From: Mobula hypostoma
Taxonomy: Eukaryota
Direction of reading: 5' to 3'
Length of the DNA: 64,000 nucleotides
Assembly (NCBI RefSeq): GCF_963921235.1
Contig: NC_086097.1
Coordinates: 117,306,001-117,370,000, forward strand
This document shows positions 1 to 64,000 of this stretch, in pieces; position 1 is the first letter of the stretch, and the number at the start of each line of letters is the position of its first letter. The notes beneath the pieces are model-generated. The model made no database searches and was not told the DNA's origin. It saw only the letters and a list, made by a program, of their open reading frames with translations. Made by a program: the position numbers and the translations under genes.

Positions 1-360
1 ACATACATTACACTGGCAACTTTTTTTTTCTCCCTCCTTGTACTAAAATGAGCGATTGTGTGCGGCAGCGACCGAGCCCGGGAGGCCGACTCGGGGAGAC
101 TCGCACTATGGTTGTGCTCGGGGTCTATGTGATGTGATGAACAGAAAGTTGAACAGACCGCGGGGGAGATGGAGAGAGCCAAGTCAAATTCAATTGTAGA
201 ATTCCTTCATCAGCAGCGTGCCCGGGCGGGGGGAGGGGACTGGGTTTGAAACTAATACAGGACGGAGAAGCGGAGAATAACGCCAGTGGATGACGGGCTG
301 ACAATATTGTTCTGTTAGGATCTGAACTCTCTATAACATGCATTCAATCTACATTGGATT

Positions 361-1094
<734 letters not shown>

Positions 1095-1524
1095 TGAGCG
1101 AAACGATTGCGCTCCGGGCGCGCAAAAATACTTGTAAACTAGTAGAGTATATGGACAGACTTTACAGACACCATTCCATATCGATAGGTACCATAGTTAA
1201 CCGGGCAATTTTATCTAATCATTAACTTTCTTTCCCTGGCGCACGCCTCTCGATCACGAAGAAGAAACCTGCTTGGAGGTCCCTCTCATCGGCGCCTTTT
1301 TTTTCCAACTTCCCTCGCTCTGTTATAAAGCACTTTAAATCTGTTTGCAAACCACATTGTTCATCCAATATAGTATTGTGCAGCCGTATCATGCGCTGAT
1401 CTATTGGTGAATTCTTTAATTGGCCTCTGTCACCCGAGCATGGCCTTTATCGTGGTTGATAGCCTCTCATTCTCCCCTTCCCGCCGTGATCCCCGGGTTC
1501 AGACCGAACGGGAGGTGGGTGTGA

Positions 1525-1857
<333 letters not shown>

Positions 1858-2152
1858 TGAGCGGGTAGACAAAGCGGACGGCGTAAGCAAGCCTTTAACC
1901 TGGAGTGCAGAACAAACTCAAGCAGCAGCTGAGGAGAAAAATTGACCTTGTTTTGTTTTTTTTCTGCCACAGTTGCTGCCTGACTCGTTGTTTCCTCCAG
2001 CGGTTAGTGTTTTTTTTCTGCTCCAGATTCTAGTATCTGCAGGCTTTCGCGTCTTCTTGAGAGTGCAACAGATGCACTGACACAAGGGAAGGGACAGGGC
2101 TTCGTCCTGTTTACGGCTACGGGTGGTGCAAGCTAGTTTGATTTCAGAGTAA

Positions 2153-2425
2153 TACGCACAACATGCTGGAGGAACTGGGCAGGTCAGACAGCGTATGCCG
2201 TAGACCGATACCATTAACAAGGTGTCCGTGGACCCAGGTTGGGAACCCCAACAGGAGATAATAAAGATCCTACGTTCCACACAACAGTCCCGATGAAAGC
2301 TCTTGGCCCTAAGCGTCGGCTCTTTATTCCTCTCCATAGATGCTGCCTGACCAGCCGAGTTCCTCCAGTATTTTATGCGCGTGTTACTCTCGACTTTCAG
2401 CGTCTGCAGAATTTCCTGTGTTTAT
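2153..2425. mobile_element. Fold-back pair of Penelope-like element termini in CBLN2 intron 2, with a hAT MITE fragment in the left arm
   Basis: acaacatgctggaggaactgggcaggtcagacagc (~2158-2192) is inverted relative to gatgctgcctgaccagccgagttcctccagtattt (~2339-2373). Same sequence family as 27008-27225 and 33828-33930. gtccgtggacccaggttgggaacccc (~2224-2249) matches the right end of the MITE at 7344. Confidence 0.7.
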
Positions 2426-2496
2426 AATTTGCTTTCCGCCGGATCCGTGCAGCGGGGTGGGGGGTGGGGTTGGTGGTAGGGGGGAGGGGTGAATAG

Positions 2497-2781
<285 letters not shown>

Positions 2782-3118
2782 AGGATGAGCAACCCCCTTC
2801 CCTCCCCGTACAGAAGGGCAAATCGCCGTGTACATTCTCAATATTACGACGGAGCAAAACGATTCTTGAACCAAAATCACCTAACTGCCGCGTAGGGGCT
2901 GACCGGTTTCCTACCGATTAGAATAATTTATTTCAATACTGACAATTGCCTTGAGCAAATAGGTCGGATGGACTGCACTTATCAAGTGAATTTTTTGAAA
3001 AGGCCAAATTCTGGCTGGAAGATAGAAGATGGATTTTCTTCCGGGAGGATTACTGATGGGACGAGTCAAACCTTCGCGAACAACAGCGTATTGGCCAACT
3101 TCATGATCCAAACTGCAT

Positions 3119-3136
3119 AATAAAATATAAAATAAA
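3119..3136 (+). terminator. Candidate polyadenylation signals of CBLN2
   Basis: AATAAA at 3119-3124 and 3131-3136 followed by T/GT-rich sequence; another AATAAA at 3665-3670. Which is used cannot be determined from sequence. Confidence 0.45.
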
Positions 3137-6100
3137 GAAGTTAGGGTTTTGATTTAAATGTTCTAGCAATGCTTTCTTTCGTGTTCGTATATAGCCTTAA
3201 GTAAAGAACAAGTCCAAATTCAGTGGCGTGTTTTCTTTTGAGATTTGGGGAAATTCATGTATCTTTTCTGTGGGTGAGCTCGTTTTGAAGAAGTGCTTCA
3301 TTACAAATCTTTGCACGAATCGGACGCAGCTCTTGTTCCTTCTCTTTGTATTGTGGTCGGTGTTCTTTGACCGTTGGGTGCTGGCAGAATAACCTATAGA
3401 CTAATGACAACAAGACTCACAAACGGATGGTTATAATAAATGGACCCAATTATTTATTGATGTGCTTTTTTTTCATCTGTCAATCAATTCTCTGGCGCGC
3501 ACGCAGTTATCTCTCCACACAGAAGCAACAAGAGTTTAGCAGTGTTTGTTCGTGTCAATATGCATTCCCCCTTGCCGCATACACAGTGACCAATGTGACT
3601 ACAGAGTGGTTGGTTGTCATCCCTTGGGTCAAAACCAAGTGAGCTTTCTTTTCGTTCGGGTTTAAATAAAACATCACAAAATGAATCAATTCTCCTTCTA
3701 TTCTGACCCAAGTTGTGGTGTACTAATGCATTTTTTTTTACGTTTAGCAGTTGATGAGAATTTGTAACCCTTTCTATCCAATACACGCGGTGGCCGAGAA
3801 CATGATTAGTGCAGAGACCAATCTAATGTAATTAAATATTAAATTTCAAAACATATCAACTGCCAAGTGTTTAATCACCCGAGTAAGAACACGCAATTAA
3901 CTGAATCATCCCCCGTCCATTAGCTAGAATGATTGGTGGCAAAGACTATCGATTTCTCGTGTCCACGCATCGAGAAGAATATACTGTTAGGTCAACTCGA
4001 CTAATGCTTTACCTGGCGGCTATTCCCTTAATCAATGCAATGCTTGCCGTGGATAAAGAGTGAGAACAACATTTGCTGCCGAATGCGCGATGCCTCGCTC
4101 GGGAATAAATCGTGCCTCATCACTATGATTTCTAAATTGAGATACACTACTCCGCTCCTTGGTCTGAATGGAAAGCGACTCATAGAGTTCAGAGTTCACT
4201 TCTATATTTTTAACGATACTGTGGTAAATTCAATACATTTCGGCTTATCCGAATCTAAGAAAATACCTAACAGATTTAGGTTTATAGTAGTTTGCAAACA
4301 AAAGGCGAGCAATAATCATTGAGTGGCAGATTTCCGTGGAGATCGAAGAGAGCCGAATTGTTTTACAGAAGGTTATATCTTGTTGTGCTATGTTAATACC
4401 TCAAGGCCGACAAACTATGGAGCACCATTTCCGTTTCCTAACATAACCTTATCGCTTCTCATCGCGGGATTGGATGTGAAGTGATTTCTCCGGTTACTGT
4501 ACTCTAATACCAGACATATTTACATGAATGAAAAAAGAACTGGGTAATTAATATGTAAATATGTGTACGCTGTACCGATTGGAGCCATTATCCAGAAAGT
4601 CACTCATATTTCGCTTTACAACTTAACACAGTCAAATATTTTTGCTTTGAAAATAGCCATATTCTATACTCCTTAAATTACTTTCCAGTATCTCAGCGTG
4701 AGACATTTCCTTGAAGTTAAAACGCACTTATATCACCAGCTGAATGTTAAAATGACAAACTTAACTTGATCATTTAGTATTTATCAGTTGACAGGGTGTT
4801 GCTTAACTGTTGGGAAATTATTAATCAACTCTACTAAAATGTCTTTCTTTTAATCTTCTGCTATTTGGCTATATATCTACTGCTATGTCCAACATTGAAT
4901 TATTTAGATGGGGGAGTGAGCTTTTTGGAAATGAAATATTGATGCCAAGTGTGTTTCCAGAAATAGAATTTACAAAAGTGATGAAATTAATGTATTGTTT
5001 AATTCTCCCTGGCGACTTCCATACCCACATTTGTCCAATGCTTCTTGCCTCCATTTTCCTTTTTTTTCACAATTTGGCTACAAGACTAAAATAAATGATT
5101 TAAAGCATCGATTCTTGATCTAATGCCTGTTTAAAATAAACAGCCCAGGCATTATCTCATTCAACAAGGATAGATATATGATGTTTTGGATGCCACGAAA
5201 ACACCTTAACGTTTACAACCAATCAGTATTTGAAAATAAACGCTTCCCCTGTTAGCTCAAGGAACTGATCAGTACTGCATTTCCACAATGTTCCTCCCTT
5301 TCTATTAAATTGGTCACACATATTAGATACTCATTCTGGTCGGATGAGTGGTATAGCTTCATGCGAAAGCTTGCACGTTGTACTGATTTAGGGCCATTAT
5401 TCAGAGAGTCACTATCACATTTTGCTTCAGAACTTAACACGGTCTGAAAAGAGTTATATTTCTGTGCCCCTTTAAATTGTTTTCCTGTGTATGACATTCC
5501 CCAATATAATCTGATGCATAATAATTCCCTGAGACTGATAGTTCTGGGTGGTGCGTTTATGAGTTTGAATGTATTCTAATGTGCGTGCATAGGATAAAAC
5601 TCGCTCGAATGTCAGACAGAATACACAGATGAAATCACGTTGCTGTTGTTCTGAATTTCTTAATATTAACAGGCCATTGCATCAATGTAAAACATTAATT
5701 ATGTGGCAGGGGAGATATATTTCCTGAACGATCAACCACTGATTTACATTTTGGTTACAGGTCCTGAAAATTTATACTATGAAAATAAAATGCTGGTTTA
5801 GTCCAATAATCTTGGTGGAACAGAACTTTGCATTATTGAATAATAGAGAAAACTTGCAAAATCTGCCCAAAAATTACTTTTTTTCCCAACTTATCTGAAA
5901 TATTCTGTGGACCCAGAAGAGATCTTTTAGTTCTGTGGTTATAGCTCTGATCTTCAATACACATTTCTTACCGAGTCAATCCTACATTTGAATGGTTCCC
6001 AGCAATAATGCGCTCAGTGGGGTGTCTCTCATGCAACCCGGGCCCTGGCAGTTCTTGCAGATATGCTGTTGCCAACACAGAGTTTATAACAAACAGTTCA

Positions 6101-7343
6101 ACATATAGGTTACATTTCAGAGCAGAGCAGAGAAAAACGATCCTCCTAAAAGTTATAATGAAATATTACAAATATTAATATTGGAAGCTGGAAGCAATTA
6201 CAATACTAAATCTAAATATTTTAAATGTTATGTTTTTAGTGATGCCTTTTGTGTCAGCCTGTGAAATACACAATTTCTATTTCACACAGTCACTGCTGAG
6301 TTTAAGTAACAACAGTTAAATAATGAAGTTCCATTTTCTCCAATAATTCCAAACCAAACTTTGAATAAAGCCACACCTCATGGATCTCAAGTAGACCCAT
6401 CAGCAGGTAACTCCATGCTGTCTTTCGGATATAGTATAAAGGAAAGTCCTAATGCAAGTCAGGTGAATAATTTGATAAAGGAAGTTGAAGAATATTATAT
6501 AGTAGTCTAATGATATATACCTTTTAAACAGGCCTTCCACCTAATTAAACAAAATGAAATATACTCCCTTCCACTCCGAATGGTTTTGAAAAAGCTATTT
6601 CAGTACTGTATGATTTCACTTTTTGAGATGCCACTCAGAAATCTGATTTTATCCACAGGTCATTCTGTCTTTCTGACTCCCTCCAGATGTTACAATGTTG
6701 GGTGGTATTTCACTGCTGAGTAATTCAACTCTCTGTTTATAAATATTATTACACCGAATGAAATTATGACAACCATATTTCACCCATTTCTTATTAAATC
6801 TCAATTTCTTATCTACACTTGTACCAAATTATATTTTTTCTTTGCTTTCATTTCATTTATTATAATCCATCAGATGCTATTTGATGCTCCATAGTCATCA
6901 GACACTTATTAATAGTTTTACTCATATAAAGCAGGTACTTTGCTTAATGGAACCATGTTTGTTGACTATAACATATGCTTTGATAATTTTACTAAAGAGT
7001 GTGTAACTAAGAAAGAGTATTCCTGTATACACCCAATAACCACTTTATTAGGCAATTCCTGTACCTAATGAAGTTGCCACTGGGTGGAGGTTTGTGGTAT
7101 TCTGCTGCTGTAGCCCATCCACTTCAAAGTTCAATGTGTTGTATGTTCAAAGATGTTTTTTTGCTCACCATTGTTTGAAAACAAAGTTATTTGTGTTATT
7201 GTTGGCTTCCTGTCAGCTTGAACCAGTCTGGCCATTTGCCTCTGACCTCTTTCATTAACAATGTGCTTTTGCCCACAGAACTGCCACTCACTGTGTGTGT
7301 TTTTTTATTTAGTTTTTCACACCTTTCACTGCAAATTCTAGAG

Positions 7344-7423
7344 CAGGGGTTCCCAACCTTTTTTAGGCCATGGATCAACACCACTAAACCAGGGGTCGGT
7401 GGACCCCACAATGGGAAATCCTG
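7344..7423. mobile_element. 80-bp hAT (Charlie-like) MITE
   Basis: Termini CAGGGGTTCCCA...TGGGAAATCCTG; 8-bp flanks TTCTAGAG (7336-7343) and ATCTAGAG (7424-7431), the NTCTAGAN-type hAT target duplication. Confidence 0.85.
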
Positions 7424-8425
7424 ATCTAGAGACTGTGTGAAAATCCTAGATCAGCTGTTTATGAGATGCTCAAACCACCACATCTAACACCAACAACACT
7501 GGACAACAAAGATTTTGCTACCTGTATATTTCTGGGTGTATCTTGTGGATTCTGGCCTGCTGTTCATGAAAATCACCATGAAATTTTCTTATCACCCACC
7601 ATTTAAAACATATTAGTTATATTTGTTATTTCAATTATAATTCAAGTCAATTAAAATGTTGCCCACAATGTAAGCTGAAAAGTTTTCTATCCTGTCCAGG
7701 CATGCTTAAGGCAGGGTGGATGCTGCATGGCAGGACAGGGTTTAGAAAGGCTATGAAAGCATCAGGCACACACTGTTCTATGTATTGTGTTTACATGTAT
7801 ATCAGTTTGTGATCACGTTAATGGGCATGCTCCACACATATAGCGTACGCATTATAATAAAGTAATTGCATTTCAGGAGTATTTATGATAGCAAAATGTC
7901 TTGCCAAAGTTCCAACAGCCACTATACTTTCAGTCATATTTGTGGTGAGTATATCCTTAAATCTCAAAGATGGAGCATGACACCTCTTATTAAGAAAGCC
8001 TACGAGCTCTACTTTGGGTGTGAAATTGATGGCCAAGACAAAGCCTCGGCTACTCACATGTGTTGCACAACATGCTCTGTCGATCTGAGACCTTGGCTCA
8101 GGGTACTCGGGAGTCAATGCTGTTTGCTGTCCTGATGATATGGAGAGGGCAGAAGGATCCTGCGATAGACTGCTACTTTTCTGTCTGAACAGTGTGTCTG
8201 TGTAACGCCCTGGTTTACATTTTTACTGTTATGCTGCAGGTATTTCATTTTAGCAGTGCTGTAAGAGCAGCCTGTCCTGCTTTCAGCATGTTTAGATTTG
8301 AGCTGAGATAGGGGGCTTGATTTTCAACTCAGGAATGAGCTGTCAGCCAATCAGGGTAGTGGAATTTGGAGAAGGTTCTGGAGAACGATGGGCTGAAGGT
8401 ATTGATTGGTGGGACCTGGGAGAAA

Positions 8426-11400
8426 TGTCATAATGGGGGGGCATTGGGGGGTGGACCCAAATGCGAGGCACAGACACTGAAGTACAAGGAACAGGACTAG
8501 GTTAGTCAAGAAAGCAAGGGAAGTGAGGAGGAAAGGACGCTGGACATGACACAGGCCCTGGATGAGACAAGGATACAGGGCCTGGGCTAGGACTTGACTA
8601 GGGTAGCGGAACCAGGACATGGAACTTGGAACTAGGAGCCTGGGATTGGACTGCAAGCCAGAGACTGGACAAGGACCCCAAACCTGGGTCTTGACTTGGG
8701 TTCAGACCCCGGATTTAGGCAAAGACATGATGAGGCCTGGGTGCCTTGAGGCAAGGGCATGACAAAGCTTGAGTGCCTCGAGGTGAGGACACGACTAAGC
8801 TTGGGTGCCTCAGGGCGAGGGTACTTCGAGGCTTGGGTATGGACTCCGAGCCAGAGACTGGGCAAGGACTCAGAACCTGGGACTTGACTCGGGCTCGGAC
8901 TCCAGAACTAGGTGAGGACAAGACATGGCTACAGGACGAGGAGAGGCAACAGGACTGGATGTGAGACTCCAGGACAGGACAAAGGAACCCCAGCACAAGA
9001 TGAGGGAACCCCAGCATCGAGCTGGGTAAGGTACTCCTGGGCTGGGCAAGACACATGGACAAGACGAGAACACAAAGCCATGGCTTGGACAGGACAACGT
9101 TCTTGGATCATGGCTAGGACTGGACGAGACCCCGAAGCCTTGACTAGGTCGAGGGAGAGACAGGAATGCAGAGCCTTGGTCAAGGAAGAGACTAGGAACA
9201 TGGAACACAGAGCTGGGACCCCTCCTTGGAAACAGGACGTAGGGCCGGGACTCATATACAGAACACAGAGACAGTTCTCCACTCAAGGTAGCGTCAAATG
9301 GCTGGACCTACCTAGCGAAGGCGTGGACACAAGACAGATCCCAACACTGGGTAGCGGCTAACGGCCAGACCTACGTAGTCAAGGTGAGGACACAGAGACA
9401 GTTCAAGACAACGATAGACAGTTCTTTATCTTGCTCCGGTGATTGAACTAGACAGCGGTGCAGGCAAGGCAAGGCTTCAGACGAGGCAACAGAAGGAAGG
9501 GGAAGGGAAGGGATTCAGACAGGAGGTATGGACAGGAAGAACACAGCAGCCAGAGGCTAAATCATGAAGGTATGTATGAAGCCAACCCAAATGAGAATTA
9601 GATGCCTCAATAGAAACTGGGGAAAACTGGAAAAGCTGGAATAAGGAACCAGGACTGGACTGTGAACCACAATGTAGATTTCATGGACCGGACCATGACA
9701 GTACCCTATGTTCTATGATAGCCTCCTGGCGACACAAAAGGCTTCCCCAGACTATGAACAACACGGGCGGGTGGGAATGCATTCAACAGGAGAGAACACA
9801 GGATCGAGAGAGTTAAACGACAGTGTCTGTGTCGCTGGGTCCAAGTCAGGCTGGACTGTTCTGTCATAATGGGGGGCGTTGGGGGGTGGACCCAAATGCG
9901 AGGCACAGACATTGAAGTACAAGGAACAGGACTAGGTTAGTCAAGAAAGCAAGGGAAGTGGGGAAGAAAGGACGCTGGACATGACACAGGCCCTGGACGA
10001 GACAAGGATACAGAGCCTGGGCTAGGACTTGACTAGAATAGTGGAACCAGGACATGGGACTTGGAAGTAGGAACCTGGACTTAGACTCCGAGCCAGAGAA
10101 TGGACAAGGACCCAAAACCCGTGTCTTGACTCGGGCTCGGACCCCAGAACTTGGCGAAGGCATGATGAGGCTTGAGTGCCTCAGGGCGAGGGTACTTCGA
10201 GGCTTGGGTATGGACCCCGAGCCAGAGACTGAGCAAGGACCCAGAACCTGGGACTTGACTCGAGCTCAGACTCCAGAACTAGGCGAGGACAAGACGTGGC
10301 TACAAGACGAGGAGAGGCAACAGGACTGGACATGAGACTCCTGGACAGGACAAAGGAACCCCAGCACTGGGCTGAACAAGGTGCTCCTGGACTGGGTGAG
10401 ACACATGGACAGGACAAGAACACAAAGCCATGGCTTGGACAGGACAAGGTTCTTGGATCATGGCTAGGACTGGACGAGACCCTGAAGCCTTGACTAGGTC
10501 GAGGAAGAGACAGGAATGCAGAACCTTGGTCAAGGAAGAGACAGGAACATGGAACACAGAGCCAGGACCCCTCCTTGGAAACAGGACGTAGGGCTGGGAC
10601 TCATACACAGAACACAGAGACAGTTCTCCACTCAAGGTAGCGGCAAACGGCCGGACATAACTAGCGAAGGTGTGGAATAAAATGGTTCCCTACACTAGGT
10701 AGCGGCAAATGGCTGGACCTACCTTGCAAAAGCGTGAACACAAGACAGATCCCAACACTAGGTAGTGGTAAATGGCCAGACCTACCTAGTGAAGGCATGG
10801 ACACAGAGACAGTTCAAAACAACAATAGACAGTTCCTTATCTTGCTCCGGCGATTGAACTAGACAGTGGTGCAGGCGAGGTTTACAGGCGAGGCAATGAA
10901 ACAGAAGGAAGGGGAAGGGAAGGGATTTGGACAGGAACACTCCAGCATCCAGATGCTGAATCCTGAAGGTATTTATGAAGCCAGCCCAAACGAGAATTAG
11001 CTGCCTCAACAGAAACTGGGAAAAAAACAGAAAACCTGGAATAAGGAACATGGACCAGACCGTGAACCGGAATGCGGATTTCTTGGACCGGACCATGATA
11101 GTATACCCTGCTCTATGGAGGCCTCCTGGCGACCCAAAAGGCTTCCCCAGACTATGGACAACATGGGCGGCTGGGGGGTGGTGCATTCAACAGGAGAGAA
11201 CCCAGGAAAGTGATAGTTAAGTGACAGTGTCTGTGTCACTGGGTCGAAGTCTGGCTGGACTGTTCTGTCATAATGGGGGGCGTTGGGGGGTGGACCCAAA
11301 TGCGAGGCACAGACATTGAAGTACAAGGACCAGGACTAGGTGTGTCAAGAAAGCAAGGGAAGTGGGGAAGAAAGGACGCTGGACATGACACAGGCCCTGG

Positions 11401-12569
11401 ACGAGACAAGGATACAGAGCCTGGGCTAGGGCTTGACTCGGATAGCAGAACCAGGACACGGAACTTGGAAGTAGGAGCCTGGGCTTGGACTCTGAGCCAG
11501 AGACTGGACAAGGACCCGCAACCTGGGTCTTGACTCAGGCTCGGACCCCGGATCTAGGCGAAGACATGACAAGGTTTGGGTGCCTCGTGGCAAGGACATG
11601 ACAAAGCTTGGGTGCCTCAAAGCGAGGACACGACAGGGCTTGGGTGCCTCAAAGCGAGGACACGACTGGGCTTGGGTGCCTCAAAGCGAGGGTACTTCGA
11701 GGCTTAGGTAGGACTCCGTGCCAGAGACTGAGCAAGGACCCAGAACCTGAGACTTGACTTGGGCTCGGACTCCAGAACTAGGCGAGGACAAGATGTGGCT
11801 ACAGGACGAGGAGGGGCAACAGGAGTAGATGTGAGACTCCTGGACAGGACAAGGGAACCCCAGCACCAGGCTGGGCAAGGTACGCTGGGCTGGGCGAGAC
11901 ATATGGACAAGACGAGAACACAAAGCCATGGCTTGGATAGGACAAGGTTCTTGGATCATAGCTAGGACTGGATGAGACCCCGAAGCCTTGACTAGGTTGA
12001 CTGAGAGACAGGAACGTACAGCCTTGGTCAAGGGAGAGACAGGAACATGGAACACAGAGCTGGGATGCCTCCTTGGAAACAGGACATAGGACAGGTCTCA
12101 TATACAGAACACAGAGACAGTTCTCCACTCAAGGTAGCGGCAAACAGCCAGATCTACCTCGCAAAGGCGTGGACACAAGACAGATCCCAACACTGGCTAG
12201 CGGCAAACAGCCAGACCTACGTAGTGATGGCATAGACACAGAGACAGTTCAAAACAATGATAGACAGTTCCTTATCTTGCACCAGCGATTGAACTAGACA
12301 GCAGTGCAGGTGAGGGTTACAGGCGAGGCAAGGCTGCAGACGAGGCAAGGTGACAGAAGGAAGAGGAGGGAAAGGGAAGGGATTCAAACGGGAGATATGG
12401 ACAGGAACAGTCCAGCAGCCAGAGGCTGAATCATGAAGGTATTTATGAAGCCAGACCAAATGAGAATCAGGTGCCTCAACGGAAACTGGGGAAAACCAGA
12501 AAAGCTGGAATAAGGAAAATGGACCGGACCATGAACCAGAATGCGGATTTCACGGACAGGACCATGACA
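8426..12569 (-). mobile_element. Non-coding triple-LTR retroelement (LTR-spacer-LTR-spacer-LTR), Tf1/sushi-like
   Basis: Three homologous TGTCAT...ATGA(C/T)A units (8426-9700, 9862-11100, 11266-12569) and two homologous spacers (9701-9861, 11101-11265). 5-bp flanks AGAAA / AGAAG. The host LTR text resumes after 12574. Confidence 0.9.
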
Positions 12570-13147
12570 AGAAGAATGGGAAAAGATGGCTGAGGATGCC
12601 ATCTCTGTTGCACAAGATGATTTGTTCAAATAAATGGCTTCAAGAAGTGAGACTCCATACTCCCGTAGGAGACCTGTATGTTCGAGATGGATTTCAAGTG
12701 ACATTTGGAAGGTGGTGTGTGCTTTCATGCAGACAGAGGGTCCAGCACATGAGTGACAGTCAAGTTCAAGATGAGCTCCAATTTAAGTGCACATTTGAAT
12801 CTTAGATTAATTGGCCCTTTTGTGTTTTTACTTTCTTTCTTTACATCACTGTTTGCTTGAACTAACATTCTTAACTATACTTCTTTATAATTGTATGCAG
12901 TTTACAATCTGTTATTTCTTACCATGGGCAGTAACTCACACAGCATTCACCCAAACCGGGGTTTGGGTGGGTGAGACATCTCAGCTTCATGGGTTTGGTA
13001 GGACTAAAGCTGTATACACCTTCAATGTATACTAGATGTACAAAGCCAAAGAAAAGCGGGTTTATTGCCACGGAATCCAGTGGCTGTTAGGCAAGAGGCT
13101 AACAAGCCTGTTTTTCAGAGATGCCCAGTATAAGGGGATTTCATTTG

Positions 13148-13165
13148 TGGGGGCTTATCCGGGAT
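13148..13165 (+). promoter_or_regulatory. tRNA-Pro primer binding site
   Basis: TGGGGGCTTATCCGGGAT, 16/18 match to the canonical tRNA-Pro PBS TGGGGGCTCGTCCGGGAT, 4 nt after the 5' LTR's terminal CA. Confidence 0.88.
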
Positions 13166-13267
13166 TGAGTTTGCTGGATGCCGTGTGATAGCCCTGAGCA
13201 TTGATCAAGCGGGTGTGTTTAACCCTGTGTTAAACTATTGTCCGGGAAAGTGATTAAGGTAATGGTT

Positions 13268-15050
13268 GTGGACACTGCAGAGATTGAGTGTTGGTGTGAT
13301 TCAGAAAGATTACTTGTAGCTAATGCTTGTATTTTGAGCTGAGCGGATATCTGCACCTCAGATGAATTGTTGCCTAGGATTTTAAGTACTGTTACAGCAT
13401 TAGAAAAAGTTATGATCATGGAACGCCAGTTTTGCAAAATGGCAGGCAAAAACTTTGCTTTAGTTCAGACTAGCACTAACATAAGGGCAGTAGATCTGTC
13501 TTGTATCATTGGAGCACCCGGAGACAGAGGGCCATGGACCATCCGTACTTTCAGAGAAGGGGGGAAGTGTAGGTGAGGGTGCTGAGTTGAATGTCAAGTT
13601 TCCCGTAGTTGACGATGGTGGAAAAATATGAGACTTGGGCTGGGCAAACCTCTTAGTTACTGGATGATTGGCAGTGCTCAGATAATATGAAAAAAACAAA
13701 GACTGGCAGAGAGCTTAAAGGGGCCGGCAGCTGATATAGTGAGATTCGTCAAGGCATAAAATCCATTTGCCATGTCAACTAATTATCTGCAAGTTCTGGA
13801 AGATGCATTTGGCACTGCTGGAAGTGCAGCCGAACTTAGGATGAAGTTTGGGAACACATTCCTGGAGGAAGGAGGGAAGCTGTCTGCCTACGTTTCCATG
13901 TTGGAGAAGCTGCTGCACTGTTTGTGCCACAAAGGGGGAAATTCAACTGTCTGAGAGAAACTGCTTGTGGGTGGAGCAAGTTGTGAAGGGCACACTGTCA
14001 CATGAGATGGTTGCTCTATGTATTTGAATGACCCACAAGATGTGCCCTCCTCCACCTTTTACTGACTTACTCAGAGAAGTTAGAGAGGAGGAACACGTGA
14101 TGGAGGAGCAGGAGGCCTCCGTTAGCATGATACAGTCTTTGGTAGTGGCCTCTGTTGCTTAAGTTACCCCTGATGTTCCACAAGGGTTGGGTTTGTGGCA
14201 GATTTGAGAGCTGAGGTATCTTGGTTAATATCGGCAGGTGCTGTCACCAAGCATACCAAAGCCGATAGGGAACCAGGCCACTGATGGGACATACTAAGGG
14301 GAGGGCCGCTGCTGAACGGGTCCCTTCAGCAGAGAAGTGACTCATATTTTCTGTTACAACTGTGGAGAAGATGGTCATTTCAAGCAGGAGTGTGAAGGAC
14401 AGGGAAATCTTCGGAAAGTAAATCAACAGTAAATCAAACAGAGAAAAGGTAAAACTACAGAGGGACCCAGTAAAGGAATGGCCTGACGTTTTGGAGAGGA
14501 TACGCCCCTACCAGTGTATCAAGAGAAATACTAAAGTACAAAACACTTTACCTGGAGGTTTAGTGGGATGAAGCTCTGATGTACCTATATGGATTGAAGG
14601 TGTTTATGCTAGAGCCATATTTGACACAAGTTCTCAAGTTACATTGCTTTATGGATCCTTTTATAACTGGTATTTGATGCATTTACCATTGACGCCACTC
14701 AGTGCTCTTGAGATTTGGGGGCTTAGTACTAGTGAGTACATATACAATGGCTACTTGTTGTTGAAACTGGAGTTTTCAGAAGCAGATGTTGGAGTAACTA
14801 AGACTATTGACACAGCAGTGTTAGTTTGACCGGATCCAGTTGAAAAGGGTGGAGCTTCCATTCTTGTGGGAACAAATACTGTCGTTGTGAGAAGGCTTCT
14901 GGGAGCATGCAAGGAGAGGAGTGGAGAGAACATTTTGAACATCCTGCCCATTCACCCTCTGTTCAGAGCTGCTTCTCAGAAGAGGCAAGTTTCTCTTATG
15001 CAATACAATGAACAGAAACAAGGAACCATGTGTTACACCCAGTCTACTCC
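13268..15050 (+). pseudogene. Disabled PNMA-like gag, CCHC zinc knuckle and aspartic protease of the Gypsy element
   Basis: RLAESLKGPAADIVRFVKA, YLQVLEDAFGTAGS..KLSAYVSMLEKLL (PNMA-like capsid); CYNCGEDGHFKQEC at 14352-14393; VPIWIEGVYARAIFDTSSQV at 14581-14640. Many stops and frameshifts. Confidence 0.82.
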
Positions 15051-15712
15051 TCTCATGTAAGGTCCTGGAGTAGTAGCTAGAGTGACAGGAACCCCAGAAT
15101 TTGTCGGAGTATCCGAGAAATGGAGAAGAAGTTTAACTGAGAAGACGTTGGTATGCGAAGATACGGTTTCTACTGACGAGGCTAAAGTTGATTACCCCGG
15201 GAGTACTTGCCACACTATTTGTGCGGCCGAGGGCACTCCTTTCCGAAAGAGGTCTTGAAGGTTAGCACCAAGGCGGGTGAGGATGTTTGACCGCACCGTG
15301 TTAAGCTGATGGAAGTTAAATTTGGTTGTGGAGCAGAGGTGCCTGAGCTGCTGGAAGACATGAGTGGTGGACAGAGAGAGGCACCCTCCTGTAGACAGGA
15401 GGATCACAAGGAGTGGTTGAAGCTGGGGGAGCTGAAGATGGGATAAGGAGGTCTCAAAGAATTAGGAAGCCCCAGATAGGCTGGCCTATTACATACCGGG
15501 GTAACTGAGTGCTGTGTCTATCCCCCTAGTGAGATATGTCATGACCATTCACAAATGGATTGGAGGCTCTGACGTCACAAAATTCCGATGAAAACTGCTC
15601 ATTGGTGATCGGTTGATAAGGTTCAAAGGCATGAGGGCATGACTATTTTTGGTGGGGGGTGAGAGTGTAATGCTCTGGTTAAGATTTTTACTGCCTTGCT
15701 CTAGGAATTTCA

Positions 15713-16404
15713 TTAGATTAGATTAGTTTTTTTTAAGATTATGAGGACACTCAGTCCTCGTTTACTGTCATTTAGAAATGCATGCGTTAAGAAATGATAC
15801 AATGTTCCTCCAGAGTGATATCACAAAAAAAAACAGGACAAACCAAAGACTAACACTGACAAGACCACATAATTATAACATATAGTTACAGCAGTGCAAA
15901 GCAATACCATAATTTGATAAAGAGCAGAGCATGGGAACGGTAAAAAAAACCCTCAAAGTTCCGATCAACTCCCGATAGTCCTGATAGCAGGCGGCAAAAG
16001 GGAGAAACTCTCCCTGCCATAGACTTCCTGGCACCGACAACTGCCAATGCATTGGAAGTACCGACTACAGCCAACTCTGAGTCCATCCGAAAACTTCGAG
16101 CCTCCGACCAGCCCTCCGACACCGAGCACCGAGCACCACATCTGCCGAACGCTTCAACTCCGCCCCGGCCGCCGAGCAACAAGCAAAGCTGAGGACTCGG
16201 GGCCTTCTCCTCCAGAGATTCTGGACCACACAGTAGCAGTGGCAGCGAAGAAGGCATTTCGGAAGTTTCTCCAGATGTTCCCCCATACTCTCACGTCTGT
16301 CTCCATCAAATCAGGATTGTGCACAGCACCCTACTTGACAGATTACAGATATCATTCACACGAGTGGCTGCTGCGCGCTGCGTCACACCGCCATCTTCTC
16401 CTCC
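15713..16404 (-). mobile_element. ~690-bp non-coding retroposon, copy 1, inserted in the Gypsy 3' LTR
   Basis: Homologous to 31602-32276. Minus strand starts GGAGGAGAAGATGGCG and ends in a (TAATC)n/A-rich tail. Confidence 0.75.
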
Positions 16405-16860
16405 TTATAGCAGTCTGTTCGGCTTTCAGCCTGTTGGGTTAGAGCTAAGATAAGAGGCTTGTTATGCAATTTAGGAATAAGCTGTCAGCCAATTAGGAGA
16501 GTGGAATTGGCAGAAGGTTCTGGAGAACACTGGGTTGAAGGTCCTTGTTGGTGGGAGCTGGGAGAAGACAGGAGGGAAGATGGCTGAGGATGCCGTCCCT
16601 GTTGCACAAGGTGCTTTGTGCAGATGAATGGCTTCAAGGAGGAAGAACCAATACTCCCATGGGGGAGCCTGTTTGTTCAAGATAGATTTCAAGTGACATT
16701 TGGAAGGTGGTGTGAGCTTTCATGAAGACCAAGGGTCCAGCGTGTGAGTGACAGACAAGTTCAAGATGAGCTCCAACTTAAGTGCACATTTGACTTTTTA
16801 AGAGTAAAGGGCCCTTTATGTTTTTTTTTTCCTCACTTTCTTTCTTTTAATAGCTGTTTG

Positions 16861-17532
16861 AACCATAGAACCATAGAACCATAGAACTTAAACAGCACGG
16901 AAACAGGTCTTTTGGCCCTTCTTGGCTGTGCCGAACCATTTTTCTGCCTAGTCCCACTGACCTGCACCTGGACCATATCCCTCCATACACCTCTCAGCTA
17001 TGCACCTGTCCAAGCTTTTCTTAAGAGTTAAAAGTGAGCCCACATTTACCACTTCATCTGGCAGTTCATTCCACACTCCCACCACTCTCTCTGTGAAGAA
17101 GCCTCCCCCCACATGTTCCCTTTAAACTTTTCCCCCTTCTCCCTTAACCCACGTCCTCTGTTTTTTTTTCTCCCCAAGCCTCAGTGGAAAAAGCCTGCTT
17201 GCATTCACTCTATCTATACCCATCATAATTTCATATACCTCTATCAAATTTCCCCTCATTCTCCTACGCTCCAGGGAATAAAGTCCTAACCTATTCAACC
17301 TTTCTCTGTAACTCACTTTCTCAAGTCCCCGCAACATCCTTGTAAACCTTCTCTGCACTCTTTCAACCTTATTAATATCCTTCCTGTAATTTGGTGACCA
17401 AAACTGCACACAATACTCCAAATTCAGCCTTATACAACTTCACCATAACATTCCAACTCTTATACTCAATACTTCGATTTATAAAGGCCAATGTACCAAA
17501 AGCTCTCTTTGCAGCCCTACCTACCTGTGACA
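16861..17532 (-). mobile_element. CR1 LINE 3' fragment in the Gypsy 3' LTR
   Basis: EYCVQFWSPNYRKDINKVERVQRRFTRM; (AACCATAG)n tail at 16861-16886. Confidence 0.9.
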
Positions 17533-17845
17533 TTTAATGTTTTAGGCATCCGTTAGTCTCATGACACCATGGATTTGTGCCTTGGAAGGTTTACAGGGCG
17601 CAGGCCTGGGCAAAGTTGTATGGAAGACCAGCAGTTACCCATGCTGCAAGTCTCCCCTCTCCACACCACCGATGTTGTCCAAGGGAAGGGCATTAGGACC
17701 CATACAGCTTGGCACTGGTGTCGTCGCAGAACAGTGTGTGGTTAAGTGCCTTGCTCAAGGACACACACGCTGCATCAGCCAAGGCTCGAACTAGTGACCT
17801 TCAAATCAATAGATGAACACATTAATCACTTGGCCACGCGCCAAC
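17533..17845 (-). mobile_element. tRNA-derived SINE with CORE-like segment
   Basis: Minus strand: A box TGGCCAAGTGA, B box AGTTCGAGCC, then GTGTCCTTGAGCAAGGCACTTAACC. Confidence 0.7.
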
Positions 17846-19229
17846 GTGCTAATTTGCTTAAATTAACATTCTTATACACTTCTTTCTAATTGTATGCCAT
17901 GTACGATCTGTTATTCCTTGCCAGGGGCAGTAACTCACACAGCATTCACACAAACTGGGGTTTGGTTGGGCGGGACGTCTCAACCTCACAGATTTGACAG
18001 GACCAAAGTTGTCCACACCCTAGATGTACAAAGCCGGAGAAAGGTGGGTTCATATCCGCAGGATCCAGTGCCTGTTAGTGAGGGGCTAACGAGCAGGCTT
18101 TCCAGAGGTGCCCGGTAAAAGGATGTTTCATTTTGTTCCTCTGCTAAAAACAAGAAATCCATTGAATACCCCAATCTCTTCTCAGCCGTGAGACCTGTGC
18201 CGCATGATGATAGTGTTCCAGGACCGAAACCACCAGAGACATGGAGTCTGGATGAGGCGAACGAAGATAAAGGAGCCATGACGCTCGAGCCAGGAATAGA
18301 AAATGCCACTGACAGTGACACAGATTTTGAACCTTTTATGTCTGATTACTCAATCTGAGTTAAATGACCTCGTCAGAGACTTGGGCTTGTCAAAGGCAAA
18401 AGCAGAATTACTGGGTTGAAGACTGCAAGGATGGATTCTGCTGTCACCAGGCACAACAAGTTCCTAGAAGGATTTCAATATTTGAGACAAATGTTCCCCA
18501 GAATAACTGATGCTAAGATTAAGGAAGACATTTTTGTTGGTCCGCAGCTCAAAGATGTCATCAGCGACAAGCATACAAAACAATGAAGTGCAATGTGTCA
18601 CTGAAAATTAATTTTCTGCATTCCCACTTAGACTTCTACCCTGCAAATCTTGGCGTTGTAAAAGGTTTCACCAGGACAATGGGGTCATGGAGAAACAGTG
18701 TCAGGGCAACTTGAATCATCAATGCTGGCTGAATATTGTTGGAAACTGAGTACAAATGAAAATCATCAACAAAACATTTTTAGTTTAGTTGAACTTTTCC
18801 AACGCTTCAGCACCATTATGCAATTCAACCCATTATATTCAATAAAAGTTAATGTCTTGATTCTCCAAATTTTAATGTGATACAAGCAGTCTGAAATTAT
18901 ACTTGTGTTCAGCTTCAAGTGATCTATCATAACTGCAAAAACAGTCCAGTGGAAACAACACGTTTGAAAAAAAATTGCTATCCAGTGCCAAGGTCAAAGT
19001 CACTTAGATCTTATTTCTTCCCTAGTTTGATGTTTGATGTGAACAACAACTAGACCTCTTGACTATATCAGCATACTTCTATGCATTGAATTGCTGTTAT
19101 ATGACTGGCTGATTTGATATTTGCATTAACAGGAGGTGTACATGTGTACTCAATAAGGTGGCCACTGTGTGTATGGTGCATTTTGACAAAAGTACTGAGT
19201 AATTATCTTATCAATGGGACCCGGAGTGA

Positions 19230-22200
19230 TACAGCAGTGCAAGAAGTACATGGAGTAAAGCCAGATCTAACATATAAAGAGGATTTGAGGAAAGAGAAGC
19301 AGAATAAAGGGTGTAAAGGTAGCAAGGTAGAAGGGCTAAAGTGCATGTACTTCAATGCAAGCAGCATCAGGAACAAAGGTGATGAACTGAGAGCTTGGAT
19401 ACATACATGGAATTATGATGTACTGGCCATTACAGAGACTTGGCTGGCACCAGGGCAGGAATGGATTCTCAATATTCCTGTTTTTTTCTCTATAATAAAA
19501 TTACTGTATTTCAATGTTACGAATTAATTAATCTGTATGAATATAGGGTAAGTAGTCTTTATATGTGACTTAGTATAATGTATTGATTTTTTTTCTTGTA
19601 CTCTGTATTCTTATATGTAAAATTAATAATAGAAGTATTGGAAAGAAAAAAATATTCCTGGATTTCAGTGCTTTAAAAGGGATGGCGGGGGGAAGGGGAG
19701 GAGTGGTGGCATTACTGGTCAGGGATACTGTTACAGCTACAGAAAGGGTGGGTAATGTAGCAATATCCTCTTTTGAGTCAGTATGGATGGAAGTCAGGAA
19801 CAGGAAGGGAGCAGTTACTCTATTGGGAGTATTCTATAGGCCCCCTGGTAGCAGCAGAGTTAGCGAGGAGAAGATTGGGAGGCAGATTTTGGAAAGGTGT
19901 AAAAATAACAGGGATGTTATCATGGGTGACTTCAACTTCCCTAATATTGATTGGCACCTGATTAGTTCCAATGGTTTAGAAGGGGCAGAGTTTGTAAAGT
20001 GTGTCCAGGACAGATTCCTGTTACAGTATGTTGACAGGCCGACTAGGGGAAATGCCATACTAGATCTAGTATTAGGTAACGAACCAGCTCAGGTCACAGA
20101 TCTCTCACTGGGTGAGCATCTGGGGGACAGTGACCACTGCTCCCTGGCCTTTAGCATTATCATGGAAAATGATAGAGTCAGAGAGGACAGGAAAACTTTT
20201 AATTGGGGAAGGGCAAATTATGAGCTATAAGGCTAAAATTTGCGGGTGTGAATTGGGATGTTTTTTTTGCAGGGAAATGTACTATGGACATGTGGTCGAT
20301 GTTTAGGGATCTCCTGCAGGATGTCAGGGATAAATTTGTCCCGGTGAGGAAGATAAAGAATGGTAGGGTGAAGGAACCATGGGTGACAAGTGAGGTGGAA
20401 AATCTAGTCAGGTGGAAGAAGGCAACATACATGAGGTTTAGGAAGCAAGGATCAGATGGGTCTATTGAGGAATACAGGGTAGCAAGAAAGGAGCTTAAGA
20501 AGGGGCTGAGGAGAGCAAGAAGGGGGCATGAGAAGGCCTTGGTGAGTAGGGTAAAAGAAAACTCCAAAGCATTCTTCAATTATGTAAAGAACAAAATGAA
20601 GACAGGAGTGAAGATAGGACCGATTAGAGATAAAGATGGGAAGATGTGCCTGGAGGCTGTGGAAATGAGTGAGGTCCTCAATGAATACTTCTCTTCGGTA
20701 TTCACCAATGAGAGGGAATTTGATGATGGTGAGGACAATATGAGTGAGGTTGATGTTCTGGAGCATGTTGATATTAAGGGTGAGGAGGTGTTGGAGTTGT
20801 TAAAATACAATAGGATGGGTAAGTCCCCAGGGTCTGACAGAACATTCCCCAGGCTGCTCCATGAGGTGAAGGAAGAGATTGCTGAGCCTCTGGCTAGGAT
20901 CTTTATGTCCTCATTGTCCACGGGAATGGTACCGGAGGATTGAAGAGAGGCGAATGTTGTCCCCTTGTTCAAAAAAGGTAGTAGGGATAGTCCAGGTAAT
21001 TAAAGACCAGTGAGCCTTATGTCTGTGGTGGGAAAGCTGTTGGAAAAGATTCTTAGAGATAGGATCTCTGGGCATTTAGAGAATCATGTTCTGATCAAGG
21101 ACAGTCAGCATGGCTTTGTGAAGGGCAGATCGTGTCTAACAATCCTGATAGAGTTCTTTGAGGAAGTGACCAGGCATATAGATGAGGGTAGTGCAGTGGA
21201 TGTTATCTACATGGATTTTAGTAAGGCATTTGACAAGGTTCCACACGGTAGTCAAAATGCATGGGATCCAGGGAAGTTTGGCCAGGTAGATTCAGAATTG
21301 TCTTGCCTGCAGAAAGCAAAGGGTCGTGGTGAAGGGACTATATTCGGATTGGAGGATTGTGACTCGGTGTCCCACAAGGATCGGTTCTGGGACCTCTACT
21401 TTTCGTGATTTTTATTAACGACCTGGATGTGGGGGTAGAAAGGTGGGTTGGCAAGTTTGAAGATGACACAAAGGTTGACAGTGTTGTGGATAGTGTAGAG
21501 GATTGTCGAAGATTGCAGAGAGACATTAATAGGATGCAGAAGTGGGCTGAGAAGAGGCAGATAGAGTTCAACCCGGAGAAGTGTGAAGTGGTACACTTTG
21601 GAAGGACAAACTCCAAGGCAGAGTACTTGGTAGTGTGGAGGAGCAGAGGTATCTGGGGGTACATGTCCACAGATCCCTGAAAGTTGCCTCACAGGTAGAT
21701 AAGGTAGTTAATAAAGCTTATGGGGTGTTAGCTTTCATAAGTCGAGGGATAGAGTCGCGAGGTAATGATGCATCTCTATAAACCTCTGGTTAGGCCACAC
21801 TTGGAGTACAGTGTCCAGTTCTGGTCACTTCACTATAGGAAGGATGTGGAAGGATTGGAAAGGGTACAGAGGAGATTTACCAGGATGCTGCCTGGATTAG
21901 AGAGTATGCATTATGATCAGAGATTAAGGGAGCTAGGGCTTTACTCTGGAGAGAAGGAGGATGAGAGGAGACATGATAGAGGTATACAAGATATTAAGAG
22001 AAATAGATAGAGTGGACAGCTAGCGGCTCTTCCCCAGAGCACCACTGCTCAATACAAGAGGACACAGCTTTAATCAGGGATGGGAAGTTCAAGGGGGATA
22101 TTAGAGGAAGGTTTTTCACTCATAGAGTGGTTGGTGCATGGAATGCACTGCCTGAGTCAGTGGTGGAGGCAGATACACTAGTGAAATTTAAGAGACTACT

Positions 22201-22326
22201 AGATAGGTATATGGAGGAATTTAAGTTGGGGTGTTATATGGGAGGCAGGGTTTAAGGGTTGGCACAACATTGTGGGCCAAAGGGCCTGTACTGTTCTATG
22301 TCTATGTCTATGTCTATGTCTATGTC
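19230..22326 (+). mobile_element. CR1 LINE, 5'-truncated, disabled ORF2 (APE endonuclease and RT)
   Basis: YFNASSIRNK, AITETWL, MGDFNFP, SDH, QHGFVKGRSC, YMDFSKAFDKVPH, KFEDDTK; (TCTATG)n tail at ~22294-22326. Confidence 0.93.
19481..19650 (+). mobile_element. 170-bp AT-rich insertion (probable L1/Tx1-type 3' end) with a 10-bp TSD
   Basis: AATATTCCTG duplicated at 19471-19480 and 19651-19660; the insert ends ggaaagaaaaa and interrupts the CR1 endonuclease frame. Confidence 0.75.
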
Positions 22327-22759
22327 AATATTATCTAAATTTTATTACCATCATATTTCAGGCTAATACTGAAAAGAGCTGACATCTTAAATGTGTGGAT
22401 TTAATATTAAATTCTTGTGTGTGAGTCATTGTCTGTTCTAAACTGTGCTGAAAAGGTAAGGGAACTTCTTCTCAAAAAGTTCCAACTGGTATGAGGTAGG
22501 TGCCTTCTCAACTCCCTAACCTGGGAATGCAATTGCCTGGGTTTTCCAGGCATTGTGGCATCCACCATGGCAATTCCATACCTCAGGATTCTGACAGCAG
22601 TTGAGTCAACCATATTATTGTGGATCTGAAATGACTCACAGAAACTTTGGCCAATGACCCGAGATTTCCTCCCTCGTGAACATAAATGAGCCAGTTGTGT
22701 TTTAATGAGAATTCAGCAGGCTCATAATTACTTTTACTGGTAACAGCTTGTTAAAAATT

Positions 22760-23150
22760 TTAAACGCAAGAGATTTTGCAGATGCACACACACAATACAG
22801 TTCATGCAGCATCTGCGGAAGCGGGGCCCTGTGGGTGGAAATAACACTTTGATAGTTCAGCCAGAGGTCTTTCATCAGGACTGGAAAGGAACGGGGTGAA
22901 AGTCAGAATAAGAAGGGGTGGGGGATGAGAAAGGCTTCCAGCTGGCAGGTGATAGGTGAGACCAGGTGAGGTGGAAGGCGGGTGGGTGGGGGAAGGGCAC
23001 GTCCAAAACTGGGAGGTGATAGAAAGAAGAGGTAGAGGGCTGAAGAAGGAATCTAGTAGGAGAGGAGTATGGACCATGGGAGAAAGAGGAAGAGGAGGAG
23101 GTGCACCAGAGAAAGATGTGGGCAGATGAAGGGAAGAGAAGGGGAGAATT
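22760..23150 (-). mobile_element. Penelope-like element 3' fragment
   Basis: gcagcatctg...tttcatcaggact followed by a purine-rich tract, as at 33828-34230. Confidence 0.65.
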
Positions 23151-25245
23151 AAGCTTCTTATTTCTAGATTTATTTTCCCACGGTCTGGGTTGTCAGTTCA
23201 GCTGCAGAACCACTAAACTGCCAAAATCACCATCCACACAGTCAGGTCTTTCAAATCTTCCAAACTGACACTATTAGGTGTTCACATTTTCTTCCGCCTG
23301 ATGATTCACTTACTATGAGGTTGCACAAATTAGAAATGAGTTGCTCGTGAAATTCAATAATTGACCAAATGTGATCACCATTTCATTTTTTTGTTCTATT
23401 TTGTAGGAGTGCACGTTTTCAGATTAGGTTATCGATCATGGTGTGAAGTACTGAGAGTCTGGCATTGTGTAACAACTAACTTGCTCATATCATGAGTTGA
23501 TGGAAGTAGAAGAGCTGTATCAGTTATCATGCTAAACATGATTTAAGAAGAAAACATGAACTACTAATGCCAGTCATTCTGTTTCAGAGCGTTCACTGCC
23601 TAGGGAGGGCAAAGCCCCCAGGAGACACAGATGCACATTAACCTTTAAAAGCTAAGGGCTGGAAGAATCAAGAGTTAAGTTGACCAGCAAATTTCATTGA
23701 AGAGAGCTTTATTGACGTGCTAATAATCTGCAGAGATGAACTATAGAATTAACAACAGCATAGCAATATAGTGCCTTTAACGAAGGCACCTTAAGAGAGG
23801 AAATATGGGCAGGAATACAGAGAGACCTTGGGGTTTTGGCACACAAATACATGCCCGTTGTTGTGAATCAATTAATAAAAACACTTGGAGGAGAACAAAG
23901 GGGTCGTGAAGTTAAAATTCTTACAGAGATGAGATGGGAAGGGTTGGCCTTTTGAGAAATTTGAAGACAAGGAAAAGAATATTAAAAATGATGTGTTGCT
24001 TAGCTAGGAATTAATAAAGGCCTGCACACACAGCATAGCGGATGAAGTTAAGGCAGAGGTAAAAACAAATTTCTGATGCTGGCCTGAAAAAAAATGTAAT
24101 AGTCAAACCTAGCACTAAGTTGTATGAATTTCAGCAGCAAATAAAATGAGCTTGGATGGAGCTGTAAAGGAGATGGAAATAAACTGCATTAATAATGGCA
24201 TGGCAGTGTTGTTAGGAGTTGATTCCAGGATCAATTATCGCGGCAACAGTAGAAACAATCAGGTTCCATCAGAAATTCCAGGGAGAGGTGACAAGGTTAT
24301 GGATTGGCCCTTACATTTATTTGGAGGGAAGTTCTTCCCCATCTGACTCACTATGGCAAAATTGAACGTGTCAGGTTCATTTGGACATATTTTGCTAAGC
24401 ACTTGAATGATGAGAGTCACCACATGGTTGAGAGATAGAAAAAGAGTAAAGAGAAATCTCAGTAAACACCCAGAAATAAAAATAAACACTCAGGTTATGA
24501 AGACAGGAACACGTCATTGTCTGGTCACAAATAGGAAAAAAAAGATAAACACTTGAAAGACTTAAACCTGAAATCTTCATAGAAACTGAAGAAAGAGACA
24601 ATCTGCATGGATTACAGATTAACTTGACTGCCAACACTCCATTCAAAATGCAATATTAATGTCTATCTGCCAAGCTGTATGATTCATAGATGTAGTTGTG
24701 TTGGGTTGATGGTCGTCGTTTTAGTTAACATAAAATCCCGTAGGATCCTTGACATTTGTTGTCACTATTTAAATATTTTAGTCAGGTTTGAACCGTTTTT
24801 GGTGGATCGGTTAAATCACTTTCACCTGAAAATCAGAAAGAAAATACTTTATATAAATCAAAGGGTTCCTTCTTTTCAATTTGCAGCTCCTTCTAAGGCT
24901 TAATTGGGTCAAAAGAAATCAAATAAATAACTGCATATTTTTTCTACATAGCTTTGCCCTCTCACCTTAATGTTAAAGACAGTCAGACAATGTCACTTCA
25001 ACCTTTCCTGAGAGCTATTGCAATAATTTGGAGACCCACTTTGGATTTGCTCATGTTTAAGAAAGTGAGTATCCTTACAGATGAGAATTGGGGATAAGAG
25101 ACAATAACTTAATGTAATCACAAGATCACATCTTGTAATTATCACCCCAAGTATTAAAAATTCATCTCTGAACTACTAAATGCTCCCCTTTTCTGAACTA
25201 ATTGGAACTTTGTATAAAATTATTTCATCTGTAAGATCTAATACG

Positions 25246-26190
25246 TGTAGTGCCCTGGTTCACATCTTTACTGTAGGTATTTTATTTAGCAGTTGTGTAA
25301 GAGCAGTCTGTTCTGCTGTCAGCCTGTTTGAGTATTGTTGAAGATAAGGGTTGATGTAGAATATGTGCCATACAATTAACGGGAGGCTTTTCTTGGTGAC
25401 GGACAATAAGGTTGGGCTTGGGGTGTCATGGTCCCTTCTGGCAATCCCCCACCTTGACATTTGCCTCAAGAATTGGGCCTTGATCACCTCATTTAGATTC
25501 CAGTCATTCCCAGGTACCACTAACTATACGCACCTTCTTCCCATCAGAAACAGCAGGATAAAAACCCTGTGACTCAGCAAGAAGCCGCCAGTTCGTTGGT
25601 TGACTCTTGTGAGAGTAAACCTTGTTTCCTATACCTGAGAACTGTTAATTCTAAGCTTTGCATCGTCTCCTGGATATCAGCTCCCCGTTCGCGGTGGTGC
25701 TACGCCTAACAATTCTGCTTCAGCATGTGCGTCCTGCACTTGGGTTTGTCCCCAGCCACGTCCTTGCAACATGGGGCTTTTATTCGAGAGGAGATGAAGA
25801 GAGAAGACACTGGGGAGAGCTGGTCGTAGCATACGATCCTGTGGGAGGCCTGTTTGTTTGAGATGGATTGTGAGCGATGTTCGGAAGGTGGTGAGAGCGT
25901 TCACATTAACGAGGGCCCATTGTGTGAGTGACAGAGAAGTTCAAGATGAGCTCCAACTTGTGCACATTTGACCGTTTAATTAGACTGGGCCCTTTTCTTT
26001 TTGTTATTCTTTACTAACCCTTCAGTTAAGATTCATAAATATAATTCCTTTAATCATATGCAGTGTACCGTCTGTTATTTCATGGCAGTAATTTTTAACG
26101 GGGTAGCAAATTACACAGCATCCACACCAACTGGGGTTTGGGGGGGGCTTGGGCCTCAATCTCTCACGTTTGGCAGGGCTGGAGATTGTC
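25246..26190 (+). mobile_element. Truncated solo LTR related to the Gypsy LTR at 8201/15666
   Basis: tgtagtgccctggttcacatctttactg start; shares gagtgacagagaagttcaagatgagctccaac and cacagcatccacac blocks; cut at the 3' end by a CR1 tail. Confidence 0.8.
25352..25771 (+). mobile_element. Probable unrelated solo LTR nested in the LTR above
   Basis: TGATG...CAACA termini, GATAAAA then AGTAAA motifs; host text gataaggg|ggggctttt rejoins across it. No clean TSD. Confidence 0.5.
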
Positions 26191-26196
26191 TTAGTA

Positions 26197-28200
26197 ACAT
26201 AGAAACATAGAAAACCTACAGCACAATACAGGCCCTTCGGCCCACAAAGTGTGCCGAACATGTCCTTACCTTTGAAATTACCTATGTTACCCATAGCCCT
26301 CTATTTTTCTAAGCTCCATGTATCCATCCACGAGTCTCTTAAAAGATCCTATCATTTCCGCCTCCACTACCACCACCGGCAGCCCATTCCATGCACTCAC
26401 CACTCTCTGCATAAAAGACTTACCCCTGACATCTCCTCTGTACCTACTTTCAACCACCTTAAAACTATGCCCTCTCGTGCTAGCCATTTCAGCCCTGGGA
26501 AGAAGCCTCTGACTATCCACATGATCAATGCCTTTCATTATCTCGTACACCTCTGTCAGGTCACCTCTCATCCTCCGTCGCTCCAAGGAGAAAAGACCAA
26601 GTTCACTCAACCTATTCTCGTAAGGCATCCTCCCCAATCCAGGCAACATCCTTGACTTATGCAGCCAAGAAAACCTGAGTGTTTAATATGCATATTAAAT
26701 ACGCATATAAAATGAGAGTCATTTGAGTCACAGAATTATAGAGCACCACAACATATAAACAGGACTTTCAGCCCATCGACTCTATGCTAAAATGTTATTC
26801 TGCCTTGTCCCATTGACTCACACCTGGAACATTGCCCTTCATACCTCTCCCATTCAAGTCCTTACCCCAATTTCTCTTAACTGTTGCAATTGAACCCATG
26901 TTCAACACATCCCCAGGAGTTTGTTCCGCAGTCACACCACCCTCTGAGTGAAGGTCTTCCTCCTTGGGTTCCCCTAAATATCTCACATTTCACCCTTAAC
27001 ATATGACAGAATGCTGGAGGAACTTAGCAGCCCAGGTTGCACCTTTGGAAAAGAGCACAGTCGACATTTCGGGCCGAGCCCCTTCATCAGGAAGGGCCTG
27101 ATGAAGGGTCTTGACCTTAAATTTCAACTGTACTCTTTTCCATAGATGCTGCCTGGCCTGCTGAGTTCCTCCAGCATTCTGTGTGTGCTGCTTGGATTTC
27201 CAGCATTTGTAGAAATTTTCTTGTCTATGACCTCTGGTTCTAGTTTTACTCAAACTCCGTGAAAAAAAAAGGACTGCTGCATTTACCCTGCTAACATCAT
27301 TCAGACTTTTGCATACCACCTTCAAAGCTCCCCTGAATCCCTGAACTCCAGGAAAAAAGTCCTAACCTATTCAACCTTTCCCTACAACTCAGGTCCTCAA
27401 GTCCCAGCAAAGTCCTTGTAAATTTTCTCTGCAGACATCTTTCCTGTTGGCAGGTGGCAAGAACTGCATACAACACTCTAAATTTGGCCCCATTGACGTC
27501 ATATCCAACTTCAACATAACATCCCAACTTTTGTGCTTAGTACTTTGATTTATGAAGGCCAAAATGCCAAAAGTCCTTTTTACAACCCTATCTACCTATG
27601 AGACCACTTTCAAAGAATTAGGGGTCTGTGGTCCCAGGTTCCTCTCTTTGATTGCACTTATCAGTACTTTCCCATTCACTGCGTAAGTCATACCCTGCTT
27701 TGCTCGCCGAAGTCAAACACATCGCATTGCCTGCATTAAATTCCATCTGCCATTTTTCAGCTGGTGCAGATCCTGCTTTACTCCAAATTTTGGTGCCATC
27801 CACAAACTTGTTGATCCAGTTTACCACATTATCGTCAAAATTATTATGATAGGCAACAAACAACAATGGACCCATGACTAATCCCTGACGCTCATTATTC
27901 ACAGGCCTCCAGAAAGAGAAGCATTCATCTACTACTCGCTGACTTCTCCTGCTAAGCCAATATTGAATCCAATTTATTACTTCATCCTGAATGCTAAGTG
28001 ACTGAACATTCTGGACCAGCCTCCCATGTGGGACTTTGTTAGAGGGCTTGCTAAGGTCCTTGTGGACAATGTCTGCTTCCTTTCCTTCATCAAATTTCCT
28101 GGTAGGCTCATCAAAAAACTTTACAAGGTTGGTTGGTTATGACCAACCATGCACAAAGACATGTTGACTATCCATAATCTGGCCCGGTCTATCCAAATAG
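26197..28200 (-). mobile_element. Two CR1 3' fragments (26197-26655 and ~26720-28200)
   Basis: (AACATAGA)n tail; LGLFSLERRRMRGDL; RT remnants (GPLLF, KFVDGTK, WQMEFNA). Confidence 0.85.
27008..27225. mobile_element. Palindromic pair of Penelope-like termini, each with a hammerhead core
   Basis: Arms ~27006-27091 and 27097-27183 around a 5-nt loop (cttcatcagg aaggg cctgatgaag); flanked by TATGAC at 27002-27007 and 27226-27231 inside a CR1 fragment. Confidence 0.8.
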
Positions 28201-31010
28201 GCAAGGGTAAAATGACCCTGATAGCAGTTATATACAAGCCTCCAAACAGTAGCTGGAATGTGGATTACAATAGGAAAGAGAAAAGGCAGGTCAAGAGGCC
28301 AATGTTATGATTGTCATGGGAGATTTTAACGTGCAGGTAGATTGGGAAAATTAGGTTGGTAATGGATCTCAAGAGAGTGAATTTGTTGGATGCCTATGAA
28401 ATGGCTTTTTAAAACAGTTTGTCATTGAGTCTACTAGGGGATCAGGTATACTGAATGGGGTGTTATGTAATGCATCAGAGACAATTAGGGAGCTTAAGGT
28501 AAAGGAACCATTAGGAGACAGTGATCACAATATGATTGAGCTCAACTTGAAATTTGATAGAGAGAAAGTAAAATCTGATATAGCAGTATTACGGTGGAGT
28601 AAGGGAAATTACAGTGGTATGAGAGAGGAGTTGGCCAAAGTAAATTGGAAAGAGATTCTAGCAGGGATGACAGCAGAGCAAAAATGGCGTGAGCTTCTGG
28701 GAAAAACTGAGGAAGGTATAGGATAGATGTATTTCAAAAACAAAGAAATACTCAAATGGCAAAATAGTACAACCATGGCTGACAAGGGAAGTCAAAGCTA
28801 TTGTAACAGCAAAACAGAGTGCATACAACAAAGCAAAAATTAGTGGGAAGATAGAGGATTGGGAAGCTTTTAAAAAGCTACAGAAAACAACAAAAAATTG
28901 TTAGCAGGGAAAATATGAAATATGAAAGCAAGCTAGCAAATAATATCAAAGTGGACAGTAAAAGCTTTTTCAAATATGTAAAAAATAAAAGAGATGATAA
29001 AAGTGGATAAAGGATTGCTGGAGATGAAAATGAAGCTGGAGAAATATTAACAGGGGGACAAGGAGATGGCAAATGAATTAAATGAGTATTTTACATCAGT
29101 TTTCACTTTGGAAGACAGGAGCAGTTTGCCAGTTGTTGAAGGGTGTGAGAGAAGACAAGTGAGTGCAGTTTCTATCACAAGGGAGAATGTGTTCAAAAAG
29201 CTAAAAGACATAAAGGTACATAAGTCACCCAGACCAGATGAACTGCACCCTAGGGTTCTGAATGAGGTAGCAGTAGAGATTGAGAAGGTATTAGAAATGA
29301 TCTTTCAAAAATCATTGGACTCTGGCATGGTGCCAGAGGACTGGAAAATTGCAAATGTCACCTCCACTCTTTAGGAAAAGAGGGAGGTATCATAAAGGAA
29401 ATTATAGACCAGTTTGTCTGACCTCACTGGTTGGGAAGATGTTGCAGTCAATTGTTAAGGATGAGGTTATGGAGCACTTGGTGACACAGAACAAGATAGC
29501 ACAAAGTCAGCATGGTTTCTTGAAGGGAAAATCTTGCCCAATGAACCTGTTGGAATTCTTTGAGGAGATTACAAGTAGGATAAAGGGGATGGAGTGGATG
29601 TTGTATATTTGGATTTTCAGAAAGCCTTTGACAAGGTGCCACAACATAAGGTTGATTACCAAATTAAAAATCCATAGTATTACAGGAAAGTTACTGGCAT
29701 GCTTATAGCATTGACTGACAGGCAGCATTCAGTAGGTGAAAATAAAAGGGTCCTTTTCTGGTCTGCCAGTGACCAGTGGTGTTACACAGGGGTTGATGCT
29801 GGGACCACTTCTTCTTATGTTGTATATAAATGATTTAGACGATGGAATCGATAGCTTTCTTGCCAGGTTTGCAGATGATACGAAGATTGGTGGAGAGGCA
29901 GGTAGTGTTGAGGAAACAGGTAGGCTGCAGAAGGACTTAGACAGATTAGGAGAATGGGTAAGAAAGTGGAAAATGAAGTACAATGTTGGAAAATGCATGG
30001 TCATGCACTTTGGTAGAAGAAATAAATGAGCAGACTATTTTCTAAACTGGGAAAAAAATACAAAAACCTGAAATGCAAAGGGAAGTGTGAGTCCTTGAAC
30101 AAAATACCCTGAAGGTTAACTTGCAGGTTGAGTCAGTGGTGACAAAGGCAAATGCCATGTTACCATTCATTTAAAGTGGTCTAGAATACAAGAGTAGGGA
30201 TCTGATGCTGAGGCTTTAGAAGGCACTGATGAGGCCTCACCTTGAGTATTGTGAACAGTTTTTGGCTCCTTATCTGAGAAAGAAATGTGCTGGCCTTGGA
30301 GAGGGTTCAGAGGAGGATCACAAGGATGATTCCAGGAATGAAAAGATTATCAAATGAGTAACGTTTGATGGCTATGGGCCTGTACTCACTGGAACTTAGA
30401 ACGATGAGGAGGGATCTCATTGAAACCTTTCGTATATTGAAAGTCCAAGACAGAGAAGATGTGAAAAGGATAATTCCCATGGTGGGGGAGTTTAGGACAA
30501 GAGGGCACAGCCGCAGGAGTGGTGTCTATTTAAAACAGAGATGAGGAGAAATTACTTTTGCCAGAGTTGACCAGGGTCAGGAATGCCTCAAATCAATTCT
30601 TTAGTGAGATGTCAGTACCATTGATTATCAGTAGGAAGTGAGTTCAGATACTTACTGTAGGTACCAAGTTAAAAGGACAGGACCTCCGTGTAGTGATATC
30701 AAGAATGCTAGCTCTGCCATGTGCTGGTGAGGCCAGAAATAGGAAGATAATACAATTTAACACACGGCTAAGGAGATAGTGCAGGAGTGATCAGTTTAGA
30801 AGATTGGATAATTATGCTCTCTTCCAGGGAAAATGGGACCTGTACAAATGGGATGGTTTGCACCAGAACAGGAGGGAGGTCAGTATCCTTGCTGGAAGAC
30901 ATGCTGGTGCTGCGCTGGGAGGGGTGGGTTTAAACCAGAGCTGCAGGGGGGTGTGAACCAAAGTGCCAGGGCAGCTAGTGAAGTGGTTGTGGGTAAAGAT
31001 GTTGTTAAGA
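28201..31010 (+). mobile_element. Degraded CR1 ORF2 (28201-~30570) followed by a CR1 ORF1 esterase fragment (~30570-31010)
   Basis: GDSDHNMI, PEDWKIANV, QHGFLKGKSC, RFADDTK; then sequence resembling 57685-58120. Confidence 0.8.
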
Positions 31011-31601
31011 TGCTGTCCTGACTCAATCCCGTTGCTCCACCTTACCAGAAACTTCGCTGAGTCTCGGCCTCTTCACGCCAAATTCTCTTGAGCCAAAGCC
31101 TCAGCTCCCCTCTATAACACTGGCTCACCCATACTATGGTCACCCCCACAGCGCCACTCCCTTTAACCTCTAACTTCTTTTTATTGACTCTTGCCAAATA
31201 TCTAATAACCCAAACAATCTCTACGTCTGTAGAAAGTACAACTGGATCAGCTCAGCTTTTAAATTTTGTACCTACCAGAAACAACGTCTCGAGTGATCTC
31301 AAGCTCAGCTGATTATTTACTCATTGAAATAAAATAGTGTATTTGACTTTCCAGAAATTGTCAGGTATAAGAAAATAGTTATTATAGTTGCCTTTTAATA
31401 AAGATGTGAACAGAAATTTGTATTCAATTTTATGCATGATAATATTCTGTCATTAAGCATGCACTATATTTTAAGAAAGACCTGAAAGCTTTTCATAATT
31501 AAGCTAAATTAGAGCAAATGTGTGAAGAATAAAAATTAATTACTGTTTTTGTCCAATTGGTTCAATTATTGCTTTCTATGTCTATTATTATCCCATATTA
31601 T

Positions 31602-32276
31602 TTAGATTATGAGAACACTCAGTCCTCTTTTATTGTCATTTAGAAATGCATACATGCATTAAGAAATGATACAATGTTCCTCCAGAGTGATATCACAGAC
31701 AAGCAGGACGAACCAAAGACTAACACTGACAGAACCACATAATTATAACATATAGTTACAGCAGTGCAAAGCAATATCATAATTTGATGAAGAACAAACC
31801 ATGGACACGGTAAAAAAAAGTCTCAAGTCCCGATTGACCCCCGAGTCCCCGATAGCAGGCAGCAAAAGGGAGAAACTCCCTGACATAAACCTCCAAGGTA
31901 CCAACAACTGCCGATGGCTTGAAATCAGCTGACCACAGCCAGCACTGAGTCCGTTTATCCGAAAACTTCGAGCCTCCAACCAGCCCCTCTGATACAGCCT
32001 CCCAAGTGCCATCCTCTGCTGAGCACCTTCGACCTAGCCCCGGACGCTGATACAAGCAATGCCGAGGATTCAGGGCCTTCTGCTCCAGAGATTCCGGTTA
32101 CCACACAGTAGCAGCGGCAACGAAGCAGGCATTTCAGAAGTTTCTCCGTACACTCACATCTATCTCCATTAAATCAGAATTGTTCACGGTACCCTACTTG
32201 ACAGATTACAGATATCGTTCACCGGAGAGGCCGCGCAACACTGCGCCACGCTGCTATCTTCTCCTCCTCCTTTAAC
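31602..32276 (-). mobile_element. ~680-bp non-coding retroposon, copy 2
   Basis: Homologous to 15713-16404; flanked by TCCCATATTAT / TCCTATATTAT (11 bp, one mismatch). Confidence 0.8.
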
Positions 32277-32377
32277 TCCTATATTATACGATGTGATAAA
32301 ATGAAATGTCTTAAATAGTTTGTGTAAAATTAAAAATTATTTCCAATTAAATTTGATATTGTTGCTCTTCTAATATA

Positions 32378-32927
32378 CACTCAATGGTCACTTTATTGGG
32401 CATCTCTTGTACCTAATAAAATGGCCACTGTGTGTATGTTCATCTGCTGCTGTAGCCCATGCACTTCAAAGTTTGACATGCTGTGCATTCAGAGATGTTC
32501 TTCTGCACAGTACTGTTGGAAAGCATGATTATGTGAGTTACTGTCACCTTGAACCAGTCTGGTCATTCTCCTCTGACCCCCTCATGAACAAAGCATTTTC
32601 ACCCACAGAACTGCCACTCACTCAATGTTTTTGTGTTCATCATACAGTTCTTTGTAAACCCTGGAGTCTGCTGTGCATAAAAATCCCAGGACATGAGTAG
32701 TTTCTGAGATATTCAAACCACCCACCTGGCAGCAACAATCATAACACAGTCAAAGTCACTTAGGTCACATTTCTTCCCCATTCTGATGTTTGGTCTGAAC
32801 AACAACTGAACCTCTTGACCATGTCAGCATGCTTTTATGCGTGGAGCTGCTACCACATAATTGGCTGATTAGATATTTGCATTATGAACAGCTGTACAGT
32901 TGTACCTAATAAAGTGGCCACTGATTG
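32378..32927 (-). mobile_element. Tc1-derived non-autonomous element, copy B
   Basis: TA|CACTCAATGGTCACTTTATT start, aataaagtggccactga end; transposase N-terminal remnant on the minus strand. Confidence 0.85.
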
Positions 32928-33504
32928 TCAATACATTGTAATAAGCAAGTGATATGAAGGGTAGATGAAGAATAGATGTTGTCCTTGCTGCAGTAGCAGG
33001 AATCAAGGGTTGAGTTATCAAAGTAAGGGGCTATTGGTGAGATATGTGCAAAAATTCCTTCACCTAGATGTAATTGAATCTGAATTTTTTCCCCTAAAGT
33101 CACTAAATACATTCAAGGAAGAATTTAATAAATTTTTAGCTTAAAGGTGTACAGGAAAGTAACATTGATAGAAAAGTCAGCCATGTACGGCAGAGAAGGC
33201 ACATGGAGCCAAGCAGTCAATTCTCGCTTCTCTTTCTTAAACTGTTACACTCACGCAACAGGGATAACTCCTTGTGATTTACCCAGATAATGCTGGTTAT
33301 GAATCTACACAATGGATTCCTATTCCTGTCAGGAACTAATCTAAATCTGGTTTTGGTTTTCCTCTCTCAGAAAAGAGTCCAACCAGCTCTCAAATCATTC
33401 AGCAAATTCTGGGTTAAGTAATACAAGGCATGCTGCCAGGAAATTTCTCTTTTCCGCATCATCACCTGATCCATTGATTGAATGCTGTATTTTGTAAGTG
33501 ATCT

Positions 33505-33827
33505 ATGTTATTGAATTGACTTTATTTCTTACATCCTTCACATAAATGAGGAGTAAAAACCTTTACAATATGTCTCCATCTAAATATGCAATGTGCAATC
33601 ATAGTAATTTATAATAATTTATAATAAATAAAACAGTCAATGTAACATAGAAATATACTCAAATCAGCATGAGTTAATTAGTCTGATGGCCTGGTTGAAG
33701 AAGCTGTCCCAGAGCCTGTTGGTCCTGGTTTTTATGCTGAGGTACCGTTTCTCGAATGGTTAACAGTTGCAATAGATTGGGGTTGGGGTGACTCGGGTCT
33801 CCAACGATCCTTTGGACCCTTTTTTCA
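33505..33827 (-). mobile_element. LINE 3' fragment (Rex1/Babar- or L2-like)
   Basis: ctgatggcctggttgaagaagctgtcccagagcctg reads on the minus strand as an RL..SFF-type C-terminus; aataaa and a simple tail. Confidence 0.5.
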
Positions 33828-34518
33828 TGCAACACACATCAAAGTTGCTGGTGAACGCAGCAGGCCAGGCAGCACCTCTAAGAAGAGGTACAGTCGAGGT
33901 TTCGGGCCGAGACCCTTCATCAGGACTAACTGAAGGAAGAGCTAGTAAGAGATTTGAAAGTGGGAGGGGGACGGGGAGATCCAAAATGATAGGAGAAGAC
34001 AGGAGGGGGAGGGATGGAGCCTAGAGCCGGACAGTTGATTGGCAAAAGGGATGTGAGAGGATCATGGGACAGGAGGCCTAGGGAGAAAGAAACGGGGGGT
34101 GGGGGGAAACGCAGAGGATGGGCGAGGGATATAGAAGGAGGGACAGAGGGAGAAAAAGGAAAGAGAGAGAAAGAATGTGTGTATATAAATAAATAACGGA
34201 TGGGGTACGAGGGGGAGGTGGAGCATTAGCAGAAGTTAGAGAAGTCAGTGTTCATGCCATCAGGTTGGAGGCTACCCAGACGGAATATAAGGTGCTGTTC
34301 CTCCAACCTGAGTGTGGCTTCATCTTTACAGTAGAGGAGGCCGTGGATAGACATGTCAGAATGGGAATGGGATGTGGAATTAAAATGTGTGGCCATTGGG
34401 AGATCCTGCTTTCTCTGGCGGACAGAGCGTAGATGTTCAGCAAAACGATCGCCCAGTCTGCGTCAGGTCTTGCCAATATATAGAAGGCCACATCGGGAGC
34501 ACCGGACGCAGTATATGG
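33828..34518 (-). mobile_element. Penelope-like element 3' portion: GIY-YIG endonuclease and terminus with a hammerhead core
   Basis: Minus frame IYCVRCSRCGLLYIGKT*RRLGDRFAEHLRSV...HFNSTSH...RLEEQHLIFRLGSLQPDGMN, a GIY-YIG/CCHH pattern typical of Penelope-like elements. Confidence 0.88.
33892..33927 (-). ncRNA. Minimal type I hammerhead ribozyme motif (one core mismatch)
   Basis: Minus strand AGTC-CTGATGA-AGGGTCTCGGCCC-GAAACCTC-GACT: stem I AGTC/GACT, stem II GGG/CCC, core CUGAUGA and GAAA. The expected palindromic ACGT stem III reads ACCT. Confidence 0.7.
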
Positions 34519-34887
34519 CATTAGTGTTAGGGAACCTTGGCAATAGTGATATTGAATCAAGTTGTATCTTCTCTGCAACTAGAGAGAATGCATTCCATTT
34601 GAGAATCTTTCCAAGTGAGGCGTGGTGTTCTTCTGCAAAATATAATGATTACTGCCTGCTGCTATTGATGTTTAATCAGCAGTTTAAATACGGCTCCCAC
34701 AGTTTATAGCAGATGGATTGGTGTTGGCATGATTTGCAATAAGTGAACATTGTTATAAAATCAATGTTCAATTAAATATAAATAATTTAATCATAGTGCC
34801 TCAAGTTGAGAGCAACTATAAACCTGTACAATTTTAAACCAAGAAAACTGAAAATACACAGATATTAATTATTACATAACTGCTCTG

Positions 34888-35205
34888 ATAGTGCAGTAGC
34901 TCATATAACACTTTACAATGCTATCTGTAAGGTATGGGTTGAATTCTGTATGCAGTCTGTAAAGGGTTTGTATGTTCTTCTCATAATCTCATGGATTTCC
35001 TCTGGGTGCTCTAGTTTCCTTCCATATTGTAAAGACATGTGGGTTTGGGTTAGTAAGTTATGAGGGCATGCTCTGTTGGGTGCCCAAGGCGTTGTTATAC
35101 TGAATGGCTATCCCCATTATATCTCGGACTCTGTTAGTCATTACTGCAAACGGCACATTTTACTGTAGGTTTCGATGTACATGTGACGAATAAAGCTAAT
35201 TTTAA
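34888..35205 (+). mobile_element. Degraded tRNA-derived SINE (V-SINE-like)
   Basis: ctgtaaagggtttgtatgttct...ggatttcctctgggtgctctagtttcct core and an aataaagctaat tail shared with 46590-46885. Confidence 0.65.
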
Positions 35206-36043
35206 TAGATTTTTATACATCTTACTATATAAAAAATAAATAAGTAAGTTCTAGTAACTATGAGACTGTGCTGGGTTCTATTCACATTTCTTAATCACTG
35301 ATACCTCCTTCCAATTGCATAACTCCAATTTGATTTGGAGCACGACTTTACTGAAATTCCTGGTGCAAAATATAACCTATATTTTAATTTTAAGGGATTT
35401 TGCAAACAACATTAATAATCTGGAGGCGTGATTGAATGGTTTAAGTGTCACGGTTCAAGAATCATCTCTTTTTTTTACATCCTGGCCCCAGCAAATGATT
35501 ATCAAAGAAGAGTCCAAAAATGGGGAACATTGGCCTCATTCCTGGGTGTGAAATTTGCCCCGACATGTCATATGTCCATTTTCACAACTGTTTCTAAAAG
35601 TACATATTTTTAACTGAAATTTACAGAGGGATATCATCCACCAGATGAAACTAATTGTTAACTATGAAGGGTATAGTTATTAACTATAATGAAATACCCT
35701 CTAAGTAGCTCTTAGCATAATGCAAAAATAAAACAAATATGAAATAAAATATCAAATGAAGCAGTAATTTAAGTTGGATTTTAATTTTCTTTAAACCACA
35801 CATAAAGTCAATCAATCCTACCACAATGTTTGAGCACAGGAGTGGAGATGTCCGATTACAATTATCTCCCCAGCCTGTGATGCTATATTGGGATAGGCTG
35901 ATCCCACAGCTATTGCCAGATTGAAAACTAGCTGGTGGGCTGAGCTCAGGCTTTGCTTCAGTATCTTCAGGAAGACTGGATCATGCCTCCTTGAGTTATC
36001 CTGTCCGGAGTATTCCTCATATGCATGATATTTACAGTTTACA

Positions 36044-36767
36044 TGTAACGGGTTTCTTCTTTAATGTTACTGCGTAGGCTAATTAAAATGGCTTCTTTGT
36101 TATGTTATAATTCAAATGGCTTCTTTGTTATGTTAAATGCTGAGAAATTCCTCTGGCTAGCAGCTTGTTTGGGTTATATTATTGATAACAGTGAAAGAAC
36201 CAATTGGGATAGATGTTATTCTTTCTAGTGTGACTGTAAGTTATTGAGATGTGCGGGTTTTTGGGCAGAAGACGCGCGAGAGAGAGAGGATGGACAAGGT
36301 GCTGTGAGCCAGCTAAAAGGGTCGGACCCCGAGCAAGAGTCCGAGGTCCAGAGTTTTCGGCGAGGAGAGGAGGCAGATACAGATTCGTGTGGAGCGTCTG
36401 GTCGACCACCGTGGTTGGTCCCAGGCAGCAGGTCGAGGTGGTCAGAGGGGATCGAATGGTGAAGAGAGGATCGTTACTAGAGCTCCAACTGTTTCTGCAC
36501 GAAGAGATTGAACTTTGATAAATGTGGCACCTTTTATTTTCCTTTTATATTTTACCTCCATTAATTATATAGTTCCAGTAATACCTATAAACTGTAATTC
36601 ATTTAATTGTATATGGTGTATTGTCTGTTATTTGGCAGGGTGGGGTACATCACACAGCATCCACACAAACTTAATTACCCAGTTTGGCGGGCTGAGGGTT
36701 GTTTCCCTAGACGACAGAGAGTTGAGCGACCCTAAGGCGTACCGGGGGGTCGGGGGTGGTATGTACA
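36044..36767 (+). mobile_element. Solo LTR (Gypsy-type, distinct family)
   Basis: TGTAAC start, ...gggggtggtatgtaca end, CCAAT box, and the cacacagcatccacacaaac motif shared with the other LTRs. TSD ambiguous. Confidence 0.7.
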
Positions 36768-36982
36768 CAATCTATGGCAGACTCATTAACTCCCTGATCC
36801 ACGGACATTATTATTCCCCAGGTATATTCACCCCTCCCAAGTTGATGTCTCGCTTCTCCCTTAATACGGTGATATCTCTCCTTGTTAGGCATTCCTGCTA
36901 CTTGCCTATATACTATCCTACATCTCCTGGGCCATAAGATCCAAAGTATTCTTTGGACATTTATCTTTCACCAACAAATGTA

Positions 36983-37533
36983 CACTCAGTGGCCACTTCG
37001 TTAGTGATCTTCTGTACCTAATAAAGTGGCCACTGAGTGTACGTCCGTGGTCTTCTGCTGCTGTAGCCCATCCACTTCAAAGTTTGACATGTTATGCATT
37101 CTGAGATGCTCTTTTGCACGCCACTGTTGTAACATGTGATTAACTAAGTTACTATTGCTTTCTTGTCAGCTTGAACCAGTATGGTCATTCTCCACTGATC
37201 TCTCCCATTAACGAGGCTTTTTCAACCACAGAACTGTCGTTCACTGGATATATTTTTATTTCTCACATTGTTCTCTGTAAACTCTAAAGACTGTTATGTG
37301 TGAGAATCCCAGGAGATTAGCAGTTTCTGAGATACTCAAACCACTTGATCTGGCATTTGGCACCAACTATCGTTCCACTTAGATCACATTTCTCCCCCAT
37401 TCTGATGTTCAGTTTGAACAACAAGTGAACCTCCTGACCACGTCTGCATGCTTTTATACAGAGTTGCTGCCACATGATTAGGTTCTTTAACGAGCAGGTG
37501 TGCAGGTGTATCTAATCAAGTGGCCACTGAGTG
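36983..37533 (-). mobile_element. Tc1-derived non-autonomous element, copy C
   Basis: TA|CACTCAGTGGCCACTT...AAGTGGCCACTGAGTG|TA. Confidence 0.9.
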
Positions 37534-38679
37534 TATGTCTTTTGGTACATCTGGTGAGTATCAACCATATCTTCAAGTTTACTTCAGAGTTCTGTGTTCG
37601 CACAAGCAGCGAGGGTAGCATGGACAAAATGTTGTGCTTTTCCACGGGGGTGGGGTGGGGTGGGGTGGGGCTCGGGGCGAATGTTTTATGAGTGGTAATA
37701 ATCAGTGTCAATGGCTGGCTGACGTCAACAGGATTCCCAACCTGCTGTGGTTTGAACTCAAAAGGCACCATATCAACAGATATACCTGAGTATAACCTCC
37801 CCCTGAAGTAATTCTCATGTTAAGCAAAAGACCAGGAAAAGATAAAAAGAAAACATTATGTGCTTAAAACCCAAGAATATATACTCTGCAATCAATCTGC
37901 CACTTCTTTGCCACTGAATTCATGATGCTTTTTTTTTGTATTTTCTCTCGTTTAAAACTCTTGTCACTCTGAAGTTTTAAATGTATTCTTAAAACACACA
38001 CACATAGAAACAAATAACTACTACACAGGCTCCTGTTTGAGTATACATGCATCCCAAACAGTCAGTATCCACATTTCACAACTGGTGGCTCAGTCTCACC
38101 AAATTACCTAATACCATCTACTAGCTTACATACATAGACACACACACTCCATACTTTAAAATATACCTGCTCAACTCTCTGAAATGTTCTTTGACACTTT
38201 GTGATCCCGTGGCTGTTGACCTGAAAAGATCTATGTTTTGTGTGCTACTCTTAAAAATATTCACCTTCCTGGTCTACTAAGGTTGCTGGCAACATTATGG
38301 GTCTCAACCTTATCCCTGATGAACCCCCATATGTTGTATCTGACTAAAACTAAGCCACGTGGAAGCTGTAACTGGGAAATATGAAAATCTTTATTCCACA
38401 GCAGGCCTCCAAGAAAGGGAGCATTCAGAAGGATCCAAGACAACCTCATTCTCCTGACTCAATGTTTTATACTCACTCAATATAAAGACAATAATAAATA
38501 ATTAACTCCAGTTTCAGTTGTTATCATTTTCTACTTAACTTTAACATTTGGAAATAGACAGGTAAATTTGCAGAATTACACATTTGCAATGGCAATACAT
38601 CCCAAGCAACAGAACCCCTTTGAATATTCAGTACTGGCCTCTGTTCCTAAACATTCTCAATAAAAGCTCCTTACATCAA

Positions 38680-41600
38680 AAATATAAGGCCATGAGATCA
38701 TCAGATCTAAGAGCAGAATTAGGACATTTGGCTCATCAATTCTGCTCTGCCATGTCATTGTGGCTGGTCTAATTTTCCTCACAGCCCCAATCTCTTGTCT
38801 TCTCCCCATGTTTCTTCATGTCACGACCAATCAAGAATCAATCAACCTCTGGCTTCGATGTACATAAAAACTTGACCTCCCCAGTTGCCTGTGGCAAAGA
38901 ATTCCACAGCTTCACCATTCTCTGACTAAAAAAATTCCTTCTCATCTCCATTCTAAAAGGATGCCTCTCTATTCTGAGGCTGTGTCCATGAGAAACATGC
39001 TCTCTACATCCACTCTATCAGGACTTTCACCATTTGATAGGTTTCAATGAGGTCAACCCTCATTCTTCTGCATTCTAGTGAATACAAGCCCCAAACTATC
39101 AAACACTCTTCATATGACAAACCATTCAATCCTGGGGTCATTTTCATGAACCTCCTTTGAACCCTTTCCAGTTTTGGCATATCCTTTCCAAGATAGAGGG
39201 ACCAAACCAACTCACAATACTCCAAGTGAAGTTTCAACATTACATCCTTGCTTTTATATTCTAGCCCTCTTGAAATGATTGCTAACTTTGTATTTGCCTT
39301 CCTCACCACAGACTCAACCTGTAAATTAGCTTTTAGGGTGTCCTGCACAATGACTCCCAAGTCATTTTGCACCTCAGTTTTTTTTTGTATTTTCCTCCAT
39401 TTAGAAAATAGTTGACCCTTTCATTTCTTCTACCAAAGTGCATGTCCATACACTTCCTGAGACTGTGTTCCATGTGCCACTTCTTTCCCCGTTCTCCCAA
39501 CCTGTCTAAGCCCTTCTGTTGCCCCTCCATATCCTCAAAACGACCAACCGCTACAACAGTCTTCATATCATCTGCAATGTTTACAGCAGACCCATCAATT
39601 CCATCATCCAAATCATTGACATATAACCTAAAGAGAGGCAGTCCCAACACAGACGTCTGTGGAAAATCTGTAGTCACCAGCAGCCAGTCAGAAAAGGTTC
39701 ACTTTCTTTCCGTTCTTTGCCTCCTGCCAATCAGCTACTGCTTTATCCATGTTAGAATATTTCCTGTAATACCATGGGCTCGTAGCTTTTTAAACAGCCT
39801 CATGTATGACACCTTGTCAAAGGCCTTCTGAAAATTCAAGTACAACAACATCAACTGATTCTTCTTTGCCTACCCTGCTTGTTATTTCTTCAAAGAATTC
39901 CAACAGATTTGTCAGACAAGATTTTCCTTTAAGGAAACCATGTTGACTATGGCCTATTTTGTCATGTACCTCCAAGTACCCTGAGAACTCATCCTTAATA
40001 ATTGACTCCAACATCTTCCAACCACTGAGGTTAAACTAACAGGCCAATAGTTTCTTTTCTTCTGCCTCTCTCACTTTTTGAAGAGTGGAGTGACATTTGC
40101 ATTTTTTAATCTTCCAGAGCCATTCCAGAATTAATGATTCTTGAAAGATCATTACTAATGCCTCTATGATCTCTTCAGCCATCTCTTTCAGAACTCAGGT
40201 GTGTACACCACCTGGTCCAGGTGACTTATCTACCTTCAGACCTTTTGGTTTTCCAAGAACCTTCTCTGTAGTTATGGTAAATTCACACACTTCATGACCC
40301 CTGACACCTGGAACTTCCACCATACTGTTAGGGTCTTCCACAGTGAAGACTGATGCAAAATATTTATTCAGTTCATCCACTATTACATTGTCCCCCATTA
40401 CAACCTCTCCAGCATTGTTTTCCAGTGGTCAGATGTCAACATTAGCCTTTCTTTTACATTGTATGTATCTGAAGAAACTTTTGGTATCTTCTTTAATATT
40501 ATTGGCTAGCTTACTTTCATATACCATTGTTACCTTCTTAATGACATTTTTAGTTGCCTTCTGTTGGTTTTTAAAAGCTTCCCAGTCCTTTTTTGAATAA
40601 CTTTTCCTCTTTGGATTGTTTATATCCTGTGCTGCCCGAATTGCTTCCAGAAATTCAAGCTATTGCTGCTCTGCCATCATCCCTGCCAGTGTTCGATCAC
40701 ATTATAAGACCATAAGACCATAAGATGTAGGAGCAGAAGTAGGCCATTCAGCCCATCGAGTTTACTCTGCCATTCAAACATGGGCTGATCCAATTCTTCA
40801 AGTCATCCCCACTTCCCTGCCTTCCTCCCATCCCCTTTGATGACCTGGCTCATCAAGAGCCTATCTATCTCTGCCTTAAATACACCCAATAACTTGGCCT
40901 TCACAGGCTGCTCATGGCAAAAAATTCCACAGATTTACCACCCTTTGACTAAAGTAATTTCTCCGCATCTCAGTTCTAAATGGAAGTCTTTCAATCCTGA
41001 AGTCGTGCCCTCTTGTCCTAGACTCCCCTACCATGGAAAATAACTTTGCCATATCTAATCTTTTCAGGCCTTCTATCATTCTGAATGTTTCTATGAAATC
41101 CCTTCTCATTCTCCTGAACTCCAGGGAGCACAGCCCAAGAGCTTCCAGACGTTCCTCATATGGTAATCCTTTCATTCCTGGAATCATTCCCGTGAAGCTT
41201 CTCTGAACCCTCTCCAATGTCACTATATCCTTTCTAAAATAAGGAGCCCAAAACTGCACACAATACTCTAAGTGTTGTCTCGTGAGTGCCTTATAGAGCC
41301 TCAGCATCACATCCCTGCTCTTATATTCAATACCTCTAGAAATGAATGCCAACATTGCATTCACCTTCCTCCCCACTGACTCAACCTGGAGGTTAACCTT
41401 TAGGGTATCCTGCACAAGGACTCCCATGTCCCTTTGCATCTCTGTATTTTGAATTCTCTCCCCAGCTAAATAATAGTCTGCCCATTTATTTCTACCACCA
41501 AAGTGCATGACCATACATTTTCCAACGTTGTATTTCAGTTGCTCCTTCTTTACCCATTTCCCTAAACTATCTATGTCTCTCTGCAGACTTTCTGTTTCCT

Positions 41601-44600
41601 CAACACTACCCACTCTTCCACCTATCTTTGTATCTTTGGCAAATTTAGCCACAAATCCATTAATACCATAGTCCAAATTATTGATATACATCATAAAAAG
41701 CAGAGGTCCCAACACCAACCCTTGTGGAACTCCACTGGTAACCAGCAGCTAGCCAGAATAGGATCCCTTTATTCCCACTCTCTGTTTTCTTCCAATTTGC
41801 CAATGCCCCACCCATGCTAGTAACTTCCCTGTAATTCCATGGGCTCTTATCTTGTTTAGAAGCCTCATGTGCGGCACCTTGTCAAAGGCCTTCTGAAAAT
41901 CCAAGTACATCACATCTACTACATCTCCTTTGTCTATGCTGCTTGTAATTTCTTCAAAAATTGCAGTAGGTTTGTCAGGCAGGATTTTCCTTTCAGGAAA
42001 CCATGCTGACTTTGGCCTATCTTGTCATGTGCCTCCAGGCACTCCATAATCTCATTCCAACAATTGATTCCAACAACTTCCCAACCACTGATGTCAGGCT
42101 AACAGGACTACAGTTTCCTTTCTGCTGCCTCCCACCCTTCTTAAATAGTGGAGTAACATTTGCAATTTTCCAGTCATCTGGTACAATGCCAGCATCTATT
42201 GATTCTTGAAAGATCATTGTTAATGCCTCCACAACCTCTCCAGCTCCATCCTTCAGAATCCAAGTGTGCATTCCATGAGGTCCAGGAGATTTATCCACCC
42301 TCAGACCATTAAGCTTCTTGAGCACCTTCTTAGTCATAATTTTCACTGCACATACTTCACTTCTCTGACACTGTTGAATATCCGGTATACTGCAAATGTC
42401 TTCCACTGTGAAGACAGATGCAAAATACGCATTCAGTTCTTCTGCCATCTTTGTGTCTCTCATTACATTATCTCCAACGTCATTTTCTATTGGTCCTATA
42501 TCTACCCGCGACTCTATTTTACCCTTTATATACTTAAAAAAGCTTTTAGTATCTTCTTTGCTATTTTCACGAGCTTCCTTTCAAAATTCATCTTTTCCTT
42601 CCTAATGATTTTCTTAGTTTCCTTCAGCAAGTTTTTAAAAGCTTCCCAATCCTCTATCTTCCCACTAGCTTTGGCTTCCTTGTATGCCCTCTCTCTTGTT
42701 TTTACTTTGGCTCTCACTTCATTTGTCAGCCACGGTAGTGCCCTTCTTCCACTCGAAAATTTCTTCTTATTTGGTATAGATCTGACTTGCACTTCTCTCA
42801 TTTTTTGCAGAAACTCCAGCCATTGCTGCTCTGTTGTCCTTCCTGCTAGCGTCCCTTTCCAGCCAACTTTGGCTAGTTCCCCTCTCATACCACTGTAATT
42901 TCCTTTATTCCACTGAAATACCGACACATTGGATTTTAGTTTCTCCTTCTCAAATTTCAAAGTGAACTCGGTCATATTGTAATCACTGTTCCCTAAGGGT
43001 TCCTTAACCTTAAGCTCTCTTTTCACCTCTGGATCATTGCACAACACCCAATCCAGCACAGCTGATTCCCTAGTAGTCTCAATAACAAGCTGTTCGAAAG
43101 ACATTCTTCAAATTCTCTCTCTTGAGGTCCAGTACTAACATGTTTTCTCAATCCACTTTCATGTTAAAATCCCCAGTGATTATCATGACATTGCCCTTCT
43201 GACATGTATTTTCTATTCCCTGCTGTAATTTGTAATTCACATCCTGGTTGCTGTTTGGAGGCCTGGATACAACTGGCATTTGAGTCCTTTTACCCTTGCC
43301 ATTTCTTAACTCGCCCCCTAGAGACTCTACACCTTCCAATCTTATGTCATCTCTTTCTAATGATTTAATATTATTTCTTATACACAGGGCCACACCACCC
43401 CTTCTGCTTACTATCCTATCTTTCTAATACACTGTATATCCTTGGACGTTCAGCTCCCAATGGCAGCCATCCTTTTGCCAAGTTTCAGAGATGGCCACAA
43501 CGTCATACTTGCCAATCTGTAGCTGAATTTCAAGATTGTCCATTTTATTTCTTATGCTGTGTGCATTCAAATATAACACTTCCAGTCCATTATTTGTTGC
43601 TCTCTGTTTTAACTGTACTATCCCTGTAACTCATCCCACTGGCTGTGATTATGTCTCATCTCCTGCCTGTCCTTTCTATCATCTCTGTTGCACACTATCT
43701 TTGATTTATTACTGTTTTCCCCTTCCTCAGCCCTATCATCCCCCTGCTAAATTAGTTTAAGCCCTCCCTTACAGCGCTACTAAACCTGCCTGCTAGGATA
43801 TTGGACCCCTTTGGGTTCAGGTGTAACACATCCTTTTTGTACAGGTCATACATCCCCAGAAGAGGGCCCAGTGATCCAGAAATCTGAAGCCCTGACCCCG
43901 ACATGAGTCTCTCAGCCACACATTAATACGCCTGATCATTCTATTCTTGCACTCGCTAGCACGTGGCACAGGCAGCAATCCTGAGATTACTACCCTAGAG
44001 GTCCCTGCCTTTCAACTTCCTACCTAACTCCCTGAATTCTCTCTTCAGGATTTCCCTCCATTTTTCTACCTATGTCATTTGTACCAACGTTACCAAGACT
44101 TCTGGCTGTTCACCCTTTCCCTTCAGAACACTCTGCACCTGATCCAAGACATCCCACACCTTGGAATCTGGGAGGCAACACGCCATGTGAGTATCTCTAT
44201 CAGGCTGACAGAACCTCCTGTCTGTTCCCCTCACTGTGGAATCCCCTATGACTACCGCATTCCTCATCTTCCTCATTCCCTTCTGCACCACAGAACTAGA
44301 CTCAGTACCAGAGACCCAATCGCCATGGTCATCCTCTGTCAGGTCACCCCCTCAACATCATCCACAATGAGATAACAATTACAGAGGGGGATGGCTAAAG
44401 GGGTGTTCTCTGCTATCTTAGCTCTTCCCTTCCCTGACAATCACCCACCTATGTAACTCCTGCAGTCTCAGAGTGACTAGCTCCCAGTAGCTCCTAATTA
44501 TCTCCTGCTCACTTTCCCTAATAAGCTACAGGTCATGAAGCTGCAGCTCCAGATCCCTAACACGATCTCTCAGAAGCTGCATCTCGGTGAACCTAGCACA

Positions 44601-46330
44601 GGTGTGGCCATCTGGAAGACTGGAAGATTCCCAGGATTCCTTCATCTGAAAATCAGAGCAAAGTACTAACCCTACAGACGCGCTCTGTATTCCTCAAAAA
44701 ATACAAGGAAAAGCAAAGTCCGCTTACCCACTTCCGCCGAAGCCCAAGTGAGCCAAAGCGCTACCACTCTGACTCGGACCACTCCAACAATGACTGCTCC
44801 TCTAGGCACTGTCTCCCTTTTAAGCTGGACCCTTCCTTGCTCTCCAACACATGACTGGTGCGACGGTTATAGACGCTACATTGTGATCACTTGCTCCTAA
44901 GGGAGCTGTCTAATTTTTTCAGGTTCATTGCACAACATCCAATCCAGAATAGCTGATCCCCTAGAGGGCTCAACCATGAAATGCTCTAAAGAGCCATCTA
45001 GTAGGCACTTTACAAATTCCCCCTCAAGTAATCGAGCACTAACCAGATTTTCCCAATTTATTTGCATATGGAATTTCCCATGACTATTATAACATTGCCC
45101 TGTTGGCATACATTTTCTATCTCCTGTTATAATTTATAGGCTACGTCCTTACTATTGTTTGGATGTCTGTATACAACTCCTATCAGGGTCTTTTTACCCT
45201 TGCAGTTCCTTAGCTCTATCTACAATGATTCAACACCTTCCGATATCACCTCTTTCAAATAATGTAATTTCATTTTTTACCAACAGAGCAACACTGCCAC
45301 AGCTGACTTCTTGCCTGTCCTTGCAAGACAATGTGTATCCTTGGACATTAAGCTCCCAGCTATAATCTTTCAGCTATGACTCAGTGATGCTTACAACATC
45401 AAAACTGCCAATGTGCAACTGTGCTACATGTTCAACTATCTCATTCTGTATACTGCATGCATTCAGATCCAACACCGTCAGTCCTGTATTCACCCGTTTA
45501 GATTTTGTCCATTTTTTACATTGTGACTCATTCTGTTGACTGCAATTTCCTCACGGCACATTGCCTTTGTAAACCAGCTACCTCATCTTCAGCACTATTA
45601 TCGAACTTTCCTCCGAATCTTCTTGCATTGAAATATACACAGCTCAGGACACTAGTCAAACTATGCTCAGCATGTTGATCCCTGACTTTGTCTGAGCTCT
45701 TACCAAAATCTGCTTCCACAACCTCTCCAATAACTGTTCTGGCACTCTGGTTCCAGTTCCCTGCACTCTATTAAACCCCACCATGCAGCATGAACAAACG
45801 ATTTCCTGTGAGGATATTAGTCCCCCTCCAGTTCAGGTGCACTCCAACCCATCTGTACAGGCTGCACCTTCCCTGAAAGAGAGCCCAATGATCCAAAAAT
45901 CTTATGCCCTCCCTCCTACACCAACTCCTTTGCGACATATTAAACTATATAATCTTCCTAGTTCTCACCTTCTTAGCACGTGGCATGGGTAGCAATTCTG
46001 AGATCACAACCCTGGATGTGCTGCCTTTTAACTTAGCATCCTGAACTCCCTATGCAAAACTTCATCACTCGTCCTATCCACATCATTGGTACTTACATGA
46101 ACCACAACTTCTACTCATCCTCCCAATGAAGAACGCTGAGGATCTGAGATATCCTGGGCCCTGGCACATGGGAGATAACATACCATCTGGGAATCTCGCT
46201 CTCAAACACAGAATCTCCTGTCCACTAATCAGTCCCATTGGTAGCTGGTCAAAGCTCTTCTTGCTGCTGCAACCCGTTGCTACTTTTTTATCCTTGGGTG
46301 GTAGACCTGACTGAAGTCGCCTCCCTTCCA
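38680..46330 (-). mobile_element. Older CR1 LINE (pieces ~38680-40705 and 44878-~46330) split by a younger CR1
   Basis: RT and 3' part on the left, endonuclease and ORF1 remnants on the right; text rejoins at gttcgatcacattat / acattgtgatcact. Confidence 0.8.
40706..44877 (-). mobile_element. Near full-length CR1 LINE (5' UTR, esterase ORF1, ORF2), disabled
   Basis: (TAAGACCA)n tail at the left end, ORF2 fragments, ORF1 AVVIGDSTVRGTDRRFC; flanks ACATTAT / ACATTGT. Confidence 0.88.
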
Positions 46331-46589
46331 AACCTCTGATACCTGGACTGGCCGCTGCTCAAAGGTTCATTTTAATATCAGAGAATGTATACAGTATACA
46401 ACCTGAAATTCTTACTCTTCACAGACATCTACAGGAAAGGAAACCCACGGAATGAATGATAGAAACATCGAAGCCCCTGAGGAATGGCTGCATTCATATA
46501 CAATTAACCAGAAGGATAAGTGACAAATGAGATCTGTCCCAGACTGTGGATGAAGTGGCAGGAATGCACTTTTAGCAATGTGCTAACAA

Positions 46590-46885
46590 TGGTGGCACGG
46601 TGGCATGGCAGTTAGTGCATTGCTTTGCAGCACCAGCTGGGGGTCAGGCCTCCATCCCTGCCGCCGTCTGTAAGGAGCTTGCATGTTCTGTTGTGACCCT
46701 TTCCGCTGCTCCAGATTCCTCGCACATTCCAAAGGGTCAGTAAGTTGTGGGCATCCTATACTGCCCCGGAAGTGTGGCCACTTCGGCACAACCTAGCAGA
46801 ATCCTCGCGGATTTGATTCAGTGCAAAACCACACATTTCACTGTATGTTTTAGTGAACAAATGATGGATAAAGCTAATTTAATCT
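46590..46885 (+). mobile_element. tRNA-derived SINE (V-SINE-like)
   Basis: ggtggcacggtggcatggcagttag head, ctgtaaggagcttgcatgttct core, ataaagctaat tail. Confidence 0.7.
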
Positions 46886-47169
46886 AAATTGTGTTTCCTT
46901 ATGTACGTTCAATGGGACAGAAAATGTTCCACACTCAATGATTGTTTTCATTAACTACAAATGATTAGTTGGATGTTACATTCTGCACAAGCTTTATTTC
47001 GTGAAGATTGGTTCTCATTTGAACCAATCCATAATTATGCTCTCCAACAGCTTTTGCTCTTCAAAGAATGGCCCCTAACAGGGTCCTAGTGAAATCACAC
47101 ATGGAGTTTTCTCTGCAGACTTCTTATCAGAAAATGAATACTTGTTTTAAATGTTCAGGGATGTTTCAT

Positions 47170-49240
47170 TAGACATGCTCCAGGGAGGGCAGGTTTGCCA
47201 TATGAGAAGAGATGGGGTAGATTAGGCCTACCTGGCTAGAAGCTAGAAGAAAGAGGTGTACGTAGTTCTCACAGGCTTGGAAGGTTGGGAACAGAGAGGA
47301 TATTTCCTGTGCTAAGGGGTGAAGAAACAGGGTTACAGTTTGAGAATAAAGGATAGGCATTTTGAACTGAGATAAGGAAAAATTTCTTCACATAGAGGAT
47401 GTGATTCTTTGGAATTATCCATGATGGAGAACTGTAGTGAAGCAGTCATTGAATTAATTCAATAGATTTCTGACTAATGTAGGATTATACACGTACTGTA
47501 GGAATATGGCACATAGACAGAGGATCTGCCTTGATCTAGGTGAATGATGAGACAGGCTCGAAAGCCAAATAGCCTACCCTTGCTCCTGTTTCCTGTTATG
47601 CAGTGTTCTTACATTGTTGTTCATTTGTGCACCTTGTGGCAAATCATGTGGCATTTTTTGCCTTTTATCTGTTTTTTACGAGGCCGTGTTGCTAGCTCGA
47701 CGCTCCACCCAGCACGGATGGAAAGCATGCAAGGATTTGGTACAAGGATTTGGACCCGGTTCACCACCGGCGGCCTGCAGTGTTCTTATCTGTTTATGTT
47801 CCAACAACAGAGTAGGACAGAGATTAAGCAGGTAGAATGTTGCTTCAATCCTGAATCCTGAAGCTATTTGTGTGGAGTTCTCATGTTCTATATTTGACGG
47901 CAGAATTTGTCATGGTCCTCTCACATTCTAGTGTTTTTAATTTTTTAAATTTCATTAACATGCCGCGATCTTCTGGCACTTCAAGTCACGCTTCCCAGAA
48001 ATCCCCCAATTAAATCCATTTACAATGACCAATTAGTCTACCGACTGTGAGAGGAAACTGGAGCACCCGGAGGAAACCCACGCAGTCATGGGGAGAATGT
48101 GCAAATTCCTTCCAGGCAGTGGCGGGAATTGAACCCAGGTTGCCTGTACTGTAAGGTGTTGTGCTAACCACTACGCTACCATGCCTGCTTCAATGTGTGG
48201 ATATGCTGATTAACTAGCCATTGTAAACAGCTTCTAGTGTGCAGCTGAGTGGTAGAATATGTGGGGAGCTGATAGGATCAAGGGGAGAAAAGGTTACAAT
48301 AAACACACTGGGGGAATGAATGAAAAGGGTAAGATATGAGGAGCATTCGATGGCTCTGGGCTGTACTCACTAGAGTTTAAGAGAATGAGGGAAGATCTCA
48401 TTGAAACCTATTGGATATTGAAAGGCCTCTATAGTGGAGGTGCAGAGGGCATTTTCTATAGCAGAAGAGTCTAGGAATGGAGGTATAGCCTCAGGATACA
48501 AGGAGGTCCCTTTAGAACAGATGCAGACAATTTTCTTTAACCAGCGGGTGGTGAATCTGTGGAATTCATTGCCGAAGGTCGCTGTGGATGTCAAGTCATT
48601 GGGTACATTGAATTTGTGGAATTCATTGCCAAATGGCTCTGTGGAGGTCAAGTCATTGGATAAATTTAAAGTGGATGTTGATAGGTTCTTGATTATTAAG
48701 CATGTCGGCGGTTACAGGGAGAAGGCAGGAGAATAGGGTTGAGAGGGATAATAAATCAGCCATGATGGAATAGTAGAGTAGACTCAATGGACTAAATGGT
48801 CTAATTCTGCTCCTGTAAGTTATGGTCTTGTGGAATGGAATTACTCCACAAACTGCAAAGACTTGATAGAGTGCACAGTATAACAGAACTTCACGGCACA
48901 GTACATGCCCTTCGGTCCATGATGTTGTGCCAATATTTTAACCATCTCTGAGATCAATCTAAACCTTCCCTCATACATATCCCTCCATTTTCTTAAATGC
49001 CTCTACCAATACACTTGGCAGAGCATTCCAAACAAGCATCACTCTCTGTGTAAACAAACTGCCTCTAGTGCACACCCCTCCTCATGCTTTCCTCCAATCA
49101 CCTTAAAATTGTGCCTTTTCATATCTGCCATTTCCACCCTGTGAAAACGTCTCTGGCTATTAACACCATCATTTTGTATACCTTATCAAATCACTTCTTG
49201 TCTTCCTTCACTACCGAGAGAAGAGCCCTAGCTTGCTCAA
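47170..49240. mobile_element. Cluster of CR1 3' fragments (+ 47170-47590, + 48325-48830, - 48880-49240) and a minus-strand SINE (~48010-48188)
   Basis: FFNQRVVNLWNSLP motif. SINE minus strand: TAGCGTAGTGG A box, GGTTCAATTCC B box, GGGTTTCCTCCGGGTGCTCCAGTTTCCTC core. Confidence 0.75.
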
Positions 49241-49329
49241 CCAGTGGGCTGAAATGGATCCCTGTATGAAGTAGCGGTGCCAAACTCCACTGGTTTCTAT
49301 CGATGGGGGTGGGTTACAACTGTGCCAGG

Positions 49330-49540
49330 AGGGAGCGTAGTAATGCTTTCCAGCACCAGCAGCTCGGTTTCAGTTTCTGCTGCTGTCTGTAAGGAGTTCG
49401 TACATTCTCCCCGTAACCATATGGGTTTCCTCTTACATTCCAAAGAAGTAGGTGTTCATAGGTTAATTGGTCACATGTCTGTAGTTGGGTAGCACGGGCT
49501 CATTGGACCGGAAGGGCCAGTTACCGTGCAGAATAATAAT
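49330..49540 (+). mobile_element. SINE fragment (V-SINE-like)
   Basis: ctgtaaggagttcgtacattctccccgt...gggtttcctc core. Confidence 0.6.
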
Positions 49541-50319
49541 TTTTTTCAAATGTTGCTGTAAGCAAGGCAAAAATAGCAGAACAATTAACACATTCTTACA
49601 CATTTAAACAAAAATAATTTCATGATATCCTCTGGTGTTGGTGCTCTTTATAACTGGTCATTAACAGGATTCTCTTCAATATTGCTTTTCTTCTTTGTAT
49701 CAACAGAGCATTAGAGTCCCCAAAATTTATCATTAGCACTAATCGTAGACAAATGTTTAATGAATACAATTACCTTTTCAGACCATTTGAGAAGAAGCTG
49801 CAACCTATTTAAAATAAATAGGATAACACTGCATGGAAGCAGGGGACAGGAGAAAGAATATGTTATGTATTCAGCCACTAATATAAAGCAACAGCAAATT
49901 CTAGGCTAGGACATCGAGGGAATTCTCAATGAATTGTTCTCAGACTGTAATCTGACAGTTGGCACCCAGACAATGCTCGTAAAATAAGGTATCTCAAGCA
50001 GTATGGCCAGAACAAATGCTACTCGTTTTAGCTCAGATCTTCACTCATTGCTGTTACTTGCAATACTTTTGGAGCCTTATATGACTCTTAAAAGTTGGAT
50101 GCACCTCATCTTTTGAACTGCTGCAATGGTTTCAACTTTGCACATGGTTTGTCACCTCCTGATACCTCATCTTGCTACTCCACTGTGAAGACTCTACAAG
50201 ATATACCCATATTGAAGGCATTTTCCTCCTCTCTTGAATGGGAGCTTGGCGAGACACTCTCTCGCTGCTCCCTCTCTGTGATTTCTGCTACTCCCCTGTT
50301 GTTTGAGGACATTCACAGC

Positions 50320-50445
50320 CAGTCTAGATGAAGGGTCTTCATTTGAAACTTCCACTGTCCATTTCCCTCCACAGATGCTGCCTTGACCTGCTGAAATCCT
50401 TCAGCACCTTGTCATGCCGGATTCCAAACTCTGCTGCCTTATGTC
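50320..50445 (+). mobile_element. Degraded Penelope-like terminus
   Basis: agtctagatgaagggtct...gaaac...cacagatgctgcc...gacctgctga. Confidence 0.6.
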
Positions 50446-50654
50446 TCCAAGGTCAGGACTGCCTGAGCCAGATTGCAATAGCTGTTAATCCTACCCACAG
50501 AGCAGAGTGACATGGCCGAAAAAGGTAGAGGTGGACTGGTGGAGTGGAAGCTGGGCTCTCCACATTTTTCCCTGACTGTAAAGATAGAGCATAGAGCATA
50601 GAACTTTACAACCCAGTACAGGCCCTTTGGCACCACGATCCTGTGCCGATCTTT

Positions 50655-52050
50655 TCAGAGTCAGAATAAGGTTTAATATCCCTGGCATGTCATGAAATAT
50701 GTTGCTTCGCAGCAGGACATTGCAAAACATAATTTTAAAAAAACTATACATTAAAATAAGACATAGACATAAGAATTAAACATGTGGTGCAAAAAGAGAG
50801 CAGAAAGAACACTGTAGTGAAGTAGTGCACATGGGTTCACTGTCCATTTAGAAATCTGATGGTGGTGGGAAAGAAGCTGTTCCTAAAATGTTGAGTGTGT
50901 GCCTTCAGGCTCCTGTACCACCGAGCTGATGGTGGCAATGAGAATGAGGCATGTCCTGGGTGATGGTGGCAATGAGATTGAGGCGTGTCCTGGGTGACGG
51001 TGGCAATGAGAATGAGGCGTGACCTGGGTGACGGTGGCAATGAGAATGAGGCGTGACCTGGGTGACGGTGGCAATGAGAATGAGGCGTGTCCTGGGTGAC
51101 GGTGGCAATAGGAATGAGGCGTGACCTGGGTGACGGTGGCAATGAGAATGAGGCGTGTCCTGGGTGACGGTGGCAATGAGAATGAGGCGTGTCCTGGGTG
51201 ACGGTGGCAATGAGAATGAGGCGTGACCTGGGTGATGGTGGCAATGAGAATGAGGCGTGTCCTGGGTGACGGTGGCAATGAGAATGAGGCGTGTCCTGGG
51301 TGATGGTGGTCCTTCATGACGGATGCTGCCCTTTGAGGTATCGCCTTTCGGCGACGTCCTCTATGCTGGGGATGCTAGTGCCCAAGATAGAATTGGCTGA
51401 GTTTCTAAATGTCTGCAGCTTTTTCCGATCCTGTGCAGTGGCTCCCCCATACTAGGTGGTGATGCAAAGGGTTAGAATGCTCTCTACGGTACGTCGGTAG
51501 AAATTTGAGAGTCTCTGGTGACATACCAAGCCTCCTCACACTCCTGATGAAATACAGGCACTGTTATGCCTTCTTTGTAATTGCATCAACATGTTGGGCT
51601 CAGGGTAGGTCTTCAGTGATGTTGACTTCCAGTAACATGAAATCGCTCACCCTTTCTACTGGGGATTCCTCGATGAGGACCGGTGTGTATTCCCTCAGCT
51701 TCAGCTTCCTGAAGTCCTCAATTGATTCCTCAGTCTTTTTGGACATTGAGTGCACATTTATTTTCTCAACACCAACCAACCAGCTGATCTACCTCACTCC
51801 TGTCTGCCTTTTTATCACCATCTGAAATTAAATAGTTATGCCAACAATAGTTAAGTCATCGACAAACTTATAGATCATGTTTGAGCTGTGCCCAGCCACG
51901 CGTTTATGAGTGTAGAGAGAGTAGAACAGTGGGATAAGTACTGATCCTTTAATTACGCCAATGCTGATTGTCAGGGAGAAGGAGACATTATTTCCCATCT
52001 GCGTTGTCGGTGACCTCCCAATGAGGCAGTCAATGATCAAGTTGCAGAGT
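50655..52050 (-). mobile_element. Rex1/Babar-like LINE 3' portion, degraded
   Basis: GSVLIPLFYSLYTH...HSSNMIYKFVDDLTIVG; KDHHHPGH...YRSLKAHTQHFRNSFFPTTIRFLN. Confidence 0.75.
50931..51304. repeat. Minisatellite, 11 copies of 34 bp
   Basis: Unit GGTGGCAATGAGAATGAGGCGTG(T/A)CCTGGGTGA(C/T), with copies starting every 34 nt from 50931 to 51271. Confidence 0.95.
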
Positions 52051-52615
52051 GAGCTTCATTTCAGAGGTCCAAGTCTATTACAACCACTACTATGTCCGGA
52101 ATGTATCTGCCTCTAAAGAACACCAAAATCCCTGTTGCGCAGGGATTTCCAGGATTTGGATCCAGTGTGATAAACAGCTGGAAGAGTGATGATATATTTC
52201 CAAGTCAGGATAATTGCTGGTAAAGATGCAGTTGGCGGTGTGCCCATGTGTTATTAAGAAGAATGTTTTGAAGTGCACTATCTCCTGAGCATTATTGGGT
52301 ACCTTGACAGTTCAGGAAACGTCATTAGATTTTTTGTGTTCTGTAATCACATCTTAGCAGTGAGAATATTGGTACTCACAGTCTTTATTTCTTTCCCAGC
52401 ACATTGCAAGTGTGACCGCAGTGGAGAGATAGGTCACATATCACTCATGAATATTTTAAATAGGTAGTGCAAATTTTTGTCGCGCTGCCCCATACCTAAT
52501 TTGTTCATCAATGGGACACAGACATTAGCAATGCAAATATTCATTACACATCTGCATTTGCCACTGGATTGAGGAGGCAGTTAGGACAACCTTGATGGCT
52601 CTAGAATACCAAATG

Positions 52616-53185
52616 CACGCTTTGGCCACTTTAATAGGTACTCCTCTAGATCTGCTTGTTAATGCAAAACTCAGCCAATCATGCGGCAGCAACTCAATGC
52701 ATAAAAGCATGCAGACATGGTCAAGAGGTTCAGCTGTCATTCAGACCAAACATCAGAATGGGAAAAAAATGGGATCTAAGTGACTTTGACCATGGAATGA
52801 CTGTTGGTGCCAGACAGGATGGTTTCAGTACCTCAGAAACTGCTGAATTCTGGGATGTTCACACACAGCAGTTTCTAGAGTTTACAGAGAATGGAGCAAA
52901 AAACCAAACAAAAATATCCAATGAGTGGCTGTTCTGCGGACAAAAATGACTTATTAATCAGAGCAGTCAGAGGAGAATGGCCAGACTGGTTCAAACTGAC
53001 AGGAAGGTGACAGTAACTCAAATAATCACTCATGAAAACAATGGTGTGCAGAATAGCTTCTCTGAATGCACATTGAACCTTGAAGTGGATGAGCTGCAGA
53101 AGCAGAGGGCCACAAGCGTACAGGAATACCCTCAGTATCCACTTTATTAGGTAACTCCGGTACCTAATAAAGTGGCCACTGATTT
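52616..53185 (+). mobile_element. Tc1-derived non-autonomous element, copy D
   Basis: MGKKWDLSDFDHGMTVGARQDGFSTSETA (Tc1 HTH N-terminus), RRMARLVQTDRKVTVTQI; TIR ends. Confidence 0.88.
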
Positions 53186-53814
53186 TATATCACAATGGAA
53201 AAGGATAACATATTTCCTTTTCTGAAGTGAACCAGATGGGTTTTTGCAATAATCTGATGGTTTAAAAGTTGTATTTCAAGGACTAGATTTCCAAAAGATA
53301 TTTAATTACTTGAATACAAATTGATTGCTTCAGAATTCCATCTCATGGTTCTAGATTCCAGGTGCAAACCACATCATATAGCCAGTTCACCCCAATGGTT
53401 TCTATCCTACCTGTATGACCTAACAGTTTAATTCAATATTTGGCCAACTAAGGTTTATTCCCAAGACATTTCTAGTTTTATGCTCTAAATGAACAAGAAC
53501 GTCCATGTTCCAGTTATTGTTGAACAGGAGTTGACAAATGCAGTGTAACACTATACAGAAGACAAGTACAATCCATCATGACAATGTAAGGAACATTGTT
53601 CTTGTAACATTGTTCTTGCTGGTTTATTTCAACATTTTAATATAATATATTAAGAACGCAGGAAGACAACTTTCATAAGCGGCTGAATTGCTTAGGAAAG
53701 AGTTCGTGAGTATTGGCCAAATTTCTAAAAAGCGTGTTTGGTAGTGTAACAACCTATTTTCTGACAAATAGTTTCAAACCTCCCTTTGATTTAAAATCTC
53801 TTCAGTTCAATATC

Positions 53815-55625
53815 TGCAACTAGGAAGGCCTTCAACAACTTTGTGCATGGTCTGGAGGGTTTGCTCATACGGAATGCAGGGAGAGGTAGTTTGGTGTATT
53901 CAAAATTGGCTGAGGTACAGTAGGGAGCAGAGAGTGGTGGTTGGAGGTTGTTTTCCAAATGGAGGCTGGTGACTAGTGGTGTACCGCAGGGAGTGGTTTT
54001 GGGATCCTTGCTATTTTTTAATTATATAAATGATTTGGCTGGAAATGCACAAAGCTTGATCAGTAAGTTTGCAATGACACAAAATTAGGAAGTGTTGATG
54101 ATAGTAAAAAATGTTTGTAGATTATAGTGGGATCTTGATGAGTTAAGTAAGTGGGCTGAGCAGTGGCAAAGGTAATTTAGTACAAGTAAGTTTGAGGTGA
54201 TGCATTTTGGAAAGTCAAACCAGTGTAGACTTATACTATGATGGGAGGGCACTAGGATACAGAGAGACTTAGGAGTACGAGTGTATCTTACAATGAAGAT
54301 GGCATCACAGGTAGACAAGGAAAATGCACTGCATGCACGCAGAATTATTTAGGGAGCACCTGCATAGAGTTCTGAATGGGTTTGTCCCAATTGAGAAAGG
54401 GTAAGGTAAAGGAACCATGGTTTACATTTATTCACGAGAAAGGAGGAAACATACTTAAGGTTTAGGAAGCAAAAGTCAGACAGGGCTTTGGAGAGTTATA
54501 AAGTAGCCAGGAAGGAGCTTAAGAAGGGACTTATGAGAGCTAAAAGGGGGCATGAGAAGGACTTGGTAAGTATGATTAAGGAAAACCCAAGATATTCTAC
54601 ACTTAGGAGAATACCAGGACAATGTCTAGAGTGAGGGAAGGACTGCTCAGGGATAAAAGTGGAAACATGAGCCTGGAAGCCAAGAAGGTGGAAAGGTCCT
54701 TAATAAATACATAGCTTCAGCGTTCAAGGAGGAGAGGGATGATGATGGATGTGAAATTAGCATAGAATAGGATAACAGTCTGGAGCACGTTGAGGTTAAG
54801 AAAGAAGCAGTGTTGGAGATTTAGAAAAAAAATTAGAATAAATAAGTTTCCGGGGCTCAAAATTATACACCCCAAGTTATTATGGATAGTGAGGGAAGAG
54901 ATTGCTGAGCACCGAGGATGTTTTTTGTTTCCTTCCTGTTCTACAGGAGTGGTATCAGAGGACTGAAGGATGGAAAATGTTTCATTGTTCATTAGTTATT
55001 TGGGATAATCCTGGAAATTCTGGGCCCATGAGTCTTGCGTTAGTAGTTTGCTAACTAATGGAGATGGCTCTTACGGGCAGAATTTATGAGCATTTGGAGA
55101 TAGTCAGCTGAAATTTGGCCTCATGAATTTGGAATTGGCTTACCCACTGAAGGAAGTGATGAGTGCTGTTCTGCAAAGATCTGTTCTAGGACCACTACTC
55201 TTTGTGATTTGTTAGAAATCACTTGGATGTAGAAACAGAGAAATGTGTTGATATGATTGCAGATGGCACAGAGATTGGTGGTATGAATTGGTGATAGAAT
55301 GTATTGTGTAGAAGATTGTCACAGGTTAAAAATAGTATATAGACAGGATGCAGAACTGGACAGAGAACTGGCAGATGGACTTCAATCAACTGACGTGTGA
55401 AGTGATGCATTTGGAATGATTGTAATTGAAGGCAGGACTTCTAGCAGCATGGAGAAACAGAGGGACCTTGGGATCCAAATCCAAATACCCTCAGATTGCT
55501 GCACAAGTTTATAGGTTAATTATGAAGGCATATAGTATTTTGACATTCATTAATAGGTGGATTGATTTCAAATTGTAGCTCCTTTAAACTTAGGTTAGAC
55601 CACATTTAAGATTATTGTGTTTAGT
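53815..55625 (+). mobile_element. Heavily degraded CR1 fragments
   Basis: VTSGVPQGVVLGSLLF-like RT segment followed by linker/RT segments resembling 20330-21820. Confidence 0.7.
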
Positions 55626-57134
55626 AATTGTGACGGCATTGGGATTGTTGACTGCAAAGTTCGAAACTCAAATGAAAACCTTAAACCTGATTGGATATAG
55701 ATACTCTCAATAAAGGGAGATTATACCACAACTACCCAATCTTCAAACTATAGTTTACTTCCCCATTTATTCTCCCTGGTGTGTTTTGCTGCCAATACCC
55801 ATTATTTGAGTGGTGGGACCCCTCCTTATGAAGGAGAAAATACTTCCAGCTAGGAAATCAGTTTAAAACACAGTTCATTTATTTTCAAAGATGCGTGTTT
55901 AAATCCAAACAACATTCTTAAACACACTTAAAATTCAGAGGATTTCTACCTTAAACATTTCCAAACTACAAAATATTGTTTTAAAAACACAAAGGATTTC
56001 CAGAACACAGCCACAGTTCCTGTATACTAAAAAGCCAAATGAATGATGCAGATGAACAAATCATTTGTCACAGAAATCAAAGCCAGAGGAATGGATTCTA
56101 GTTCACTCCATGTTTCTTTCGTGGTTTCTTGGTGTTTCTTATCCAATTCCCAATAACACTGAAATGCTCTCTACGTTTATACTCTTTTTCTGCCACTTGG
56201 GTGATTCACACGTATATGTTATTTCCTCAGGTACCCTTTTTACACAAAATGTCTGAAAGCTTTTTGGAACCACAATTTCAAGCCACCTATAATTAAGGCT
56301 GCAAGCTAACTTCTCTGAGTACCTAAACCTTCCAATTATAAGCACATCAGATATTTGATATGCAAAATGATATTATCCATCTGGTCTGCAAGCTTCCTTG
56401 AACTAAACAACTTAGTCAGCTTGTCTTGTTTGAAATAACCCATTGTATAATACTGCATCTCTTTGAGCAGCAATAAACCGGGTGCATTGACCAATATCCT
56501 ACTTCTACAGACAGTGTTTTACTATCTACAGAGCTTGTTTGCAAAGCTACTTGATAATTAGCACTTTGTTTTAACTTCAAACTGATTACTACTTGCTATT
56601 TACATTATTAAGAACTGAAGACTGGTTCCCATTTATGTCCAGAAGCTAAACAGCTGTTTTATCTTGACCATTAAGAAAAAATGCAATAAAACAGCTGTCT
56701 ACTGGGGAAGTCTTCATTTAAAAAATGCAAAGGGGCTTGGGCAGCCTTATGCAGGATACCCTAAACGTTGACTTGCAGGTTGGATCAGTGATAAGAAGGC
56801 AAATACAATGATAGCATTCATTTCAAGAGGACTAGAATATAAGAGCAAGAATGTGATGCTAAGGCTTTATAAGGCACTGGTTAGAGCACATTTTAAACAG
56901 TTTGGGGCCACTTATGTAAGAAAAGATGTGCTGACATTGGAGTGGGTCCAGAGGAGGTTCAGGAGAATGATTCCAGGAATGAAAGAGTTCATGCATGAAC
57001 AGGGTTTGATGGCCCTGGGCTTGTACTCACTGGAGTTTAGAAGAATAAGGGGGTATCTCATTGAAATCTGTTTGGCGAGGTAAGTGGGTGAGTAGACTTA
57101 TGTTTCCTGTTTCATTCGTGCAAAATTAGATAGC

Positions 57135-58097
57135 ATGCCTGCAGGGTTAGTGCTTTGTTCAGGGTGTCAGATGTGGGAATCCTGGGAGACTTCCAGCCTC
57201 CCTGATGGCCACATCTGCGCCAGGTGCACTGAGATGCAGCTCCTCAGAGACCATGTTAGGGATCTGGAGCTGCAGCTTGATGACCTAGTGCTTATCAGGG
57301 AAAGTGAAGAGGTGATAGACAGGAGCTACAGGGAGGTAGTCATCCCTAGGCTACAGGAGTCAATAGTCATCCCTAGGCTACAGGAGTCAGAACACTGGGT
57401 CACTGTCAAGAGAGGGAAGGGAAATGCCCGGATAGTGGAGAGCACCCCTGTGGCTGTCCCCCTCAGCAATAAATATCTTGTTCTGGATGCTGTTGAGGGG
57501 GATGACCTGACGGGGGACGCCTATGGTGACCGGGTCTCTGGCACTGAGCCTGGCGCTGTTGTGCCGGAGCGAAAGAGGGTGAAGAGAAATGCGGTAGTCG
57601 TGGGGGATTCCATAGTCAGGGGAACAGACAGGAGATTCTGTGAGCCTGACAGAGATACCCGCATGGTGTGTTGCCTCCCAGGTGCCAGGGTACGGGATGT
57701 CTCGGATCGGGTCCTGAATATTCTAAAGGGGGAGGGTGAGCAGCCAGTTGTCTTGGTACATGTTGGTACCAATGACATAGATAGGACAAAGGAGGAGGTC
57801 CTGAAGAGAGATTTCCAGGAGTTAGGAAGGAAGCTGAGAAGCAGGACCTCCAGGGTAGTAATCTTGGGATTGCTACCTGTGCCACGTGCTAGAGAGGGCA
57901 AGAGTAGTCGGATCAGGCAGATGAATGCCTGGCTGAGAGACTGGTGTAGGGGGCAGAGCTTCAGATTCTTAGATAATTGGGATCTCTTCTGGGGGAAGTA
58001 TGACCTGTTCAAAATGGACTGGTTACACCTGAACCCGAAGGGGGCTAATATCCTGGCGGGAAAGTTTAATAGAGCTGTTAGGGAGGGTTTAAACTAA
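57135..58097 (+). CDS. CR1 ORF1p: Cys-rich zinc finger/coiled coil plus SGNH esterase-like domain (320 aa, open)
   Basis: CSGC..CARC, LRDHVRDLELQLDDL, VVGDSIVRG, CLPGA, HVGTND, DWLHLN (normally DGLH). Confidence 0.88.
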   Translation: MPAGLVLCSGCQMWESWETSSLPDGHICARCTEMQLLRDHVRDLELQLDDLVLIRESEEVIDRSYREVVIPRLQESIVIPRLQESEHWVTVKRGKGNARIVESTPVAVPLSNKYLVLDAVEGDDLTGDAYGDRVSGTEPGAVVPERKRVKRNAVVVGDSIVRGTDRRFCEPDRDTRMVCCLPGARVRDVSDRVLNILKGEGEQPVVLVHVGTNDIDRTKEEVLKRDFQELGRKLRSRTSRVVILGLLPVPRAREGKSSRIRQMNAWLRDWCRGQSFRFLDNWDLFWGKYDLFKMDWLHLNPKGANILAGKFNRAVREGLN

Positions 58098-58235
58098 TTT
58101 GGCAGGGGGATGGGAACTGGAATGATAGAGCGGAGGAAGGGGAAAACAGAAATAAATCTAAGATTGTGAGCAGTAAAGATATCAGGAAAGACAGGCAGGT
58201 GATGGGGCAAACGTGTAGCCATGGGATGAGTTGCA

Positions 58236-61061
58236 GTGAAATCAAAGCAAAAAGTATCAAATACTGGTCTTAAGGTGTTGTACTTAAATGCACGCAGCAT
58301 AAGAAATAAGGTGGATGATCTTGTTGTACAGCTACAGATTGGCAGGTATGATATTGTGGCCATCACTGAGACCTGGCTAAAGGATACATGTCTCTGGGAG
58401 CTGAACATCCAAGGATACACAGTGTATCGGAAGAATAGGAAGGTAGGCAGAGGGGGAGGTGTGGTTTTATTGGTAAGAAATGATATTAAATCATTAGAAA
58501 GAGGTGATATAGGATCGGAAGGTGCAGAATCTTTATGGGTTGAGCTAAGGAATAGCAGGGGTAAAAGGACCCTGATGGCAGTTATTTATAGGCCTCCAAA
58601 CAGCTGCAGGGATGTGGACTACAAATTACAACTGGAAATAGAAAAGGCTTGTCAGAAGGGCAGTGTCATGATAATTGTGGGGGATTTTAACATGCGAGTA
58701 GATTGGAAAAATCAGGTCGGCACTGGATCTCAAGAGAGAGAATTTGTAGAATGTCTGCGAGATGGCTTTTTATAACAGCTTGTTGTTGAGCCCACTAGGG
58801 GATCGGCTGTACTGGATTGGGTATTGTGTAATGAACTGGAGGTGATTAGAGAGATTGAGGTGAAGGAACCCTTAGGAGGCAGTGACCATAACATGATTGA
58901 GTTCACTGTGAAATTAGAAAAAGAGAAGCCGAAATCTGATGTGTCAGTATTTCAGTGGAGTAAAGGAAATTACAGTGGCATGAGAGGGGAACTGGCCAAA
59001 GTTGACTGGAAAGAGACACTGGCGGGAAAGACGGCAGAGCAGCAGTGCCTGGAGTTTATGCGTGAAATGAGGAATGTGCAAGACAGGTATATTCCAAAAA
59101 AGAAGAAATTTTCGAGTGGAAAAAGGATACAACCGTGGTTGAGAAGAGAAGTCAAAGCCAAAGTTAAAGCTAAGGAGAGGGCATACAAGGAAGCAAAAAT
59201 TAGTGGGAAGACGGAGGATTGGGAAGTCTTTAAAACCTTACAAAAGGAAACCAAGAAGGTCATTAAGAGAGAAAAGATTAACTATGAAAGGAAACTAGCA
59301 AATAATATCAAAGAGGATACTAAAAGCTTTTTCAAGTATATAAAGAGTAAAAGACAAGTGAGAGTAGATATAGGACTGATAGAAAATGATACTGGAGAAA
59401 TTGTAATGGGAGATGAGGAGACGGCAGAGGAACTGAACAAGTATTTTGCATCAGTCTTCACTGAGGAAGACAGCAAGGATACCGGACACTCAAGGGTGGC
59501 AGGGAAGAGAAGTGTGCACAGTCACAATTACGACAGAGAAAGTACTCAGGAAGCTGAATAGGCTAAAGGTCGATAAATCTCCTGGACCAGATAGAATGCA
59601 CCCTCGTGTTCTGAAGGAAGTAGCTGTGGAGATTGCGGAGGCATTAGCGATGATTTTTCAAAAGTCGATAGATTCTGGCATGGTTCCGGAAGACTGGAAG
59701 ATTGCAAATGTCACTCCGCTATTTAAGAAGGGGGCAAGGAAGCAAAAAGGAAATTATAGACCTGTTAGCTTGACGTCGGTGGTTGGGAAGTTGTTGGAGT
59801 CGATTGTCAAGGATGAGGTTACAGAGTACCTGGAGGCATATGACAAGATAGGCAGAACTCAGCATGGATTCCTTAAAGGAAAATCCTGCCTGACAAACCT
59901 ATTACAATTTTTTGAGGAAATTACCAGTAGGCTAGACAAGGGAGATGCAGTGGATGTTGTATATTTGGATTTTCAGAAGGCCTTTGACAAGGTGCCACAC
60001 ATGAGGCTGCTTAACAAGATAAGAGCCCATGGAATTAAAGGAAAGTTACATACGTGGATAGAGCGTTGGCTGATTGGCAGGAAACAGAGAGTGGGAATAA
60101 AGGGATCCTATTCTGGTTGGCTGCCGGTTACCAGTGGTGTTCCACAGGGATCAGTGTTGGGGCCACTTCTTTTTACATTGTACATCAACGATTTGGATTA
60201 TGGAATAGATGGCTTTGTGGCTAAGTTTGCTGACGATATGAAGATAGGTGGAGGGGCCGGTAGTGCTGAGGAAACGGAGAGTCTGCAGAGAGACTTGGAT
60301 AGATTGGAAGAATGGGCAGAGAAGTGGCAAATGAAGTACAATGTTGGAAAGTGTATGGTTATGCACTTTGCAGAAAAAATAAACGGGCAGACTATTATTT
60401 AAATGGGGAAGAATTCAAAGTTCTGAGATGCAACGGGACTTGGGAGTCCTCGTACAGGATTCCCTTAAAGTTAACCTCCAGGTTGAGTCGGTAGTGAAGA
60501 AGGCGAATGCAATGTTGGCATTCATTTCTGGAGGAATAGAGTATAGGAGCAGGGATGTGATGTTGAGGCTCTATAAGGCGCTGGTGAGACCTCACAGAGT
60601 ACTGTGGGCAGTTTTGGTCTCCTTATTTAAGAAAGGATGTGCTGACGTTGGAGAGGGTACAGAGAGGATTCACTAGAATGATTCCGGGAATGAGAGGGTT
60701 AACATATGAGGAACGTTTGTCCGCTCTTGGACTGTATTCCTTGGAGTTTAGAAGAATGAGGGGAGACTTCATAGAAACATTTCGAATGTTAAAAGGCATG
60801 GACAGAGTGGATGTGGCAAAGTTGTTTCCCATGATGGGGGAGTCTAGTACAAGAGGGCATGACTTCAGGATTGAAGGGCGCCCTTTCAGAACAGAAATGC
60901 GAAAAAATTTTTTTAGTCAGAGGGTGGTGAATCTATGGAATTTGTTGCCACGGGCAGCAGTGGATGCCAAGTCATTGGGTGTATTTAAGGCAGAGATTGA
61001 TAGGTATCTGAGTAGCCAGGGCATCAAAGGTTATGGTGAGAAGGCGGGGCAGTGGGATTAA
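58236..61061 (+). pseudogene. CR1 ORF2 (APE endonuclease and RT) with a stop and several frameshifts
   Basis: YLNARSIRNK, ITETWL, GDFN, SDH, QHGF, YLDFQKAFDKVPH, GVPQGSVLGP, KFADD; stop at 58773-58775, frameshifts near 59470, 60370-60420 and 60595. Confidence 0.9.
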
Positions 61062-61220
61062 ATAGGATAAAATGGATCAGCTCATGATAAAATGGTGGAG
61101 CAGACTCGATGGGCCGAATGGCCTTCTTCTGCTCCTTTGTCTTATGGTCTTATGGTCTTATGGAAATCTCTTGAATATTGAAAGGCCTAGATAGACAGAC
61201 TGTGCAAAAGATATTTCCTA

Positions 61221-62249
61221 TTCTTGATTACCTGACTGGCAGACCACAGTACGTGTGCTTGCAACACTTTGTGTCCGACAGAGCGATCAGCAGCACTGGG
61301 GCTCCACAGGGGACTGTCTTGTCTCCCTTTCTCTTCACCATTTACACCTCGGACTTCAACTACTGCACAGAGTCTTGTCATCTTCAGAAGTTTTCGGATG
61401 ACTCTGCCATAGTTGGATGCATCAGCAAGGGAGATGAGGCTGAGTACAGGGCTACGGTAGGAAACTTTGTCACGTGGTGTGAGCAGAATTATCTGCAGCT
61501 TAATGTGAAAAAGACTAAGGAGCTGGTGGTAGACCTGAGGAGAGCTAAGGTACCGGTGATCCCTGTTTCCATCCAAGGGGTCAGTGTGGACATGGTGGAG
61601 AATCACAAATACCTGGTGATACGAATTGACAATAAACTGGACTGGTCAAAGAACACTGAGGCTGTCTACAAGAAGGGTCAGAGCCGTCTCTATTTCCTGA
61701 GGAGACTGAGGTCCTTTAACATCTGCTGGACGATGCTGAGGATGTTCTATGAGTCTGTGGTGGCCAGTGCTATCATGTTTGCTGTTGTGTGCTGGGGCAG
61801 CAGGCTGAGGGTAGCAGACACCAACAGAATCAACAAACTCATTCGTAAGGCCAGTGATGTTGTGGGGATGGAACTGGACTCTCTGACGGTGGTGTCTGAA
61901 AAGAGGATGCTGTCTAAGTTGCATGCCATCTTGGACAATGTCTCCCATCCACTACATAATGTACTGTGTGGGCACTGGAGTACGTTCAGCCAGAGACTCA
62001 TTCCACCGAGATGCAACACAGAGTGTCATAGAAAGTTTTTCCTGCCTGTGTCCATCAAATTTTACAACTCCTCCCTTGGAGGGTCAGACACCCTGAGCCA
62101 ATAGGCTTGTCCTGGACTTATTTCCTGGCATAATTTACATATTACTATTTAACTCTTTATGGTTTTATTACTATTTATTATTTATGGTGCAACTGTAAAG
62201 AAAACCAATTTCCCCGGGATCAATAAAGTATGACTATGACTATGACTAT
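61221..62249 (+). mobile_element. Rex1/Babar LINE, 5'-truncated, with open RT C-terminal frame
   Basis: ILDYLTGRPQYV...STGAPQGTVLSPFLFTIYTSDF...QKFSDDSAIVG; stop at 62102-62104; AATAAA then a (TATGAC)n tail; the host CR1 resumes afterwards. Confidence 0.88.
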
Positions 62250-63370
62250 AGAAGGTATGCCTTTTGGCTACAGGGCACAGCCTCTGTTTAGAGGGACATC
62301 CATTGAACAGAAATGAGGAGGAATTTCTTTAGCCATAGTGTGGTGAATCCGTGGAATTTATCAACAATTATGGCCAAGTTATTCAGTATATTTAAAGCAG
62401 AATTTGTTAGGTTCTTGATTGGACAGAACATCAAAGATTATAGACAGAAGGCAGGAGAATGGAGTTAAGAGGGTTAATACATCAGCCATGATGAAATGGT
62501 GGAGTAAACTCGATGGGTTGAGTGGCCTACTTCACCTCCCATGTCTTATGGTCTTATGCACATTTAAAATTATGAGCGCCATAGGTAAGATGGATGGTAA
62601 AAGTCTTTTCCGTGGGGTATCATTGGTATTACCTCCTGTATGCTTGCTGGCATTTTGAACCACAGTGAATTCCTCCATCTCAGTCTGTCCTCAGCCAGGC
62701 TTGGTAGTGTTCAAAGATTCCTTCATCAGCTTCCTTCCAGCAGCTTCCGAATGGTTTTTGCTACAGTCAGCCATGCAAGTCCCAAGTGAAGACTCCAGGA
62801 TACCTTCGCACACAGATGTAGAAGGATTCTTTATTGCATTTCCATTAGTTTTGTTTGACGATCAGGTTTGTCAGATTTGAGCTGAACCCCTGAACCTGGA
62901 GGACCAGTGGACCACTGTTATATTGACCTCTACCATTTGACCTGTTTGGTATGGATAGTATGGATATGAAGTCCTGACCCCAGACAGCACAGCTGTACAA
63001 GTTAATAAGGCTTACAAGCCTCTAAACAAGAGCAAGGTTATGGTCCGCTTGAAGGTTTTCCACAAGGGAAAAGAGCCCAAAACTAGTGAGCAAACATTTA
63101 GGGTGGGAGGACAAAGACTTAAAGGGACCTAAATGGAATTATTTTTATGCAGAATGTGGTGAGTATATGGAATGAGCTGTAGAGGAAGTGGTTGAGGGAG
63201 GTAAATCTAAGAAACACTTCAATATGTACCATACATTGAGTTTTGCGACTAGGAGGGATATGGGCTGAATGCAAGATTTTGTGACTAGTTGTGTGAGCAG
63301 AGTGATCATCCTGGACTTGTTGGGCCGAAGGGCTTGTATCAATGCTATAAACCTGTATCTTTATAATATA

Positions 63371-63908
63371 CACTTAGTGAAGACTTCTGAAACTAATAAT
63401 GTGGCCACTGAGTGTGTGCTTGTGAGCTTCTGCTGCTGAAGTCCATCCCCTTTGATGTGTTGCATGTTCAGAGATGCGTTGTTACACATCATTGATGTGA
63501 CCATTATTTGAGTTACTGTTGTCTTCCTGTCAGCTTGAACCAGTTTGGCTATTCTCCTTTGACTTCTCTCTGCATTTTCACCCGCAGAACTGCCACTCAC
63601 TGGATTTTTTTTGTTTGTCACATTATTCTCTGTAAACTCTAACAGACTCTTGTGCATTAAAACCCCAGGAGATCAGCAGCTTCTGAGATACTTAAACCTC
63701 CTCGTCTGGCACCAACAATCATTCCACAGTCAAAGTCACTTGGATCACGTTTCTTTCTTATTCTGCTGTTTGGTCTGAACAACATCTGAACCCCTTGACA
63801 ACGCCTCCATGCTTTTATGCATTGAGTTGCTGCCACATAATTGGCTGATTAGCTATTTGCATTAATGAACTGGAGTACAGGTGTACCTAATAAAATGGCC
63901 ACTGAGTG
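63371..63908 (-). mobile_element. Tc1-derived non-autonomous element, copy E
   Basis: TA|CACTTAGTG start, aataaaatggccactgagtg end; RRIAKLVQADRKTTVTQI on the minus strand. Confidence 0.85.
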
Positions 63909-64000
63909 TGTCTTTGCAATATTGCATCTAGTTTGGCAGTACAAAGGTAATGAAGGCTAACATTTTCCCCAAGGTTCCTTGATTTCAGTTATAGTAATAA

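Follow-up and report, generated by a model that had tools for sequence, protein, structure and literature searches.

The 64,000-nucleotide stretch of Mobula hypostoma DNA that was analyzed here (the window) contains an element with long terminal repeats (LTRs) in which no TGG is found directly after the LTR end. The question raised by this locus is how such an element could have started reverse transcription. Based on the evidence given below, we propose, with a probability of roughly 0.8, that it is an ancient, non-autonomous element which descends from a sushi-type chromovirus (Ty3/gypsy, Tf1/sushi group) by loss of internal sequence and was self-primed while it was active.

Using a script on the window, the minus strand from 12569 to 8426 was resolved as a single insertion with the arrangement LTR-spacer-LTR-spacer-LTR. 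The 5'-most repeat, LTR3 (11266..12569, 1304 nt), runs from TGTCATGG to TATGACA and is followed on the same strand by spacer A (11265->11101, 165 nt), the middle repeat LTR2 (9862..11100, 1239 nt), spacer B (9701..9861, 161 nt), and the 3'-most repeat LTR1 (8426..9700, 1275 nt). The ends of the insertion are of the TG..CA type, with the same first and last bases as those of LTR3. The flanking 5-mers, CTTCT on the 5' side (12570..12574) and TTTCT on the 3' side (8421..8425), are identical at 4 of 5 positions and constitute a 5-bp target-site duplication. Direct LTRs, TG..CA ends, and a short target duplication identify an LTR retrotransposon; in addition, the 5' LTR is immediately followed by a primer-binding site (PBS), and a polypurine tract precedes the 3' LTR. 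Over the aligned parts, LTR3 shares 84-90% identity with the other two LTRs, and the mean column identity of spacer B with spacer A is 92% in the aligned junction stretch. The LTRs differ in length because the copy number of a 32-nt tandem repeat varies; a repeat search found 4.2 copies of it at 11558..11691, within the long U5 of LTR3.

Three direct copies with a spacing of 1404-1435 nt are also what would be expected of a 1.4-kb tandem satellite, in which the terms LTR and PBS would be misnomers. However, the array begins at an exact LTR start and stops at an exact LTR end, TGTCATGG and TATGACA, and is bordered by the 5-bp duplication CTTCT/TTTCT, which marks the locus as an LTR element rather than a satellite. 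Elsewhere, dispersed solo copies stop at the same bases and then run into unrelated flanks, copies with two LTRs occur, and homology links the spacer to the ends of gag-pol elements. A satellite origin has a negligible likelihood on these grounds.

The 12 nt that directly follow the terminal CA of LTR3 (11254..11265, minus strand) read GAACAGTCCAGC, and the same 12-mer is repeated in spacer B (9861->9850). The exact reverse complement of this PBS, GCTGGACTGTTC, is located inside LTR3 at 12405..12416 on the minus strand. It begins 31 nt past the first base of a TATA-like box, CATAAATA (12440..12447, minus strand), which is conserved in the family copies, and would form the first 12 nt of the transcript and thus the predicted self-primer. 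A transcription start at 12416 would give a U3 of 153 nt (12417..12569, minus strand) and an R-U5 of 1151 nt. The geometry is the same in LTR2, where the site 10946->10935 reads GCTGGAGTGTTC, with one mismatch, and the box CATAAATA is found at 10977->10970 on the minus strand. In LTR1 the box and the 12-mer are both decayed, the two sites reading CATACATA and GCTGTGTTCTTC. All of these features had been described in the sequence-only reading, namely the two identical 12-mers, their exact complement at this distance from the box, the shared geometry of LTR2, the decay of LTR1, the missing TGG, and a U3 of about 150 nt, and each was recovered, the last provided that the start is at 12416. In the LTR, no hexamer resembling a poly(A) signal was found except for the CATAAA inside the CATAAATA box; since this lone candidate sits in the box itself, R is not delimitable.

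The LTR is rich in C and T (A, 15%) and contains many words of the type CTGTCC or GTCCAG, and with such a bias in composition and such a wealth of motifs a complement could arise by chance. However, when LTR3 was put through 20000 dinucleotide shuffles, just 2 contained the exact 12-mer at any position and 106 a match of at least 11/12. The 12-mer pattern, with at most one mismatch, was found at 4 places on both strands of the 64 kb, all within the element, where 0.27 were expected from 100 shuffles, none of which reached 4. The match is furthermore placed at a fixed distance from the box, recurs in other copies, and shifts in step with the PBS across lineages. Coincidence is an exceedingly improbable explanation.

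The pairing was then scored in copies that share the PBS type of the window (type C). We obtained 32 distinct PBS junctions, 23 of which had at least one flanking LTR site that could be scored, for 35 site/PBS pairs. The sequence-only reading had made complementarity in the wider family a test of its proposal; at least 10 Watson-Crick pairs were found in 33 of the 35, with 7/35 at 12/12 Watson-Crick and 12/35 at 11 Watson-Crick pairs plus one G.U. The G.U pairs arise at position 7 of the LTR site, which is T in 21/35 pairs (C in LTR3) and faces a G in the PBS; because of this T, the perfect 12/12 of LTR3 is not the commonest state among the sampled copies. The gap between the box and the 12-mer is 22-23 nt and is constant even where the sequence between and after them has diverged beyond alignment, and the predicted self-primer is thus kept at a fixed box spacing in diverged LTR subfamilies. 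In a subfamily of 6 junctions, position 7 of the PBS is C (GAACAGCCCAGC and variants) and the facing LTR site is GCTGGACTGTCC; it pairs at 10/12 only, with uncompensated A.C and C.A mismatches. Within this small family sample, no association was found between G/A at the PBS and C/T at the site. The two LTRs of a copy are 73-86% identical in 27 of the 30 loci having a match. All of these copies are old, and we therefore infer their state at the time of insertion.

Relatives that carry genes were sought in the same genome at 27 sampled loci, which lie upstream of sushi-type gag hits or around them. A PBS was recognized in 20 of them, and the 7 loci without a recognizable PBS or gag start in the stretch examined were left out of all counts; five copies that were decayed at the site or PBS, and one in which the PBS was partly deleted, were excluded from the alignments. 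The relatives have PBSs of types A, B, and D, none of which is the type C of the window; type C was found in 0 of the 20 gag-bearing copies with a recognized PBS. A search for an autonomous master, using the exact PBS of the window plus an intact gag start as the pattern, gave 0 matches. A site matching the PBS was found within the own LTR in the 18 relative copies that were read there. Among the 15 copies located by pattern search, a TATA-like box precedes the site by 28-32 nt in 9 and by 22 nt in 1, no box being called in the other 5; in the type D copies a manual count placed it ~32 nt after the box. In 6 of 15 relative copies the complementarity is exact over 10 nt or more (shuffle P <= 0.006 each). 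The distance between the predicted primer and the PBS in the gag-bearing relatives is 208-428 nt.

The affiliation of these relatives is given by their proteins. One locus, L088, has a perfect target-site duplication (GTGGC) and encodes the domains gag DUF4939/Ty3_capsid, RVT_1, RT_RNaseH_2, Integrase_H2C2, rve, and SH3_Tf2-1, and L061/L087 retains gag, a zinc knuckle, a protease, and the start of the reverse transcriptase (RT). The order RT-RNase H-integrase, together with a gag of the Ty3/gypsy type, is found in the relatives only. Among the matches listed, the closest to the RT of L088 are chromodomain-bearing fish pol proteins, one of them from Takifugu, at 70-75% identity; some of the listed homologues are named Transposon Tf2-6/Tf2-9 polyprotein and one is named after transposon 17.6. 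In the decayed L088 itself a chromodomain was not detected at E <= 0.01, and this domain (PF00385) is present in many of the at least 120 homologues at 70-75% RT identity.

The spacer of the window element aligns with the PBS, the gag start, and the pol end of these Ty3/gypsy gag-pol relatives, and the end of U5 also aligns with the gag-bearing copies. A relic of the gag start, TTCGACCCAGTGACACAGACAC, was located at 11227..11248 (minus strand) by alignment with the gag-bearing relatives; the corresponding stretch in other copies and relatives reads ATGGACCCAGCG(G)ACAC. From translation of the spacer and comparison, a relic of the pol C-terminus with a polypurine-like tract was placed at 11101..11160 (minus strand), ending at the start of LTR2. 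Frame 1 (0-based) of the spacer reads ..GKPFGSPGGLHRAGY, and the pol of L088 ends in ..EMPVGAGVGYC, followed by a run of G and then the LTR. Before the LTR the family copies show GGGGG..TAC and then the LTR start TG; the tract in the window is weaker, GAGCAGGGTATAC. The comparisons show that the 161-165 nt spacer descends from a gag-pol element, and identify it as the remnant of a sushi-type chromovirus. The spacer contains stops in all three sense frames and no open reading frame, and with gag and pol coding gone, cis signals kept, and homology to an autonomous lineage, the element is non-autonomous. It had been proposed to be a protein-free parasite that kept only the machinery for self-priming; the lack of coding capacity is borne out, but "only" is slightly too narrow because the polypurine-like, G-rich tract and the relics of gag and pol persist.

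The same alignment bears on priming by a tRNA through the TGG that lies 17-19 nt past the LTR in most family copies, which show TGGACCCAGCGACAC shortly past the LTR within ..ATGGACCCAGCG... In the gag-bearing relatives, however, gag begins in this stretch, with its start codon and first codons (ATG GAC CCA GCG), and spacer A of the window reads TTCGACCC there, without a TGG. The distance from the LTR end is too great for a usual PBS, and this reading would leave unexplained why the first 12 nt and the LTR co-vary. Moreover, tRNAs keep C61, and to read the TGG as the match of a tRNA 3' end would put a T at that position. We consider this kind of tRNA priming to be very unlikely.

The sequence-only reading had called for a search for compensatory changes between the PBS and the transcription start 12-mer, and these were found among lineages A, B, C, and D. 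Types A and C differ at 4 positions of the PBS, and these are matched by changes at the 4 complementary positions of the LTR site; between A and B there is a single compensated A/T swap, and between A and D a single compensated change at a CpG. In a formal count over 28 copies, 91.4% of the cells were paired, compared with 13.7-38.7% when the partner was slid by 1-3 columns, a percentage that is biased upward because the copies were selected by hand (a motif filter was used to pick those of family C, and gag-bearing copies that had decayed were dropped). Changes on both sides occurred in 7 of the 12 pairs (49 cells); each cell stands for a sequence rather than an event, and the copies represent four lineages only. 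None of 500 shuffles reached the observed percent paired, the number of both-sided cells, or the covariation score; the number of pairs with both-sided change was matched by 33/500 shuffles and the number of further pair types by 485/500. With the 14 gag-bearing copies alone, 92.9% of the cells were paired and both-sided change was found in 3 pairs. Here also 0/500 shuffles reached the percent paired, the both-sided cells, or the covariation score, and the pairs with both-sided change and the further pair types were each matched by 171/500. These results show co-variation of the PBS and the post-TATA site between lineages. At least four related lineages in the ray genome thus have primers and PBSs that differ in their letters and yet remain complementary, which is comparative evidence for a selected pairing in a vertebrate.

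The fold of R, U5, and PBS, which had also been suggested as a check, was calculated for the predicted RNA of 1182 nt. All 12 of the primer-PBS pairs are present in the minimum free energy (MFE) structure; the last of them has a pairing probability of 0.5, and the other 11 have 0.98-1.0. The 12 bp are followed by a one-base bulge and then 4 bp, in agreement with the sequence-only reading, in which the pairing continued with bulges into the LTR end. For the relatives the fold is a weak test because just 4/11 have the duplex in their MFE structure, the probability of the duplex between 5' end and PBS being <0.5 in 6/11.

In the mechanism that we propose, Pol II would start ~31 nt past the beginning of the CATAAATA box, and the first 11-12 nt of the RNA would fold back across ~1.15 kb of R-U5 and pair with the PBS adjoining the LTR. 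The RNase H of the RT from a related element, acting in trans, may then cut the RNA behind the duplex, and the short 5' piece of RNA so released would prime minus-strand DNA, for which no tRNA would be needed. Mobilization of the element would likewise depend on its relatives. The lineage probably started reverse transcription without a host tRNA, because the gene-carrying relatives keep the pairing with different letters. Three putative RNA runs with the same species label and one DNA run, matched to 10900-12700 at 80% likeness, consist of short contigs, in which no beginning or end of a molecule stood out and no strand was legible.

Co-variation proves pairing and not priming, and the contact between the 5' end and the PBS could be a real, selected, long-range RNA interaction with a role in packaging, dimerization, or the control of translation or reverse transcription, the primer being something else, such as a tRNA fragment. 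The two mismatches tolerated by the GAACAGCCCAGC subfamily and the frequency of G.U pairs are in keeping with such a role. However, in all four lineages the 3' partner sits at the place required of a PBS, 0-1 nt past the terminal CA of the LTR, and neither a TGG nor another tRNA-type site follows the LTR. The duplex of 10-12 bp at the predicted start of the RNA resembles that of Tf1, as described in the accessible text of PMC7175516. Among the host tRNAs, where 63 of about 248000 initial Rfam tRNA candidates in the genome were scored, three types were sampled, Lys(TTT), Cys(GCA), and Thr(CGT), from 19 short stretches and one 10-kb cluster, and for these no complement to the PBS region exceeds 6 nt. 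No tRNA gene was found in the window, and 7500-13500 gave no Rfam match better than E 0.44. We judge a contact without priming to be unlikely, self-priming being preferred.

Self-priming of this kind is known. In the accessible text of PMC7175516, the Tf1 RNA's initial 11 bases are described to pair with the PBS, and RNase H to cut between bases 11 and 12. PMC6317226 and PMC4600332, in the portions that were available, ascribe self-priming to the Tf1/sushi elements of yeast and vertebrates. Within the same portions of these sources, self-priming is demonstrated only in fission-yeast elements, and the vertebrate case comes from the inspection of sequences. It has been shown experimentally or proposed for three Ty3/gypsy elements, Tf1 and Tf2 from Schizosaccharomyces pombe and Tj1 from S. 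japonicus. As in the published descriptions of these three (PMC7175516, PMC4600332, as far as accessible), the PBS of the ray element adjoins the LTR and complements about 11 of the first bases of its own, here predicted, RNA, the duplex is 10-12 bp, and there is no tRNA-type PBS. Unlike them, the ray element has a vertebrate host, carries no genes, has a predicted primer-PBS distance of ~1.15 kb, and is known from its sequence alone. In Tf1, primer and PBS are some 100-200 nt apart. The vertebrate Tf1/sushi group reportedly comprises sushi-ichi of pufferfish and its relatives. The ray relatives share with this group the DUF4939-type gag, the RT-RNase H-IN order, and the Tf2-1-like SH3, and their closest listed database proteins are fish chromoviral pol proteins. 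The window element differs from the group in being non-coding and in having LTRs of 1.2-1.3 kb, its membership being by non-coding homology. The ray element would join the known Tf1/sushi kind of self-priming elements (yeast Tf1, fish sushi), and what is unusual is the 1.15-kb span from primer to PBS. In the titles and abstract openings of the open-access matches listed, no non-autonomous self-priming LTR retrotransposon of a vertebrate was found, which does not imply that none has been described.

The arrangement has survived a very long U5, and a derivative without coding capacity can bring its primer with it, so that in principle it needs the proteins of a relative and no matching host tRNA. 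Software that searches for a tRNA-type PBS will miss or mislabel such elements. A further possibility, which we regard as doubtful, is that self-priming in the sushi lineage is unaffected by distance and wholly portable in cis, with the CATAAATA box serving as both the TATA and the only poly(A) signal and R consisting of little more than the primer. If so, a protein-free element whose primer reached over 0.86-1.15 kb of repeat-rich U5 would still have attained hundreds or thousands of copies, mobilized by relatives whose primer and PBS differ from its own at four positions.

The ray element can finally be compared with the TRIM and LARD classes of non-autonomous elements, with which it shares the lack of coding capacity, the retention of LTRs, PBS, and a polypurine-like tract, and the occurrence in tandem arrays. 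Such arrays are common in TRIMs, and LARDs have long internal domains. According to the accessible text of PMC6934838, TRIMs are <1 kb in total, with repeats of 100-250 bp and a tRNA PBS. The ray element is outside this size range and, unlike a TRIM, has LTRs of 1239-1304 nt around a spacer of just 161-165 nt and a PBS that is complementary to its own LTR.

The element was found on the minus strand from 12569 to 8426 as three direct copies of a 1.24–1.30-kb unit and two short spacers, in the order LTR3 (12569 to 11266), spacer A (11265 to 11101, 165 nt), LTR2 (11100 to 9862), spacer B (9861 to 9701, 161 nt) and LTR1 (9700 to 8426). All three long units start with TGTCATGG and end with TATGACA. 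The outer edges of the array are exactly one unit start and one unit end, and the 5-mers outside it are CTTCT and TTTCT. The long units are therefore the LTRs of a single insertion, with a 5-bp target duplication kept at four of five positions. A satellite reading of the array was rejected on the same exact edges and duplication. Tandem LTR-spacer-LTR-spacer-LTR arrays, rather than simple two-LTR copies, are frequent in this family; in addition to window positions 8426–12569, they were seen at loci L032 (C2:218.40 Mb), L048 (C9:162.74 Mb), L026 (C55:57.59 Mb) and L043 (C52:47.67 Mb) and among the matches at C12:113.27 Mb. Within the long U5, a 32-nt unit is tandemly repeated (4.2 and 3 copies), as is a 63-nt unit (3.2 copies), at 11558–11691, 8717–8811 and 10612–10815. 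The copy number of these repeats varies among the three LTRs of the one element, which accounts for the differences in LTR length. At L036 the run of 32-nt repeats is far longer.

The sequence-only reading had proposed that the primer-binding site (PBS) of this element is complementary to the predicted 5' end of its own transcript, and every string that it named was located in the window where it had been placed. The sequence GAACAGTCCAGC directly follows both LTR ends, in spacers A and B. Its exact reverse complement lies in LTR3 at 12416 to 12405 (minus strand), a version with one mismatch lies in LTR2 at 10946 to 10935 (minus strand), and LTR1 is decayed at both sites. In LTR3 and in LTR2 the TATA-like CATAAATA begins 31 nt ahead of the 12-mer. 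At up to one mismatch the 12-mer pattern occurs four times in the window, always within the element, where shuffled sequence would give 0.27, and 2 of 20000 dinucleotide shuffles of LTR3 contained the exact 12-mer at any position. A scan of LTR3, LTR2 and LTR1 for poly(A)-signal hexamers returned none besides CATAAA inside the TATA-like box, with GATAAA at position 271 as the only signal-like hexamer of LTR1; since there is no separate hexamer, the R/U5 boundary cannot be delimited. A TATA-like box doubling as the poly(A) signal would leave almost no R.

The 3.48-Gb assembly was searched for further copies of the family (type C). A query of LTR plus spacer gave 8701 first-look candidates, 40 of which were scored and yielded at least 113 matches; the spacer alone gave 515, and all 40 scored were matches. 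The majority of the LTR matches are solo LTRs ending in TGACA and followed by unrelated flanks. Together, the 60 fetched loci gave 32 distinct LTR-end/PBS junctions, of which the window supplies two. The PBS is GAACAGTCCAGC at 15 junctions, GAACAGTCCAGT at 6 and GAACAATCCAGC at 3; it has C at position 7 at 6 junctions (GAACAGCCCAGC and three one-off variants), and 2 junctions carry other single variants. Several LTR subfamilies flank the same short spacer. Across them the stretches from the box to the 12-mer and beyond the 12-mer are no longer alignable; the box, a spacing of 22–23 nt and the 12-mer GCTGGA(C/T)TGTTC are kept.

Pairing over 12 nt was scored for 35 site/PBS pairs from the 23 of 32 junctions with at least one scorable flanking LTR site. 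Twelve Watson-Crick pairs were found in 7 of these, 11 with one G·U in 12, 11 with one mismatch in 4, and 10 with one G·U and one mismatch in 9; 3 were worse. A T at position 7 of the LTR site faces a PBS G as a G·U pair in 21 of the 35, and the perfect duplex of LTR3 in the window may reflect a later transition. The best within-locus LTR-LTR identity was 73–86% at 27 of 30 loci, with no match at 3. All type C copies are old, so some decay of a once-perfect duplex is expected. The LTRs of the position-7-C subfamily read GCTGGACTGTCC at the site and form 10 of 12 pairs, with no compensation; this mismatched state, being common to six junctions, was probably inherited. The subfamily is found at L034, L038, L043 (two junctions), L053 and L056, with PBS GAACAGCCCAGC or a close variant. 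The LTR site GCTGGACTGTCCTGTTC leaves two uncompensated mismatches; a longer duplex, with interruptions, could extend into the LTR end.

Relatives with coding capacity were obtained with the Pfam profile DUF4939, the gag domain of sushi/RTL-type elements. The search gave 2121 first-look candidates, and all 150 scored were over the cut-off. The upstream sides of 26 matches and one whole element (27 loci) were sampled. At 20 of the 27, the LTR end (ACA) is immediately followed by a 13-nt PBS-like string and, 3–4 bases farther on, by the gag start ATGGA(C/T)CC(A)GC(G)GAC, translated as M-D-P-A-D. In an alignment of the window spacer to this region one recognizes the U5 end (GCAYTTGGGTCC) and terminal ACA, followed by the PBS and gag start; the ATG of the gag start is mutated to TTCG in spacer A. 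In one frame the other end of the spacer reads GKPFGSPGGLHRAGY, and pol of the whole relative L088 ends in EMPVGAGVGYC, followed by a G-run and the LTR. These alignments identify the spacer, at the level of sequence, as the remnant of a gag-pol element that lost nearly everything between the first gag and the last pol codons. The suggestion that the element is protein-free and kept only the self-priming cis-machinery thus holds for the absence of proteins and is a little too narrow otherwise, given the relics of gag start and pol end.

L088 (C9:97604300–97610800) is a decayed full-length copy with a perfect 5-bp duplication (GTGGC) and LTRs of about 500 nt that are 86% identical. It carries gag with DUF4939/Ty3_capsid, followed by RVT_1, RT_RNaseH_2, Integrase_H2C2, rve and SH3_Tf2-1; a second copy (L061/L087) retains gag, a zinc knuckle and an aspartic protease, as well as the beginning of RT. 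Of 8000 candidate proteins compared with the RT region of L088, 7883 matched at E ≤ 1e-20. Among the 120 matches listed, many fish proteins are 70–75% identical and carry protease, RT, RNase H, integrase, SH3_Tf2-1 and chromodomain; source names of some include Transposon Tf2-6 or Tf2-9 polyprotein and Gypsy retrotransposon integrase-like protein 1, and the name of one refers to transposon 17.6. From these protein matches and domains, the lineage is a chromovirus of vertebrates, of a kind generally assigned to the Tf1/sushi group. L088 also contains, at oriented 3304–3842, about nine repeats of a 60-bp unit with 93–99% identity; they lie where the pol frame is open, between the matches to RT and RNase H. 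Purine-rich, polypurine-tract-like sequence lies ahead of the LTRs before gag in L063 (about oriented 2150–2258) and L064 (about 2250–2326), which may also be in tandem arrays.

No gag-pol copy with the PBS type of the window was found, either among the 20 relatives with a recognized PBS or by an exact search for this PBS linked to an intact gag start. Their PBS differs from it, and each lineage has a matching site in its own LTR. Type A pairs the site GCCAGATCGTT with PBS AACGATCTGGC (L063, L064 and L085; decayed in L071, L078, L081 and L062), type B pairs GCCAGTTCGT with ACGAACTGGC (L070, L080, L083, L061 and L088; L065, L069 and L086; decayed in L076), and type D pairs GCCAGATTGT with ACAATCTGGC (L077 and L084; the PBS of L066 is partly deleted and the site of L082 differs). 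The window and its family pair GCTGGACTGTTC with GAACAGTCCAGC. Among 15 regex-found copies, the script called a TATA-like box (TATAAG, CATAAG, GATAAAG or CATTTAAA) 28–32 nt ahead of the site in 9, 22 nt ahead in 1 and not at all in 5; type D copies have a TATTT-like box about 32 nt ahead, counted by eye. Exact complementary runs of 10–11 nt occur in 6 of the 15, each equalled in no more than 6 of 1000 shuffles of the PBS, and three more have 8 Watson-Crick pairs, or 11 with G·U.

The sequence-only reading had called for a search for compensatory covariation; this was done copy by copy. Types A and C differ at four PBS positions, matched by differences at the four complementary LTR-site positions; a single compensated A/T swap separates A from B, and a single compensated change, in a CpG, separates A from D. 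By hand count, different types pair poorly with each other (8/12 for site C with the A-type PBS complement, 7/12 for site A with the C-type). For a formal count, 14 type C copies, including two from the window, were aligned with 14 gag-bearing copies, and the two ends of the copies are in register in this alignment. Standard pairs fill 91.4% of the 336 cells of the 12 proposed pairs in this non-random sample, for which type C copies were chosen by a motif filter and which excluded the position-7-C subfamily as well as six gag-bearing copies with decay or deletion. With the 3' partner slid by 1–3 columns, 13.7–38.7% were paired. Both-sided change was seen in 7 of 12 pairs (49 cells, which are sequences and not events, from four lineages only). 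For percent paired, both-sided cells and covariation score, the observed value was reached in none of 500 shuffles; the number of pairs with both-sided change was reached by 33 and that of further pair types by 485. The gag-bearing copies alone were 92.9% paired, with three pairs of both-sided change; 0 of 500 shuffles reached the first three measures, and 171 reached each of the other two. The compensation between lineages is independent of copy selection, and the anticipated covariation is borne out between A, B, C and D in this alignment of 28 selected copies.

When the predicted 1182-nt RNA, which runs from 12416 to 20 nt beyond the PBS, is folded, all 12 pairs are in the minimum-energy structure, with probabilities of 0.98–1.0 for 11 and 0.5 for the last. 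The proposed extension into the LTR end appears in this fold as a bulge and four more pairs. The predicted R-U5 of the relatives is shorter (208–428 nt); of 11 folded, 4 contain the duplex in the minimum-energy structure and 5 give it a probability of at least 0.7. Folding alone is weak evidence.

Because the PBS lies 0–1 nt after the LTR, the duplex is 10–12 bp and its partner is at the expected TATA-directed start, self-priming appears to be the most likely mechanism, with a probability of roughly four in five. The observation behind the original proposal is confirmed, and these comparisons of sequence support its interpretation. The same three features are those of Tf1, in which the first 11 RNA bases pair with the PBS and RNase H cleaves between bases 11 and 12 (PMC7175516). 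As the element has no proteins, RT/RNase H and integrase would have to be supplied by a relative; with the primer carried in cis, we infer that the helper's own primer sequence need not match. The three host tRNA types compared with the PBS region, Lys(TTT), Cys(GCA) and Thr(CGT), are complementary to it over at most 6 nt.

Self-priming has likewise been put forward for Tj1 and, on the basis of sequence, for elements ranging from fungi to vertebrates (PMC4600332 and PMC6317226). The window element would work like Tf1 and is, by descent, one of the sushi-type chromoviruses of vertebrates. It has LTRs much too long for a TRIM as described in PMC6934838, and its tiny spacer is atypical of a LARD. 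Self-priming in the Tf1/sushi group is already known, and the finding is no surprise to a specialist. What is new, as read from the sequence, is a non-coding derivative that keeps the putative self-priming signals with 0.86–1.15 kb from predicted primer to PBS. None of the titles and abstracts listed by an open-access literature search described a non-autonomous self-priming LTR element in vertebrates, which does not show that none exists. The comparisons argue for self-priming within a vertebrate lineage, to which the element adds an unusual non-autonomous member with a long U5.

A dense cluster of dozens of near-identical tRNA genes was noted on contig C90 of the same genome (G000) at about 4.02–4.33 Mb; all five tRNA genes in the 10 kb fetched (L089, 4109500–4119499) are tRNA-Lys(TTT). 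The window also holds remains of unrelated non-LTR retrotransposons at 57096–62104 (+), 19574–20943 (+), 40912–41748 (−) and 27618–28136 (−). In one of them, RT fragments and an ALKBH8_N-like match come after an ORF with a GDSL/OSK-type esterase domain, another has an endonuclease (Exo_endo_phos) fragment, and the rest are further RT fragments.

Follow-up and report, generated by a model that had tools for sequence, protein, structure and literature searches.

A stretch of 64,000 nucleotides from the ray Mobula hypostoma (the window) carries an old non-autonomous LTR retrotransposon in the form LTR-interior-LTR-interior-LTR, at a single insertion site. We are highly confident of two points taken together, the identity of this element and an early origin of its tandem form. 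The route by which the tandem arose is a separate matter, and to early unequal exchange between LTRs we give about an even chance.

Structure of the tandem

The preliminary description had listed three LTRs and two spacers, and self-comparison of the window reproduced their lengths and boundaries exactly. The tandem lies on the minus strand and is 4144 nt long. In its own direction it begins with the 5' LTR, LTR C (11266..12569, 1304 nt), and continues through interior 2 (11101..11265, 165 nt), LTR B (9862..11100, 1239 nt), interior 1 (9701..9861, 161 nt), and the 3' LTR, LTR A (8426..9700, 1275 nt), so that a monomer of about 2.7 kb consists of two 1.27-kb LTRs and an interior of about 160 nt. 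LTRs and interiors alternate, the middle LTR is common to both units, and a target duplication is found at the outer ends only, which is the L3I2 pattern. As already reported, the outer AGAAA/AGAAG pair is the only one of its kind; the internal LTR/interior junctions have no such 5-mer pair. The accompanying claim of precise TG..CA junctions holds for 5 of the 6 termini, the exception being LTR B, where the 5' TG is changed to TA (11099-11100 on the plus strand). LTRs A and C have 6-nt inverted termini, TGTCAT. The final 14 nt of each interior, adjoining LTR A in interior 1 and LTR B in interior 2, are purine-rich with interspersed pyrimidines and form a degenerate polypurine-tract candidate.

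About a quarter of each LTR (~24-30%) is an internal duplication, a feature found in none of 20 shuffled controls, and most of the indels between LTR copies alter the count of units of 17-63 nt. Other copies of LTR or interior within the window are limited to 7 matches of 19-31 nt each. The earlier statement that the element has no coding capacity is borne out: none of 11 tested frames of the tandem matched a Pfam family at E<=1, and both interiors are non-coding.

A self-priming layout

The very first bases of both interiors, read on the minus strand, are the same 12-mer, a putative primer-binding site of the self-complementary type (9850..9861 in interior 1; 11254..11265 in interior 2). The interiors start with GAACAG, with no TGG of the tRNA type, and pair with the LTR instead. 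The complement is perfect over 12 nt in LTR C (12405..12416, minus strand, LTR position 154), where it would mark the 5' end of the RNA and serve as the self-primer; it matches at 11 of 12 positions in LTR B (10935..10946, minus strand), and in LTR A the site has decayed. From this arrangement of primer site and complement on the minus strand, LTR C is the 5' LTR. The window holds 4 matches (0.27 expected), and none of 2000 shuffled LTRs contained a complement of at least 11 nt. A TATA-like box, CATAAATA, lies in LTR C at 12440..12447 (minus strand, LTR position 123), and another in LTR B at 10970..10977 (minus strand, LTR position 124), both with a putative promoter function. The box in LTR C stands 31 nt before the self-primer, which is the usual distance from TATA box to transcription start. 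In a predicted RNA of 1.2 kb starting at LTR position 154, 11 of the 12 primer pairs had pairing probabilities of 0.98-0.99; for a slightly longer predicted RNA the pairing is present in the centroid fold and absent from the minimum-energy fold. The layout of LTR and interior is thus that of Tf1-type self-priming, and the start of the RNA and the priming itself are predictions from sequence and folding models. On this scheme transcription would start near position 154 of the 5' LTR, the leading 12 nt of the RNA would pair with the primer site just beyond the LTR and prime reverse transcription, and all proteins would come from an autonomous relative.

Searches for other small-RNA signatures within the tandem were negative: ARAGORN found no tRNA gene, and the one Rfam match (E 0.34) fell far under the gathering score, leaving no 5S- or tRNA-derived LTR sequence. 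On the sense strand none of the 3 LTRs has AATAAA or ATTAAA, which may reflect decay or a non-canonical poly(A) signal.

Most likely a Tf1/sushi-type Ty3/Gypsy element gave rise to this one by extreme internal deletion, which spared hardly anything of the interior except the primer site and the purine tract. This assignment draws on the primer layout, since no gag or pol protein link was found. An autonomous partner was sought with two LTR-interior-spanning frames, and none of 34 and none of 164 candidates matched at E<=10, a weak search that covered longer proteins only. The frames gave 2 matches in the full protein library, one a predicted Hypanus sabinus ARHGEF37 isoform that includes the 5' end of the LTR from its first base, the other an FG-GAP repeat protein matched by chance. 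Presumably the halves of the interior resemble the decayed start of a fish sushi-type gag and the end of its pol; the protein searches gave this no support. Exact-pattern scans of metagenome contigs and viral contigs returned no match. Moreover, self-priming is no proof of Tf1/sushi lineage, since the same mode of priming is predicted for TAR copia elements of plants (PMC6317226, excerpt).

Insertion into an older Gypsy element

The tandem lies within an older plus-strand Gypsy element, whose 5' LTR (8201..13143) it splits into segments 8201-8425 and 12575-13143. The same host element has a PNMA-like gag fragment (13760..13951, plus strand; PF14893, E 2.8e-8) and a 3' LTR (15666..18130, plus strand), which is interrupted by other inserts and is uninterrupted at the site that corresponds to the tandem. 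Comparison of the flanks with this empty site (16563-16567), where AGAAG stands once, identifies the left copy of the target-site duplication as AGAAA (8421..8425, plus strand) and the right copy as AGAAG (12570..12574, plus strand), one mismatch apart. The filled site equals the empty site plus 4-5 extra bases only, and the flanks are otherwise continuous in the host LTR; the context is purine-rich, so the duplication itself is surer than its exact length. Because the sister LTR of the host reads through the site with a single 5-mer, there was one insertion site, with a duplication of 4-5 bp and no loss of DNA. The single site does not show that the element was inserted as one unit, as the preliminary description had it; one target duplication is expected alike for a whole trimer and for exchange after insertion. 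The host LTR pair is more diverged (K2P 0.198 +/- 0.018 over 758 columns) than the LTRs of the inserted tandem (0.10-0.11), so the tandem is younger than its host, the order that nesting requires.

The first reading had overlooked the strand of the element, its self-complementary primer site, and the surrounding host element with an empty site in its second LTR. Also in the window is a nearby gene, cerebellin-2b, with exons at 519-809, 1645-1770, and 2578-2778, the last of them 5.6 kb from the tandem; its first exon is 99% identical to a Hemitrygon akajei protein over the whole query, which points to a stingray-like ray as the host.

Divergence among the copies

LTR pairs are 89.5-90.4% identical over aligned columns, with indels in every pair, and have K2P distances of 0.104, 0.114, and 0.112 (s.e. 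about 0.01), in keeping with the earlier view that they are diverged and no recent duplication. Private substitutions are evenly shared, with 45, 48, and 51 for A, B, and C in 1002 gap-masked columns (equality p 0.83). The two interiors are 85% alike, with 24 differences in 161 columns (K2P 0.167 +/- 0.035), and are thus more diverged than the LTRs, which would predict 10.1% (one-sided p 0.034, uncorrected). In the middle LTR the signal for a breakpoint was p 0.0045 unmasked, 0.32 with gap-adjacent columns masked, and 0.033 without CpG sites; there is no switch from A-like to C-like, and a weak signal runs in the opposite direction.

One stretch of LTR A, at about 8880-9375, departs from this uniformity. 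It has 7 private changes against 23 and 24 in the other copies (scan p 0.013), or 3 against 18 and 21 with CpG excluded, a deficit reached in 0 of 1000 permutations. Neither early exchange nor insertion of a trimer explains it; a younger copy of the family may have converted the stretch. The deficit is one of two features, with the varying number of 17-63 nt internal repeats between copies, that could speak for a more complex history, in which a longer array shrank to three units, or neighbouring or distant family copies later converted parts of the LTRs, and the equal divergence is in part a mean over mosaics. Yet the changes private to B and to C are unclustered in that same stretch (24 runs among 47 sites, p 0.51), and long A-to-B or A-to-C tracts are absent. 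We regard such a history as improbable.

Contigs from related organisms

Read contigs from 4 related organisms (one run each, out of 24 listed runs, with a likeness cut-off of 88%) were mapped to a 7.2-kb stretch, which holds other repeats too. Between 34,000 and 41,000 contigs per run fell on it, most of them 90-95% alike. In run X1 the bins inside the LTRs had summed depths of about 6,000-76,000, whereas single-copy contigs had 13-16; these sums show abundance and do not amount to a copy number. In run X9, 80 contigs depart from the window beyond 11098 into unrelated flanks (agreement 0.39), which marks where the LTR stops in many insertions elsewhere. The LTR family is dispersed and abundant in all 4 runs.

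The same contigs bear on whether the tandem is an artefact of assembly, in which two haplotypes or paralogous copies were joined. No listed contig covers the tandem from end to end, as such an error would allow, but a divergence of 10% between LTRs and 15% between interiors would far exceed allelic levels. Moreover, a contig of run X1 bridges the left junction (8241-8473) with 0 differences at a single-copy depth of 14.4, contigs of depth 14.8 in that run carry the letter of the window at 9760, 11214, and 11221, in both interiors, and LTR A has further single-copy-depth contigs with zero differences. It may be that the assembly was itself made from the X1 sample, and these observations come from 32 examined pieces of about 153,000. 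As far as the contigs show, the earlier judgement that the structure is no artefact stands, and we consider the artefact extremely improbable.

Run X5, from another of the organisms (B), yielded a single-copy-depth piece of LTR C that differs at 4 of 137 nt, and this piece suggests that the insertion is older than the split from organism B. In the same run no contig covers 9760 in interior 1, a gap of a kind that proves nothing.

Thirteen of the 40 differences examined (of 497) lay inside the tandem, and one of these, in an insertion found in LTR A only, was dropped. Among the rest, the alternative letter was that of the sister copies at 6 of 7 sites in the LTRs and at 4 of 5 in the interiors; from this agreement, each copy decayed on its own, starting from a shared family sequence. 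Contigs like the interior with other letters numbered 0-14 per listed site per run, under a cut-off (88%) higher than the likeness of the interiors to one another (85%).

Origin of the tandem

Duplication within a two-LTR element always yields a middle LTR that resembles A towards its 5' end and C towards its 3' end, with interiors younger than the LTRs. A Poisson model with an unknown crossover point rejected crossovers more recent than 0.8 of the insertion age (0.85 with the interiors included), and the best fit set crossover age equal to insertion age. Since the LTRs are equally diverged, the tandem arose at insertion or within the first 15-20% of its age. Documented ways to three LTRs also include unequal crossover at a late date, in a two-LTR element that has been in place for long, and the recombination of neighbouring insertions with loss of what lay between (PMC7215508; PMC6934838). 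However, placing the crossover at 0.7 of the age raises the deviance by 10.4 for the LTRs alone, or by 15.2 once the interiors are added, and neighbouring insertions are at odds with flanks that are continuous in the host LTR, with 4-5 extra bases and nothing lost between; both histories seem very improbable. An old tandem as donor was also rejected, because its middle LTR should be the most diverged, which the data contradict (upper bound of the ratio 1.43).

Two routes are left, which are inseparable on present evidence: either the inserted element underwent unequal exchange while still young, or retrotransposition from near-identical templates produced a trimer. Both halves of the earlier proposal, read-through retrotransposition or old unequal recombination, thus survive, with exchange now confined to that first 15-20% of the age.

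Recombination is easiest between identical repeats. On the route by exchange, one copy would have entered the host Gypsy element's 5' LTR in antisense orientation, with 5 bp duplicated. Soon after, while its LTRs were near-identical, the 3' LTR of one chromatid would have exchanged unequally with the 5' LTR of the other, adding one LTR-plus-interior unit, and all copies would subsequently have decayed independently. We slightly favour this route because identical 1.27-kb repeats only 161 nt apart should misalign easily, and by analogy with sugar beet, where tandems that retain the duplication were attributed to intra-element recombination (PMC13570524, excerpt). Results that weigh against it include the excess divergence of the interiors (p 0.034), where exchange predicts equal or less, and the missing A-like to C-like switch in the middle LTR.

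The other route, which we hold as a serious if somewhat less probable candidate, makes the three-LTR form a product of retrotransposition itself, a trimer cDNA of about 4.1 kb integrated once. Its source would be read-through transcription of either a one-LTR circle or a donor that was a young tandem, or else switching of templates between two RNAs packaged together. A one-LTR circle predicts three equally diverged LTRs, as observed, two templates would give the slight excess divergence of the interiors over the LTRs (p 0.034), and both routes have been discussed in print (PMC11899658, excerpt; PMC7215508). The absence of a canonical poly(A) signal from all 3 LTRs would permit read-through, although decay or a non-canonical signal could account for it equally. 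Two differing templates, however, should leave a middle LTR that is odd in U3, whereas private changes in the first 153 columns number 11, 10, and 7 for A, B, and C. A broader proposal, which we think rather unlikely, is that a self-primed, non-autonomous ray family of about 94% LTR, its poly(A) signal lost, integrates three-LTR concatemers as primary products. If so, read-through RNA would be reverse-transcribed, for example from one-LTR circles, and the tandem would be part of the life cycle and no later accident.

Comparison with known systems

The present value of this locus is that of one dead element, usable as a repeat-library entry for an abundant ray LTR family. Its minimal form suggests that about 160 nt between LTRs is enough for a self-primed element. 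The origin of tandem LTR arrays was left undecided between the same two candidate mechanisms in plants (PMC11899658, excerpt). With LTRs this long and well diverged, and with many loci, counting and phylogeny in existing ray assemblies could separate the two routes; if trimers integrate whole, the family would exemplify concatemer retrotransposition in a vertebrate. The literature searched, in its main texts, holds no description of the ray family or of tandem non-autonomous LTR elements in sharks and rays. A preprint on batoid genomes gives LTR content in bulk only in the portion available.

The preliminary description had contrasted the element with tandem TRIMs of short LTRs, and that contrast was overstated. 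Non-autonomous families of sugar beet have LTRs of at least 2.1 kb and short interiors; their tandems have three LTRs in 65 of 97 cases and keep the target duplication in 73 of 97 (PMC13570524, excerpt). These are like the ray tandem in being non-coding, with long LTRs, short interiors, and a three-LTR form, and differ in their plant host. Elements of 1.5-4 kb also occur in sugar beet, a size for which, according to the authors, no term exists (same excerpt). The name LARD, for non-coding elements above 4 kb (same source), was rejected, as the 4144-nt tandem alone exceeds that size and the monomer lies below it. In maize, TA-TRIM arrays are most commonly L3I2 (63 of 93) and resemble the ray tandem in having three LTRs, two interiors, and one target duplication; the mean length of TRIMs is 685 bp and most of their LTRs are shorter than 250 bp, in contrast to a ray monomer of about 2.7 kb with 1.27-kb LTRs (PMC4717578, excerpt). 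Rice and other plants have tandem LTR retrotransposons in which, as in the ray, neighbours have internal LTRs in common at a single insertion site, but that survey set a minimum of 500 bp for the interior, and most of its elements have coding domains, whereas the ray interiors are about 160 nt and non-coding (PMC11899658, excerpt). Tandems of kangaroo centromeres are cited in the same excerpt, and others are reported in bivalves and cestodes (PMC6934838).

Self-priming is described from fungi to vertebrates (PMC4600332, PMC6317226, excerpts), and in Tf1 the primer is formed by the 11 bases at the start of the RNA, which pair with the primer site (PMC7175516, excerpt). In these sources, Tf1, Tj1, and the vertebrate Tf1-sushi elements have, like the ray element, an LTR-complementary primer site right after the 5' LTR (11 nt in Tf1, 12 in the ray) that does not start with the TGG of tRNA priming; they are autonomous, whereas the ray element is non-autonomous. 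The Sushi LTR model has a training-set mean of 572 nt and an AATAAA near the 3' end (PMC3601003); the ray LTR is about twice that mean and lacks this AATAAA.

A vertebrate counterpart is the zebrafish TRIM Helenus LTR-11_DR, for which tandem arrays are reported and which is likewise non-autonomous. Helenus, however, is 311-1263 bp long and tRNA-primed, with tRNA-like LTR sequence, of which none was found in the ray element (PMC10886601, excerpt). Membership among the small-RNA TRIMs Cassandra, Helenus, and Ajax was accordingly rejected, no 5S- or tRNA-derived LTR sequence having been detected by ARAGORN or Rfam. A strict TRIM measures under 1 kb with terminal repeats of 100-250 bp (PMC6934838), and this class was rejected too: a monomer of about 2.7 kb and LTRs of 1239-1304 nt are too large, and the primer site pairs with the LTR and has no TGG of the tRNA type. 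The ray element functions like a tandem TRIM yet falls outside the strict definition in both size and tRNA primer. Three-LTR tandems of long-LTR, short-interior non-autonomous elements are thus a known form, seen here in a cartilaginous fish, to which this locus adds a self-priming layout with almost no interior, an empty-site control, and an early date for the tandem.

LTR family in other rays

The LTR family of the three-LTR element (8426-12569, minus strand) extends to Hypanus sabinus, where residues 26-106, at the N-terminus of the predicted protein ARHGEF37 isoform X3, are the translated 5′ end of an LTR of this family. Either this N-terminus is an exonised LTR or the gene model is in error. 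Among four sequencing runs, each from one related organism, contigs resembling the 3′ half of the non-coding interior between the LTRs (at 9760 and 11120) reach a depth of ~1,900-2,300 in organism D (run X10), whereas each of the remaining runs gives depths in the tens to hundreds, depth here being that of contigs and not a copy number. Possibly, organism D has undergone a younger expansion of such sequences.

Within the element, substitutions private to one LTR are far rarer in 8880-9375 of LTR A (8426-9700) than in either LTR B or LTR C.

Genomic surroundings

The older host Gypsy element (8201-18130, plus strand) carries a PNMA-like gag fragment and, at ~13147-13164, a site similar to a tRNA-Pro primer site; its 3′ LTR (15666-18130) is broken up by other inserts at about 15730-16405 and 16861-17850. 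Upstream lies the cerebellin-2b gene (519-2778), with 3 coding exons (519-809, 1645-1770 and 2578-2778) and an (AC)34 microsatellite in intron 1 (864-931).

Elsewhere, at 50927-51309, a 34-nt unit is repeated 11.3 times in tandem, with 95% matches. Five related copies of a ~0.55 kb repeat (7026-7342, 32372-32928, 36977-37534, 52623-53190 and 63374-63915), with 71-75% mutual likeness, belong to a sequence highly abundant in all four runs, apparently a small DNA-transposon derivative. Several decayed LINE copies, on both strands (19100-22200, 28200-30570, 38680-46200 and 57080-61160), retain endonuclease-like and reverse-transcriptase-like frames and are probably CR1-like.
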